Shown: positions 1 through 64,000 of the stretch, piece by piece | Position numbering within the stretch: position 1 is the first letter of the stretch | How the letters are laid out: every line of letters begins with the position of its first letter | DNA from: Lingula anatina | Lineage: Eukaryota > Animalia > Brachiopoda | Direction: 5' to 3' | DNA length: 64,000 bases | NCBI GenBank assembly: GCA_051362555.1 | Contig: CM120646.1 | Coordinates: forward strand, 19,034,001-19,098,000 | Translations under genes and position numbers: made by a program | The notes under the pieces: model-generated | Seen by the model: only the letters and a program-made list of their open reading frames with translations | The model's database searches: none | Told to the model about the DNA's origin: nothing

Positions 1-249
1 GTCTGAATGTCATTTTTTCAAAAATTTGTGGATCGAAATGGACATGCGTTTTACTTTATTTCCAATACGATATCTGATGTTTTATACTGAATACGGATCC
101 ATATATATATAAAATACGTTAGTATTTTGTTACTTTGGACCTTTATTATGTTGATATTATGTTTACCAAGGCAGTTGTAGTTCTTCGGTGATCCTTGATT
201 TGATTCACAGTTATATTTCAACAATGGGAAATCATATTTAGCTCTTCAG

Positions 250-622
250 TGATTTCGTGATGGGAAACGGTTTTAAAGAACTGGTTCCAGACCAGTGACT
301 GAGCCAAAATAACCAGAAACACCACTGCAGATGAAAATTTGAACATAAAAAGGGTTCTGGATTCATCGATAGATGTGGCTGATACAGCGCACGGGTCTTA
401 TCTGTCATCCAAACTGTAGATATAAATTCAGATGTTATGCATTCGCCTACTTAGCAAAGGAGTGTTCTCTGAATTTTGTAGCATACGGGAGTGGAGGATT
501 CAACCCAGTACCGTTGCCAAATGGCCAGTCGAAATTGAACTGGTGTGCCCACGAAAGTATTGTACATTATTTTGCAGACTATTTTACGCAACGAGGTGTG
601 TGTGTGTGTGTGTTTGTTTGTT

Positions 623-662
<40 letters not shown>

Positions 663-1960
663 TCTGTGTTTGCTTTTTTATAACGGATATCGCATGGGTC
701 ATGTGAAGCTAAACTATCTAACTGGCCAGCAGAGAAAGTCGAGAAATAACATGTAGTCCTATGGGAAATCATGAGTCGGAATTTCGCCAAAATGTCATGG
801 TACAGCCAACGACATCTCATTTTTAAATAATAAAAATTATATCAGAGAATCCTACATGCATAGGCCTATACTTTCACAAATCTGCTCAATGATTTTATAT
901 CAGGTAAAAGTACGCAATTTTCTCCACTGCTCCGCTTCAGTACATATGCAGGAACTCGGGCATCGCCGTCTGTGTCCGAAACTGGTCAATCTAAGCTGCA
1001 GGTGACGGACCCGCAACCCTCTTATACAGGTGCAACATTAAAATAATATTTGGCTTAATACTGAAGTTCCACGGCCAAGAGAAACAATTTACTCATTATT
1101 TCTATGCATTATGGCCAGTTAAAACAGTGCTGATTTTTAATGATTATTCTATGTCCGTGTGAAGTGCCTTATTACAGATATATAAATTTATGTTAAATGT
1201 TAAATAGTGCAAAAGCAGCTAATGTGATTCTTGTGTATATACAAATCTGAAATGAGTGTTGTGTACAATGTTCCAAGCACATGATAACGCCTACAGTTTT
1301 AATAACACCCCATCAAAAGTTTTGGTTTGTGCACCGTAAGTCGTTGATTATTACCAAAGACAGGCTTTTCTCTACCCCCGGTAATGCTTTCCTTATGTCG
1401 AAAATTGAAAAAAAAAAACACGCCCATGCCTGTTTGGTTGTATCATTGTCTACTGTGAATGTTGTCCTTTTTAGTCCTATTCTTAATTTAACATGTTTTT
1501 TGCTGTATATAATTATGTATTGATTTTGTACTCACGTTACAATTGTACGGAAGGAGTAAAAAGTAAGAGTTCCTTTTTGCGCTACGTTTAAATGATATCA
1601 TGCTATGTTTTAAAATCAGTGATATAAGTGAAACATTTGCAGTGGTTGAATAAACCATTTCTAGTAATTGTTGTCGATGTTGTCACTTACATGTGGAAAA
1701 AATACATGACAAATTCAAATCCCATCCAATTGTTATTTATTTTCCTTCAGAAACCGATAACTGATGTGCTACTGGTAATACCACACCTAATCATATTGCA
1801 CATTCACATGAAGCCGTCCACCTAACTAAACGCCGTGCGAGTGGCTTGCAGTGTGGTTTTGGCACCGACAACCTGGCGAAAATTTCAGGTTCACGTACGA
1901 TACTGCTGTTGTGTGGCAAAAACCATCAGTCCATACATGAAAAAAATGCACGTTATTAAA
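250..1960 (+). pseudogene. Possible degraded PAN/apple + F-type-lectin-like gene fragment
   Basis: CHPNCRYKFRCYAFAYLAKECSL (ORF 373+) fits the PAN Cys/F/Y spacing. After the acceptor ttccttcag at 1750, pieces in three frames (HIAHSH / PCEWLAVWF / FQVHVRYCCCVAK) resemble an F-type lectin domain, with a stop and frameshifts. Confidence 0.3.
596..660. repeat. (TG)n microsatellite
   Basis: Directly visible interrupted TG run. Confidence 0.95.
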
Positions 1961-2048
1961 ATTTAAACAGAAAAATATAAATATAGGTGCAAGTCAGTCA
2001 CTATAAATACACTTTTACATAGTATGCTCTAACTGATATCGCCAAACC

Positions 2049-2054
2049 TTTATT
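2049..2054 (-). terminator. Poly(A) signal AATAAA, likely for the FkbM methyltransferase gene
   Basis: tttatt on + strand, about 225 nt downstream of the stop at 2280. Confidence 0.5.
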
Positions 2055-2279
2055 ATTTTATGTGCACATTGTTACCAATGTTTGTTTTTTTTTTAATATA
2101 AACAACCTCCACATTTAGCGGTAGGACTGGGTTACAAATATGTACTCGAAAATGTTAACTCTTACAACCCCAGATTATGGCGAAGGAAGAAAAGTTATTG
2201 CTAATGCAGAAGTCACAGTGGTTGAAAGGAATGTGCCACTTTTCCTACCCAGTGCATTGTGGTTGCAAGGATAAAACGA

Positions 2280-3323
2280 TTACTCGTGGTAGAGCAATGT
2301 GCGCTCCCAAATATCTATATTGGCCAAATAAGTATCCTTTATTAAAAAAACGTCTTCAATGCGCTTCCACCTTCGCTCTGAACCCATGGGTCCTAGGGGA
2401 TAAACTTTCAACTGTTTCTTTATCAGTGCCATCAAGTATGGCTTGTATCCCATACGTGTGAACCAAGCTTCAAAATATCGCACCTCCGGACTCGACACTT
2501 TTGATTTGAAAAACCGCCATTCTAGTGTTATCACGGGGACATTGACTACTTCGAGAAACTTGTCGGATTTATTCAGAGCTTTAAGCTCTGATCCCTCTAT
2601 ATCCATTTTCATGAAAGCCTTGGTAAACGAGGCAGGTATGATACGGGCTAGATCGTCCATGGTGGCTGTGCGCTTTATGAGCTTCCTTTGCTCATCTTTT
2701 ACCGATGATTCTCTACTATCCTTGATTCTGGTTCCACCGATGTTTTTACCATCCATTTCAAACACGACATCTTGGTAGACATTTGATAGAGGGGATGTCA
2801 CTAAGGTCACTCTGGGTTCAAAGTGTCCTAATTGCAGAGTCCGACGAAGACGGTGGGCCGTGGGCGGGAATGGTTCCACGGCAATCACGCGCCTACCAAG
2901 ACCGAGAGCAACTACTGTCCACAGTCCCAAATTCGCTCCGAGGTCTACGAAATCGAGCTCGGGGTCTGCATTAAGAATCAAGCGAAATATACTGACTAAG
3001 TCACTCTGCCAAACCTTACCTCTAATTAAATTAGCAGAAATTATCTGATCGTCGTCAGCTTCATATACGCAGATAGGCGTGCTGATAAAGCCCTTGCCTT
3101 TATATGTAACGCATTTGAAATTATCTGTGCTGGGTGCTGCTAAATTTAACACATTCGGGATTGTGGGAGATCTGTTCTCAACAAGCCGGCGCTCCGTCTT
3201 TTGATTTTTCTTTGATTCCTTCCGGTTGTACATGTATCTATATTTGACAAACATGATGATTGGCATCATCGATAGAAACAAAACAATGGCCATTAGCTTT
3301 TTCTTGTACATTCTGGTGTTCAT
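2280..3323 (-). CDS. FkbM-family (Methyltransf_21) SAM-dependent methyltransferase, type II membrane protein, 347 aa, single coding exon
   Basis: Motifs FVDLGANLG, VIAVEP, NIGG, TMDDL, MKMDIEGSE and ITLEW are typical of FkbM/class I MTases. A basic N-terminus (YKKK) precedes the hydrophobic anchor LMAIVLFLSMMPIIMFV. The ORF-track start at 3329 is TTG; the first ATG is at 3323. Confidence 0.9.
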   Translation of the reverse strand: MNTRMYKKKLMAIVLFLSMMPIIMFVKYRYMYNRKESKKNQKTERRLVENRSPTIPNVLNLAAPSTDNFKCVTYKGKGFISTPICVYEADDDQIISANLIRGKVWQSDLVSIFRLILNADPELDFVDLGANLGLWTVVALGLGRRVIAVEPFPPTAHRLRRTLQLGHFEPRVTLVTSPLSNVYQDVVFEMDGKNIGGTRIKDSRESSVKDEQRKLIKRTATMDDLARIIPASFTKAFMKMDIEGSELKALNKSDKFLEVVNVPVITLEWRFFKSKVSSPEVRYFEAWFTRMGYKPYLMALIKKQLKVYPLGPMGSERRWKRIEDVFLIKDTYLANIDIWERTLLYHE

Positions 3324-4381
3324 AGTCAAATGCTTCTCTCTCCCCAGATATTTTTGTTCGTTCTTCTCTTTGTATCAAATTAACCAGTCAGGATTGCAAA
3401 ATATACTGACCCACATTTACTTGTGTGGTATATTAAAATCATGGTTTATTGATTAAATGATGTTATGTCATATTTTATTTAATGGTCTTTTGCAATAGAC
3501 TTGCCATTCAAAATGGAATATTTTGATTTAAAAGGTATGCCTAGGGTAAATAGTATTGTTTTTTAATGTTAAACGATTTAAAACCATTTAGTTGACTACC
3601 TTGTCTGTAGTCCAGAATTACGTTATATGCTATGACTTCATTGAATGGGGTGGTACTCTTTGGGCTGGTCCTGGCATGGCTATGATAGAGCATAGTTTCT
3701 GTTAAAAAGTCTCCATATTTCGGTATCGCCTGCACAGATGATTTTGAAACTTTACACACAAGTACCCAGTTTAACGGTGCGTGAATTGAGCGAAACAGTA
3801 TGTCACAGTATTGTTGCTATGCGCCAGGATGGTGTAAAACAGACAGACACATACAAAGCTAGACAGATTATTGTCTCACAAGAGATGATAGGCAGATGGC
3901 GCTGCAGCCTTACAGAGGTATATAACTGATATTGATACACCTAAGCAGAGAACATGCCCAGGTATCCACAGTTTACCACCAGAAACGGTTTGCTGCTACA
4001 ATTAAAGAAATGCAATCCGTTTCCTTCGAAATGAAGCACAGATTGCTACCAGGAAAAGTTTTTCAAGGATCTTTGCGGACGCTAGACCGGTTTTGGCAGG
4101 TTAATATACCAGACGTCTTAGCTCCCAGAGTACCTTTAGCTTAAAACCTCCACTTCATACACCATAGTGTGATTAAAAAATAAAAAAAAAACTTCCACTA
4201 TAGTCTATATAGTACTATGGTTTACCATATGTAAAATAAGTTGGAACACTCTACTCTCTGATATCAGGGGCTTCTAAAAGAAAATGAAAATTTTAAGTAT
4301 GACTTTGTAACTGACTACTAGCGCACCCTGGTGTTACAAAGTAATAACAGTCAACGCAATGATTAATATAACAGCAGTAAC

Positions 4382-4387
4382 TTTATT
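4382..4387 (-). terminator. Poly(A) signal AATAAA, likely end of the Kirre-like 3'UTR (~2.6 kb)
   Basis: Minus strand reads tgtatgtacaaagtattacAATAAAg, with upstream TGTA elements. Confidence 0.5.
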
Positions 4388-6958
4388 GTAATACTTTGTA
4401 CATACATTGCACATATATTCTGCTTTACAATTCTGTCATAGCTGGTTGCTATATAGGTTCTAGATACAAACGTGGTTTACAGACGACCTTTTTCATGAAT
4501 TAATGAGGACTATTGCTATAATTAAAAACAGTACATACACATGCATAACTCAAAATTGCAACAAAATGATTTAAATGACGGATAACAGCAGTAATTTAAG
4601 CAATCATAACAAACGCTATTGGGGTAATCATACTGTATTAAGTTGAGACAGACAGTCCAGATTTTATTAGATCCATGTTTCAAAACGATATCTAGACCAC
4701 TGTATTTTCTGTGTCTAAAGACAGGGCCAACTCCAGATGAAAGAAAAAAGTTTCAGTATCCAGGACCATTTGAACTTGTCAAAACTGTTAGTTTCCTGCT
4801 CCAAATAAGCAAGTGAAGGCGGAAATAAATAGTTGACTGAGATGAAACGCTTCGTGCTACGTGGTTGATACTATCAACTGGAATTCAGAACGACATATGT
4901 TTAGGGCAGCTGATCTTTTTTTGGACGGAATACAATACACCAATTAACACAAGGCACCAAAAACAGCCACAGTGATGATTATTTTGTGGAATTAAAATAG
5001 GAGAAAAATATTATTAACCTTACTTGGAAAAGCTAAGTATCTTTACCACAGAATGAGAATTTGTTGAAGACTTTTTCGAGATCCTTTAATCTTATGATAG
5101 AAATGAACTGATTCATATTCAGGAAGAAACATATTTCTAAGGAAAACAATGACTGCAGAAATGTAATATTTTGCCATAACCTGCTCACCAAACACAACTG
5201 AGCTATTATCCAACACATTTTGAGTTCCCAACTAACGCAGTGGAACTTCACCTAACACAATGTCATGGATACTTCTGGTATAATATATATACATCAAAAT
5301 AATACAAAGAAACAAAATTTAAAGTTAGAAAAAAAAATACATAAAAATACATCACAAAATGTGCACCACTACGTAGTGAATGTGTGGCATGTCAGTGTGC
5401 CCCTATGACTTTGTACAGCTACATGCACTTATGAAATTCAAAGCTGATGATTTTATAAATACTACCAAGATGGAATTAAGAAGAAATAATGACAGTAATG
5501 CAAATAACAGAATTTATCCTTCAGCTGATTTGTTGCTCCTACATTAATGAGACAGACACCAGACTAGTAATCTGTAAACTTTTATCCTGTAAGGCACTTC
5601 ATGTTCAATCTACAACGTAACTACTGACACATAAATTTTAGAGCTCAACTTCAGACAATTTACTTTTACACAAAGTAATAAGCAGACTATAATTCTTGCA
5701 CTTTTTTTCTTTCCCAAAAAAGAAATTGCCCAAATCTATCTATACAAGGTGCTGTGTTTTCAACCTACTATTACAATGCAGTTTATGTGTTATTTACAGC
5801 TTGGTCTGAGATCTACAATGCGACTCTGTGTCATGCAGCACTCCTTTATGATGTACAATTTTATATAATATATTTGGCACATGGAACTTCCATTTTCGTA
5901 CATATCATAGAAACATAAGATTATAAACTGAGCTCATACAACCATATCAGTATATTGGATTGTATCTTTAAAAAAACTTTCAACATCTTGTGGATGTATT
6001 CTGCCAGTTGAGTCTTTGGAATATTATATCCCTTTCATTCAGAGTCCATCAGAAAAAAATATCAAAGCAGCAGTTTTCAAGATAACTGCTGTAAACATAA
6101 CCCACAATGCCAGAGCATCACTTCATTTTGTGGAGTCATTTTATTTCAACCACAAACTGTGTCTTCATAAGACCCATGAATCAACAACCTTCAAATGCTT
6201 TTCCTCACTGTACGACAGTGTTCTTTTCTTTGTCTTTTCTTAATTCTTTCATCAGGGTTTGTTGATATCACTCCACTGGTTTCTGAACTAGATCAGAGTT
6301 CCTCCAAACACACACATGCTTACCTCAAACAGTGACCACACTTTTTTCCCTTTGTCTTGAACATAACTGGCTTCTGTAAATAGGCCACCTGACCTGATTT
6401 TGTTTCAAGACAGGCATGATCTGATTTCTCTGAAGCATCTAATCGTTTAGTTAACTGGTCAGCATGACCTAATTCAGTATTTAGGTCAGAACGACCTTGT
6501 TTTGACTTTGAGCATTTTGTCATGGTTTGGCTCCATCCCCATGGCAATTACCACTATCAGCTCTCTTGCTGAGACTAGTTCTCTACTTCTATATCTAATG
6601 GACTGGTCCTGCAGTATTCAAATAAGCAACATTTTGATTGTTAGTATTGCTTTCTGATTGGTGTCCACTGGAAATGTAAACATTACAAACAGCTGTAACT
6701 TAGGTTCCACTTTCATGCTTTTTTAGTCCTAGTATGTTATATAAAAGACAGAAACATGGCAACCACTCCACAATCAACAAAGCCTGTTATAAACAATCCT
6801 TTGCGGCTCCTTTTGTTGATAAAGGCCCATTTTAATATATATTGCCAATGTGTACAGTTTCTTCTTTCCTTATGAACGTGCTGTCTGAACACCAGTTCTT
6901 GGCTAAAATAGCAATACACAACTATGATATGTCCCCTGAATCCTCCTCCCTGCCTGTG

Positions 6959-7106
6959 TTATACATTGGTTGATAGCCTTGATATGGTCCCCTCGGGGTA
7001 AAGTTCCTCTGGGTAATTCCGAGGATCCATGGAGTGAGGGGGTGGTGGTCTGCCATAGGCAGGGTTTCGGGGGTGGTAATCTGGCTCAAACCCAGAGTCA
7101 TATGAC
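6959..7106 (-). CDS. kirre: Kirre-like last coding exon (RSYDSGFEPDY...GTISRLSTNV*)
   Basis: ttttctag acceptor, phase 2, TAA at 6959-6961; class I PDZ ligand like the Neph/Kirre THV ending. Confidence 0.9.
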
Positions 7107-10100
7107 CTAGAAAATAAATATCCATTTGTTGAAAATTGTACCTATATCATATGAACATGCCCGACAAATAAACATATTTACACGTTATATATATGCACAT
7201 TGTGGTGCAATGTGCATATGTCGGTAGAACCAATAACAAGGCATTAAATTAACATAATTCTGTAGTATTTCTTTACTTTTTGGTTATTCTGTAATTTGTT
7301 AAGCCATCAATCTTCATTATATTATTAATTTTCCCACACAACTTTAGTTATAAATGGATAAAATAAATCAGTTTCATCTAATGGTACTTGGTATAGTGTA
7401 GTCAGTTTAGATAGAATATTAAACTAAGGAAAGATGTAGGTGCTGTTGAAGGCCAAATTCATTCTTATAAACCTCCCTAGGTTGTATAGTCTAAAAACAC
7501 TCCAAACATGTAATCATGTATGGACTTAAATTTCTCTATACACACACATACAGTAATTTCTTCCCTTAGAAGAAACAGCCTTCCACAAGAAAAAGAGCAG
7601 TGTACGATAATGAAACTAATAATGCGCATCTATGATAACTTAAAAAGCTGTACCCCAACCTATCGTAGGGGTGTCCTGCCCCCTTGTCCACATCATCCAG
7701 GTATTTGTATGCTTCAGGATAGGTAGGAGGGAAACCATAGCCATTGGGATACGGCCTGCCATTGGGCTGAAATAATACAGTCATAATATAATTTTTCATC
7801 ATAAAACAGGCATATTTCTAAAATTGAACTACAACTGATTTATCTAAGGAAAAAAAAAAAAACTCTAAGTTTTATAGTTCTAACGAGTAATCAAACAAAG
7901 ATAACAGTCTTCTTTGACTTTACAGCTTCAAGGCTAGAATTCTTTTCAACAGACCCTGATGCCAAATCTCCTAGTCAGTGAAAATTTTAGGCACTATATG
8001 GTTAACACTGCTGATGGCCACTGTGAAGTAATCAAACTTTTACATGTCTTACCTTATAGTTCACATTGAGCTCGTCATACTCTGCTGAATATCTGCTGTA
8101 GTGGTCTTTGTTGTAGTCATTGCGCCAGGGTTCCAGGGGACCGTTGTAGTCTGGGTTCTTGTACTCCACTTTAATTTCTGGCTTCTTTGTGGCTGAGTCA
8201 GCAGAATCAGTATCAGATGTTGACGCTGTGGAGAGAAAGGCAAATGAAGTCTACAACCTTTTTTAACTTTATGTTGTATCTAAATAGGAAATGGTCCTCT
8301 CTTGCAATCTGACAAAAGAATATAGAGATATTTTTGCATACTTTGTTTAGATTTAGATATCTTTAATTTGGTGATCAATGACATCGTCCTACAAGGACTT
8401 TCTTTTATGCTACTAAATATTTATCAACAGTTTCTAAGACTAAATATGGTGCTTATAAATGGAAGCTGGTACCCAGAGACACTTATATGAGTATGGGGGA
8501 AATCTAGATAAGAACTCCAGAAGCAAAGAATTAAAAGAACTTGCCAAAGAAATTAATATTCCTTATAATCCCTTCCACCTGATTCCAAACAAATGCCCAC
8601 ATGGATCAATAAACATTTTTTGTAAAACACAATGACAGAACAATAACACAATGCTTATACCCGAGAGCACCATATCATTTTGATTCCATCAACACAGCAA
8701 GTGCCATTCACAAATAAGGGCACAGTATGCTATATTTCCCCAAATATCTTCTTGTTATTTTACATTCTATCTATGCAAGACAAGAACATTAAACAGGCTA
8801 CAAACAAAGTAACACACAAGCACAGGAACATTATCTTTGGAACTAATACAAACAAAAGGCCAATCAATGCTCTCAGTTTTATCATGTGTTAGTTTTATAT
8901 GCTGTCAACTGTATCCTGCACAGAAATTTACACATGAACTTGTCCATTTCGTGAACTCTGTCATCACAGTGATTTTATTTCTCTTTCAGGAATCCACTTC
9001 AACAAATGTTGTTCACAAGATTAAAAAGCACAACACCAATACAAAATTTCAAAGGCAAAATAAACATCCACCAGGGATAAAATAATTATAAGCAATGGAT
9101 TGGATACAAAGAGTATGCCTAGTTTCTATGCAAATCAAATGTATTAACAAGGCAGCAAAGCTGTCAAATGTACAGACAAAAAACAGGAAATAACTATGCA
9201 CAAAATAGGCTACTGTCAATTCTGATGCAAAAGTACATTATGTTAAACTGCAAATTCAACATCAAATTTTAATTATGCTCAAGCAGCACCCAAAATTGTG
9301 TTTTCTTCTATTCTGATGCAATATTACATAATGGTTAACAGCATAATGACCGTCAATTTTTAATAATAAAATATACATGGATTTTCAGAAAATGTGACTA
9401 GCATGGGTCTTCAAGCCCGTGGAACTTCAAAGTTACACCTTGAAAATGCCAATATGTGAAAAATTAAATTTTCACAAAAAAACTGTTTAACTGGCAGTAA
9501 GAATTACCAAACAGACTGCATTGCCTACTGAAGCTGTATTTTAGTCCCATGTTTCTTTCCTGTAAGTTTGAGAACAGTAAGTGACATGGTTTTTCTTAAA
9601 TGGTCATCATGGGGGCAGTGCCCAAAATAGTTTTTTTTTTTTCAAATTTTGATGCAATATTACATAATGTTTAACAGCATAATGATGAGTATTATGGATA
9701 TTCAGAAAATGTTACTAGCAAAGGTCTTCAGGCCCATGGAACTTCAAAGTCACAACTTGAAAATGCCAAAATGTAAACAAGACAGCACTGTTCTGAATTT
9801 TTTTTTTCCATTTTTAACAATTTTTAACATAAAACAAAATTAACAGTTTACTGCCGTTTTTATATGATCAACTAAAAAAATTGATGAGATGGGAAAAATA
9901 TCAATAGAGCAGTGTTAAATGTCCAATTTCTTCCATTCTGAGATTCTGAACATAGTGAATGTCAATGATTGAATCTGACAAACTGCAATGATATGAGTTT
10001 ATTTCCATTTTTTGAAACTTTATTACACAATACAAGATAACAAGTTTACCATCATTTTTACATATGTTGTAAAGATGCAGGAAATGCCAAACAAACACTT

Positions 10101-13100
10101 TTACTTATCTTACTAATTAAATAATGAAACATGCATGTTAACATGCCTAAGAATTAAATCTGAGGAAATGTGAAAAAACAGCATTTCTTCAAAATAATGG
10201 CCCAATTAAGCTGATTTTTAAACTCAACCTGCGTTTTAGCAGGAATGACCACTCCTGTGAGTTTACTGACAATTGGCCTATCTGTTTTTCTTATTTTGTG
10301 TTTACAGTGTTGCATATATGCTGAAAAGTGAAAAAAAAAAGCATAACTAAAATAGTGGCCCGATCATGCCTATTTTCTAACTTGACCTGCGTTATAGTAA
10401 GATTGATTACTCCTATGAGTTTCATGACAACAGGCCTAACGGTTTTCCTTGAAATGTGTTTACAGTGTTGCATATATGCTGAAAAGTGAAAAAACAGCAT
10501 AAGTTCTACAATAATGGCCCGATCATGCTGATTTTCGGACTTGACCTGCGTTTTATGGATATTCATCAGCTCTGTAAATATACAGCCAAAAAGTAAAACT
10601 GCCTTCCACTTATCGCGTTTACAATGAAAGTGCACGGCGACAGTGACAGTGACAGTGACGGCAACGCCAGCCACGACAGACGCAGGTGATGGCAATATGT
10701 ACAGACACATCTGTACATATTTACTGTACTGTTTGAGAACAGTAAGTGACATGGTTTTTCTTAAATGGTCATCATGGGAGCAGTGCCCAAAATAAGTTTT
10801 TTTCAAATTTTGATGCAATATTACATAATGTTAAACAGCTTAATGACCATCAATTTTTAATAATAAAATATTAGTATCATGGATATTCAGAAAATGTGAC
10901 TAGCAAAGGTCTTCAGGCCCATGGAACTTCAAAGTCACAACTTGAAAATGCCAAAATGTAAACAAGACAGCACTGTTCTGAAATGTTTTTTTTCCATTTT
11001 TAACAATTTTTTTAACATAAACAAAATTAACAGGTTACTGCCATTTTTATACGATCAACTAAGAAAATTGATGAGATGGGAAAAATATCAATACAACAGT
11101 GTTAAATGTCCAATTTCCTCCATCCTGAGATTCTGAACATAGTGAATGATTGCATCTGACAAACTGCAATGATATGAGTTTATTTCCATTTTTGACACTT
11201 TATTACACAATACACGATAACAAGTTTACCATCATTTTTACATAATCAACTAACAATTTTGTTAAGATTCAGGAAATGTCAAACAAACACTTTTATGTAT
11301 CTTATTAGTAAAATAATAAGACTGTTAACATGCCTAAGAATTGAATCTGAGGAAATGTGAAAAAACAGCATAACTTCTAAAGTAATGGCCCGATCATGCC
11401 GATTTTCGAACTTGACCTGCGTTTTAGTAAGATTGATTACTCCTGTGAGTTTCATGACAACAGGCCTAACGGTGTTCCTTAAAATGTGTTTACAGGGTTG
11501 CATATATGCTGAAAAGTGAAAAAACAGCATAAGTTCTACAATAATGGCCCGATCATGCTGATTTTCGAACTTGACCTGCGTTTTATGAATATTCATCAGC
11601 TCTGTAAATATAAAGCCAAAAAGTAAAACTGTCCTCCACTTATCGTGTTTACAAGGAAAGTGCACGGCATCGGCGACGGCATCGGCATCGGCATCGGCAT
11701 CGGCATCGGCGACGGCATCGGCGACGACAGACGCAGGTGATGGCAATATGTACAGACACATCTGTGTCTGTACATAAAAAGCAGAAATCATAATAACAGT
11801 ATTTATGTTTAAGAAAATCACAGGGCTGATAAATTACACTATCAAAGTCTTTAACAGGCACATCCAAAACAGTCTAGCTTAAAATACTCACATTTTAAAA
11901 AATAAATTTCAGCACCCAAGAAGGGTTTCAGAAAACAAAAGAAATCGAAGAAATGTTTTAAATAAGAACAGAGTCTCTTTAAACCAATCTTTACCTTCTA
12001 TTTCAATTGTAGGTATGACTAAAAACATGTACAAAGGCAATATTATATTATTTTAAATCTACCCTTAAATACTTGAAAGTATCATATAATTTACAAAGCA
12101 TTTGTATACAAGTATTAAAGACAAAACAAGAGTCAAAACTTCAAAAATTATAAGCAACATTGGGGCTATATGTATGTAACTTCAAAACCTTACAAAAGAA
12201 AAAGATTGTGCTCTTCAATAAACAGCAGTGCAATATAAATTCAGATATGTCTGTATGTATGCTAAATAAAGGAACACATGCAGTCACTTAACACAGGTGG
12301 ATACAGGGGAAACCCACTACAGATACATTGGGACTTTGAGGTTACGGGGTGAAAGCAGAACGAACCCTCCCACAACCTGATTTTCCTGGATCCACCAGTG
12401 GGTAAATGATAAAATGTCATGATCTTCAAAGTGAGATAGATAAGAGCTATTACCTTCTTCTCTGCTCTTGGTCCTCTGATATATAAAGATGATGATGGCT
12501 ATGATGAGGATTAGTCCCAGTCCACCAAACACACCTCCCATCACAAAAGCAAGGGGGATAGCATCTGGAATGGTGAAATATATACGAATCTATGATATTC
12601 ATAGAGTGGTTATTAATATGGGCACAATATAACCCAAAAGTAATTTCCGTTTGAATTTGTGGACAATAAAAATAATTATCACAATATGAAACTCTTTTGG
12701 GATGTCTTCTTCCTTTTTTCAAGCAACCTAAACATATATCATACAAAGTCTAACAATAGTGTTTTCAGCAGTAAACAAAGTTTTCACACCAGTTAGCTAA
12801 TAATTTTGAAAGAAATGTGTAATAAAAGCAACACAGTGAAGCAGAGACATGTTACAATTCTAAAAAACAACTTTTTTCTTAGTTAATGCCCACTACGGGC
12901 AGCTAAGAACACTCACTAAACAATATTTGTCACAGAAATTTATACCCATACTGATTGCTTCTCTGATGTTAAATAGTTGAGGCAATATTTTCAAAATGTG
13001 TTTTAACAACTGATATTGTTATCTGTATGACAGTTATAATGTCAGAGTAATGTCTGCACAAAGATCTGCACAACTCATGAAGCAGCATTATTCAAACCAG

Positions 13101-16100
13101 TACAATGAGTGCCCAATTTAAGTAACAAAGTGAAAACAACTTTTTTTCTGTGTGACACCGCCTAGTGTTGATTTTAGTGTTAAACTTCATCAACATTAGC
13201 TAAGTATTTCTTTCTTTTCTTTAAAACAGTTTTGAAGTGTTACTGGAAGTGTCATTGTCTAGAATAGTGCACTTTAAAAAAAAACTGACACAATATACCA
13301 CACAATATACCTGTTAAGCAAGCAAAGTCATCTGAAAGGAAGGACACACACACAGTTAAAAAAAAGAAGAATAAAAAGCCAAACACACTATTTACCTCCT
13401 ATACACCAACATGTCTCTGTAACATGCAAACAAAATAAAAGATAGGCTTGGATGATTGAACAAAAAATAAAAAGAAAGAAGCTACACAACATGCTTGTTT
13501 AATATTTGCAGAAAACAATGTCTGTCTTGATTTTCAACCAAAAAGAAAGTAAAATGGGTGACAAAATAGCTAAGATATGGAACACAGAGAAATATTTATA
13601 CTACTGCAACAGACAGAGCTCTAGTCTGTAGAATGTCTTGTCATAGTCTGACCTGCCACCTACCTTTTTGTTTGAGCTTGATAACCAAGGCATCAGTGCC
13701 ATAGGTGTTTTTGACACTGCAGTTGTAGTCTCCATAGTCTCCAGAATGGACATTCACTATGGTTAGTATGCTTTTTCTGCCAGTTGGAAGGTCTTCCTCT
13801 TCTACTTTGTATCTGGGATAGTAATTAGATACGTTTACAGTTTTTATTTCAGAAAATGAACTCAGCTCAACACCACCTGCATGTCTTACTCGATTCTTGT
13901 AATAAAGTCACATTTAGCTGACAACATATCACTTACGGAGGCTGACTGCAATCACAATCACACTTACCTTGCACTGTCTCCAAACTGCAGCAAGTCCTGC
14001 TCCTGCCTGGCCCATCTTATCTGGTCAGGTTTGGGCACTGACTCAGTCAGGCACTCTAATGTGGCTATATCTCCCTCCTTGGCGTATTGCTCTTCATTAC
14101 TGATCACCTTAGGGGGTCCTAAAATATCACACGAGTAGTCGTGATAATAAGACTCATAACATGGGAAATATGAAAAGCAATTAACAAAAAAAATCAAATT
14201 GACATTTTCTGACATGGTGTGCAGCGCACAGACAATATTGGTAATTGATCAGTCACTTCTCTGGTGTCAATCGTTACTTGCCCCCCAAAGTCACTTACAA
14301 TATTTGTCACATCTGAATCAACAAGTAGGCCATTACCTTTACTCTCTTCACATAAGAGCATACATAATTTTGCGTAGTACCTATGCTAATATTCAAGGCA
14401 AATATATCAGCCCTACTTACCTTTCTTCAATAAATGCAATTCCCTATTAATCTCAGAGAATCCAATGACATTAGAGTAACATATATAAATGCCCAGGTCA
14501 CTTTCGGTCACTCTGGAAATGGTCAGTGTGTCCGAGCTGCTGAGGATACGCTGCGACCCCTTTTTCTTCCAGACTACTCGCGGAGTAGGGTTCCCCTTTG
14601 TCTTACAAGTCAGGGTGGCCGTCTCTCCAAGCTGTGCTGCAGCATGTTTGATAGGTACTGTGAACCTGGGGCCATCTGAAAATTAGATGAATGAAACCTT
14701 TATTCAGTTGCCCAGAAAGATCTGACATTATAACATTCAACAGTTGTATCAGTATTGGAGTTTTTATTTAGACTTCTCTGCAGCAAGTTCGACCCGCTGT
14801 GTTCATCCTGGAACCTCTGAACAAATAATTACAGAACCAAGCATCAACTTGACTTTTTTTAAGAAAAGAAAAAAACTGCCATTCTAGCTATAAGTTGGAG
14901 CACTAAGATTGGTATATATACTTACATTCTACAGCCATCTGATAATTTTTCTTGGTGCTTCCAACACTGTTGATGGCTTCACATGTTATAATATTGCCAT
15001 CATGGTCAGCTGTTAGCGAGTCCACTCTAAGATATTTACTGTCAGCATCACCTATCTCCTCATTGTTTCTGTACCATCTGCAAGAGGCCATTATACTTGA
15101 TAATGTACAACGATAAAGCCTGTTGTCATAGATAGAAAATACATCAATGGAATATATAAATCATAGAGAATTAATAAAATAAAATAAAATACACATTCAA
15201 TCAATCAATCTTCCATGTGCCATTGATAACTTACTTCCAGGTGATGTTGTTGGGGTTGCCCCTTCCTTCACATGAAAACTGTATAGATTCTCCTTCTTTT
15301 ACACCTAACTTGGGACTAGCAGTTATTGTGACTTCTGGGGCATCTGGAGAGGTGAACAAAACGATTACTTATTTATAGTATAAGAAAAATAAATGAGCAA
15401 TGATCTTGATTTAATTTAAAAATCAATAAGTAAGCTTTACAGTTTATTATAAAATTAATTTCAGCAGAGAAGAAATTAAAAGAATCTAAAAGAAACACAA
15501 ACTAACAAATTGAATGTAAAAATAACAATATAAAATATTATGCCACATACACACACACCCACACAGTATAGCTGAGTTAGAAAAAAAGCAGTGTTTACAG
15601 AATTTAATATGGTCGCTCCACCATATTTTCCATCTAAATCACACCATTTCCCACAGTAACATATTTTGTCTTTTCTATGTGACACTCTTATGAAATGCTG
15701 CATAGCTTACATAACACTTCCAGACTGGCCGAGGTGGTCAAGGGGTCAGTAAGGAAAGCATTCATAGCCTGGCAGGAGTACCTCTTCCCCTGGTCAGTCT
15801 TGGACGGGGTGATGGTCAGGTAGCTTATTGCATCTTGTCTCTTCCCATCTGCCTGGGTTATTGCTGAAACACAGAAAGTAAAATTGAAAACACATGAGAA
15901 CCATAGAACAACCAGCATAAACACCATTAAGAACATCTTAGCATTCTTTCTTGTGGTTTATATGAACCCTATTTTAATGATTCTGCCAGCTGTCAATTTG
16001 TATTGAGAATTGTGCTAGGTTGTGCTAGTGTAATCTAACAATTGTGTTAGTTGTGACTGTGGCACAATGGACTAGATTATTAATTGTACAACTTCTAAGC

Positions 16101-19100
16101 ACAATCACTTTCACTATTCACATCCATGCACAGGAATACAGGATACATTTCATGTGTTTATGTCATTTCTTATCATCCTATATCTCAGAGCCATAATTAC
16201 ATTGGAATAAATTCCTTCGGGGGAAAAAAGACAAATAATCATAACCCTAAATATCGCTATGACTGAATGCAACAAGGCGTGCGTGCAAACATATGCACCA
16301 AGAATACATACCTTCATAAGAGACATTATCAGTGACTTCTGCGCCTTCTACAAACCACTTCAGCGTGGGAGCTGGCTTGCCGTTGTTTGCTCTACATGTC
16401 AAATTGTAAGGCTGACCCTCCTCTACATTGACTACAGGGCTGCCGTAGATTATAGGGAAATTGGGAGGTACTGAAATTAATAAGAAATATTCCAAAATAT
16501 GATTTATGCAACAATCGGTTTTTATTGGGACCCACTATCAGTAACTACTCATGTTATCAGCAATAAAAACTTTTAAGAGTAAATAAAAAGTGTAAATTTT
16601 TTCACTAAATATTGTTTTGTACTAACTGCAATATTAACATAACTTATCTCAAATGAGGGTTGTATACACAACTAAACTAATATCTAAAATAATTCTAAAT
16701 CAAATATATTCTAACTTTTTTATTTTCACTTCTGTTAAATAATAATATTCTACTCTTCTTTAAAATGTGTTTTTGGAAAAGAAAAAATCTGAGAAACAAA
16801 CAGTCTCTGAAGGTAAATTAGAGAGAAGTAATACTCACAGAGAACTGTTAACAGTACACTTCTACTCCTAAATTCTAGCTTTTATTTTTATTTTCTCTTC
16901 TGTTAAATAATATTCTACTCTTCGTTAAAAAACAATTTTGGAACAGAAAAAAATCTTAGAAACAAATAGTCTCTGAAAGTAAATTAGGGAGAAGTAATAC
17001 TTACAGAGAACTGTTAACTGTGCACTTCTACTCCTGACCCCTGGCGTGGTATGTGTGGCCCCTATCTGACACTGGTATACGTCATCATCCTGGAGTTCTG
17101 CTTCCACTATCATTAGGTCATAGACACCTTGAAAAAAAGAAAACAAAAACATATTGTCATCATCATCAGTCTATTATATCTCTATAAATGTATATGACTT
17201 AGTATTAACTTCATCCCAGTGTCCCAAATTAAGATTATACAACTTCACTGTTTGCAATAATCATCTCTTACAGTAATGAGTCTGCCCTTAACATACCTCA
17301 ACTCTTGAACAATTTTTGACAATTATCACAGTAACAAATCTGTATAAGACTAGCCACAAAAGGTGTATTTCACAATTATGGCAATATCCAGTCAAGAGGG
17401 TTATTAATTTAAGTAAACATTTTCAATGGCATGCCATACTTTTATTAATGTATCCTTCAAAACAAAATAATTTTCATCAACAGTTGATTAAACAGTCACA
17501 AACAATACAATACAAATCGATACAACGAGGAACAGCGAATGATGATACAACAAATACTAGAACTATTTCAGTATTTAAACACTGGAAGAAATGTACAGTC
17601 CCAGCACAATGGGGACCCCAGACGTACTGAGATAGGTTACACACATAATCTGATATTTGAGAAATACATTATACACAGGGTCTGACATACGAGCAAAAAT
17701 AAACACTGATTGTACAAGAATTTCTCTCTCATGCTATTCTAAAGCTGGATAATGCTGATAGACTTGATGGGATATCTTGCAATGGTTCGAGAAAACTATA
17801 AGATTGAAACTGAAGAACAGAATTATATTGAGAATGAAAACAGAAGCCATCGAATAACTGTGTATGGAAAAAGTCTCTCTGTCCCCACAAGAAGTTGACA
17901 CAATGAGCAGTACGTAAAATAAATCATAAGGAACAAGCTGATTATTAAGAATATCATAAAAGTTGCATCTGTCAAAGAAATGGGCTAGTGCCCTGTAGAT
18001 TACTGGGCACATACTACATTTAGAAATAAAAGAACAGCACCAATAAGAGAATAGAATGATAAAACAAAGCCTCTATTAAATGTCTATAAAAGAAAAGAAA
18101 TTAAAGAAAATATGGGTACGATTTGGATTAGGTAGAAAAACAGTCTTGCATTTTAAAAAAAAAAAAAAAATTTCCAAATAAATTCAGATGTTAGGAACCA
18201 TTTTGGTTCACAGATATGGGAAAGTAACCATTTAATTTGGCTGTTTCACAAGGCAGTCAGTATAGTTGGTCAAATAATTCAGATTCAGTTGCTGCTTTCT
18301 GCCTTCTACAATCCATCTTTTGTGAACCGCCATCACCATATATTTTGATAAGAAAATTTCAAAAAAACATCTCATTTTCACTGGGTATCTAGACCCATGC
18401 ACGACAGAGTCAAAAGTCATCATGTATTCTTATCCCAAAAACTGGCAAGTCATATTTTTATGAGGTAAAGTAGCAACTGCGCCTGCCATGGAAATACTCA
18501 CTGTAGGTTCCGTAGGGTCCTGAAGTCAGTGAATGGAAAACGAGCAGTGACATGGACTGACATATGTTTTACAGCTAATAAGGCTGTGAAGACTGTACCT
18601 ACAGTGTATGAGCAGTGGAGAGAAAGTGTGCGTGTTTGACTGGTTACAACTGGTTACTATGGAATTTTGTCTGGAAGCTAGAAGTAATTGTGCTCTTTTG
18701 ACTGTTCAACAGTCAATGTAAGAGAACTTTTCAATCCAAGCAGCATGGAGTATGAATTAAGTGCTTGTCAGGAGTGTTGAATCTGCTGCTTACTTATCTA
18801 AATTTATCTCTTAGATCAATTTACCAAACCAATGAAATAATCTGTGTTTCAGAGACTCCAATGGCACTCTAAATAGACTTATTACTTAATTTTTATTTTT
18901 CAACATCATAAGTTTCAAGGGCAGATATGGAGTATTAAAATATAGTGCAGAGAGTGCTTAAATGTATCAAAAAAAAAAAAAAAACTGAGACATTAAAATC
19001 AACAAACAACATTCACATCAGCTGAGAAAAAAAAGCCAATAAGAAGAAAAAAACTTTGATCCAGTAACTTGTCAGTAACTATTTCAATGCCAGTAAACCA

Positions 19101-20609
19101 AACACATGGAAAAATCTCTCCCATTCTGCTTGTAGAAGGTTAACCTCTAGCGCCCTTAAATAAACTGTTGACTTTATCATCTGCTGCAGTATAACACCTC
19201 TAGTACAAAGAACAATGCCCATAAACTAAAATGCAATATATCTATGAAGCTTGGTGCAGCTGCAACAGCTACAACTGATTCTTGTCGAAAAAAAAGTGCA
19301 AATGCAGTATCACTTCGACAGCAACAAAGTTCAAAGCTCAGTGGGTTTTTTTTGTATGATAAATGCCTAAGTTATGTTGAAAATACTGTACATAGACAGG
19401 CGATGTTTTAAGAATAAATACACTTCATCCCTTCCTGTAGCAAAATGGTTCTCTTTTGCAGTACTAGGTTTGAGATAAGCCTTCAGACAGCTTTTTAAGT
19501 CAGGTGATCTGCCGTGATGGCTCAGTTCGTGGGACAGGAGCTGCGTAACATCTGAACATTGCCTGCGCACTGTCTGAGACTCACATATAAACAGAGTATT
19601 CAAAATACTTGAACTGTCAAGTATCCAGTGCAAGTAAATAAATTTTCAACAAGATTCTTTCAAAAAATATTTGTGGATCTGGAACACAAGGGGACAAAGT
19701 TGTTTTAAAAAATGTCACCCATTGTTATCTGTTCTATTTACATCTCAGCGTAGTTTTTGTAAGTGGACCAAGAAAAATGTTGTTGTTTTTCTTGCAATGG
19801 CAGAGATTATGTGACCTTTGATCACTTTTTTCGTTTGCCCATGAAGATATTTTATGGTAGTGCCCATACATAATTTTTCTGTATGCAAGAGAAAGCAACC
19901 CATTGCAGTTTTTGTGATCTTGTGATGAGCTGAAAGGGGCATCAACATTTGTGTCACATCTAACACATATAATCTGAACATTTGTCCATATAATCCAATA
20001 AAAAACATATAATTACAATTTGTAACCACTACCCACCAGTGTTACACTTACCATTGTTTTCATCTCCCAGCATAGAGTATCTCTCAAACCCTATAAGTGA
20101 GCGGTCAGTGCCCAGTCCAAACCCCCCTCTGGTCCACTGGACTTGCCCCTCTCTGTTCTCCACCTTACATTTCATGATGACTGTATCTCCCTGTTTCACC
20201 TGCTGGTCTTCAGGCTGTACCACAAACCCCTGCTGGCAGTAGACTGAAATAGAGAACATTACCAATATGATTGAAATTACTTATTATTACTTATTACTAA
20301 TTACTTATTATTATTGGCAAAACTTTGCTGGGAAATTAGTCTGAAACAGAGAAAACACACCAATAACAGTTTAAAAACCCATTGTTTTCTGTGACAAATC
20401 TTTCTTGATAACATACTTCAGTGGAGAAAAATGAACCAATAAGCTGAAAAATATTTATTTTGTGAACTTCACAAAATAAAACTTACTGCCTGTTCCATTT
20501 TCAGCTAAAAAGCAACATTTTTTTTAGAAAAAATATTACACAACTTCAAACTATTTTTGTTTATGCTACAGCAAAAACAAATGCAAAATTTAATGCTTTT
20601 ATATAGCTA

Positions 20610-20675
<66 letters not shown>

Positions 20676-23600
20676 TTTATAGGAAGGGTAGATAGAGTGC
20701 TGACATTCGGGTAAAAAAAAGCAAAAGAAAAAATCCTCTTACAGAAACAATCAGTCTGCAGATTTACAGAGTTTACACATCCAAATGACCACTTCTACAA
20801 GTTCAGCATAAATAAACTTTGTAATGTTACCTTGAAAAAGTTCAACTTTGCCTGCTATAAAATGTGTTAATCGGCCACACACATGGGGAACTAAGAGCAA
20901 AGATACTCAGTTAACTTATTTATGAGGAGGAAGCTCCCATCTGGAGAAAAGCAAATCAAAGGAATTGTCTTTTTTCTAGACAAGCTTTAAAAAGTTTATG
21001 AGCAGGATGCGGTAGGTCAATCTTTCTCTTCACATTTTTCAATTTTGTGCATGATATTGAGACAGCCTTTTATAAACCTGATTGGAATCCCCAGCAAGTT
21101 TTGGAGCAATGGAGAGAAGGATGAAAAAGGAGAGCAAAGAAAAATAGAGAAAAATCAATACCCACTGAAGCAGCAAACGTGTTTCCATTATTTCATAATC
21201 AGCGTCATGAACCCACGTTGAATGTATTAACTGTATCGCCCAATACATTGATTGCTTCCTTTCCTAATTTGAACTAGTCAAATCGAAGAGCACCCACTCC
21301 TGTCTCTGAACCACTTCAATACAACATGCTCTCTTATCGAAAAATTAATAAACCATCATCTGTTTATATAAATGGTTCTACAATTCAAATCCAATATCAT
21401 CCCCAAGGCAATGATGAATATTGATTAAGTAATAGTTTTTAAGTGACACGTCTGCCTCCTACTGCTGAAGACTTGTGTAGTGCAATTTCATTGCACATAT
21501 ACGTGTCAACAATTCAAAACCACTGAATTTCAAAAAGAGGGTCTGTACCAATGCTACCTTACTTTTTGTCATATCAAATCCTAAATAAACTTAAAAACCA
21601 TCTTATATTTTCATTTAAAATTTGACACACCTAGATTTTCACTAATTAAACCAATTTTATGTCACCGTAACAGTGATTTTGGCTCTTGATTTTACCTGTT
21701 GATAGACTATACTATCACAGTAATTCTTAAATTAATTTCAGCAAGCGTAGCCAGAGCTACTTCTCTGGTTTTCAAACAGTGAAAAACATGTAAAACACAC
21801 TGACACGTGTAAGGATATATCACTATTTATCCACCCAAGTATATCAAACTGAACTCTTAGCTTATCTACAATGCCTATCTAAATCTGCTGTGCCCTCTGG
21901 CTCTGTTAAGGCAAAACCCTGGGAACCAAGCCACATGGCTCTGTGCTGTGGGCAATGCTGAAGTAGGCAACCCACAGCACAATTTCTCTCTGGCGCAGAT
22001 CAAACACTATTATTGGCACAATGCAAATCTAGCCCTTGAACCAGACATCAGATTCCAATTTTCAAATTTTCCTAGGAGAGAAAACAGTTCTCAGGGTTGC
22101 CAATCTAAGGTCAATGTAGCAATACTATTAAACCTGGTTTTATATAAAAAGAGTCTTAAATTTCTATGAGAAAATTCTGGCTGTGGTTTTGGCATGCTTT
22201 GCAGCAATGTTTTCTTTTAGAAGAGCTACATGTACAGATTAAATATTTCACTGTACATGGATATACCCCCCAAAAAAGAACATGGACATGACTATCTATA
22301 CATTATACAATTAAAAAATAATCACCTACTGGTACATTTAATTGTTCTGACCTAATTTTACCTCTCCAAATCATCCAAACAATCCATTAGTCCCCTAATT
22401 AAAATAAATATGGAGGAGCCTTGTCAGTATTATGACATAAAACATGCTCACATGTCAAAGAGGAGTCATCCCCCTCTCTGTACCATATAACTGTATACAC
22501 ATAGCCACTGCCGCTGATGGTTCTTCATTTGAACTTGATTAATTGAGGTGGACTCATTAAAATATAGCCACACAATGAAATGCTTTAGAAGATAAATGGT
22601 TGGAAGTGATTACAATTTAAGTTAGTTTTACAAAATCACATAAGGAGCAAACATTATTGGAAATACTAATATTTCACTCCTGGTTGAGGTTTGTAATAGG
22701 GAGTACATATTTCATAAAGCAGTATGTACTGGAGGGGTGGGGGGAGGGAGATTTCATGGTAGACCTATAGAAATTGTGGTGAATGATAGAATATACCATT
22801 GGCAACCTGTTGATTACATTGTCTCAGGTGCCACCTGCTGTGATACATATAAAACACAGTCCAAACTGAATTCAGGCCAAGCCAAAACCTTGGGTCAATC
22901 TGTCCAAACATGGAACACATACTTAGGAGGGCCCTCTCTGCAGCATATGTACACATGTCAGACCTTCTCTGTGCTTCACACAGAAACAATAAGGTGGAGT
23001 CATTATATCATCTGGAATATACATGTTCTTGGGAATGTTTTCAAGAAAGTGTTTCTCAGTAAAAGGCCCTTACCGACAATGAGACGGTTCTGAAATTATC
23101 TGAAGTTGAGATATGATTACTGGGTATATAGTTCACTTTTGTGGTTTATGGCCTGTCACCAAATAGACAGACTGAGTGGTAATCTGCTTCAAATTTCATA
23201 AAAAATCTTAACTTGTTCTTCAGTTAAATGGAAGCAGAGTACAAATTCATTACCTTGGTAATATCTTACTATAAAAGGAATCTATACTCCCCCTACTCTG
23301 TACTCTTTGATTCTAAAGATGTACAAGATTTGAAGAGATTTCAGAATTACAAGAACCCCACCTTCTTCAGACTCAAACTGGAGCCAGCTTTCCTTAAGAT
23401 AACATATCCCTGCTTTATTTCATTAAAACATATTAACCTCAACTTATAGCCTCGATAACAATCTACACATCTCTCTTTGTGGATCAGTAAAAGAAATCTT
23501 TAAGCTTCATTTCCTGAACCAGAGTTCTTTCTTCCATCTTGGCCTGTTTTTTATCATGGCGGACCTTTGATGTGGCAGTGGAACAAAGTAATGGCCTGAC

Positions 23601-26600
23601 AATCATGAGCAGGGCAGGAGATTGCCAGTGGTTCTTGTACAAGGTAACCCCTTCAACACTCCAGAGGGGCCTGATATAATATGGACCATTGGCCAGGCAT
23701 GTGTACAGCTCTCAGGTATTCCCTATGAGGAAAAAGCCCCTGGTTTTTATAATCTGAACCATCTGGTTATTGTTCTGTCTTGGCTTTGCAAAGGTGTTCT
23801 TGGCTTGGTTTCGCATGGTGTAGTTTAGCAATATTTGAGTAAAGCATATTATACATGTATGCTTGAAAGGTGCTGTGTGTTTTTCTTTACAGAATAACCT
23901 TTAATGGTTTAGTTTATGAGAAATGGCTTAGAAAATATGTCTTGTTTTCCAGAAATTTTGCTACATCCTTTTTGATTTCTCAGAAATGAATTTGTCATTA
24001 TGGACAGTCTTTTAAATATTTTCTTATTCATTGATTTATTTATTTCTGTCTATGCTAAAGTTTCAAAAATAAGTCTACACAAGCTGGTACTTTAAGTGGC
24101 CCATGTTCTTTATACAGTAAACAGGACCAGTATTATCAGAAAGTGGTAACTTCATTTGGAACATGGTACACAACTGTTTGCGGTGTCTAATCTTATATCA
24201 GACAAGAAGGCGTTCAACATTTTTTTTTGTCTCCAAGACCCCATGTTTAGTTTAACTGTATCATCTCCACTTGTCTGAATTCATCTATCATATTCAGATT
24301 TCATTTTTTTATTTTGGTATATGAACAGAATTATTATAGTAACTGTTATGGTTTGGAACCATGATGTTCTATCATAAATCCATGTATATGTCCAATAAAG
24401 ACAATAAATGGTACAGCAAAGAACTAAATACAGTCACTGATATTTGAAATGGATATCACATGGGTTCAAAGACAGTAAATAAGGCCAATGGAAAAGAGGT
24501 ACAAGGAACAGGATGACTAATTCCAAGGAGTGGAATACCACCACATTTTGTGGAGGCCACAGAACAATGCTATGTGGCACTCATAAAATAGTTTTATTGG
24601 GACAAGATAATGATAAGCTCTGTCCAAATTATTTGGTATCTCCACAGTTGGCCAAACCAGGGAATTCCTCCTTTCTACACATAAATTTCATGGAGAATAC
24701 ATTTATGCACATAACTTTTTATATTTGACAAATAAAATTACATTCAAAACAAAACATAGCACATAGTTATTGCTTTAGATTCATGATTTGATCATAATGT
24801 CTAATTTTTTTAATTGCAGAAAAGTGAAATTGTATTTTAAACAAATCTTGTTAGTTTTTTTTTTTTTACCCTTTACTGTCCAAACATCATTTTCTGTTGT
24901 AAAACATAGTACCATATATCTTTGTCAACTATGCCTCTTTTTTTTAGCTTCACAGACATTGAGTAACAGGCTCCAGAGAGCCCAGATTGTGGTTCCATGG
25001 GTTATGAAGTGGAAGATCTGGTAATTAACCACCCTCCACTGCTGTTATGAATCACTTCAAAGTGCTTGTGGAGTACCAAATTCCACACTACAGGTACTCT
25101 TTTTTTTATAGGCTTCATGTAGGATTAAATAGTGATTTCTAGGCCAGGGTTTTGATACTTATGAATTCCTTGGTGTATACATGCATGCTGGCTGATCTAC
25201 CTATAAAAGACTAATGCAGTTTACTTTGGTTAGGTATTCAACCTGAGATTTTATTCGATTTAACAGAGAGGCAATCTGGGCATTTGAGGACTCTCTAAAT
25301 GTCCTTGCAACTGTTTCACGAAGTTAATACCATAATTGATATTTAATAATCTTTGGGATTCTTGTCATTTAGATAATATTTTTTGATTTGACCACCTCAA
25401 ATACAAGTCTGTAGTAAACTATCCACCAGATACTAAGGGCTTAGCTCAATGAGCCTGGGAAATTTTAGCCTTTTATCAAAGCTGGCCCATCCCTCATGAT
25501 GGCTCCATAATGCCAAACTCCTGAGGTGATGCACTGAAGCTCATTGGTAGATACCACATTACATAATCATCTGATCACTCCTGGTATTTTACACAGGTGC
25601 TGGTGTAATCTCAGTCTGATACTACTGCTGTGTTGGTAAATACTATGCAGGGTTGTGTTCAAAGGTTGGGCACCATGCATTTTACAATACCAGAAGACCA
25701 ACACTGTGTAAAACATACCTTTTGAAACAGTCGCAATAGGCTTACATTAATTTTTCCCCACCTTATAAAAAATGGCCAACAGGATCCATTCAGATGTAAT
25801 AAAATTGCACAAAGAGGGCACCATGAAATAAGTGAATCTTGAGCCATTAATTATTACCAAACTGTTGTGTAATATGCTTAAGAGCAATTCCTGTTAGTAA
25901 TGTGCAAGACTGTCTGTAACAGCTGGTCCATCATTACTGTTGATATACAAGCCACAAGACACCTCCTGGCATGGACACTCATTTATTTTAATTTACTCCA
26001 ATTAAAGACCATCAAAGGCAAAAGCAATACCACTATTAAATAGCATTTATCTAGTAAGGGTAGTATGCTTAACAGAAACAGAATTTAATCAGGAAAAATC
26101 AATCCTTGCAACATTAATTAACTCTATAATGAACTGTTATTCTTTCTTAGAGAAACAATAGACTGGGCCGCTTTTGTTTTCTCCTATAATTAACTTCTGC
26201 ATATAATTCAAATTTCTGTTTATGCTATAATGTTTAATTATCTTCATAATTACGTGGCGATGGGTCCCTGAACACTGAGTTATGTTTGTGCTCTTGGTTA
26301 TTTTGATGTGCTGGGTACTCTGGTATGCCAAATTGATAAATATAACAACTTAGGAAAGAATGACCAGAGGCTACAAGGTGATTTACTTATATATTAGCTT
26401 TCCTTGTAAATCAATTAATTTGTGGCATATGGTACCCATTGGTTTTTACTGTTTTTTGTGAACTAAACAAGAAATTGTTACGTTACGTATAAAAAACTTG
26501 ACTTAAACACTTTTGCAATTTGATTTTGATACAAATTTAGCAAAAACAGCCAATTTTCTACACAGATTCCTTTAATTTAGAAGGAGACACTAAAAGATGG

Positions 26601-27684
26601 AAACCCTTTTACTGTTTACAACACAGCTAGGGTGGAGTGACTCAAATAGGTGATTCAACAATCCCTCTGTATACAGACCACCCCCTATCTGCAACTTCCA
26701 CTAATTAGCTCCTAGCCCACTCAGTATTAAAAGCTCTGTTGGAAATCTATACTGACCATCATGGTTCATCAGCCACTGACCACTATCTACTATTTACAAT
26801 ATAAACAGATGCTCGTTTTCCCTGCTACATCCCCCTAGGTAAGTAAACCATGCATTTTCTATATCCCATGGATAGGCAAGATCTTCTGTTGGCGATCCAT
26901 GTCTTGGGGACCAAATACATATCAATTAAGTAAGTATCAGATTGATAAATACGCTGTGATAACATGGGCGATAACATGGGCGTGCACACTTCATCAACCC
27001 CACAGTGATGTCTGATTTTGTAATCAACTCATTAAAATTTAGCTGTCTCTCTGAATTCAGTGTTTTATGATGAAAAGGTTAACATGCTGATTGATTTTGT
27101 TTGTTAGTAGGAAATCAAATAAGAGCTATGCTTTGAAAATTCAAAACTGTCTTTTTATCAGTTGTGATTACAATAATGTCATAACCTTGGAGATCGTAAC
27201 ATTTTCAGATTTATCATGGAAACAGTTGGAGGGGGGGTCAGCCTTTATTCTACACCATGAATTTATTTTCATATCAAATATAAAGTTCAAGTAGCTATAT
27301 AAACCTTAATAAATACCTATAAATCTATATCTATCCATCTACTAATCAGCTACTGCTAATACATTTCTATCCATCCATATCAAGCTACCTATCTATTCAC
27401 AGACAGCCAGGGCATTATCACAATGCAGGCTTCTCTTTCTTAATATCCACTAGGATTGCACAAACCGGGGAAGTAAAATTGAAGAAGTGAAGGTTGGGGT
27501 ATAGAGTGATATATAATATTAAATATAATATAATATTACTATATTATATTTATTATTATATATTATATAATATTACTATAGATAGTATTACTCTCCAGTA
27601 TTACTCACCTGTACCCGCAAGGGCTAACCCTGTCAATAAGTGTAACAGTTTCCTTAAGATGGCCTTCTCCATGTTGTATTGCAT
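6959..27684 (-). CDS. kirre: Kirre/Neph (KIRREL, Roughest/IrreC, SYG-1)-like Ig cell adhesion molecule; 14 constitutive coding exons, 685 aa
   Basis: Exons join in frame through GT-AG introns (2058 nt in total). Ig1 QWTRGGFGLGTDRSLIGFERYSMLG...LQDDDVYQCQ is diagnostic of Kirre/Neph. Five Ig domains, no FN3 (so not nephrin/Sns), one TM and a C-terminal STNV PDZ-binding motif. Confidence 0.92.
7660..7766 (-). CDS. kirre: Kirre-like exon: cytoplasmic (PNGRPYPNGYGFPPTYPEAYKYLDDVDKGAGHPYD)
   Basis: 107 nt, phase 0-2, tatttcag / AG|gttggg. Confidence 0.85.
8053..8225 (-). CDS. kirre: Kirre-like exon: cytoplasmic (ASTSDTDSADSATKKPEIKVEYKNPDY...EYDELNVNYK)
   Basis: 173 nt, phase 1-0, ctctccacag / gtaaga; frame differs from the ORF-track call. 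Confidence 0.88.
9146..11775 (-). mobile_element. Non-autonomous Helentron/HINE (DINE-1/pearl-like) element with an internal ~1.1-kb tandem duplication
   Basis: Ends are aacaaGGCAGCaaaGCTGTC (stem-loop) + ATGTACAGACA and ATGTACAGACACatctGTGTCTGTACAT + A-run. It also has a hexamer microsatellite and ~160-bp internal repeats. Same family as 41593-43806. Confidence 0.8.
11995..12018 (-). CDS. kirre: Candidate 24-nt cytoplasmic microexon (VIPTIEIE)
   Basis: ttgcctttgtacatgtttttag|TCATACCTACAATTGAAATAGAAG|gtaaag; phase 1-1. Confidence 0.5.
12454..12564 (-). CDS. kirre: Kirre-like exon: transmembrane (DAIPLAFVMGGVFGGLGLILIIAIIIFIYQRTKSREE)
   Basis: 111 nt, phase 1-1, attccag / gtaata. Confidence 0.93.
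13311..13331 (-). CDS. kirre: Candidate 21-nt stalk microexon B (DDFACLT)
   Basis: gtccttcctttcag|ATGACTTTGCTTGCTTAACAG|gtatat; phase 1-1. Confidence 0.6.
13396..13416 (-). CDS. kirre: Candidate 21-nt stalk microexon A (ETCWCIG)
   Basis: ttttattttgtttgcatgttacag|AGACATGTTGGTGTATAGGAG|gtaaat; phase 1-1. Confidence 0.6.
13664..13812 (-). CDS. kirre: Kirre-like exon: Ig5 C-half (RYKVEEEDLPTGRKSILTI...DYGDYNCSVKNTYGTD...KQK)
   Basis: 149 nt, phase 2-1, tcccag / gtaggt. Confidence 0.95.
13968..14118 (-). CDS. kirre: Kirre-like exon: Ig5 N-half (GPPKVISNEEQY...LECLTESVPKPDQIRW)
   Basis: 151 nt, phase 1-2, attttag / gtaagt. Confidence 0.95.
14421..14675 (-). CDS. kirre: Kirre-like exon: Ig4 (YGPRFTVPIK...LTCKTKGNPTPRVVW...DLGIYIC...LLKK)
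   Basis: 255 nt open frame, phase 1-1, ttttcag / gtaagt. Confidence 0.95.
14926..15077 (-). CDS. kirre: Kirre-like exon: Ig3 C-half (KWYRNNEEIG...ITCEAINSVG...MAVE)
   Basis: 152 nt, phase 2-1, ttgcag / gtaagt. Confidence 0.95.
15235..15343 (-). CDS. kirre: Kirre-like exon: Ig3 N-half (YAPEVTITASPKLGVKEGESIQFSCEGRGNPNNITW)
   Basis: 109 nt, phase 1-2; absent from the ORF track, translated by hand. Confidence 0.93.
15711..15863 (-). CDS. kirre: Kirre-like exon: Ig2 C-half (AITQADGKRQ...YSCQAMN...SLEVL)
   Basis: 153 nt, phase 1-1, gtttcag / gtaagc. Confidence 0.95.
16312..16470 (-). CDS. kirre: Kirre-like exon: Ig2 N-half (LPPNFPIIYG...NLTCRANNGKPAPTLKW)
   Basis: 159 nt, phase 1-1, atttcag / gtatgt. 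Confidence 0.95.
16711..17036. repeat. ~166-bp tandem duplication including the 3' end and donor site of the Ig1 C-half exon
   Basis: 16731-16869 aligns with 16897-17035 (gagaagtaatact[c/t]acagagaactgttaac). Confidence 0.85.
17005..17127 (-). CDS. kirre: Kirre-like exon: Ig1 C-half (GVYDLMIVEAELQDDDVYQCQ...LTVL)
   Basis: 123 nt, phase 1-1, poly-pyrimidine acceptor, gtaagt donor. Confidence 0.95.
18502..18519 (-). CDS. kirre: Candidate 18-nt alternative microexon in Ig1 (GPYGTY)
   Basis: ttttccattcactgacttcag|GACCCTACGGAACCTACA|gtgagtat; phase 1-1, no stop. Confidence 0.55.
19450..19610 (-). mobile_element. Possible degenerate LINE (L2/CR1) 3' fragment
   Basis: Translation SPDLKSCLKAYL resembles the ORF2 C-terminal FKxxLKTxLF motif. 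Confidence 0.3.
20052..20243 (-). CDS. kirre: Kirre-like exon: Ig1 N-half (VYCQQGFVVQPED...MLGDENN)
   Basis: atttcag acceptor, gtaagt donor, 192 nt, phase 1-1. Confidence 0.95.
20614..20674. repeat. (TA)n microsatellite
   Basis: Perfect TA run. Confidence 0.97.
27609..27684 (-). CDS. kirre: Kirre-like coding exon 1: signal peptide MQYNMEKAILRKLLHLLTGLALAGT (whole exon 27609-27765)
   Basis: Acceptor poly-T-cag at 27766, phase-1 donor CAG|gtgagt, in-frame upstream TGA; joins to VYCQQG. Confidence 0.85.
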
Positions 27685-30600
27685 ATTGTTAGAGCACCAA
27701 TATACCTCTCACACCTCAGCTACCAGGAGTCTACATGTACCTTGATCTTTATATATGGTTGGTATCTGAAAAAAAAAAAAAGAATTATTTTAAAATAAAC
27801 TATAATTACAACATGTTCCATGTGCAGCTCTTCTTAGAGTGCTTTTATCTCATTAATCTAATGAATAACTAAAAACTAACCAAGGAAAAACACACACCAT
27901 ACCTGAAATAGGAATTGTTCAAACAATGTTCCTGGAGATTCATTTCCAAGATTCTTAAAACAATTAAGTAGATCCCTAAAAATAAATCATTTGCTATGAA
28001 AAGCATGTGCTATGTAAGAGAACATAACACTTGCTTACAGCCAATTCCTTGTGGCATATGGCATACTCTCTGTGGTACCATCCTCAGCTGCACATACCAG
28101 AAACTTACTCATATCATCAGATGCTTTTCAATATCTATGATTGAAAATGAACTATTTAACACGCTAAATACTTTAGCCATGACAATCATAGGAAAGTATG
28201 TCTAATATATTCCAAGATCACCCCTTGTTTTCAGGCACCCTTACACACCTGAATCACATCCTGCTGTTAAAAAGTCATCAAGACCCAGCCATGCTTATTC
28301 TTTTCGATGAGGTAATGGTAATTTTAATTAATTCTATCTCTAATCAACATTGTCTTCCATCTGTGTCTGACACAGCAGCCATCCATGCCTGGCACCTGCC
28401 ACAAAAAGCTTGCCCTTAGGCAGTCAGGGCTCTGAAAGCATTTCCAGATTCTGTTTCTATTGGAGCCAATAGAATCAATGTTTTAAGCAGAACATGCAAT
28501 CTGATGATGCTCCATTTAATCTAATGGCAAGTGTTAATATCTACCTTCCTGTGGAATTATTTAATACAATTTGTGCACAGAATGATCAACACAAATATGA
28601 GATAACACAAATATGAGATAAAAAAACTACAAACACAAAACACTGTATCAGTTTGCTATGTAACCATGGGAAATGCATTTTTTAACATAAATAAACAAAT
28701 AAATACAATTTTTCCAGAAACTTATTTTTTCCTAAATGATTTTAAAAGATTTAAGGAACATATTGTAAAGAGAATCATGCTCAAAATGCAACGAGATACT
28801 CTGATTAAGAATCCACAAAAAGACCAGAGGAACATTTAGGTACAAATTTTACCCTCATTGGTTGTGACACCTGTCACAGTTTTATGACAAAAAAGCTTTG
28901 GTCCATACACAAACCAGTTCTTAACCCTGCCGTTACCCATGGAGATGGCATGAGATGTTTGTTTCAAAAACCTGTTTTGGTTTTCAAGACAGACTGGAAC
29001 ATTTGTACAAGTCAGGCAAGTCAGCCATAGGAGTGCAAAGAGCTTAGTCTAAAAGTCAAAATCTCTCTTAAGACCATGTTTTGCTTTTAAACCTGCAAAC
29101 AAATCTTGCCTGCATGGAAAATGTCAATAAAGCCCAAACTAGTCCAGGTACAATGCATCATAACCATACCTTAGGACACATTGCCATGACAACAGCTTTA
29201 AGAAATTTCCCTAGATACCATGCTGATGAAGTTCACAGTGAAGATGGACGTGTTGAAAAATATAAAATGAAAACAACTTTTCATCTTGTACCTTCGACAT
29301 CCAACAAGCTACGCGTCTCAGTTTGTATCCCATAATCATGTATTGTATCCCATTTAAGAATCCACCTCATCTTCCTTCATGGAACACATAGGAGCAGATC
29401 TAGTCAAATACTATTAAGCATAAGGTTTGTTTAAAACACCCCTTATTTTAATTTAATCACTTTACAGTTGCTTTATTGGGCTCGTGTTACTGCAATATCC
29501 AAACTTGTACCACTCTGTATACATCTGTAAATGCTTAAGAGACAATCTAAATGGAGCAATGTGAAACAGGAGCGACAATACAGAACAATGGTGTTATCTA
29601 ATATATATAAACACCCAGATTTTACCAAGCTCACCTTCACATCCATTACCAAATTACCCTTGCAGCTAAGTAATCAAAGTATGAGTCTTCACATCTTAAA
29701 ACCAGGGACCCACAAAAACTCATCAAACATTTCACAAAACCACATATATGCATGATAGCAGATCTGAAAACAATAAAACCATGATAGGTGGCCATGGCAA
29801 CACATCTTTCAACAAACATGACTGCCAGCAATTCTGTGCACAGGTTGACCCAGTTAACTACAAGTGTTCCCAAGCTGTATGGACCAAATTTCTATTGGCC
29901 CAAATATAACACCCTCATGAATCTAGAACAAGTAGTAAGGCTGGAGTATCTGACATCAAGCAGAGTCGCTATCTTCTGAGTGTTGGCAATAACATTTAGG
30001 TTGGGTTTCATGAAGTACTTCAGTCCTTATCTGTATGGTATCAGCCACAGGATAAAGTGATGAATGCTACATGTCTGTGAATTTCACTTGATGTGCTTCA
30101 ATGACTCTATTTCCTGGAGTTTGCAAGTCAACTCTCCCAGTTTCAAATTAATAAATAGATGTACTAGTACATACCTGTGTTAATTTACCTCAGGATACAG
30201 AAACCTTAGATTTCTTCAATATGAACATCATTATACCACATATATTACACAATAGGCCTATAACGTAAGTGAATGAAACTAAAAGTTATGCCACATACTG
30301 GTCACTCAGATACAGAAAGTATGGGCATTGACATAAAGATGAAACACTGCTTATAAAATTTGCTTATAACAGAAGTTTTTAAAGTACTTTTTGAAGTTCA
30401 AAAATGACAGGTATGGCACTTCTATGTACAATCAGGAACTCGTTTGGCTTTACACTTTTGACCACAGCCTCTGCTACTAACTGGTGTTCATCATCTATTC
30501 TAAGTGGTCAGTCTAAGTGACCATTAATCAGATTGGTGAGTTACACCCCACTTTCACTTGTCATTCCACCCAAACAAATGTTAAAAGATGCCGTTTCCAT

Positions 30601-33600
30601 CTATTACCTTTGACAAGCTGCTACTTGTTTTTATTCCTATAATTGGAATACAGTTAAATTTAGGAATCATATATATAACGGAAGCAATCACCATGGTGAT
30701 TCATATAACAGATGCAGCAGTAATACTTAAATATATATAACTGAATTTAACAGTCAACTAAATCACACATAATGATGCCATCTTTATTCAAATTAGCAAC
30801 TGTCGAGCAGTGCCTTCTTTGGAGACTATAAATATCTGAAGGCAACAGTCTGAGTGTATAAAGATACACAAAGCCCTTTCCATTTTCAGTAAAAATACAA
30901 CCTTGCAGGTCTTTCAGCAAGCATGTCGGCTTAGTGGCACTGAAGGAATGTGATCTTGTGATCATGACAATGTCAATTATCACTTTGATTCCAATGACAA
31001 TTCAACAACAGACTGCTTGCTGACAGAGAGGATGTTTTCACGATATTCTTGTAACAAAATCTAGCCCAATGAGACCCTGGAGCTGATCCTTGAAATGCAA
31101 ACATGATTAATGATGATGATGATGAATGAAAAAAAACCTATAAAAATACCTTATATAAGACCAAATTCTGTCTATTTTGCATGTGAACAAAACTGAAGGA
31201 AGAATCCAAATCTGTTTTCAGCACTCATCCTAACATGCTCACTTGGAACCGTACCAACATTTGATCTTTACCTCACTCCTGTATCAGTTTTGCAATATTT
31301 CCAATGATTTCTGTCTTCAATACAACCCACTTTGTCACATAAGGTTTCTGATATGACCTTGTTATGACTTTTACAGATATCAGTTGGCATGAAGCCATAT
31401 GAATTTCTATGAAAAGTACTTGCACTTTCATTACTGCCTGCCAAGATGCAATTACCTATACTTGTGTTACACACAAACTTGTTTCTCTTATAGGGTTGAA
31501 CCAATTTAGCTATTCAGGTCCAGATTATCACTGTAATGAAAATAATAAGATGATATAACAAACAGAAATTGTCTCTACCAGATAGATTGGCATAAAAACT
31601 GCCTTTGTATATGCCAATGTTTCACTGTGTTGGAATTAAGTTTATATAAAACAATTTCCATTCAGCCCATTTCAAACCATCTACCCAGACTCCCTTTTCT
31701 TTTTTATTTCTCTGATATCATTTTAATAAATTGTGCATTACCATGTTCTGATATTTTAAAAAAGTACAAAAAATTTAACAAAAAATTTGTATTCTGAGAA
31801 GAAAACCAAACACAGTACCCGTTTTCTGATCTGATCATAAATCAGTGTGATGAAAGAGAACAATATATTTCTCCTGGAAACTATTTCAAATGACTCACAA
31901 GCTTCAACATTTCAATTCAAAACCATTCACAAAACAGACTGTTATTCAAAAAGACCAAAGTGCCTTTCGCCTGTTACTGTTTTTTCTTCTCCTCTTTTTT
32001 TTATTTTTCAACCTTTTGCATGTTTTTCATTTAGAAGTGGAACTGAGCCAATATGTCTTGTTTTGAACATTAATAACCCTGGGATATAAAAAACCCTGAT
32101 TTGATTAAGAATGAAACCTAATGGTTGACCCCAGTGTAATTTCCAGCTACTTTTCTTCTAACCAAGTCCTGTTATACTATAATTGTGACATCAAGGTTAT
32201 TAATGCCTTACCCCATGGACAGACCAATGGCAACCTACTGGCATACAGAGCCTAATATATTTCAATGCTTAATTCTTTTTTTTTCACCAATTAGTTTTAA
32301 GTATGAATTTAGAAATTGCATTTAATATCAAAGACAATCAAATAGGAAAACTAATTTTCCCCTAACTGTTGAATCTGCTGAGGTAGAGAATACTTGCATT
32401 ATATAAGACTTACAAGCTAAAAGTCATTTTGTATGAAATTCACTTTTACTTCTCATGGTTAACTGAAACTATTTAAGAAATATATCAGTACATAGTAAGT
32501 TTTCATTAAGTAGCCACTGCTTGACTCCACTACTGTTACTCTCATATCACTGGTATGGTACCCCATGCTGAGCAAACTTCATTTTATGATGGTTATTCTT
32601 TAAAATATTAAAATTCCTTAGTTTTCTAATTATTAAACTTTAACTTTTTCATGATTTATCATTTCCAGACATCCAAAACAACACAGATTTTGACATGAAG
32701 CCAAGTAACTTTGCAAAACCTTTGAATCAGCACATTAAGTTTAATAGTGTATCACTTTTTTAGATGGGTAAAATTATTGATTGATTTTGAGTGTTTTGTT
32801 TTTTTAGTAATTACTGTAACTGATGAATTAATTAAGACTAAGTCTAAGTCTAAGACTAAGCCTCAGTTTAATTTAGACTACAGCTATCAGTTAACTGCTA
32901 AATTGGTACAGGTAACATCAGAATCACTACCTCATGTCTTTTCACCTGCCATCACTTAAGGTAATTTGGGAGCAGAGGGGTCAGCTTACTTAAACTTCAA
33001 GGAAGCAACAGTTAACAGAAGCAGCCAAATGTTTTCAGACTGATTCTGACATAGATAACTAAATTTTGTTAAGACTGTCCGGAGTTGTATGGTGGAGAAC
33101 AGTCAGAGATTTTTTTTTTTTTTTTTTCCTATGGTGGAATTTTTTCCCTACCTTCCATAATAATTCAGTAAATATGTGTTTAAATACTAATACATTTAAA
33201 ATGAATTGATTTTGAAATATTCCTCATAAGAGGCAGTATCATTAATTATCATCTCGGAGATTGAATCTTATCTCCATTTTAACATTCAGCTTGACTAAAA
33301 AATTGTATAACAAAAATTAATCTTCCCATTATATAATTTGTTTAAGACTTCTGCTGTTTTATGATTACATTTGTCATTGTTATAATAAATGTAACTTCCA
33401 ACAATAGAACTACTTAAAAGAAACTGAAGAAAAACTATTTCTATAAAATGTCTGATACCATATTACCTATTCTAGACAGTTAAAAATATTGTTACAGCAT
33501 GCTTATTAGCTAGGATGCTATCCCCAATAATTAATTTACTGGAGTCTGATAATAAGAAGGAGAGGAGTTCAAGCAAGAAGATAGTTTACCACTACACCAC

Positions 33601-33879
33601 AGGACCCTGTCAAGACAACATGGAGTTTAGCAATATGTTATGTAAGACAGGGTGCCTTCATGTTCCCCAGATGAGGCACCTGTTTCAGCCCCCCTATCAC
33701 ATGTCCATAAGAATGTAGGGCCATCACAAACTCATATGGTACCCCTTCTCAAACAGAGGCAGCCTCCATATCTCCCCAGCTAGAGGTATCAGGATTACCA
33801 ACTGAATACCAACACTGGGCTCATTCTACCAGGGTTGCCAACACAGGGCTTATTTTTTTAAACAAATTTTTTAAACAAA

Positions 33880-34290
33880 TTTTTGTGAAGAGTGCATAAT
33901 TCCTCAATATGAACTTTTCACCATTTCATCTTTCTTACTGAACCTAAACCATCCTATATATAAGAATCAGTAAGATCTTTTTGCAGTTTAAGACCATGCG
34001 CCTTAAAGAAGGTGCTTCCATCAGTATCTCTTAGTATCTTAAATGTTTTGAAGGCCACTAGAACAGTGTGGGTCAGCCCATGACAACGCAGATATAAGAG
34101 CTCAGCACGAGAGAACCAAGTTCAAACTGAAACCTTTCCTTCGCAGAAAGATGTAGGAGTAAGATCCTTCTACTTAGAAAGTCTTCTTCTTAACCTGTGT
34201 ATCAATTTCTATCCTCTGCAATCTTCCCACTGTGGAATACACTTAAAACTGGAGCCAGAAGTTCAGCTTCAGTCTGAATACTTTTCCACC
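33880..34290 (-). mobile_element. Degenerate CR1/L2-type LINE reverse-transcriptase remnant
   Basis: Minus-strand pieces LAPVLSVFHSGKIAED and LKLQKDL...W resemble CR1 RT motifs in the expected order; many disablements. Confidence 0.4.
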
Positions 34291-35891
34291 ATAAAAAAGT
34301 TTGTTTTCAATGAAATAGCTCCATCTTCTTCAGGCATGCTTGTGTACATGTGTGTGAATCTGAGTGCTGAATCATGTTAACTGAAACACACAAGAATTCA
34401 AATTTTCACACAACTATGTTTCATGTCTTCTGCTCATCTTTTCTAATTTTTTTTTTTGTTTTGTATTTCATGCACCCTTTGCCAACAAACTTGTGGTTGC
34501 TTCACAAATTAAGTACCCAGCAACACAAACTGTATATGAAACTGAATATTTCTGGTTTTTCAATGGTAGAAACTGTATCCCCACCATCACACCATAAGCC
34601 AGTAACAGTGGTATGGTTTGTTTATATTCAGTAAGCTTTGCTATGCAATACAGTTTATTGGTGTAGTACTCCACACACCCCAATACTAGTACAGGTCCTA
34701 CGTGTCTTTTTAGGGAGACCCTAACATGAATAATGACATTAAACAAATCACAGTTTTGGTACCCATGAGGGTGACCATTTTAAATTCCAAAGCTACCCAC
34801 TAACGCTTCCAGAGAGATTGGTTCAGACACTGCTGGATTATTTTGCCAACTTTTTGGGATTTTCTCACACATGTTTTGTTTTAATTTGATTTTCAATCCT
34901 AACTCAAAGTTTAAACAATACAGCAATTGTCAGCCATTCAAAGTTTCTACTCCACATGCAAGATGGTCTCAGGAATTTTACAGTAAATGAAGAAAAAATT
35001 TTAACTTGGACTCTATTTACCAGTCACTTCTTTCCTCAGCACAGGACTCCAGTATTCTAATGCATTGACTGTAAGTTTTGATAATGCCATTAAAGAATGA
35101 CTTTTCTAAATTAATGCTACATACCACAAATTATGATAAGGCCTTCATTATAACATTGTATTGTCCTTAGTCTTAATTTAGGCAATCTGCATACTCAAAA
35201 CCACTTATTTATGTAAAATAGTCACTGGAACAAGCAGCCTAAATGCTTTAAGATGCAAATTGTACTACTACATTATCTCCAATGAACTTCATCATTATTT
35301 GGAAATAAAAACATTAGACGGGACTTCTACAAACAGTCTGATTAAAAAAGACCCTCTGGTTATAAGATATCCTTGGCGATTAACTTTAATTTCAACAAGC
35401 TTTACCCAAACCTCCAAAAATTCTAGCAGAGGCATGCAGGAGAGCAAACTTAATGCAGCATAAAACATATAGTACAGGTCCAAATTGTTTTGGCAGCTGG
35501 TTTTTGCACCACATAGCACCCAAATAATGTGAAATGACTTGGATACTCCTCTGACTAGAATATGCACTCTGTCCTTAATAATAACTGCCATGATTCCTTT
35601 CCTAGTTCCTGGTCTAACTAATATGTACCTGGAGGCCAATCATTACTATTAATTTAATTACAATTTGGCAGAAATATTGCTGTATGTTATAAATGCAGAT
35701 ATTTAATTCAATTAAAATTTATGGGTGGTTATCTACTTTAATAATGTACTTTAAATATTTATCATTGCTGAAAATCTGTGCGCATTTTTAGCATAATTTT
35801 AAGAGAATTTTCTCTAGATCAGATACAAACTGATTTAATGTAGGTCTCACACACATAATATAAGTCTCAAAGGATCACAAAAGAACACTTA

Positions 35892-36147
35892 GGCTTCGTT
35901 CACATGCAATGTCTATTTTCTAAATTCTATTTTCTATTCGCGCTATCTTATGATCACGGTCTGTGCCTGAATATCCCGCCACGTAATTACTGGCAGCGCG
36001 AGCCAGTTACTTATAGTAACTTATAGTAACTGGCACGCGCTGCCAGTAATTACGCCACGGGATATTCAGTGCACAGACCGTGATCATAAGACATACCGCG
36101 AATAGATAATAGAATTTAGAAAATAGACATTGCATGTGAACGAAGCC
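35892..36147. mobile_element. PIF/Harbinger-type MITE, fully palindromic, TTA target-site duplication
   Basis: TTA|GGCTTCGTTCACATGCAATGTCTATTTTCTAAATTCTA ... TAGAATTTAGAAAATAGACATTGCATGTGAACGAAGCC|TTA. Confidence 0.9.
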
Positions 36148-38264
36148 TTATCTTTGTTTATCATACCCAATATACTGATACCACTTCTACATAAGATGCT
36201 GACCAGTGCATTGAGAAGATTCACACTGTATCTTGCCAAACTCTTAAAACAGCATTCCTAGAGTGCCTACACTTTACAAGTGTACTTGCCTGCACCAGCT
36301 AACACTTCAGTTTCCACCAAGTGTCTGCATGCACAGTGTGAGTGAAGTTTCCAGACAGTCATTCAAAGAGACAACCCAGCACTGTTGACATTTACTTGAA
36401 CCTCTCTTTTCACGATGGACTGTTCCATGCCTTGTTTTAATATTACCCCTGGCAGTGGACAGAAATTCCAACAAAACATATATTGAACTCAATCTGCAAT
36501 GGCTCTAAAATTACTGCCATGGCTTTTACAGAACTGAAGTGGCTGAAAGCATTGTTGAGAAGTACATCATAGATATGAGGAAAAAGAGTACAAACTTACC
36601 CCAAAATATATTCCTATGGAAATGTGAGCTACAACTTTCCACAAAACGCCGGTAGTACAACAGATAACACACATGTAGAAGAACTACTAGTATCAAGAGG
36701 AGTTGTTGGAGACGCTGTTCCAATCTGCCATTAATCCTGCTTCTCAGTCTACTATGACCTGTTTCTCTCTGGCACCACAACTACCAGCTGTTAGCCAACC
36801 ATCAGCCTCCACTGCATGCTTTGGGCAACAAACTTCTTGGGGAAGGGCAGAGGGCAAACGGATCATAAGCTTAAAATTCCCACAACCACTTGGGTAAAAT
36901 CTTTTAATGGGCCTCCCTGTCACTGTCTTATCATAGTAATCAATCCATTTTACATTCAGGGACCCTAATCTCCCATTCTGCTAATACATTTTAGTCTTAT
37001 TTGTTTTAATGGAAAACTTGATTATTTCCCATTAACCTCTCCCCTCTCTGTCTTAGGGGAGCATATCTCTGACCTGTCCACGTGGGTTGGTTAAAACTAC
37101 ACATGCTTCTTGTATTTTTATAGGGACTGACCTGTGCTTATTCATCTTCATGGTTGTTTTGAATTTACACTGCACCAGAATGGGAAGGCAATGATCACAG
37201 GGAAGATTACTGTAAGCAAAACCAGTTGCCCCAGAAACAAACATGTTGGAGCTTATGGTATAATCTTTTATAACAACAACCTCTTCACAGTTAGATACTT
37301 GGGGAGAAGATCCATTTTGGGATTATTTTTTGACAGGAGACAGTGATAAGATCATTTGATATGGAATCTGGGTTAGAAAAAAGGTTTTAAAACATAAGCT
37401 TAAAACACAATTCTTGCTGCTTTCATTTCTCAAATACATACAGAGGGCATACCCCCCCCCCCCCCCCCCCCCAGTAAATGATATGTAGATTTTGAAAACT
37501 GGATGACCACTAACAATACTTTCAACATCAACACCACATGTAGTGGACAAGTGACTCCTGTCCATCTCATCACAGACTAAAACATGCAGTTTCAATGGTA
37601 ATCAAAATATGCACTATAATTTTTTGTCTGTTCTCCTACATTTTGTGTGGATTTTCTTTCTTCATTAATTTATTTATTTCTCCCTCTTTCTTTCTTTCTT
37701 TCTTTTTTTTTTTTTTTTTTTTTGAAGTCGTCTATAAATAGCCTTTATTCGGTTGCTCACAATCTATGATCTAAAAGTTATTTGACAAAGGGCACAGGAC
37801 ACTGTGTTAGCTGATCTTAAAATGTTTGAGTTGAGATAATAAACTAGTTTATTAACTCCTAGCAAAACTATACAATCAATGTATTGTCATATTTAATACA
37901 GATATACATATTCACCATTTCAGCAGTGTATTTTTTTACAATTCAACTTGTATATAACATTCTACACCATTTATTGACGATTTTTTTCCCTTAGCTTAAT
38001 TAGCACCCAGTAGCTGTGGCCAAGCAGGTCACCTCACCTCTGTCAAGCATGATTGACCACAGCATTAACTGATGTCCAGAGACAGACTGTATACAGCAGA
38101 ACCAATCCCAAGACCACAACATGATGACCGATGACCAGATAGGCACTGTCCATCACTCTGGTCACCTCAATGTTAGGGGTGATAGCACATTGGTCAAATT
38201 TGTGGTGGGCTAAAGGCTTTGAAGGTGAAGAGGCACTCAAGACTTTTTACAATCAACTTTTGCC

Positions 38265-38298
<34 letters not shown>

Positions 38299-41200
38299 GA
38301 GGGGGGTGTACTCAGTTCCTTTTTAGTCCCTTTTTTTCTGTCAAACTATTTGCTGGATTATCTTCATCAGTTCTAGAAGCAATAAATCAAGAAAACTACT
38401 TCACTTTGCTTCCTTGTTCATTCAGAAAGTGCTCATAATACCAAATTACAGTAATTCATATCCTGAGCTATGGCTCTAGAAATAAACAAAATAGAAAAAA
38501 AAACACACACAACTGACCAATGGTGTAAATAACTGAAATCCATGGAGGCATCTAACAGTCTGCAACTTCTTTCCTGACCGGTGAAAGTGGCAATAAATAA
38601 AGTAACGAACTGAGAAATTTGGCACGACTTGATAATTTGATCATTCATCAAATTTGTCTTGGACATGCTGCACTTTGTGCTACAGTAGGGCAAGAATTGA
38701 TTGCAAATGAGACTAATTTACATTTTTTTTCATTCTTACTGACACATGCTGTCTATTGTAAATCATCACACCAAGGAAACTTAATTGTCCTCAGGAAATT
38801 CAGAAAAGTATATTGAATTATAAATAAGACTTCAATGTGTAACCTCTAGGGTTCTTAGGTTCTTACAAATGGATAGATGTGAAAAGGGTGGGTTGAGAGG
38901 TAAACATGGGGGGGGGGGGGGAAGAGGTGGGGGGGTACCTTGCCTATAACAGGAAATGTCACCAGAATGATAAATTTGCACTGACCACAAAGGTCTCACC
39001 TTGACCATCTTTGTGACACAACACACAAGTGACCACTGTGGTCAGTGTTTATAGAGGAAGTGGCAATAACAGCAAAAATTTGTTAGAACCTGCTCCTGGG
39101 CCAGAAGGTCTCTCAGCCTCAGCAACTCTTTGCGGAGTGGAAATCCTTCTTCCTAAAGACATGTACACAATATGTTTTTTTCTAAAACATTCCTCAAGTC
39201 ACTAATGGGGAGCACACATTTTGAAAAAAAAATCTATTTAAAAAGTCATCAAGATTATTTATTATTTAAAATGTGAATGTTACTTCTCTCAAGTAATCAC
39301 TTAGAAGAGTTATGATTCAGAACTTTGTATGTGATTCATGAATTTTATAGCAATTAACTATTTATAAAAATGTTCAAAGAAGAAGTCAAAGTTCAAAGAA
39401 GTCTCCCCACCCCACTTCTGCTTTATTTTTTTCTCTAATTCCACATCCAGAAGAGCACTGTGTGGCCCAAAACAGCACTTATTGTTGGAAAACTATTCAC
39501 CATTACCACAACATGAATTTCATATCATAAAATTGTCATGAGGCATTATATAATCTTAGACTATATTAATAAAGGCTAAGTTTCATGGGGAACTGAAACT
39601 CTCCTATCTTGCTTCTGCCTGTTCCTGTAACCCCTCTATCCCCTGAAGCTCAGGGTGCAACTATAGAATTACTGAGAAAAAGTGATATTACATGAAGGCA
39701 TCCATCCTTGCATTTATGTCTAACCTTGCACGTCCACGTTACCTTCTTGAGTAAGACAAATGTTTTCTGCGTTCCTCCAATGATTCATACACACAACCTC
39801 CCTGGTTATCTGAGGAAATATGACATATTCATCATTCCACCTCCTCTCTATTGCTCCATATCTCATCACCACGCAGCATAACATGTGTGATAGCTGGAGC
39901 GTGTGTATAGATGTGACATTTACAACAATTTCCTGGAGGAACAGAGAGCTTGCCAAGAGAAACTTCATTTGTTCATAATGTGGCCATGCATGGGTTTTAC
40001 TGAAAATGCACACCAACACTCACAGGCGTATGTAGATTTGTATACGCACATACACAAACATAATTCAGAATTTAGTTATCTTCAATACAGCAATCAATTC
40101 TTTATCTGCTTTTGCCAGTTCAGAACATGCTGAGATGTATTCATGCTGCACAAACTGCACTATAGCAATTCTTCATTATATTCATAGGAAAAACTTTAAT
40201 CTGCAGCAATTTCACATTTTGTCCTTTAATTCTATTATCCTGCTAGATTCCCCCCTGATTATCTTTTAAAGATAATGATCTATACGAACGTTGCCTTTTT
40301 TATTCCATTTTCTTAAAGTCCCTGTTTTGTCACCCATTTTCCTTTTAATATCATTATCTTTCCACATGTTGTCCATTTATTCCATTTCCTTCCAGTTTTA
40401 CCATGTCAAGTAAATAAGCACAACAAAGCAATGACACAGTGGTGAATATACACCCAAGAACCAACAAATCAATTAAAAGATAAACTGTCCCCCTTGTAAG
40501 GAAGCGGCAGACCAATCAAAACTGCTGTAATCAAACCGCAGAAAAAGCCCTCGATCCCGGCCCTTCCCAGCAGGCCTCTCTCCATGCCGGAGACGCGTGT
40601 CTCGTGGTCCAAAGCAAGATTGATCTGCGACCTGGGTGAAACAATGTTGAAGCACATCTTGATTGAGTGATGTTTTTAACTGAGTGTAACATCTTGAAAC
40701 TTTATGTATGAGCCATGCTCTTTGTGTTGTCTTACTTTTGAGGCAGAACAAAGGAACTTTCTGGCGTCGACTGAAAAAACTACTTAACTTTTGATGCAAG
40801 TGTTTGCTTGACTGAAATTTTCGTTTGATGCATAAAAAAAGTCAGGACCTTAAAAAATTATAGTAAATGCTTCTGTGAGTAGTTGTTTCAAAAACTTATT
40901 TAAAACATTTTGACATCCACAGTACCATGCAGATTAGTGTACACTTAACATGGATGTATAAATGACAGAAGGCTATCACTCCCTCTCTTCACATGAACAT
41001 AACAACAAGAAAAAATAACAGGACATAAAAAAATAAAAAGTTACAGTCTTATTACATGCATTTTAAATACTTATTGGCCTTTTCATATTACATAAATTTA
41101 TATTAATCTCATAAAATGGGATCGTTTTTAATTTTAGGTTGCCCCAAAATTTATGTGTGCACCTCCCCCAAGAAAAAAAATTCATTTTCAAGACAAGCAA

Positions 41201-41592
41201 TACATTTAACTGAGAGAGCAGTACTGTCAATCAAATCGAAATGCTCAAAGTGCCTTACAATGTCTGTACCCTGAGGGGGTCAATACTAGATATAAGTACT
41301 GCATCTGCACTGCTTTTTGTCTATAAGTACTCAGTCAATAGACAAATATTGCTTGTTGAAATATTTATCATGTTCTATACAAGATTTCAGCAACTTCTGT
41401 TTATGGATTTTACATGAAATCAGAACAAACAGAAGGTAGAACCCAGAGGAATGGGGACATCTGCTGTTTAAGAAGCAAAACATAAACACAAACAGCTCTA
41501 ATTGAACATTTTTGATAACAAAATGTCTGCTTTCACTGCATATTGTTTCAAATCTTAAACAATGTACTATGATATTTAAGAAAAAAACTTTT

Positions 41593-43806
41593 AACAAGGC
41601 AGCAAAGCTGTCAAATGTACAGACAAAAAGCAGACAATAACAATGCACAATACAGGCTACTGTCAATTCTGATGCAAAAGTACATTATGCTTAACTGCAA
41701 ATTCAACATCAAATTTTAATTATGCTCAACAGGTAATACCAATGTAAGTGAAATGTGTAACAAGCGTAAGGCTTCAGGCCCATGGGAGTTTAAGTTCACA
41801 CTTTGAAAATGCCAGAATGAGAAAAATGAAAATTTCACATAAAACTGCTTAAATTCAATAATAAATGATAATCCATTTGAGCTGGCTTTCTAATTTGAAC
41901 TGCATGCCAATCCTACAAATCATACTTGTAAGTTGAAAATAATAATAAGTAACACAGTTTTCTTTTCATAATGTTTGTAGTAGCAGTGCAAAAAGATTTT
42001 TGTCAATTTTGATGTAACATTACATAATAAATTACAGAATAATTATCACCAATTTTTGATTATTGACTAAAAATAGCATGGACATGTAGAAAATTTGATT
42101 ACCATTTGGCTTCATGTCCATGGGAGCTTCGAGTCCCACAATGAATATGCCAACATGATAAAAATGAATATTTCACTCAAATGTATAACTCTCAGAAAAA
42201 GAAGCCAATTAGACTGCTTTTCCAACTCAGGCTGCATTTTAGTCCTTTGTTTCTTTTTTGAAAGTTTGACAATCATAAGTAACATGGTTTTCCCATAATG
42301 GTCATCATGGCAGCAGCACCCAAAATTGTTTTTTCTTCTATTTTAATGCAATATTACATAATGCTTAACAGCATAATGACCATCAGTTTTTAATAATAAA
42401 AGATCCGTATCGTGGATTTCCAGAAAATGTGACTAGCATGGGTCTTCAAGCCCGTGGAGGTTCTAAGTCACACCTTGAAAATGCCAATATGTGAAAAATT
42501 AAATTTTCACAAAAAACTGATTAACTGCCAAAAAAAAAAAAAATTACCAAATAATCTGCATTGCCCACTGAAGCTTTATTTAAGTCCCATGTTTCTTCCT
42601 GTAAGTTTGCGAACAGTAAGTGACATGGTTTTCCTTAAATGGTCATCATGGGAGCAGTGTCCAAAATAGGGGTGTCTTCAAATTTTGATGCACTATTACA
42701 TAATGTTTAACAGGATAATTACCATCAATTTTTAATAATAAAATATTAGTATCATGGATATTCAGAAAATGTTCCTAGCAAAGGTCTTCAGGCCAAAGGA
42801 ACTTCAAAGTCACACCTTGAAAATGCCAAAATGTAAACAAGACAGCACTGTCCTGAAATGTTTTTTTTTTCCATTTTTAACATTTTTTTAACATATAACA
42901 AAATTAACAATTTACTGCCATTTATATATGATCAACTAAGAAAATTGATGAGATGGGAAAAATATCAATAGAACAGTGTTTAATGTCCAATTTCCTCCTT
43001 TCTGAGTTTCTGAACATAGTGAATGAATGAATCTGACAAACTGCAATGATATGAGTTTATTTCCCTTTTTGAAACTCTATTATACAATACATGATAACAA
43101 GTTTACCATCATTTTTACATAATCAACTAACAATGTTGTAAAGATGCAGGAAATGTCAAACAAACACTTTTACGAATCTTATTAGTTAAATAATGAGACT
43201 GTTAACATGCCTAAGAATTGAATCTGAGGAAATGTTTAAAAACAGCATAACTTATAAAATAATGGCCCGATTATGCTGATTTTCGAACTTGACCTGCATT
43301 TTAGTAAGGTTAATTACTCCTGTGAGTTTCATGACAACAGGTCTATCGGTTTTCCTTGAAATGTGTTAACAGTGTTGCACATATGCTGAAAAGTGAAAAA
43401 AACAGCATAACTACTAAAATAGTGGCCCGATCATGCCGATTTTCGAACTTGATCTGCGTTTTAGTAAGATTAATTACTCCTGTGAGTTTCATGACAACAG
43501 GCCTATCGGTTTTCCTTGAAATGTGTTAACAGTGTTGCATATATGCTAAAAAGTGAAAACACAGCATAAATACTACAATAATTGTCCAAACATGCTGATT
43601 TTCGAACTTGACCTGCGTTTTATGAATATTCATCAGCTCTGTAAATATAAAGCCAAAAAGTTAAACTGTCTTCCACTTATTGTGTTAACGATGAAAGTGC
43701 ACGGCGACGGCGACGGCGACGGCAACATCGACGGCGACAGGGACGGCGACGGCGACGACAGACGCAGGTGATGGCAATATGTACAGACACATCTGTGTCT
43801 GTACAT
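41593..43806 (-). mobile_element. Full-length (~2.2 kb) non-autonomous Helentron/HINE element
   Basis: Sub-terminal inverted repeat ATGTACAGACA, terminal palindrome and stem-loop, (GGCGAC)n, ~340-bp and ~160-bp internal tandem units; inserted in a T/A run with no TSD. Confidence 0.85.
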
Positions 43807-44130
43807 AAAAACTGGGTGTTTTCAAGTAGAACTCGACTTCTCAATGATTCTTTCTGCATAACTGATAAGTATGCCTTGAAACAAAGCCAAACCAGTTGAG
43901 TTACTCTACTCATTTTTCAAATGTGAGATAAAAAAAAAATCTAAACCAAACAAAATATCCACCTTTCTCTCACCTGTACAGCCTGTTTTTCAATCTTGCA
44001 CCATGGAACCTTCCACAACCAACCTGAGATATGTCTTTAATGTGAAGTTTAAGTGGTTAGGCCTTTGCCTCCAGGGCAACAATCTTGAGCAGAAGACGGA
44101 CATTATCAGTGCTGATGTATCGCAGCACTG

Positions 44131-44426
44131 GGGTCAGTTTCACAAAAAGAAAAAAATTAAGACCGAAAGATGGTCTTTAACTTTTTAGCCAAAGTTTCGG
44201 TCTATTTCAGCTCTGATGAACAGTGTATCTAAAAGTGTAATAATTTATTTCATCTTACAAACTGGTCCAAAACATTTAATTTAATTAGACCACTTCCTAT
44301 TTATCTTGCACCAATTTGAATAAAGACCATTCACATCAATAATAGTACCTTAGTTTTCTTACCTTAGCATTGTAATACAGTTAAGACCAATTTTCGGGCC
44401 AAAGTTATTTTTCAGGAAACAGGCCC
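44131..44426. mobile_element. Harbinger-like MITE with CTG TSD
   Basis: CTG|GGGTCAGTTTC ... GAAACAGGCCC|CTG, imperfect TIRs. Confidence 0.65.
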
Positions 44427-45199
44427 CTGATCTCCAAATGAAGGGTAATGTGAACATGTTCAAGGAAGTACCTGAAGAAAGGTTGCCGCTTCAACCATGA
44501 AATAAGACGTCAAGAAAAAGGTTCCTCAGAAAATCTATAAGGTGTGTTATGGTGGTGTTGATATTTTTGTTTTATTATTAGCAGCACAACACTATTTCTG
44601 CACATTTTTCTGTGAAAATATTTCAACAAAAATTCCAAACTCATTTTAATTGGATAAGATAGCTAAAATAATACATTTAAAATATGCCTTTTTGTAACTT
44701 ATAGGCTCTTGGAGCACCAAAAGAAACATATAAACCAGGCAAATAAATGTACAAATCTGACACAAAAAAAGAAAGACTACACAAATTCATTTGTGACAGC
44801 AAAGGAGAAACAAAACAGAAGATCTCTCCTGGTACTGCGAGATGACATGACCCTTTTAGCTCAGATACACGTCCATGATTATCTGATTCTACAACTACAA
44901 GTTGTATTCACCTATAACATTGCCTCAAGCAACATGGGACCAGGCAGCAAACACCAGGGCCTAGCAAGCTTTTCTGTGGTAAAAATAAGAAAGATTTTTC
45001 ATGTAAACATTCCACTCAGTGATTGACTTATGGAAGGAACAGACATGTAATACAAACATATATTTTTTTTTTTGTAATCTACAGAATTAGGATACAAAGT
45101 TTGAATTACCTGTATGCCTGGATGAATAATTCTGAAAATCTCTTCAACAAACCTCATTCCTCTTATATCAGTTCTGCACTTCAATATTTGGTTTGTAAG

Positions 45200-45201
<2 letters not shown>

Positions 45202-45244
<43 letters not shown>
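45202..45244. repeat. (TTA)n microsatellite
   Basis: Perfect trinucleotide run. Confidence 0.95.
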
Positions 45245-45246
<2 letters not shown>

Positions 45247-48200
45247 TTCAATTTTAGGGGTATTTTGAAGGTCTATCACCAGATACAAAGATTCCTATCA
45301 ATGGTAAGTGTTGGAAAGCTGATCCTCACTTTTATGAGTATAAAGTAGAATTAAGGATAAAATAACATATTTTTAACCACCACCAAATAAAACCAGGCTG
45401 TGCAAATGGAAAAAGAAAAGAAAAACTACTCGTCAAAATGTGATCTCTTTGGATAATCAAACACAAAAATATGTACTGTACAGCACAGAAGCATACTGCA
45501 GGAACTGCATACTAAGTAAAGTACCAGTTTCAATATGCCACAAAGAAGCAAATGTTCAAATCTATGCACTGCACACACTTGCACTATGCAAACCCTGCAT
45601 CTTTCCATGCACCAAATGCATATGTGGCCTAACTAAGATGCCAATTTGGTGAGGTTGGGTGCTGGTTTTAGCAAGTTTTGTAAAGTTCTGTAATGCCGGC
45701 AGTGTCTTAGATCTGTTGGCGTGCATCAATGAAAGGTGAGGCATGCCACGCGAGATTCGTTTAAGTGGGGCAGGGGTGATGTAATGATTACAATGTGATA
45801 CCAGGTGAAAGCTGCAAAAAAAAAAAAAAAAAAAAAAAAGATTATTCATGTAAACATTCCATGGGGTTCTGTACTTTTTTAATTTTTAGAACTTTCTTTG
45901 TATTTTAAATAATCACATGTAGTTGGGTGTTTTTTTTTATAGAACAACTGATATTATTTTCAGTTCTTATCTCAATTAATGTTTCACTTTTTTTTCCAGC
46001 AATGCATTAAACCATGAATTTCTGATAAATATTAATAACGCAATCATTCTGATTTTGACATGATGTTAGTTTTTTACCCCATGTGACGGCAATGGAAATA
46101 AAAGCAAAACCAATCTTGTTGTCTCTAACTCATTCTGATAGAAAAATCTATATGATATAGTTGTTATTAAATACAAACATACCAAAGCTCCTCTGAATCA
46201 ATAAACACTGCTGTTAGCACCAAATGATTGAAAACAAATAAATCCTCTTCTCCTGATAATCACTTAAAAGCCTCTTATGCCTAAATTATTGTTTTCACTA
46301 TAGATTGCTATCTATTAATTCACCAAACCAACATGAATAAAGTATCCAAGCAGAGAGTAAAATTTCCAAAGCGTCCTTTTCTAATCTGTCCATTAACCCA
46401 CCTGTACCTGTACTAATCATGTTAATAAAGTAGCCAGTCAGGGTAATCCCTTGCTAATCTGGGGATTTGGGTAATTAGCTGAATAGAGCTGATTACTGAA
46501 CGAGGTAAGCTAGAACAACAAGGAGCCAGCAAAGTGGCAGGTAACAAACAAACTTCAGGACATCTGTTTAATCAACTTAATTTTCATGTTATATTTAATC
46601 ATTTGGTTTTGTTGATGAGCATTATCATCTGTCCGTTGAATAAGTGCAGTATTAAATATAGATATGTCAATACCAAATTTAAGTCAGGGATACCACATGG
46701 CACCCTTAATTTCTGAAACAGAGGCATTTTTTACAAGAATTCAATTTTCTGAAAGTCAGTTCTAAAAGCATAAAAATGCTGCACACATGGTGCAGTTTCA
46801 GAAACAAATAATTATCATTTTTTCTCTATAGCAATTAATCTAATTACCTTTCAATCATGTAGACTGGGCATTCTGGAACAGGCTACAACTGTATAAGGTC
46901 TGTTTGTTTTCCAAAATCAACTACTTCAAAGTGGAACAGAATTCAAAGACCTAGAAAAAATAATAAATTTCATGAAAATCATGCTCACCTCATACAATGA
47001 TAAAACAAGCTTCCAGCTAAATTTAAGAAAGAAAAAAAAAAAACTCCTGGAAAAATCTCACTCCCTCACTTACTAATATTACCAACAGTTAATTCTTTTA
47101 AACAGTCCTTCCTGAAATACAATAATAAGTTTATCACGTACACCAAGGTTTTTGCCCAGACAACATCAGACTTCAACGTGAAATGCTCCTACAGTTGCCT
47201 GTCTGTCTGTCTGCAGCATCACTCCACAAACTGATGACACTACTGTAACCTAAGATAATCTTAACCAGTGTCTGGTTTCAAAAAATTACAACAAAAGTCA
47301 ACTTTATCTTTTGGCCATTATTCCAATTTACTTAGACCCCAAGATAAATTAGTATTAGTCCCATCAGATGAAATATTATGTCTGTTATATAATAAGGCAG
47401 AAGCAGCTACTGTTTTAGTCCTATGACCCATCAAACAAAAGATGGATGGGCTTTGATTTAGACTAATAATTACCCTTTTTTATGTTGCAGCTCTCTCCAG
47501 AAATGAAGGGGACTAAATAAAATTTTGGTCTAAAAGTAACAACCAACTTTTGATCTACAGTTCTTGAGTGAAGCTGGCCCCAGTGTCTGGTAATCCTCTC
47601 AGTGATACAAACATACACCACAGTCTCTGTATATCTGCAGTACAGGGCAGCAGGACAAGGAAGTGAGTAATGTGACAAAATCACCAATCTCCAAACTCAA
47701 AGGAATGCTACAGGATACATTACTTTCTGTTCACCAACAATACAGATTCCAGGCAAGTGTGAAAAACATTTCTGCCTTACACAATGGAAAGTTACTGATG
47801 CTTATTAATTGTCCCAACACAGGGCACAGAGGCAATGCCCAGTGGCCCCTACCATGGACAATTACTAATGATAAGGAGACAACCTCCAGGAGCTTGGCAG
47901 AGGACATCTTTAATTATGGAGAAAAGACTTTCAAAAAGAGAAACAGAAAAGTGTTTCTTTTTTATAGCACTATTACATTTTCAAAGATTGTTTGCTACAA
48001 TCTTTCTTATATGAAAATAAACTATCCTTGTTCATTTTCTTCACAAGAAACATCACTGAAAATATTATTCAAGTATATGAAAAACACTTTATTTGTGTTT
48101 AACATCCTCTTATGAGATCATTTTCATAATAGATTAAAACATCTTTCTCATTTGAAAAGTTCAACAAACCTCATAACTATAGACAAAAACACACAACATT

Positions 48201-49025
48201 AGAAAAAATCTAAACAAATCAAACAAACTGAAATGCTGTATACTAGTTACATCCTATGTAAGACTTTACTAAATATGTGTTTCTGCTGTCTCTATATCAC
48301 CTGTCTCGCCTCTACTATACAAAGTATATAGCTGTGCCCCTCTCCTCTCCTCCCTGCCTGGAGAGAAACAAAACAAGAGTCCCGCTGCTCAAGAGATTTG
48401 TTTTTACTAAATTGCAGCCTCAGTTAGAGATCAAGTGTGACACCCGCCACATCTCCCGTGTCCAGAGCCATAGAGGAAATCTCCTGGCAGAGACTTGGTT
48501 AAAAATCCCCCAGGCTTCAGCTTTACTCTCACTGCTAAAGAAAACAGTGCCATGCAGCTTGGGAAATAATTACTAATCCACGTTCTGGGGCAGGTATGTT
48601 TAAGCCATATGCCATGGCCAATGCATAGATCATCCTCATGCATGTTTCTAACCTATGCTGTTACACATCAGCTCAAACCATGGTTCTTTCCAAGGAGGAT
48701 GGGAGTTCCATCTCTAGATCTTCTCAGTTACCTTTTCTCCTCAAAGTGTGAGTTAACACGGGATCTGTGTGGACATCTCATCTCCATCCCACTGGGACAC
48801 CGCATAGCTGGGGAATTACTGATACCCCGATCTACAGCAGTGAACTGTTACCATAGGATTGGTAATTCTTTTATTAAATTGTGTCTGGAATTCCATTAAT
48901 TTATTTAAAATTGTTTGAATGGTTGAAACGGTATGATAAGTATTATGGCTAAGATCTTTATTAGAACTGTGCTAAGAGAGAGGAAGAGGGAGGAAGAAAG
49001 AGAGGAAGTCAGAGCTATAATAAAT

Positions 49026-49092
49026 GTTTGTGTGTGTACGTGCATGTGTGTGTTTGTGTGTGTGCGTGCATGTGTGTGTTTGAGAGAGAGAG
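49026..49092. repeat. (TG)n/(GA)n compound microsatellite
   Basis: Directly visible. Confidence 0.85.
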
Positions 49093-49475
49093 AAGAATGG
49101 ATAAAAATGAACATGAAAGTACAGAATGAAAAAGAGAAACTGAAACCTGACTTTCCTCAGATAACCTTTGAAAAACATATTTATCTCCCTCCATCAGACA
49201 GACATCCCATGGTTTTACTACGCTTAAAGCTACACTTGAACCTGAAAACTGACAACAAACAAAATCTCCTATTTTGCAATTGCCAGCATTACTCAACTTT
49301 AACAAAAGATTGCCATTTTAACCCCTCTATATCTTCCTTGCCCTTTTAACTTTTTAAAAGATGTTTCAACAAGAGTTGCAAAATATTCCATCATCCTATT
49401 CTACGGCATATGATACATACAATAAAACTAAACTGCATCATATGTAGCATGATCAAGCCCTGTTCTTCACTATTT

Positions 49476-49826
49476 ATTTTCACCAGCAAAGGAGGTTTTT
49501 TTTTTCATTGATGTCGGCTTGTTTGTTTGTTAGTGGTCAAAATACCTAAAAATGTTTTTCATAAATTTTCACCAGCAAAGGAGGTCGTTCTTCATTGGTG
49601 TTGGCTTGTTTGTTTGTTAGTAGTCAAAATATCTAAAAATGTTTTTCATAAATTTTGATGAGATTTTCAGGATAGGTGGTTTTTCAGGAGGAAAAGAAGT
49701 AATTACAATTTCAACCAAATGCAGTTTGCCTAATTTCTACTGAAAATTTTCTATTTCATCATAATTTAAATTTTGGTCTTGACTGAGACCTCTTTATGTG
49801 TTCTAGATACTTATATATCTAACTTG
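49476..49826 (+). mobile_element. Remnant of a second HINE-like family with an 89-bp duplicated 5' end
   Basis: attttcaccagcaaaggaggt...gtttgtttgttag...aaaatgtttttcataaatttt occurs twice (49476, 49565); GTTT microsatellite follows the 5' end. Confidence 0.5.
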
Positions 49827-50768
49827 GTTAACTTGCAAGTACCGTAGCATGATGCTAGTACGTCCTTAACGTCTCAGCAAATAACATGGCAGTTGAAATC
49901 AATGCAAGAAAAAAAATAAGTACCATTCACAACAGTCTAATCAATGAAGTCTACCTGCAACATGTATTGATATACAATGCAATCAGTCGTATTCAATTGA
50001 AAAAACTGACTCAATAGTCACCGAGGCAAGAACCGCAAATTATCAGTATTATGACATGCTGCACTGGTGGAAGTCCTGTTCTTTATTAATTGTTTATCAT
50101 GCTATAAATAACTCCCCCTTATTTGTATTAGAAGACCGAGTGCAGATCATGAAATAATCGATAATGAAAATGAAGTTACAATAAGTATCTTCGCAACAAC
50201 AGCTAAAATTGCTATTTTCATTCCAATATTTTGTCGTCTTTCCAGTACTCCTTACCTTCTGCAGAAAATAAAATATTGGGGCAGAAATAACTGCAAATTT
50301 AGCTGTTGTTAAGAAGAAACCATTATCATAACTAGATGTAATATAGAGCCAATATAGCTGTTGACCAGAAAACATTAAATTTTTCCACAGAGGCATGTTA
50401 AGATACCTGGCCTAAGGTGAACAAGCATAAAATAATTAAAAAATGGCTACTCTGGTTATCACAAAGCATTTTCCTCTGGCACATAAATCACTTACTTATA
50501 TCCACTAAGACAAGTGTTTAGAATTTGAAATGAAACTCTTTATAAACTTTTTAACTCTCTGATGAGTATCAAGCCCTCAAATTACCCTCTTTCCCACCTT
50601 TACCAGCCCCAAGGCTACAGCACACAGCTTAGGTGACAGTCATTAATGGGGACTGTCCAATCCAATTTGCCATTTTCATGGCTGACCAACCATATCTTTC
50701 TATTAAGTCATTAAAAAGAAATTACTACAATGCCAAAACTTTAATTCAATTAACTCACTGGTATCTGG

Positions 50769-50800
<32 letters not shown>

Positions 50801-51479
50801 CAGACCTTAGAATTCTCACAAACAAAATATGATAAGAAATGCCTTCCTAAGCCTTGGGCCTAAGCTAAAAACAAGCAATAAAGAAAGGACATGACTATTG
50901 GTATGTGCATGGTTTTCTCTAACAAATATCTATTTACACGTGCAACATGTCAACTTTACAAACTGGCAAACTCTTCAAAAAAAGAAGGAACTATCTAGTT
51001 GTCAAATCTATGCACATCTTACCTCTCCATACAAATTTTGCTATTGAATTACCTAAATCTTAGAACATATATAGTTGGCCAGCTGCATCATTATCATTCT
51101 ACAGTCTTACTGTTACTGTTACAGTGCCTGTTCTGGATTCTCTGTTCAAGTTTCTCCATCCAACACAGCTCTCTTGAGTTCTACCAATATTCTCTTGCAT
51201 ATATATCAAATTTCTGAGTCTCATCAACAGCCTTCTCTCATTCACTATACTATTTTCCAAAGTGAAAGTGGCATGGACACCAAACCTCTTCACATTAACA
51301 CTAAGAACAAATTTAATTAACTTGTTCAAGTGCACACACCTGTTATAATTAGCAGGCCTCTGGGCAGTGTTTACCTGTGTTCTAATTTAACACCTTGTTA
51401 TTTCCCAATAAGAAATGGGGAGCTGTTGATTATCCTGGAGCAGGGCTAAATAAAAGAGGGGTGTGGGTAGGGAGGGGGT

Positions 51480-51512
<33 letters not shown>

Positions 51513-51733
51513 TGTGAGGTAGACAATGTTATAACAGGTTTGTCCATACCATGCAGTGAAGGTACTTCCACATCTTTTAATTGTTCCCTTCTGTTTTACT
51601 TTATGTATTAATTAATATAATAATATATTAAATATATTATATTTTGAGTATTGTTAGGTGGCAATCATGTTTTTGTATTGAAAAATAAGTACATCAAGTG
51701 CTTACAAGTTGTTGGTGTAAAATATGCCTCTTT

Positions 51734-52279
51734 GAGCGCATTCTCAACGAATTAAGCCAGGCTTTACAAAGCCGGTGACCTAAAAATGGCGGACATACAT
51801 GAAAGAAAAACCGCCTAATCTTTTAATAGTCTCTCCGCCTCTCACACGCCTCCCCACACGTCGTCCCTGCGGGGTACAGTAATTAAATCTCGGCTCCGAA
51901 CATTAATATTTCCGTGAATATCTCTGGTGATATTATCTCCGTAGATAGTCGATTCATTGCTGCTCTACGGGCCAAATTATTCCTTTTCCGTCTCTGTTTT
52001 CAAAGATAATAGAACAGAAGAGCTTTTTTCCTTCGATCGCCTTCAGCCGCCATGCTTTCTTCACCATGAGTTTAACTGATGAGCATGCGCACTTAATATT
52101 TCTCAGGTAGCTTCCACATGGCGAACGGAGCCGAGATTTAATTACTGTACCCCGCAGGGACGACGTGTGGGGAGGCGGAGAGACTATTAAAAGATTAGGC
52201 GGGTTTTCTTTCATGTACGTCCGCCATTTTTAGGTCACCGGCTTTGTAAAGCCTGGCTTAATTCGTTGAGAATGCGCTC
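51734..52279. mobile_element. Non-autonomous DNA transposon (MITE) with ~160-bp near-perfect TIRs
   Basis: GAGCGCATTCTCAACGAATTAAGCCAGGC... mirrored by ...GCCTGGCTTAATTCGTTGAGAATGCGCTC; CpG-rich; TSD unclear (TTT/TAT). Confidence 0.88.
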
Positions 52280-55200
52280 TATGAGCCTGTTCCATTAGCA
52301 TGAAACAAGTGAGATACTACAGCAAGATTTTAATGATATTAAGCAGCAGGTGATATGCCAAATTATAACACAGTTTATTTTTATATGTGGCTTCAAACTG
52401 TGCATCATACTAACTGCTCTGCTTTCAGCCTTGCATACCCAGGCTTAAGTTTATGGCTACCACAGCGGGCAATTAAATTTTTTTTTCCTTAAATTTCTTT
52501 ATTTTTTCTTTGTTAAATTTCATTTTTTTTATATTTTCTGATTATCATAACATTTAAATCCAGTAAAGCAAAGGAACACTTTCTATTCTGCTAGCTCTGA
52601 CAAACGTGGACCCTGGACCATTTATGTGGCCCTGAGAGAGGGCAATTAAGAGGGTGACTGGTACAGGTATACCACTGCATCTGTTATAATTAAGAAGTAA
52701 ATACAGGTAAACACCTGATCACTGTGAAGTACACACTTAATCCTCTTAAAACAGGTAGGTAAATCACCTGCTTACACAAAGGACAGAGCAAGGGAGGGGC
52801 ACTTAAGAAGGAATTGTTGTGCAAAATAGTTAAGAGGTACCACTTCAAAGGATGTGAGCGAAGGCACTCTTTATCTGTGTATCTCCAACATGGACCATTG
52901 TGTGATTGCTGACTGAAAAACTGCTAGTTACTAATTGCATTTAGTGATTACCTTGAAGATAAACCTTAGAGAAAATGGTGTTTAACTGGAAATACATAAA
53001 CATCAATGTTATTTCTTTGTTTACTTTTTATCATGTTAAGAAAAATGTTTTGCCTTTGAGCATGAAGTTCACCTTTAATTTTGTTGTTCAAAATCAAAGC
53101 AATTGGTGACACCTACAACCTGTATAAAGGCCACAAAACGCCTCTGCTTCTTAATTGTCCAATATCTTGTAATTCAACCAGATCTCCCAACCTCCAATTC
53201 AATCATATACATTTATATTATAAGTGTTAATGAAGCACTTATTGCTATGCCACATACGAACCTTGCTAAGTGAGAGTAATTATACAGAAAAAAATGTTTC
53301 CAAACTGAAGTGGTGCTTTGCTGGTTGATAATAAGTACACACAATTTCTTACTTTATATCATCAGTTTTTATCTTCTATTGTTTTGTAATTTTCCTGTAA
53401 CATATTCAGTTGCAGTGGTGTACTCAATATTACAATAAACTATCTATATATTGCTCAGTATCATTGCCAGCTGCACTGCCCACACTCTCTTTGACGCCAT
53501 CTGTACTGTCTTACTGGGCAAGTATCTTACATATTAATCTGTCATCAGGACAGGTGTCCAAAGTGCCTTCTTGTAAAAACCATCTCTTTGCAGATAACAA
53601 CCTTCAAATATCAGTTAATACTGGAGTGGGTGCCTGGTAATTACCAAGTATCCTTCAGTTAATCACTTAATTTGGAATTAATATTTGCAAACTTAAAGTT
53701 ATGCAAGCACTAAGTGTGCCCTATTGATTGGAATTGGAGGCACATGTTCAGAGGAGGCACTTCAAAACTGAGCGCTAAGACAAAAGGGTCTTCACTAACA
53801 CATGCCGGGGGGATTTGATTCTCACCTTGGCAGGAACAAAACAATATTTGGAATCATTACTGTGTGGCAGTGAAAAAATTACGATGGATTGATGTGAATG
53901 AGCATTGTTTTGATCTGATGTGACCAAAATTATCAATGTTTCTATACCAGGGCAGTCTTAAATGCTCATTCATTAAGTGTACGGTTTACAGGCTATATTA
54001 TATTTTGACATGTAGTCCTTTGGAGAAGTACGACACCAATACTTCCAGGGTTTCTGAACCCTCTTAAAAACCATTTAAATGTAACTCTATCTAAATTTTA
54101 AAATAGCAAAACTAGATAAATAACAACAGACTCGTTTCATAAAATAGCACCTTTACTTACCTGCTGAGAACAATTCAACCACATCTATTTTGAGCAAATA
54201 TCTACATGTCAGTAACTGCTATAGGTTACCTCCAGTGGGCATTATTAACAGGTAGAGATTGACTATTGATTTTACTTTGTTGTCTGATAAGATGACACCT
54301 GAGACTTGGCACTGGCACTTCCTACACATATAAGACTTCCCTATATTACTGCTAATATATCTTTAATTACATGAAAGCACTAGTATTAAGCCACTTTCTT
54401 TTATCCACAGAGAGAAATTGAAATCAGTTTTATTTACTAAATTACAGTTTACCTTGAAGATTGTACCTTCTCTAATTTAACATGATTTAAGATGTAAACA
54501 CTGTTAAGAATATAGATTCTAAATACATCAACTTTGGGTCATGCATTAAGTTTTGACACCCTCTGTAACCTTGCATCTGAAGGTGTTTCACACCTTGTTC
54601 AACTCACAGGCAACAGAAGGCTACAGACCATAGTATAATGAGATACTGGCTTATTACATATTACTCCAAAGAACACTGTCACTAAACCACCTGCCTTATT
54701 AGTGCTCATATACAGGGGAGCTCAAAGTGATGTTAACACTTGATTTATTTGATGGGCAGATAAAATTAAGCATCACTGCTTTTGATGCCATGTTGCAAGT
54801 CTTTCTACAATATATTTGAAGAAAAAATCGTTTCCAAGCACTAGCTACTTTCATCAGCATCAGCTATTTTCAGCTAATCAGCTATTTTCTACATGATGCA
54901 AAAATGTAAATGCTTATGTTGAAAGATTGAGACAAATCATGACAGTTTCATGTACAGTATGATAGATAATGGCAATTGCTGCACAAATGAAAATCTAAAG
55001 ATTCAATGATAATCATCAGATAAGTGAACTGTTTTATAAATAAAAACCAAGAAAACCAAACTTTTTTTTTTTTATTTTGAAAGAAATACTTCATTTAAGA
55101 AGCATGTCCTTCCAAACAGTGCCTCATGGTACTAACCAGTGTACTAAGATGATCAGTATTTAGTCCTCAAGCTGCCCTATATCCACTGTATCATCATATT

Positions 55201-55699
55201 TGTGTCAGGGCTTATTAAGCCAATAATCGTGCAAACTCACTCTTACAAGTGCTTTAATTCACCAATCCACTGGCTAAGTATTCTCTATTCATTCTTTCAG
55301 GGTTTATCAATTAGAATTTATGTCCAACCAACAATGTCCTCCCTGAATATCAGAAGACACTGGAAGCCTGATTCTCCACTATCAGCCTGCCTCTGCTGTT
55401 TCCAATATCTGATCTGAAACCCAGGGTGACCATATCCAAACTGGAGAGTGTTGAAAAAAAAAGTTGTTCAAGCGACCCAGTGTATTAAGATTAGTTTTTA
55501 CCTTTATAAAAGCAGGCACCCTATGGTTTCTGTTCTTAATCTTTCTATCTTTCCTGTAAAACCAAGTCCTACTGTCACTATGTACCCAGGTAACTCACTG
55601 AATGGCTGTTAAGTCTCCCTTTCATACAGACTACCACTTAATTATTATAAGTCCACTATAGGAATGACCACAACTTTATTGAACCTTTACCATCCAAAT

Positions 55700-56340
55700 A
55701 CCCAGCGGTCAGCAGAATGTTTCTCAGGCAAGACGTTACGCCACTTTGTATTGGGTTATTATTCTTACCTTACGATGAAACCATAAGTCTACCTGGGTGT
55801 CCCTGCTAATGTCGACAGTTGAAATCAGTCGACTTCTTTGTCTTCAAAGTTTAAACACTTTTTGTGGACAGTTCATTTCCTGGCTGTTGTATTTCCTAGT
55901 AGATAACTGTGCAGCCTTGCTGTTGTTGGCCCGGGGCACCTGCTATGTCTAGATGCTCAGTATGGACGGTGCAAACAACAGGGAAAATAACTGTAAATAC
56001 TAACCCTTCACCCCGATCACACTAATAGTTTCCTGATCACAATACCTCCAGTGTAGTCGGTCCGGTAATCCCGTTAATACTCCAATTGTATCCCTGTATC
56101 AACACATATACAGAACACGACCAAGTCACCGTTTAACCGTAAACCCATTTGTATTACAATCTCACTTAAGCTCTTTCTTCGTTATGTCAACTATTAACAC
56201 TTGAGCTCTTGCCTTGAAATAGGTGAACAATGGAGGGGATGATTCGACAACAAGATCGATAATGGAGCGAAACGATTGATTTCCCACCCTCTTTGATCTG
56301 CATTGAAAACTAACCAGGCATGCTAGATCAATAGAGGCGG
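55700..56340 (-). promoter_or_regulatory. Candidate promoter / non-coding first exon of the Kirre-like gene
   Basis: Local CpG enrichment in non-repeat DNA and a strong donor AAG|gtaaga at 55769/55768. The ATG exon has an acceptor, so an upstream exon is required. Confidence 0.45.
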
Positions 56341-58322
56341 TGAAATTGGTTTTGCTACAATGTCTTAAGTTTCAAGTAGCAACGAAAATAGATTTTTTGG
56401 CAGGTAGCAATTGGGATGGAGACATATGGTCACAGGAGACAGAAGAACACGAGGTTGAGGTTGCACATGGAGTCAGTGACCAGCACTGAAACAAATAGGA
56501 ACATTTACATAGGATTTACACCACAGTATTATTTATACAGTTTAATTTTACTCCACTGTTGATCACATCCCTTATTTAATGTACTTTATTATAAGTTTGT
56601 CATTACTTAAACCGACTACTAGTACTTGAAATTCATTAATAAATAGCCAGCAGGATTATTATAACACCAACACCTAACGAAGAACTAATTGTCAAAAGAG
56701 CTAAAAAAATTAAAATAAAAAAAAATTTTTTAAAAAGCCCAGGATGAGAAAACCCCTGTCCACTTGAGCATAATGTTTCACCCATGTTATCAGCCTACAT
56801 TCACACACCATAAGAAGTATGTACATGCCTAGGGGGACCATTTTGCCTGGTCTGTGCTTGTTTGCTAGAACCTGCTATTCTTTTCCTTATACAAACTGTC
56901 ACCAGACTCAAATCTCCAATATTTTGTCAGTTATATAATTTCTTTTTGTCCGCTAACCCCTTCCGACCCTGGATATAGCCATTGATTATTTATTGCCGAC
57001 TTCTTGTCCATTACCCCTTAATTAAGACTATTGAAAGAACTCGGGATAGAAAATTGGTGCTAATAATTTTCGGTCAACATTTGACAGTTTTGTTATATTG
57101 TTTGTAATTATTTTCCATAAACAGGGCCTAGCCTGGACCAACCTCATAGCTTCCATTGTAGAAAACTAATATCAACATTTATATGGGGAAAATACAATGG
57201 GGAGCCTTTAATTTACCTAGTTTATTAAAACATTTTCAAGGATTTGTACTTGGGATTAAGGACTTTTCATAAACATGAATAAGCGATGGATCTTTTCTTC
57301 CAAATCAACTAAGCTGTTGTGATGCAATATGATAATATGATTCCAACTAATTTCTTGTTCCAGTTCTTTTCAAAACTTAATTGTCCGAATAGAAAAATCT
57401 TTTCAGAAAAGGCGTCAGCTTACTTCAATAACACTGGCATGATGGTATCAAGTTATAATATGCAACACAATATATTTCCCAAAAGGTCCCTAAGATTTAA
57501 AATAAACTTATGGAAGGTGATTTCAAAATTACTAATGAGCCTAACAAAAAGTTAATACTTGCTCAAAGTAGAATATCAGTCTATTGAATGCCGATTAAAT
57601 CCTATTAGCTCAAATAAAATTATCACAACTTCTATCCATGTCTTTTTTTCTATATTTGACCCCACCCACTATTATATGAAATCCCTTACTCTAAGTGCAG
57701 AACTTCTAATGCAGGATATATTTCTAAGACACATTTTCTAAAATGAGACGATAATACTTTTAAGCTTTAAATTATACCCAGAAATTTCATAACACTTCTT
57801 GCCTACCCCCCCCCCCCCCCCCATATCCTACCAGGCCACTACTGTAACATCTACCGTAGTATGGTAAGTGAAGTCCTCCTTTATATTTTTCTAATCATAA
57901 CTGATGTTGTCAGCTGCTCTCAGTCTTATAACAGAACAAAAACATTTTGTCTCACAGCTGCTCCACATATCTTTTTCGCAAAGTCTCATTTTACAAAACT
58001 TTATATTCTACCAGTAAGGAGAAAACAGGACATACTGAAAGTTGTCTACAGGGGGCTGGTTAATGCTTTTTGGTCCATTATAGCAGGGAGGGGTGTTCTG
58101 GTAGAGGAAGGGGGGCTCAAAATAACCACCCTTTTGGCTCAAAAAGTTGCAATCCGAATCAAATTAAGATCCAAGTTCTATGTCATTTCTAAGTTGGATC
58201 ACCAAAAAGGTACCACTATATAAAAAAGGTCCATTTTTCCAGATATACACCCCAGCCACCCTTTAAAATAGCTCACTACAGGCCTGATTATGGCAACATT
58301 CTCCTATCACTTAGAGCAAACT

Positions 58323-58490
58323 CAGGGGCGGATTTAGGCCGTCTTCTGGGTATTCCGGAAGACGGTCAGATTTTCAAGTTTACATTGACGAGTATCTAAT
58401 TTTTTCTGTTGGAAGACGGTCAAAATTGGAGGAAACATCAACAAAGATAATTTGGAAGACTGTCAATAAATAGCTCTGGATCCCCCCCTG
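58323..58490. mobile_element. Short MITE with CAGGGG termini and 5-bp TSD AAACT
   Basis: AAACT|CAGGGGCGGATTTAG ... CTGGATCCCCCCCTG|AAACT; internal ggaagacggtca repeats. Confidence 0.75.
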
Positions 58491-61400
58491 AAACTGTACA
58501 CCCTCCCCTCTACTTAATATATGTACTCACAACCCAGTAACTATACACTTCTCAAAATACAACCCACACAAATGACAACCTAGAATATTGTGGAATGTAA
58601 TTATCCTTTTGAAATGGACAGGACCCAAGGTAAAGGTCATATTCCTCATGGTCATACACTTTAGCCAGGAAAAATAATGACATCTGAAACTTCGGTGCTG
58701 TGAAAAGAAAGAAAAACTCGACAGCACGAAGTCAAAAGGCGGACAAAATATGTCCTTCGTAATCAACTCCCTCCAAACGCAACAAACTTTCATGGTTCAA
58801 TGGTCTTTCTGTCGCTATAAATCAAGAAGGGGGGCATCTATGCCAGTGAAGCAAGAAAAAGTTGAATAATCTGAGGTAACACCTCAACATAGGACAAGGC
58901 AGAAGGTGTGACTTACTGCTCCCCCCCTGCTACAGAATCAATGGTGACACAACCCTAGAGTGCAAATAGCTGGGGTTTTGTTTATCAGCAGTTTGGCATT
59001 GTCTTTTTCTCAACAATTTTACAAACATTGAATATCAATAAATATGTTCTAAAGATAACTTTTTTTATGCCATTTTGAACAGCTTCACTTTGGTCCAGGG
59101 CTATGACCCTCATCAATCCCTTTTCTTTTTTTCTTTCTTTCATGTCTTATTATTATTATTAGTAACCGGAACAAAAAAATCAAGTCTGAAACTACAGAAG
59201 AACATTTTCCAACCTTTTTTGTTTTAATAGGATAATGTTCACTGCTCTTGAAATGTAAAGATTATAATATTTTTAAAAACATTATATTATTATTTATATG
59301 TACTTTATCAGATTTTTTCCTTTGGACTGTATATCTGCCATTTAAAATGAGGTAAGTGATGACTTGCAAGCAAATATGCCTCTTGCTTAAAAAACTTGAC
59401 AATTAAAAAAACGTTATATTTGACTATGAAATTGGTCAAGTCACCAGGAGCCCAAAACTTGATGCAAGACGCCATTTGTTTCTGCAGACAGAGCACTCAA
59501 ACAGACTAAGTGATTTAAAGACTAATTTCAAGTACTGTCCTCTTTAATAAAAAAATATACTGTTCCCTCCAATAAAATACCTGATACGTCTATGCCAGTG
59601 TCCATGTTCCTTATCTGATGGGATTATTTTCTGGTCAAAAGAATCCTTTTCATCAGCTGGTTAACTCCACAGGGGAGAGGCATGTTTGAGATGCATACTT
59701 AATGTACGAAAGTTTTATACAGCATTTTTCCTACATTTCCTTCTTTCCTTTTTTTCAATTTTTACTGCTTATGTTACTTATCAACAATTTGTTTCTTTGA
59801 AAAGATTTCAGAATAAAAAGAGTTCAGTTTATTATCTTTTCCATTAAACAAAATTCTTTTTTTCCTTTAATCCTCAAGATCATAGTAACCATAAAAAAAG
59901 CAAAAAAGGAAGCAAATGCTATTTGCTTCTCTTTTTTTTCTTTTTCTACCGGAAGTTTATAACAGCCATGAACTAAATAAAGAGGAAAAAAATGCTGTTT
60001 TACTTTGCTTTTTCAATACCTTCTCGGTATTTTCCAAATAATCCATCTCTTTTGCTTTTTCAACAAATCTCATTTCTTTAAAAATGTTTTGGCAAAATTG
60101 ATTTAAACGGATGGAAAAAGACATCTCTAATCTCCTGCCAATTTTTGTTCTTCTTTTATTACACACACATTCATTTTCTCCTTGAGAATGAAATTTAAAC
60201 AAGAATGCCAATTAGTCATATTGCTGCAATCAAATAAGGAAAAAAATCACAAGGTTATTTTATCTACCTACAGACTTAGTTTCCTCTCAACCACCTTTAT
60301 ATAGCGCCAGAGTTTATTACAACAGTGAGTGAAACTACAGGCAGATATGAGAAACTTGGCTTATAAATATTTTCTAACTAATAACAATGCCCAAAGCTAT
60401 CTTTGGCAAGCTAAAAAAAAAAAATTCACAAAATAATTTAAAGATACAAGCAGACAGAGGACATCTAACTGTGGAATACACCATTAAACTTATAATGATT
60501 CTAAATGGCAATCAGTACCTTTGGGTTAAGCGGGAACATCAAAAAATCCCAGAACGAAATAAAATCAATCATTTCTACCTATTGATTTCCATAACATATC
60601 AATGCTTTTCATTGCTGCTCATACAAAGGGGGGAGAAGATACTACAAACAACCCAGCTCTATTGATTCTCCAGTTTGTAGTGGCTTGCCTCATTATGTAT
60701 TCATTAGCTAAGTGGGTAATAATTAACTTTGCATTTGTCTCCCATTGTTTGGACAAGACCACTTAACACAACTGCTGACCACTCCAGTGCTGCAGGTAAT
60801 CTGATGAACATAGGTAAAATAAAGTCAACATTAAATATTGAGATGCCGTGCCGCTCCATTGCCCAGCACTTGAGTTTCAGCAACAGCAGCCATACAAACT
60901 TTTTATGATCATGTACTATTTCAATTGTAAAAGCACAATTTATAAACCTAAAATAGTAATTTTATTGTATAGTAAGCTGTTTTACTTTATTTTCAAACAG
61001 TTCCAAGTGCCTAAAAACCTCTAAATTTCAAATCAGCATTGCACAAATGCTCCTTAAATACTCCTTCACAAATATCTGTAACTGATTTCATTAAAATGCT
61101 CTGGTCCATAAAATACCTGATATTTTTATAACAGAGTTCTGCGTAGTCATCTCTCAACACCTCATTATCAAGAGGGGGAAAAATCAAAAGTAGCTGAAAA
61201 TTAAGATTCAGTGATGCACATAAAACTCATTATACATCTTGTAGAGGGGGGAAACTATTGTGACTGGAAAATATCATTCTTTTTCAAAGTGACTTCTTTT
61301 TTTTTTTTCTGTGTCCTTACCTGCTTTAAAACCATGACAACTAAACCATATACTTTGACAACTAAACCATATCCTTGAGGTGACTTCTCTCAATTTAACA

Positions 61401-63025
61401 CATCAGTCAGTCTTCTCTTACAAGAAACTATCAGTAGACTGTGCCATGATTGCATGGAGAAGTATGCAGATACTAAGTACGTAAATAATGTTGAAATTAT
61501 TCACTTTTAACTTTTTCAAATTGATCATTATCAGACACTCACAAAAATGTCTTTTTTTTTTACATGAAGCCAAATCAATTTTGAAACACATAATTCAACA
61601 TTTCCATGCAATATTAACAAAATTTGATTTTAAGAAGATATTATTAATTTTGTTAGAATCTATTTAGTTTTTACCGTATCATCAGACTGTGATGTTAAGT
61701 AGTGGTGAAGCCATGTATATCAATTCAAACTAATGCAGACAGACAGACACGCAAATCAAAAGACAGTATCCCTTTTCAATTATTATTATTATTATTTTTT
61801 TTTTACAAAATAAATTAATAAATTAAACTAATTAATGCTTAGTAAAAAGTGTACTACAAGTGAAATCAAGAATGTATTAATTATTTCTGGTATAACATAT
61901 ACAAGTAGCACATTACTGATTGAAAAAGAAATGTTGTCCCAAATTAGTACCCTCTTTCACACCAATGTTCAGCAGACCACTTAACAATTATTCTTGATGA
62001 AAAAAAAAAGCAGTAAATTTTTAAACACATACCTGCTTTGGTTTTCACATAAACTGTACCATACTTGACAGTTCTTCCAATGATTTTACCCGTTAGATCC
62101 TGGAGACACACACAAAAAAAAAGAGATATTACACAAATAACAATCATGGGAATATTGGGTGTATCAATAGAAATCTGTTAATCTGGGTGGGAAAACAAAG
62201 TCCTGCACCAGATTAGCGGACTGTCATATGCTACATTCATAAGCCACATTAACTACACACAAAATGTCACATTTCTCTTCAAGGCTTTATGTACATGGCC
62301 CCCTAAAAAAAATACAAAAACCTTCCTGACAGGTTGTTCTTTCAACTCTGTGTGCCTGCAGGCGACCGTATCCCTCAGGCAGCGAGATTTGAAGAGCAGT
62401 TGACTTTTTCCTTTTGTCTGTGTTTTTGGGGCAGAAAAATCCCCCCAAAGGTTACCACAATAATAAGCAGCCTGGAGTTATGACTGACAACATGGTGGAA
62501 GCTGGAAGGAACACCCAGTACATATTGCCTTGGGGGATAAGATGGATCTCAGGCTATATTTAGGCAATTGTCACCCCTGGGGGTGTGGGGGAGGGGGAGG
62601 GGTTAGCACAATAATAAGCGGCCTGGAGTTATGACTGACAACAAGGGGGGGGGGGGGGGGGGGGGGAGCTGGACAGACTTGCCAAGTACAAACTGCCGCA
62701 AGGCACAAGGTATCAAACTCTGTTTAGTCAACTGTCACCCTGTGGCAAGAGGAGAGGGGAGAGGGAGAAATACTTCACTCAGATCAAAAAGATGTAATGA
62801 GCTCTGGGGCTGAGTGGAGATGCTAGGCGGGGGCAAGGGAGGGGGTATAATCTTAACTTCAAATTGTTTTGTGCCCCATAGTGGCTGTATTCACCACATG
62901 TACATATGGGACATCACCATAATTGTTGTTGTAATTTTGAAAACATGTTTTAGTTTCATTACAAACAAATTCATCTCTCAAGTCCAGAGTCAATGCTTTA
63001 TGATATAATATATTATCAAGACTAA

Positions 63026-63250
63026 GACCCCATTCCCATATATTTTAGATCGATCTATCCTTATGGGGAGTCTCACTAGATTACTGTCAGCTTAGCCCGC
63101 TTAAGCGTCTGTCCCGCCTACTAAAAGCTGTAAGGGGGTAATTAACTATGGTGCATGCTCGGCTGACTGCAATTTAGCGTGAACCCCCAGGGAGTTAGGT
63201 CGATCTAAATCTAAATCTCTGGATCGATCTAAATCTCTAGGAATGTACCC
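63026..63250. mobile_element. Harbinger-like MITE with TAA TSD
   Basis: TAA|gaccccattcc...tttagatcgatc ... gatcgatctaaatctctaggaatgtaccc|TAA, imperfect TIRs. Confidence 0.6.
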
Positions 63251-64000
63251 TAAATGACATACTAAGCTTATGCAGCATTTAAAAATTATTCTTAATTCTA
63301 TATCAAGTAACAAACTGCTCACAGCAACTGACAGAAAGATTTCAACTGGATGTCAAACCTATGAATTTCAAATATCATTTTCAGTTCTCTACTGCTTTCT
63401 CCTTTTCCACATCCTACTTGATGGAAAACATTGCCAGTACGCTGACAGTGACAGAAATTTCAGAAACAGACATCAAAAGATTTGCTGTCAGGAAATTCCG
63501 CAAATATGCACTGAGGTTTTTTGTTGTTTCCCTTTTCTTTTTGGTACTGCTTATTCACTGATTAAAATCAAACAATGGGCTATCTTTCTTGTCCAATGAT
63601 ATGCCAAACATTCCTGGCAGTTTATTCACAATATTTTCCAGGAACAACATATTGCCTTTCTTTTTCAAGGTGCGAGGACGAATATTTGCTATAAGTGAAT
63701 GAGTCCAAAATCTGAAATTTCTTTGTATTGGATAAAATCAGAAAAGTTGTCATTATGTTTTTTTTTTATCAATAAAAATAAAATTAGGAAGAAGAAGAAG
63801 AACCAACTTGTAATCGGCTAAAAATTGAGAACTGTCTCCAGAACCATATCATGTATTGTCAATGACAACAACAATAACTTCAATTTCAGTCAATCAGAAT
63901 CAGCCATTTGTCTGTAAGTTTAAACTTTCCTATATTTCTATAAATCCAATCATGATAATATTAACATTACTAACAACAACAGCACTGGATTGTTGACCAC

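What the first reader, a model, noticed from the sequence alone, without database searches (positions are those of the whole stretch)
11995..18519. Possible combinatorial microexon code in a cell-recognition IgCAM
Seen: four well-flanked candidates (18, 21, 21, 24 nt). All are multiples of 3, stop-free and phase 1-1, and they fall in three functional regions: the ligand-binding Ig1, the stalk and the cytoplasmic tail. Three have UGC motifs near the acceptor. Established: neural microexons of 27 nt or less are driven by SRRM3/4 (eMIC domain) binding such UGC motifs, and Ig-domain mini-exons set partner choice in LAR-RPTPs. Inference: 2 x 3 x 2 = 12 potential isoforms tuning binding, oligomer state and signalling independently.
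Basis: partly seen in the sequence, partly recalled or inferred. Interest (0 to 1): 0.72.

Follow-up and report, generated by a model that had tools for sequence, protein, structure and literature searches.

The report
Brachiopod Kirrel with optional tiny exons
This is the Kirrel cell-recognition gene of a brachiopod: one of the four proposed tiny exons is a real, already annotated optional exon, a second is likely real because a ribbon worm has optional exons at the same spot, and the other two were skipped in the RNA tested, so the proposed twelve-isoform code is unshown and would resemble the modular splicing known from mouse Kirrel3.

Summary
The minus-strand gene is the Lingula anatina KIRREL/SYG-1 orthologue. 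All four candidates exist as described.

D (24 nt, cytoplasmic) is real: RefSeq isoforms X1 and X3 include it, X2 skips it.

A (18 nt, Ig1) and B/C (21 nt, stalk) are unannotated. Four RNA runs listed only skipping joints: 20 reads across A, 29 across B/C. Those runs also skip D, so this is weak evidence against.

A is the top in-frame candidate in its intron. The nemertean Lineus has two alternative 8-residue inserts at the same position, apparently in the same phase. B and C top their intron and place a Cys in the same register; arthropods have Cys-bearing optional stalk inserts, but with no sequence similarity.

A crude splice-site null does not single the four out (8 in-frame, 8 not, at or above D's score), and UGC is near background. 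A lies in the D-E loop, outside the published trans interface. Independent use and eMIC control are untested. Mouse Kirrel3 already shows independent optional segments on both sides of the membrane.

Verdict: new member of a known kind; the 12-isoform code is unshown.

The parts
6959..27684 (-). KIRREL/SYG-1 orthologue, coding span: 14 constitutive coding exons (27684-27609, 20243-20052, 17127-17005, 16470-16312, 15863-15711, 15343-15235, 15077-14926, 14675-14421, 14118-13968, 13812-13664, 12564-12454, 8225-8053, 7766-7654, 7106-6959)
   Evidence: Spliced translation equals XP_013380216 (with D) and XP_013380224 (without D) except 3 signal-peptide residues; eight introns between 12564 and 20052 seen as RNA joints; five Ig stretches
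18502..18519 (-). Candidate A, 18-nt exon in the Ig1 D-E loop (GPYGTY); likely real, not seen included
   Evidence: Top in-frame candidate among 224 pairs in its intron, second overall; Lineus has alternative inserts at this site; 20 skipping joints and zero depth in its bin in 4 runs
13396..13416 (-). Candidate B, 21-nt stalk exon (ETCWCIG, two Cys); unproven
   Evidence: Rank 1 of 125 pairs in its intron; 29 skipping joints; 0.15 depth in the B/C bin in run X9 only, inconclusive
13311..13331 (-). Candidate C, 21-nt stalk exon (DDFACLT, one Cys in the same register as B's second Cys); unproven
   Evidence: Rank 2 of 125 in its intron; 64 nt from B, branch-point-like TTAAC at -28; skipped in the listed joints
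11995..12018 (-). Exon D, 24-nt alternative cytoplasmic microexon (VIPTIEIE); real
   Evidence: In RefSeq X1 and X3, absent from X2; skipped by all or nearly all of 30 loose-end reads in 4 runs
8193..8225 (-).
   Evidence: Loose-end consensus of 10 reads in X7 is explained at 29 of 30 letters as a mix of acceptors 8225 and 8192; expected agreement 0.65, observed 0.66
12454..12564 (-). Transmembrane exon, flanked by the phase-1 introns that hold B/C and D

Best explanation
This is a brachiopod KIRREL gene with one shown optional microexon in the cytoplasmic tail (D), a likely tissue-restricted microexon in the Ig1 D-E loop (A), and an unproven pair of Cys-bearing stalk candidates (B, C) that would likely be mutually exclusive. 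Shown: the gene, D, and predominant skipping of all four in the sampled RNA. Inferred: short in-frame cassettes arise repeatedly in the same three phase-1 introns of KIRREL genes because these map to a surface loop, the stalk and a disordered tail. A would remodel the Ig1 face opposite the D1-D1 trans interface and so tune a secondary or cis contact, not the core nephrin or homophilic binding. B or C would add a membrane-proximal unpaired Cys that could form covalent cis dimers. D and the alternative acceptor at 8192 would change short motifs in the tail. A few co-regulated isoforms are more likely than 12 independent ones.
For: D: RefSeq X1 and X3 include it, X2 skips it. A: 4 of 5 L. longissimus isoforms carry one of two 8-residue inserts at the same position, with boundary residues fitting phase 1, and 1 skips. 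Bivalve and gastropod loops are 2-7 residues longer there. A's peptide ranks 1 of 199 in-frame pseudo-exon peptides against the main Lineus insert at my first setting. The insert lies between strands D and E in the model and in alignments to 4OF8 and 4OFD, while the Kirrel interface passage names the post-C-strand region, the CD loop and strands F and G. B/C: ranks 1 and 2 in a 1.1-kb intron, and the next four pairs reuse their sites; same length, Cys at position 5 in both. Optional Cys-bearing stalk inserts are annotated in horseshoe crabs and two decapods, and Panulirus has all four stalk x tail combinations. The runs that skip A-C also skip the proven D.
Against: No inclusion joint for A, B or C was listed in 4 runs (20 and 29 skipping joints, plus 6 and 4 loose-end reads that also skip), and none is in the 3 RefSeq proteins. 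The A-Lineus likeness depends on settings: rank 1-73 of 199 and 1-7 of 21 over 40 settings. B and C show no significant likeness to any of six homologous stalk inserts (shuffle p 0.14-0.89); B against C reaches only the top 6% of 775 pairs, and 12 of 40 random 21-nt open frames hold a Cys. The two other brachiopod sequences lack an Ig1 insert (one sequence each). Non-3n pseudo-exons score as well. Mouse Kirrel3 exon 18 did not detectably change adhesion. All functional steps are untested.
Confidence: 0.55

Rival explanations
1. Only D is an exon; A, B and C are chance pseudo-exons picked because they are in frame, and the inserts in other phyla arose independently in introns that tolerate them.
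For: No listed inclusion reads in 4 runs; absent from RefSeq isoforms; 8 non-3n acceptors score as well as D; UGC near background; no robust sequence conservation.
Against: The best in-frame candidate in the Ig1 intron is also among the closest matches to the Lineus insert (rank 1-2 of 21 in most low-gap settings). Two equal-length top-scoring candidates 64 nt apart with a shared Cys register is an odd chance pattern. The runs are shallow (50-158 reads laid each) and also skip D.
Confidence: 0.3
2. One reading: all four are neural, eMIC-driven microexons used independently, giving 12 isoforms that separately tune ligand choice, oligomer state and signalling.
For: All combinations are stop-free. 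Neural microexons and the eMIC domain are reported as ancestral to bilaterians (PMC8797185). LAR-RPTP meA also sits in an Ig D-E loop (PMC4239663). Panulirus annotates 2 x 2 combinations; Lineus has three states in Ig1 and two in the tail.
Against: Three of four exons were not observed. UGC is not enriched beyond chance and AG-exclusion zones (28-54 nt) fall within the constitutive range of 16-71. One master regulator would tend to switch exons together (inference). D is in the main RefSeq isoform, which does not suggest a rare neural exon. A is off the canonical interface.
Confidence: 0.1

Closest known systems
Mouse/human Kirrel3 modular splicing (Traenkner et al. 2023, PMC10698715; abstract, sections 19, 21, 24 and passages read)
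   Same: Same gene family; independently spliced in-frame segments just outside (exon 18) and just inside (19b) the membrane; truncated-tail forms.
   Different: The mammalian segments are dated to placental mammals, so they are not homologous to these. No optional Ig1 D-E loop exon appears in the sections read. 19b is a 25-residue exon extension, not a microexon. The mouse evidence is long-read; here only D is shown.
LAR-RPTP mini-exons meA/meB (Coles et al. 2014, PMC4239663, passages; Yamagata et al. 2015, PMC4423211, search listing only)
   Same: meA inserts in an Ig betaD-betaE loop, the topological position of candidate A; in both cases the loop lies away from one main ligand face.
   Different: Different family and domain (Ig2 of a phosphatase). 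Splice-dependent ligand choice is shown for RPTPs and untested here.
Annotated KIRREL isoforms of Lineus longissimus, Panulirus ornatus, Cherax, Limulus/Tachypleus (RefSeq)
   Same: Optional short inserts at the same Ig1, stalk and juxtamembrane positions; arthropod stalk inserts carry Cys.
   Different: Sequences are not conserved with B, C or D and only loosely with A. Their exon borders are inferred from proteins, not from DNA.
Neural SRRM3/4-eMIC microexon programme (Torres-Mendez et al. 2022, PMC8797185, passages)
   Same: Size of 27 nt or less, frame-preserving, UGC upstream in 3 of 4.
   Different: Neural enrichment and eMIC dependence are untested; the cis features do not exceed background here.

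Membership tests
KIRREL/Neph/SYG-1/Rst | Five extracellular Ig domains | tested here: met
   Five Ig_3/I-set stretches; family definition from PMC10084454 passage
KIRREL/Neph/SYG-1/Rst | Single transmembrane helix, unfolded tail, C-terminal PDZ-binding motif | tested here: met
   Hydrophobic segment and T-x-V end in P0002; T and V nearly invariant in 32 homologues; helix 542-571 and low-confidence tail in the Lineus model
KIRREL/Neph/SYG-1/Rst | Closest relatives are KIRREL/Rst proteins | tested here: met
   Named top hits among 67 are kirrel or roughest proteins; best PDB matches of the Lineus orthologue are Rst 4OF8 and Neph1 4OFD; no tree built
KIRREL/Neph/SYG-1/Rst | D1-mediated homophilic or nephrin binding | not testable with these tools
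   Needs binding assays
Neural eMIC microexons | 3-27 nt and frame-preserving | tested here: met
   18, 21, 21, 24 nt, stop-free
Neural eMIC microexons | Actually spliced into mRNA | tested here: inconclusive
   D yes by annotation; A, B, C not listed in 4 shallow runs of unknown tissue that also skip D
Neural eMIC microexons | UGC close to the acceptor and long AG-exclusion zone above background | tested here: inconclusive
   3 of 4 within 30 nt against 29% background, 1 of 4 within 20 nt; AG-free zones within the constitutive range
Neural eMIC microexons | Neural-enriched, Srrm234/eMIC-dependent inclusion | not testable with these tools
   Run tissues are coded; no perturbation data; an eMIC domain in this species was not searched
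LAR-RPTP-type splice-insert code | Insert lies in the known ligand interface | tested here: not met
   A maps to the D-E loop; the reported Kirrel interface is post-C strand, CD loop, F and G. meA is also a D-E insert, so an effect on another ligand stays possible
LAR-RPTP-type splice-insert code | Independent combinatorial inclusion that changes partner choice | not testable with these tools
   Short reads cannot phase A with B/C/D; no binding data

The most novel reading that the evidence does not exclude
Lophotrochozoan KIRRELs carry an undescribed Ig1 D-E loop microexon switch (three states in Lineus, two in Lingula, frozen as a longer loop in bivalves and snails) that works like LAR-RPTP meA, combined in Lingula with a mutually exclusive pair of Cys-bearing stalk microexons that set covalent cis-dimer state and a tail microexon. 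A single-copy recognition gene would thereby encode several binding identities, as vertebrates do with three paralogues.
Probability: 0.15. Interest if true: 0.68.

Novelty: new member of a known kind. Interest (0 to 1): 0.38.

Why it matters
KIRRELs act in synapse targeting, myoblast fusion and filtration, and most invertebrates have few copies. If A, B and C are real, splicing could let one gene serve several of these roles. The recurrence of optional inserts at the same three positions in brachiopod, nemertean, arthropod and mammalian KIRRELs, without sequence conservation, would be a clean case of repeated exon birth at fixed sites. I found no paper on the Ig1-loop site (searches; open-licence library only; supplements not read). 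As it stands, the proven part (D) is already in RefSeq and the modular idea is published for Kirrel3.

Tried and rejected
No whole genome is held for this window, so the splice-site model had only 13 + 13 training sites and no genome-wide null. The first read mapping (X1, X4, X7, X2) was swamped by an intronic repeat and listed no gene joints; only X7, X9, X5 and X3 gave junction data, 4 of 9 listed runs, with about 6-30% of each read. No indexed RNA holder was listed; this is not used as evidence. A search for short protein fragments with the inserts found none at E <= 1e-10 among 2017 candidates. The X9 trace in the B/C bin (42-45 letters) fits one or two exon-including reads but also an intronic fragment, so it is not counted. 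X9's 0.91 agreement at 12454 fits one D-including read or one alternative-acceptor read, so it is not counted. Homology of B+C to the horseshoe-crab stalk insert was rejected (shuffle p 0.14). A second Ig1 microexon like Lineus's was looked for; no convincing in-frame candidate besides A. The joint 13809-13965 is read as an alignment shift near SNPs (same length as 13812-13968). Earlier scan findings: none returned. Genomic DNA of Lineus and the arthropods could not be fetched, so their exon status is inferred from isoform proteins. No complex prediction was run.
Full report
The gene. The region holds a minus-strand Ig gene. One exon matched a protein named KIRREL1-like of Lingula anatina at 100%. 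Its cluster has three members: X1 (695 aa), X2 (687) and X3 (647). Fourteen constitutive coding exons from 27684 to 6959 translate to X2, and to X1 when D is added, except for three signal-peptide residues. It has five Ig stretches, a transmembrane segment and a T-x-V end, which meets the family definition (PMC10084454, passages).

The observation. All four candidates exist with AG/GT flanks: A 18519-18502, B 13416-13396, C 13331-13311, D 12018-11995. All 16 combinations tried are stop-free. Phase 1-1 is weak evidence, since 9 of 13 introns are phase 1. TGC lies at -27, -12 and -21 for A, B and D; 29% of intronic AGs have one within 30 nt, so 3 of 4 has P about 0.08.

The null test. A matrix trained on the gene's own 13 acceptors and 13 donors ranks the four 4, 8, 11 and 25 of 1725 pairs. 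Nineteen acceptors score at or above D; dropping 3 copies inside the intronic repeat leaves 16, of which 8 are 3n and 8 are not. The test is weak, because the proven exon D scores lowest of the four. Within their own introns, B and C rank 1 and 2 of 125, A ranks 2 of 224 (first in frame) and D ranks 4 of 329 behind three repeat copies.

Annotation and RNA. D is in X1 and X3 and absent from X2, so it is a real cassette exon that is already annotated. A, B and C are in none of the three. Nine RNA runs were listed. The first mapping was swamped by a repeat. The second, on four runs with 50-158 reads laid each, gave 20 joints skipping A and 29 skipping B and C, with 6 and 4 further loose-end reads of the skipped form. 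No inclusion joint was listed (threshold 3 reads per run) and A's bin had zero depth. A trace of 42-45 letters in the B/C bin of X9 is inconclusive. The 30 loose-end reads after the transmembrane exon have consensuses that skip D. These libraries therefore miss a proven exon, their tissues are unknown, and the absence of A-C is only weak evidence. In X7 the consensus is best read as an even mix of acceptor 8225 and an alternative acceptor at 8192, which would delete 11 residues (29 of 30 letters explained; agreement 0.65 expected, 0.66 seen).

Homologues. I aligned 128 proteins of 400 residues or more and compared isoforms within clusters. At the A site, Lineus longissimus has three states: insert EPGTLYESW (3 of 5 isoforms), insert GDFPGRDIW (1) and skipped (1); the boundary residues fit phase 1, as in Lingula. 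Bivalves and gastropods have a loop 2-7 residues longer with no variation among the isoforms seen. Cephalopods, two other brachiopods, a phoronid, arthropods and vertebrates have the short loop. A's peptide was the best match to the main Lineus insert among 199 in-frame pseudo-exon peptides at my first setting, but ranked 1-73 over 40 settings, so this is suggestive only. At the stalk site, horseshoe crabs have an optional 17-residue insert with two Cys and Panulirus and Cherax a 15-residue insert with one; Terebratalia has 9 extra residues without Cys. None resembles B or C beyond shuffles (p 0.14-0.89). B and C have equal length, Cys at position 5 and lie 64 nt apart, with a branch-point-like motif about 39 nt from B's donor; from recalled knowledge of steric exclusion, this would favour one or the other. 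At the D site, Lineus (6 aa), Panulirus (5), Macrobrachium and Centruroides have optional inserts, and Panulirus annotates all four stalk x tail combinations.

Structure. In a model of the Lineus protein (mean pLDDT 74.5) the insert lies in a lower-confidence loop between strands D and E (strand letters assigned by me from Ig topology), matching alignments to Rst and Neph1. The Kirrel dimer interface is reported at the post-C-strand region, the CD loop and strands F and G (bioRxiv 10.1101/2021.03.09.434456, passages). A would therefore not sit in the core trans interface. LAR-RPTP meA also inserts in a D-E loop, opposite the TrkC face (PMC4239663, passages), so an effect on a secondary partner remains possible.

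Prior art. Mouse Kirrel3 has four independently spliced segments, two flanking the membrane, dated to placental mammals; exon 18 did not detectably change homophilic adhesion (PMC10698715, abstract and sections 19, 21, 24). eMIC microexons are reported as a bilaterian trait with little target conservation across phyla (PMC8797185, passages). In brachiopods the ultrafiltration genes including kirrel were not seen in larval nephridia and are broadly expressed in juveniles (10.1101/2020.11.15.378034, passages). Searches for microexon with Lingula, with syg-1, and with SRRM plus lophotrochozo returned no papers; searches listed none on invertebrate Kirrel microexons by title or abstract start. Supplements were not read and could list such exons.

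Verdict. My odds: D real 0.97; A real about 0.6; at least one of B/C real about 0.45; an independent 12-isoform eMIC code about 0.1. The system works like Kirrel3 modular splicing; it is a member of the KIRREL family; membership of the eMIC microexon class is open. New member of a known kind, interest 0.38. The cross-phylum recurrence of optional inserts at three fixed sites, and the Ig1 D-E loop switch in Lineus, are the leads worth following.

Noticed in passing
window 8192 (minus): Likely alternative acceptor 33 nt into the second tail exon, used by about half of 10 reads in run X7; it would delete an acidic Ser/Thr patch that resembles patches in other lophotrochozoan KIRRELs.
   Followed up: partly
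window 12142-12453 (minus): Intronic reads just after the transmembrane exon in X9 and X5, while most other intron bins are empty. Read-through would give a 45-residue tail without the PDZ motif, like Kirrel3 exon 20b. No AATAAA or ATTAAA in 11850-12453.
   Followed up: partly
window 9144-11784: Duplicated repeat element with 158-159 nt tandem units and a CGGCAT array inside the intron that holds D; very high RNA depth, probably from other genomic copies; contains three high-scoring 15-nt pseudo-exons.
   Followed up: partly
window 16717-17035: 166-nt tandem duplication that copies the 3' end and donor of the exon ending at 17005, giving a spare donor near 16839; the listed joints use only 17005.
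   Followed up: partly
window 2280-3374 (minus): Single-frame FkbM-domain methyltransferase gene downstream of the Kirrel gene.
   Followed up: partly
window 7654-7660 (minus): Two in-frame donors 6 nt apart at the penultimate coding exon; RefSeq uses 7654, which has the weakest donor score in the gene.
   Followed up: no
P0072, P0070, P0073 (Lineus longissimus): Two alternative 8-residue inserts plus a skipped form in the Ig1 D-E loop, annotated in RefSeq; no paper found in my searches.
   Followed up: partly
P0106 / P0048 (Ostrea edulis): An annotated isoform lacks the whole transmembrane exon in frame, which would give a secreted form.
   Followed up: no
window 27609-27684: The signal-peptide exon differs from the RefSeq protein at 3 residues, so the window is a different haplotype or assembly; D is unchanged at protein level.
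   Followed up: no

Follow-up and report, generated by a model that had tools for sequence, protein, structure and literature searches.

The window analyzed here, a stretch of 64,000 nucleotides of Lingula anatina DNA, contains a Kirrel gene on its minus strand and raises the question of whether one intron of this gene holds two real microexons that are used one at a time or two stretches that resemble exons by chance. A first-pass annotation had proposed the former for the intron between the fifth immunoglobulin domain (Ig5) and the transmembrane (TM) exon, pointing to twin cysteine-encoding exons, here called A and B. Kirrel/Neph proteins serve in kidney-type filters and in the choice of synaptic partners. 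If A and B are real, the direct function that they suggest is control of the covalent dimer state of such a receptor.

The host gene was identified by protein comparison. An exon in the window matched the Lingula anatina protein "kin of IRRE-like protein 1" at 100%. The encoded protein has five Ig stretches according to Pfam, one TM segment and a cytoplasmic tail; its best similarity is to Kirrel/Rst/SYG-1 proteins, and its best solved relatives are KIRREL1 and Roughest (Rst). The gene is therefore a Kirrel/Kirre/Neph gene, as had been claimed, and the candidates do lie between Ig5 and the TM exon, downstream of a donor at 13664 and upstream of an acceptor at 12564. When translated, the minus-strand exons from 27684 to 6959 gave RefSeq isoform X1 apart from five residues at two places. 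The first coding exon (27609-27684, minus strand) encodes three signal-peptide residues unlike those of RefSeq, which come from another haplotype or assembly. Near the C terminus, RefSeq also extends the 7766 exon by two residues (7654-7660, minus strand), as would be expected if its donor lay 6 nt downstream. In the form that skips A and B, the final Ig5 strand leads almost directly into the TM segment. None of the gene's 14 other introns is shorter than 155 nt.

Two neighboring features were also found in the window. Downstream of Kirrel, an uninterrupted open reading frame of 364 codons (2283-3374, minus strand) encodes an FkbM-type methyltransferase domain (PF05050, E value of 2e-13). An internally duplicated 2.6-kb repeat (about 9146-11780) occupies the cytoplasmic intron and draws 12,000 to 20,000 RNA reads per run at 88 to 95% identity, mostly on one strand in stranded runs. 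It represents a transcribed family of high copy number, probably a non-autonomous transposon.

The anatomy of the pair was then checked at the DNA level. The coordinates, the 21-nt length, the 1-1 phase and the absence of stops were all confirmed for both exons, together with the 64-nt spacing and the 39-nt distance between donor A and the putative branch site (Table 1). Both candidates follow a CAG acceptor and precede a GT donor (gtaaat for A and gtatat for B), and they are stop free only in the frame set by the flanking phase-1 donor and the TM exon acceptor. Splicing to the upstream exon would create a Glu (A) or Asp (B) codon across the junction. As originally described, both peptides have a cysteine at position 5 with I or L after it; A encodes two cysteines, and B encodes one. 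Having a length between 3 and 27 nt, AG/GT ends and a preserved frame, A and B fit the microexon definition at the DNA level, and their joint inclusion would keep the reading frame as well. Only two yTnAy sites are present in the A-B intron, at 13372 (TTTAT) and 13356 (TTAAC), 23 and 39 nt from donor A, respectively; consensus matching predicts the second as the branch site. Upstream of A, only weak branch matches were found (13468 and 13436), and the TGCATG motif beginning at 13428 places a UGC at -12 relative to the acceptor. A 51-nt longer form of A starting from an AAG acceptor at 13446 was discarded because of the poor acceptor. Outside the splice consensus, A and B are identical at 15/31 positions (P of about 0.015), a weak hint that they may have been derived by duplication.

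Table 1. Features of the Kirrel locus, in window positions
Feature	Coordinates	Strand	Description	Evidence
Kirrel coding span	6959..27684	-	Signal peptide, five Ig domains, TM, cytoplasmic tail	
Third candidate microexon	18502..18519	-	18 nt, phase 1-1, gtgagt donor, internal codons PYGTY, in the Ig1 intron	
Constitutive exon	13664..13812	-	Second half of Ig5, phase-1 donor	Spliced reads
Acceptor region of A	13417..13500	-	Long T-rich tract, 28-nt AG-free zone, TGCATG at 13428-13423	
Candidate microexon A	13396..13416	-	21 nt, phase 1-1, internal codons TCWCIG, two Cys	Sequence
A-B intron	13332..13395	-	64 nt, donor gtaaat, T-rich tract, UG repeats, 54-nt AG-free zone	
Candidate microexon B	13311..13331	-	21 nt, phase 1-1, internal codons DFACLT, one Cys	Sequence
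Constitutive TM exon	12454..12564	-	TM segment	Spliced directly to 13664 in 31 reads
Cytoplasmic microexon	11995..12018	-	24 nt, in RefSeq isoform X1, absent from X2, used as control	RefSeq

Stop-free AG...GT pairs could also arise by chance in a T/TG-rich intron, in which case A and B would be pseudo-exons that are never meaningfully spliced in, leaving a Kirrel gene of the usual kind with its single annotated microexon. We consider this somewhat unlikely. Candidates were defined by a rule comprising a YAG, the pyrimidine fraction, an AG-free zone, the donor match, a length of 3n from 9 to 30 nt and the absence of a stop, and the 1099-nt stalk intron was subjected to 2000 dinucleotide shuffles for each of three block sizes at four threshold settings. 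Two same-length, nonoverlapping candidates appeared at frequencies of 0 to 0.0005 with the two stricter settings and 0.003 to 0.011 with the two looser ones; these are not blind P values, and they overstate the surprise, because the thresholds were picked after A and B had been seen and the pair had been chosen among many introns. A pair of the observed strength occurred in no more than 1/2000 shuffles, which argues against pseudo-exons, whereas the loose thresholds give about 1% per 1.1-kb intron, and a genome scan covers very many introns. With the strictest setting, three candidates were obtained from both strands of the window (128 kb). Besides A and B there was one further candidate, 18 nt long and located in the Ig1 intron, and all three fall inside the 13.3-kb span that codes for Kirrel. 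None was found at that level in the 115 kb outside the Kirrel span, the 7.4-kb phase-1 first coding intron included, and this again speaks against a chance origin. The loosest setting gave 12 matches on the minus strand and 5 on the plus strand, among them the annotated cytoplasmic microexon.

Splice-site strength was scored with a matrix trained on the sites of this same gene. On this scale, the two acceptors were constitutive-like (8.0 and 8.7). Constitutive donors scored 5.7 to 13.1; donor A, at 6.3, was near the bottom of this range, and donor B, at 1.8, was weak; the weakness of donor B favors the pseudo-exon explanation. T/G-rich intron DNA tends to encode Cys, Trp, Leu and Phe. The Cys content of A and B exceeded the intronic rate (P of 0.016 to 0.04, post hoc). 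As a DNA observation, the pair is more than chance would usually produce.

The third candidate lies at a junction of its own interest. It occupies the position in Ig1 where the Kirrel of Lineus has twin 8-amino-acid inserts, and by eye it shares with one of them (PGTLY) the pattern P-x(0,1)-G-T-x(0,1)-Y. It is absent from RefSeq, and no depth was seen over it in four runs swamped by repeat reads. Two bivalve Kirrels have about 5 extra residues at the same Ig1 junction, and short optional or extra segments directly after the TM segment occur in Lineus and in two land-snail Kirrels. Kirrel genes thus acquire short optional exons repeatedly at three spots, at each of which Lingula has an annotated or candidate exon. 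Such recurrence raises the prior for A and B being real; it does not amount to conservation of A and B. The rarity of the pair in shuffles, together with the finding that the only three candidates in 128 kb all lie at Kirrel junctions with optional inserts in relatives, suggests that A and B are likely real.

Use of the candidates was examined in eight of nine raw-read RNA runs with the same species label and no source tissue given, mapped four at a time. For the first four, 6 to 25% of each run was read, and features were reported only when supported by at least 3 reads. The direct joint from 13664 to 12564 was covered by 4, 7, 17 and 3 reads in the four runs. The skip form is the default form in RNA; these four runs yielded neither a joint into A or B, nor any other joint within this intron, nor letters between the two sides of the skip joint at the 3-read threshold. 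The depth was zero over B and near zero over A, with a value of 0.05 in run X2 that fits the end of an intronic pair. The result of 0/31 would cap inclusion at about 9%, provided that single reads are detectable; mates may have been counted twice in the 31, about 11 partly placed reads lie outside the tables, and the placement of a 21-nt piece is uncertain. In the four further runs, the depths were 0, 0, 0 and 0.1 in the 457-nt bin that contains both candidates, and reads from the repeat swamped the joints. RefSeq contains neither exon in any of its three isoforms, though the 24-nt cytoplasmic exon was captured there, and among 40 candidates there was no short protein fragment from around the stalk.

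The lack of inclusion reads and of A and B in RefSeq favors pseudo-exons. However, the RNA runs miss the annotated microexon too. The TM exon was joined straight to the next constitutive exon in runs X1, X2 and X4 (17 reads, agreement of 0.99 to 1.0), with the RefSeq-annotated cytoplasmic microexon skipped in all three; the loose ends at 12454 in run X7 were mixed (agreement of 0.66). Since the same bulk runs also skip an annotated microexon, the RNA test of the stalk exons is a weak one. Brachiopod kirrel is described as broadly expressed in juveniles, the presumed filtration site included (bioRxiv 10.1101/2020.11.15.378034), so bulk RNA would be dominated by nonneural transcripts.

The same reads bear on another explanation, in which the acceptors are used and the donors are not, so that A and B would be alternative last exons of secreted or re-anchored forms. 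Read-through of donor A reaches a stop after two more codons and would produce a secreted ectodomain ending in cysteines. Read-through of donor B (13252-13331, minus strand) encodes a TM-like 17-residue hydrophobic stretch and a short tail, which on this rival reading may be an alternative membrane anchor or a GPI-type anchor. Its mean hydropathy of 2.11 over 17 residues is reached by only 4/397 intronic YAG sites, and secreted and short-tailed forms of Kirrel3 are reported to arise by exon extension (PMC10698715). We nonetheless regard this explanation as very improbable: the depth was zero at 13197-13388 in 4/4 runs, though a long terminal exon is easy to map, the intron has no AATAAA, and the hydrophobic run stems from a 12-nt tandem duplication at donor B together with a T run.

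Next, the spacing of A and B was considered. The rule invoked in the first-pass annotation, that donor-to-branch distances below 50 nt prevent joint splicing, is a published criterion of steric exclusion; it was set in human, where it applies to 57/629 clusters of mutually exclusive exons (PMC5740500). Both predicted branch sites of the A-B intron fall below this distance. The pair resembles sterically exclusive pairs in its 39-nt donor-to-branch distance, equal length and equal phase, and differs from the human ones in its 21-nt exons and its dominant skip-both form, the threshold itself being human (PMC5740500). The A-B intron is also far shorter than the shortest other intron of the gene, in a comparison with 14 introns of this one gene. 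Because inclusion of A together with B keeps the frame, decay cannot enforce exclusion.

It is on this point that a third explanation departs. Only one exon may be real, more likely A with its UGC and better donor, or both may be independent cassettes, whose joint inclusion would add 14 residues with three cysteines. Nothing downstream forbids the in-frame combination, and the donor scores of A and B are unequal. Some invertebrates, such as Drosophila, commonly have introns of about 60 nt, which favors independent cassettes. The optional exons of Kirrel3 combine independently (PMC10698715). We find this explanation unlikely, given that all other introns of the gene are at least 155 nt long and that A and B, with their equal length, in-register Cys and similar UG tracts downstream, look like two alternatives for a single position. 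Exclusion of the docker/selector (Dscam) type was also considered and set aside. A 12-nt perfect inverted repeat has its arms at 12842-12853 and 13408-13419 and covers acceptor A together with the first nucleotides of that exon. The best duplexes at the acceptors were, however, not significant against 200 shuffles (P of 0.085 for A and 0.625 for B).

The first-pass annotation had also proposed regulation by Rbfox from the TGCATG before acceptor A. The motif is there, and the Rbfox reading of it is weak because TGCATG occurs 19 times on the plus strand of the window; for want of specific evidence, Rbfox was not retained as the main regulator. The UGC and the T-rich tract before A would be explained at least as well by the signature of the eMIC domain of SRRM proteins (SRRM3/4 and Srrm234). 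eMIC-dependent microexons combine a UGC close to the acceptor with strong branch points and extended pyrimidine tracts free of AG, and the program is neuron restricted in nonvertebrate bilaterians (PMC8797185; bioRxiv 10.1101/2024.09.17.613571). The UGC is found in 74 to 79% of known eMIC targets and is not strictly needed (bioRxiv 10.1101/2024.09.17.613571). A and B resemble eMIC neural microexons in being 3n in length, under 28 nt and preceded by a T-rich AG-free tract, and they differ from them in that UCUC repeats are not evident. The remaining features are split between the two: A has the UGC at -12 and a 28-nt AG-free zone without a good branch point, B has a strong predicted branch site and a 54-nt zone but lacks the UGC, and the complete combination is found in neither.

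What inclusion would do to the protein depends on the cysteines. The skip-form protein has 11 of them. Residue 28, within the presumed signal peptide, accounts for one, and each Ig domain has a pair, leaving ten in the mature ectodomain. If included, the cysteines of A or B would be extra, unpaired, extracellular and near the membrane. For stalk or hinge cysteines, the likeliest outcome is an inter-chain disulfide; alternative outcomes would be retention in the endoplasmic reticulum, bonding with another protein or an internal CxC bond.

In the reading that we favor, A and B are genuine microexons that are usually skipped, are likely used in neurons and exclude each other sterically; we give it a probability of roughly 0.4. 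Most cells would skip both, and a minority, likely neurons, would include one at a time. Inclusion may follow the eMIC/Srrm234 route, with the UGC before A, the T-rich AG-free tracts and the strong branch site before B as its signals. Joint inclusion would be prevented as U1 on donor A and U2 on a branch site 39 nt away could not both fit. The seven added residues would bring one spare cysteine (B) or two (A) to the outer face of the membrane, and cis-dimers held by an inter-chain disulfide could then affect how avidly the receptor binds, how it clusters or whether it is shed. This reading is supported by the stalk and Ig1 inserts of Kirrel3, Terebratalia and Lineus, by the annotated microexon of the same gene that is likewise skipped in RNA, by the 15/31 match between A and B, by the elevated Cys content and by the eMIC-like signals. 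Against it stand the lack of inclusion reads, the 0/3 RefSeq isoforms, the absence of a stalk Cys in 30 relatives (see below), the weak donor B, the missing UGC before B and good branch site before A, and the codon bias of T/G-rich DNA. That at least one of the two exons is used is probable. We advance with considerable reserve a bolder version, in which Lingula neurons would set Kirrel by an either/or slot as noncovalent (skip), singly disulfide linked (B) or doubly linked through a hinge-like CxC (A), the Ig1 and tail microexons completing a three-site isoform code. The original interpretation as a whole is partly supported.

Should A and B prove real, mammals and brachiopods would have recruited short exons into this intron independently of each other, and the locus would offer a compact test of the neural microexon program and of steric exclusion in a lophophorate. 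Conservation was sought among relatives. Across 30 lophotrochozoan and priapulid Kirrel rows, a stalk insert was present in one, that of Terebratalia, and a stalk Cys was present in none; the Kirrels of Novocrania and Phoronopsis have the skip form. A metagenome scan gave three distant Kirre-like loci, with Ig5 domains 37 to 45% identical, the same phase-1 intron position and short introns, and with no candidate between Ig5 and TM. The missing conserved counterpart favors pseudo-exons. In a set of 70 rows, a Cys after Ig5 was seen in two proteins: the distant Kirrel-like protein P0138, with a single Cys directly after Ig5, and P0101, without a clear TM segment there.

Several known systems come close to the Lingula pair. 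The supplementary table on fly and mouse eMIC targets contains no kirre or Kirrel microexon; its only matches were two high-inclusion exons. The first-pass annotation knew of no description of the arrangement. For cysteine-bearing stalk microexons in the Kirrel family, this held in the literature searched, which included few subscription journals; it did not hold for an optional stalk exon, known from Kirrel3, or for twin inserts, known from Ig1 of Lineus. The Terebratalia transversa kirrel (QRF78290.1) resembles the Lingula candidates in that it comes from a brachiopod and has extra residues exactly at the Ig5/TM junction, and it differs in that its insert, known from one protein sequence, has 9 polar residues, no Cys and no shared sequence. 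In the Lineus longissimus Kirrel, the six proteins aligned at the Ig1 junction contain one insert, the other or neither in 3, 1 and 2 cases, respectively, and none contains both. The RefSeq isoforms X1, X2 and X4 parallel A and B in having two equal-length (8-amino-acid) alternatives and a skip form at one junction, whereas the Lineus inserts lie in Ig1 rather than in the stalk, have no cysteines and are known from proteins alone. Mouse Kirrel3 exon 18 (human KIRREL3 exon 16) is a counterpart in position, an optional exon flanked by the TM exon and the one in which Ig5 ends (PMC10698715). Like A and B, it is short, frame keeping and optional and lies in the same phase-1 Ig5-TM intron; unlike them, it is single, 36 nt long, without cysteine and without sequence homology to them (PMC10698715). 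It is dated to placental mammals, and no effect on cell aggregation was detected (PMC10698715). Optional Kirrel stalk exons, twin either/or Kirrel inserts, neural microexons and steric exclusion are each known already.
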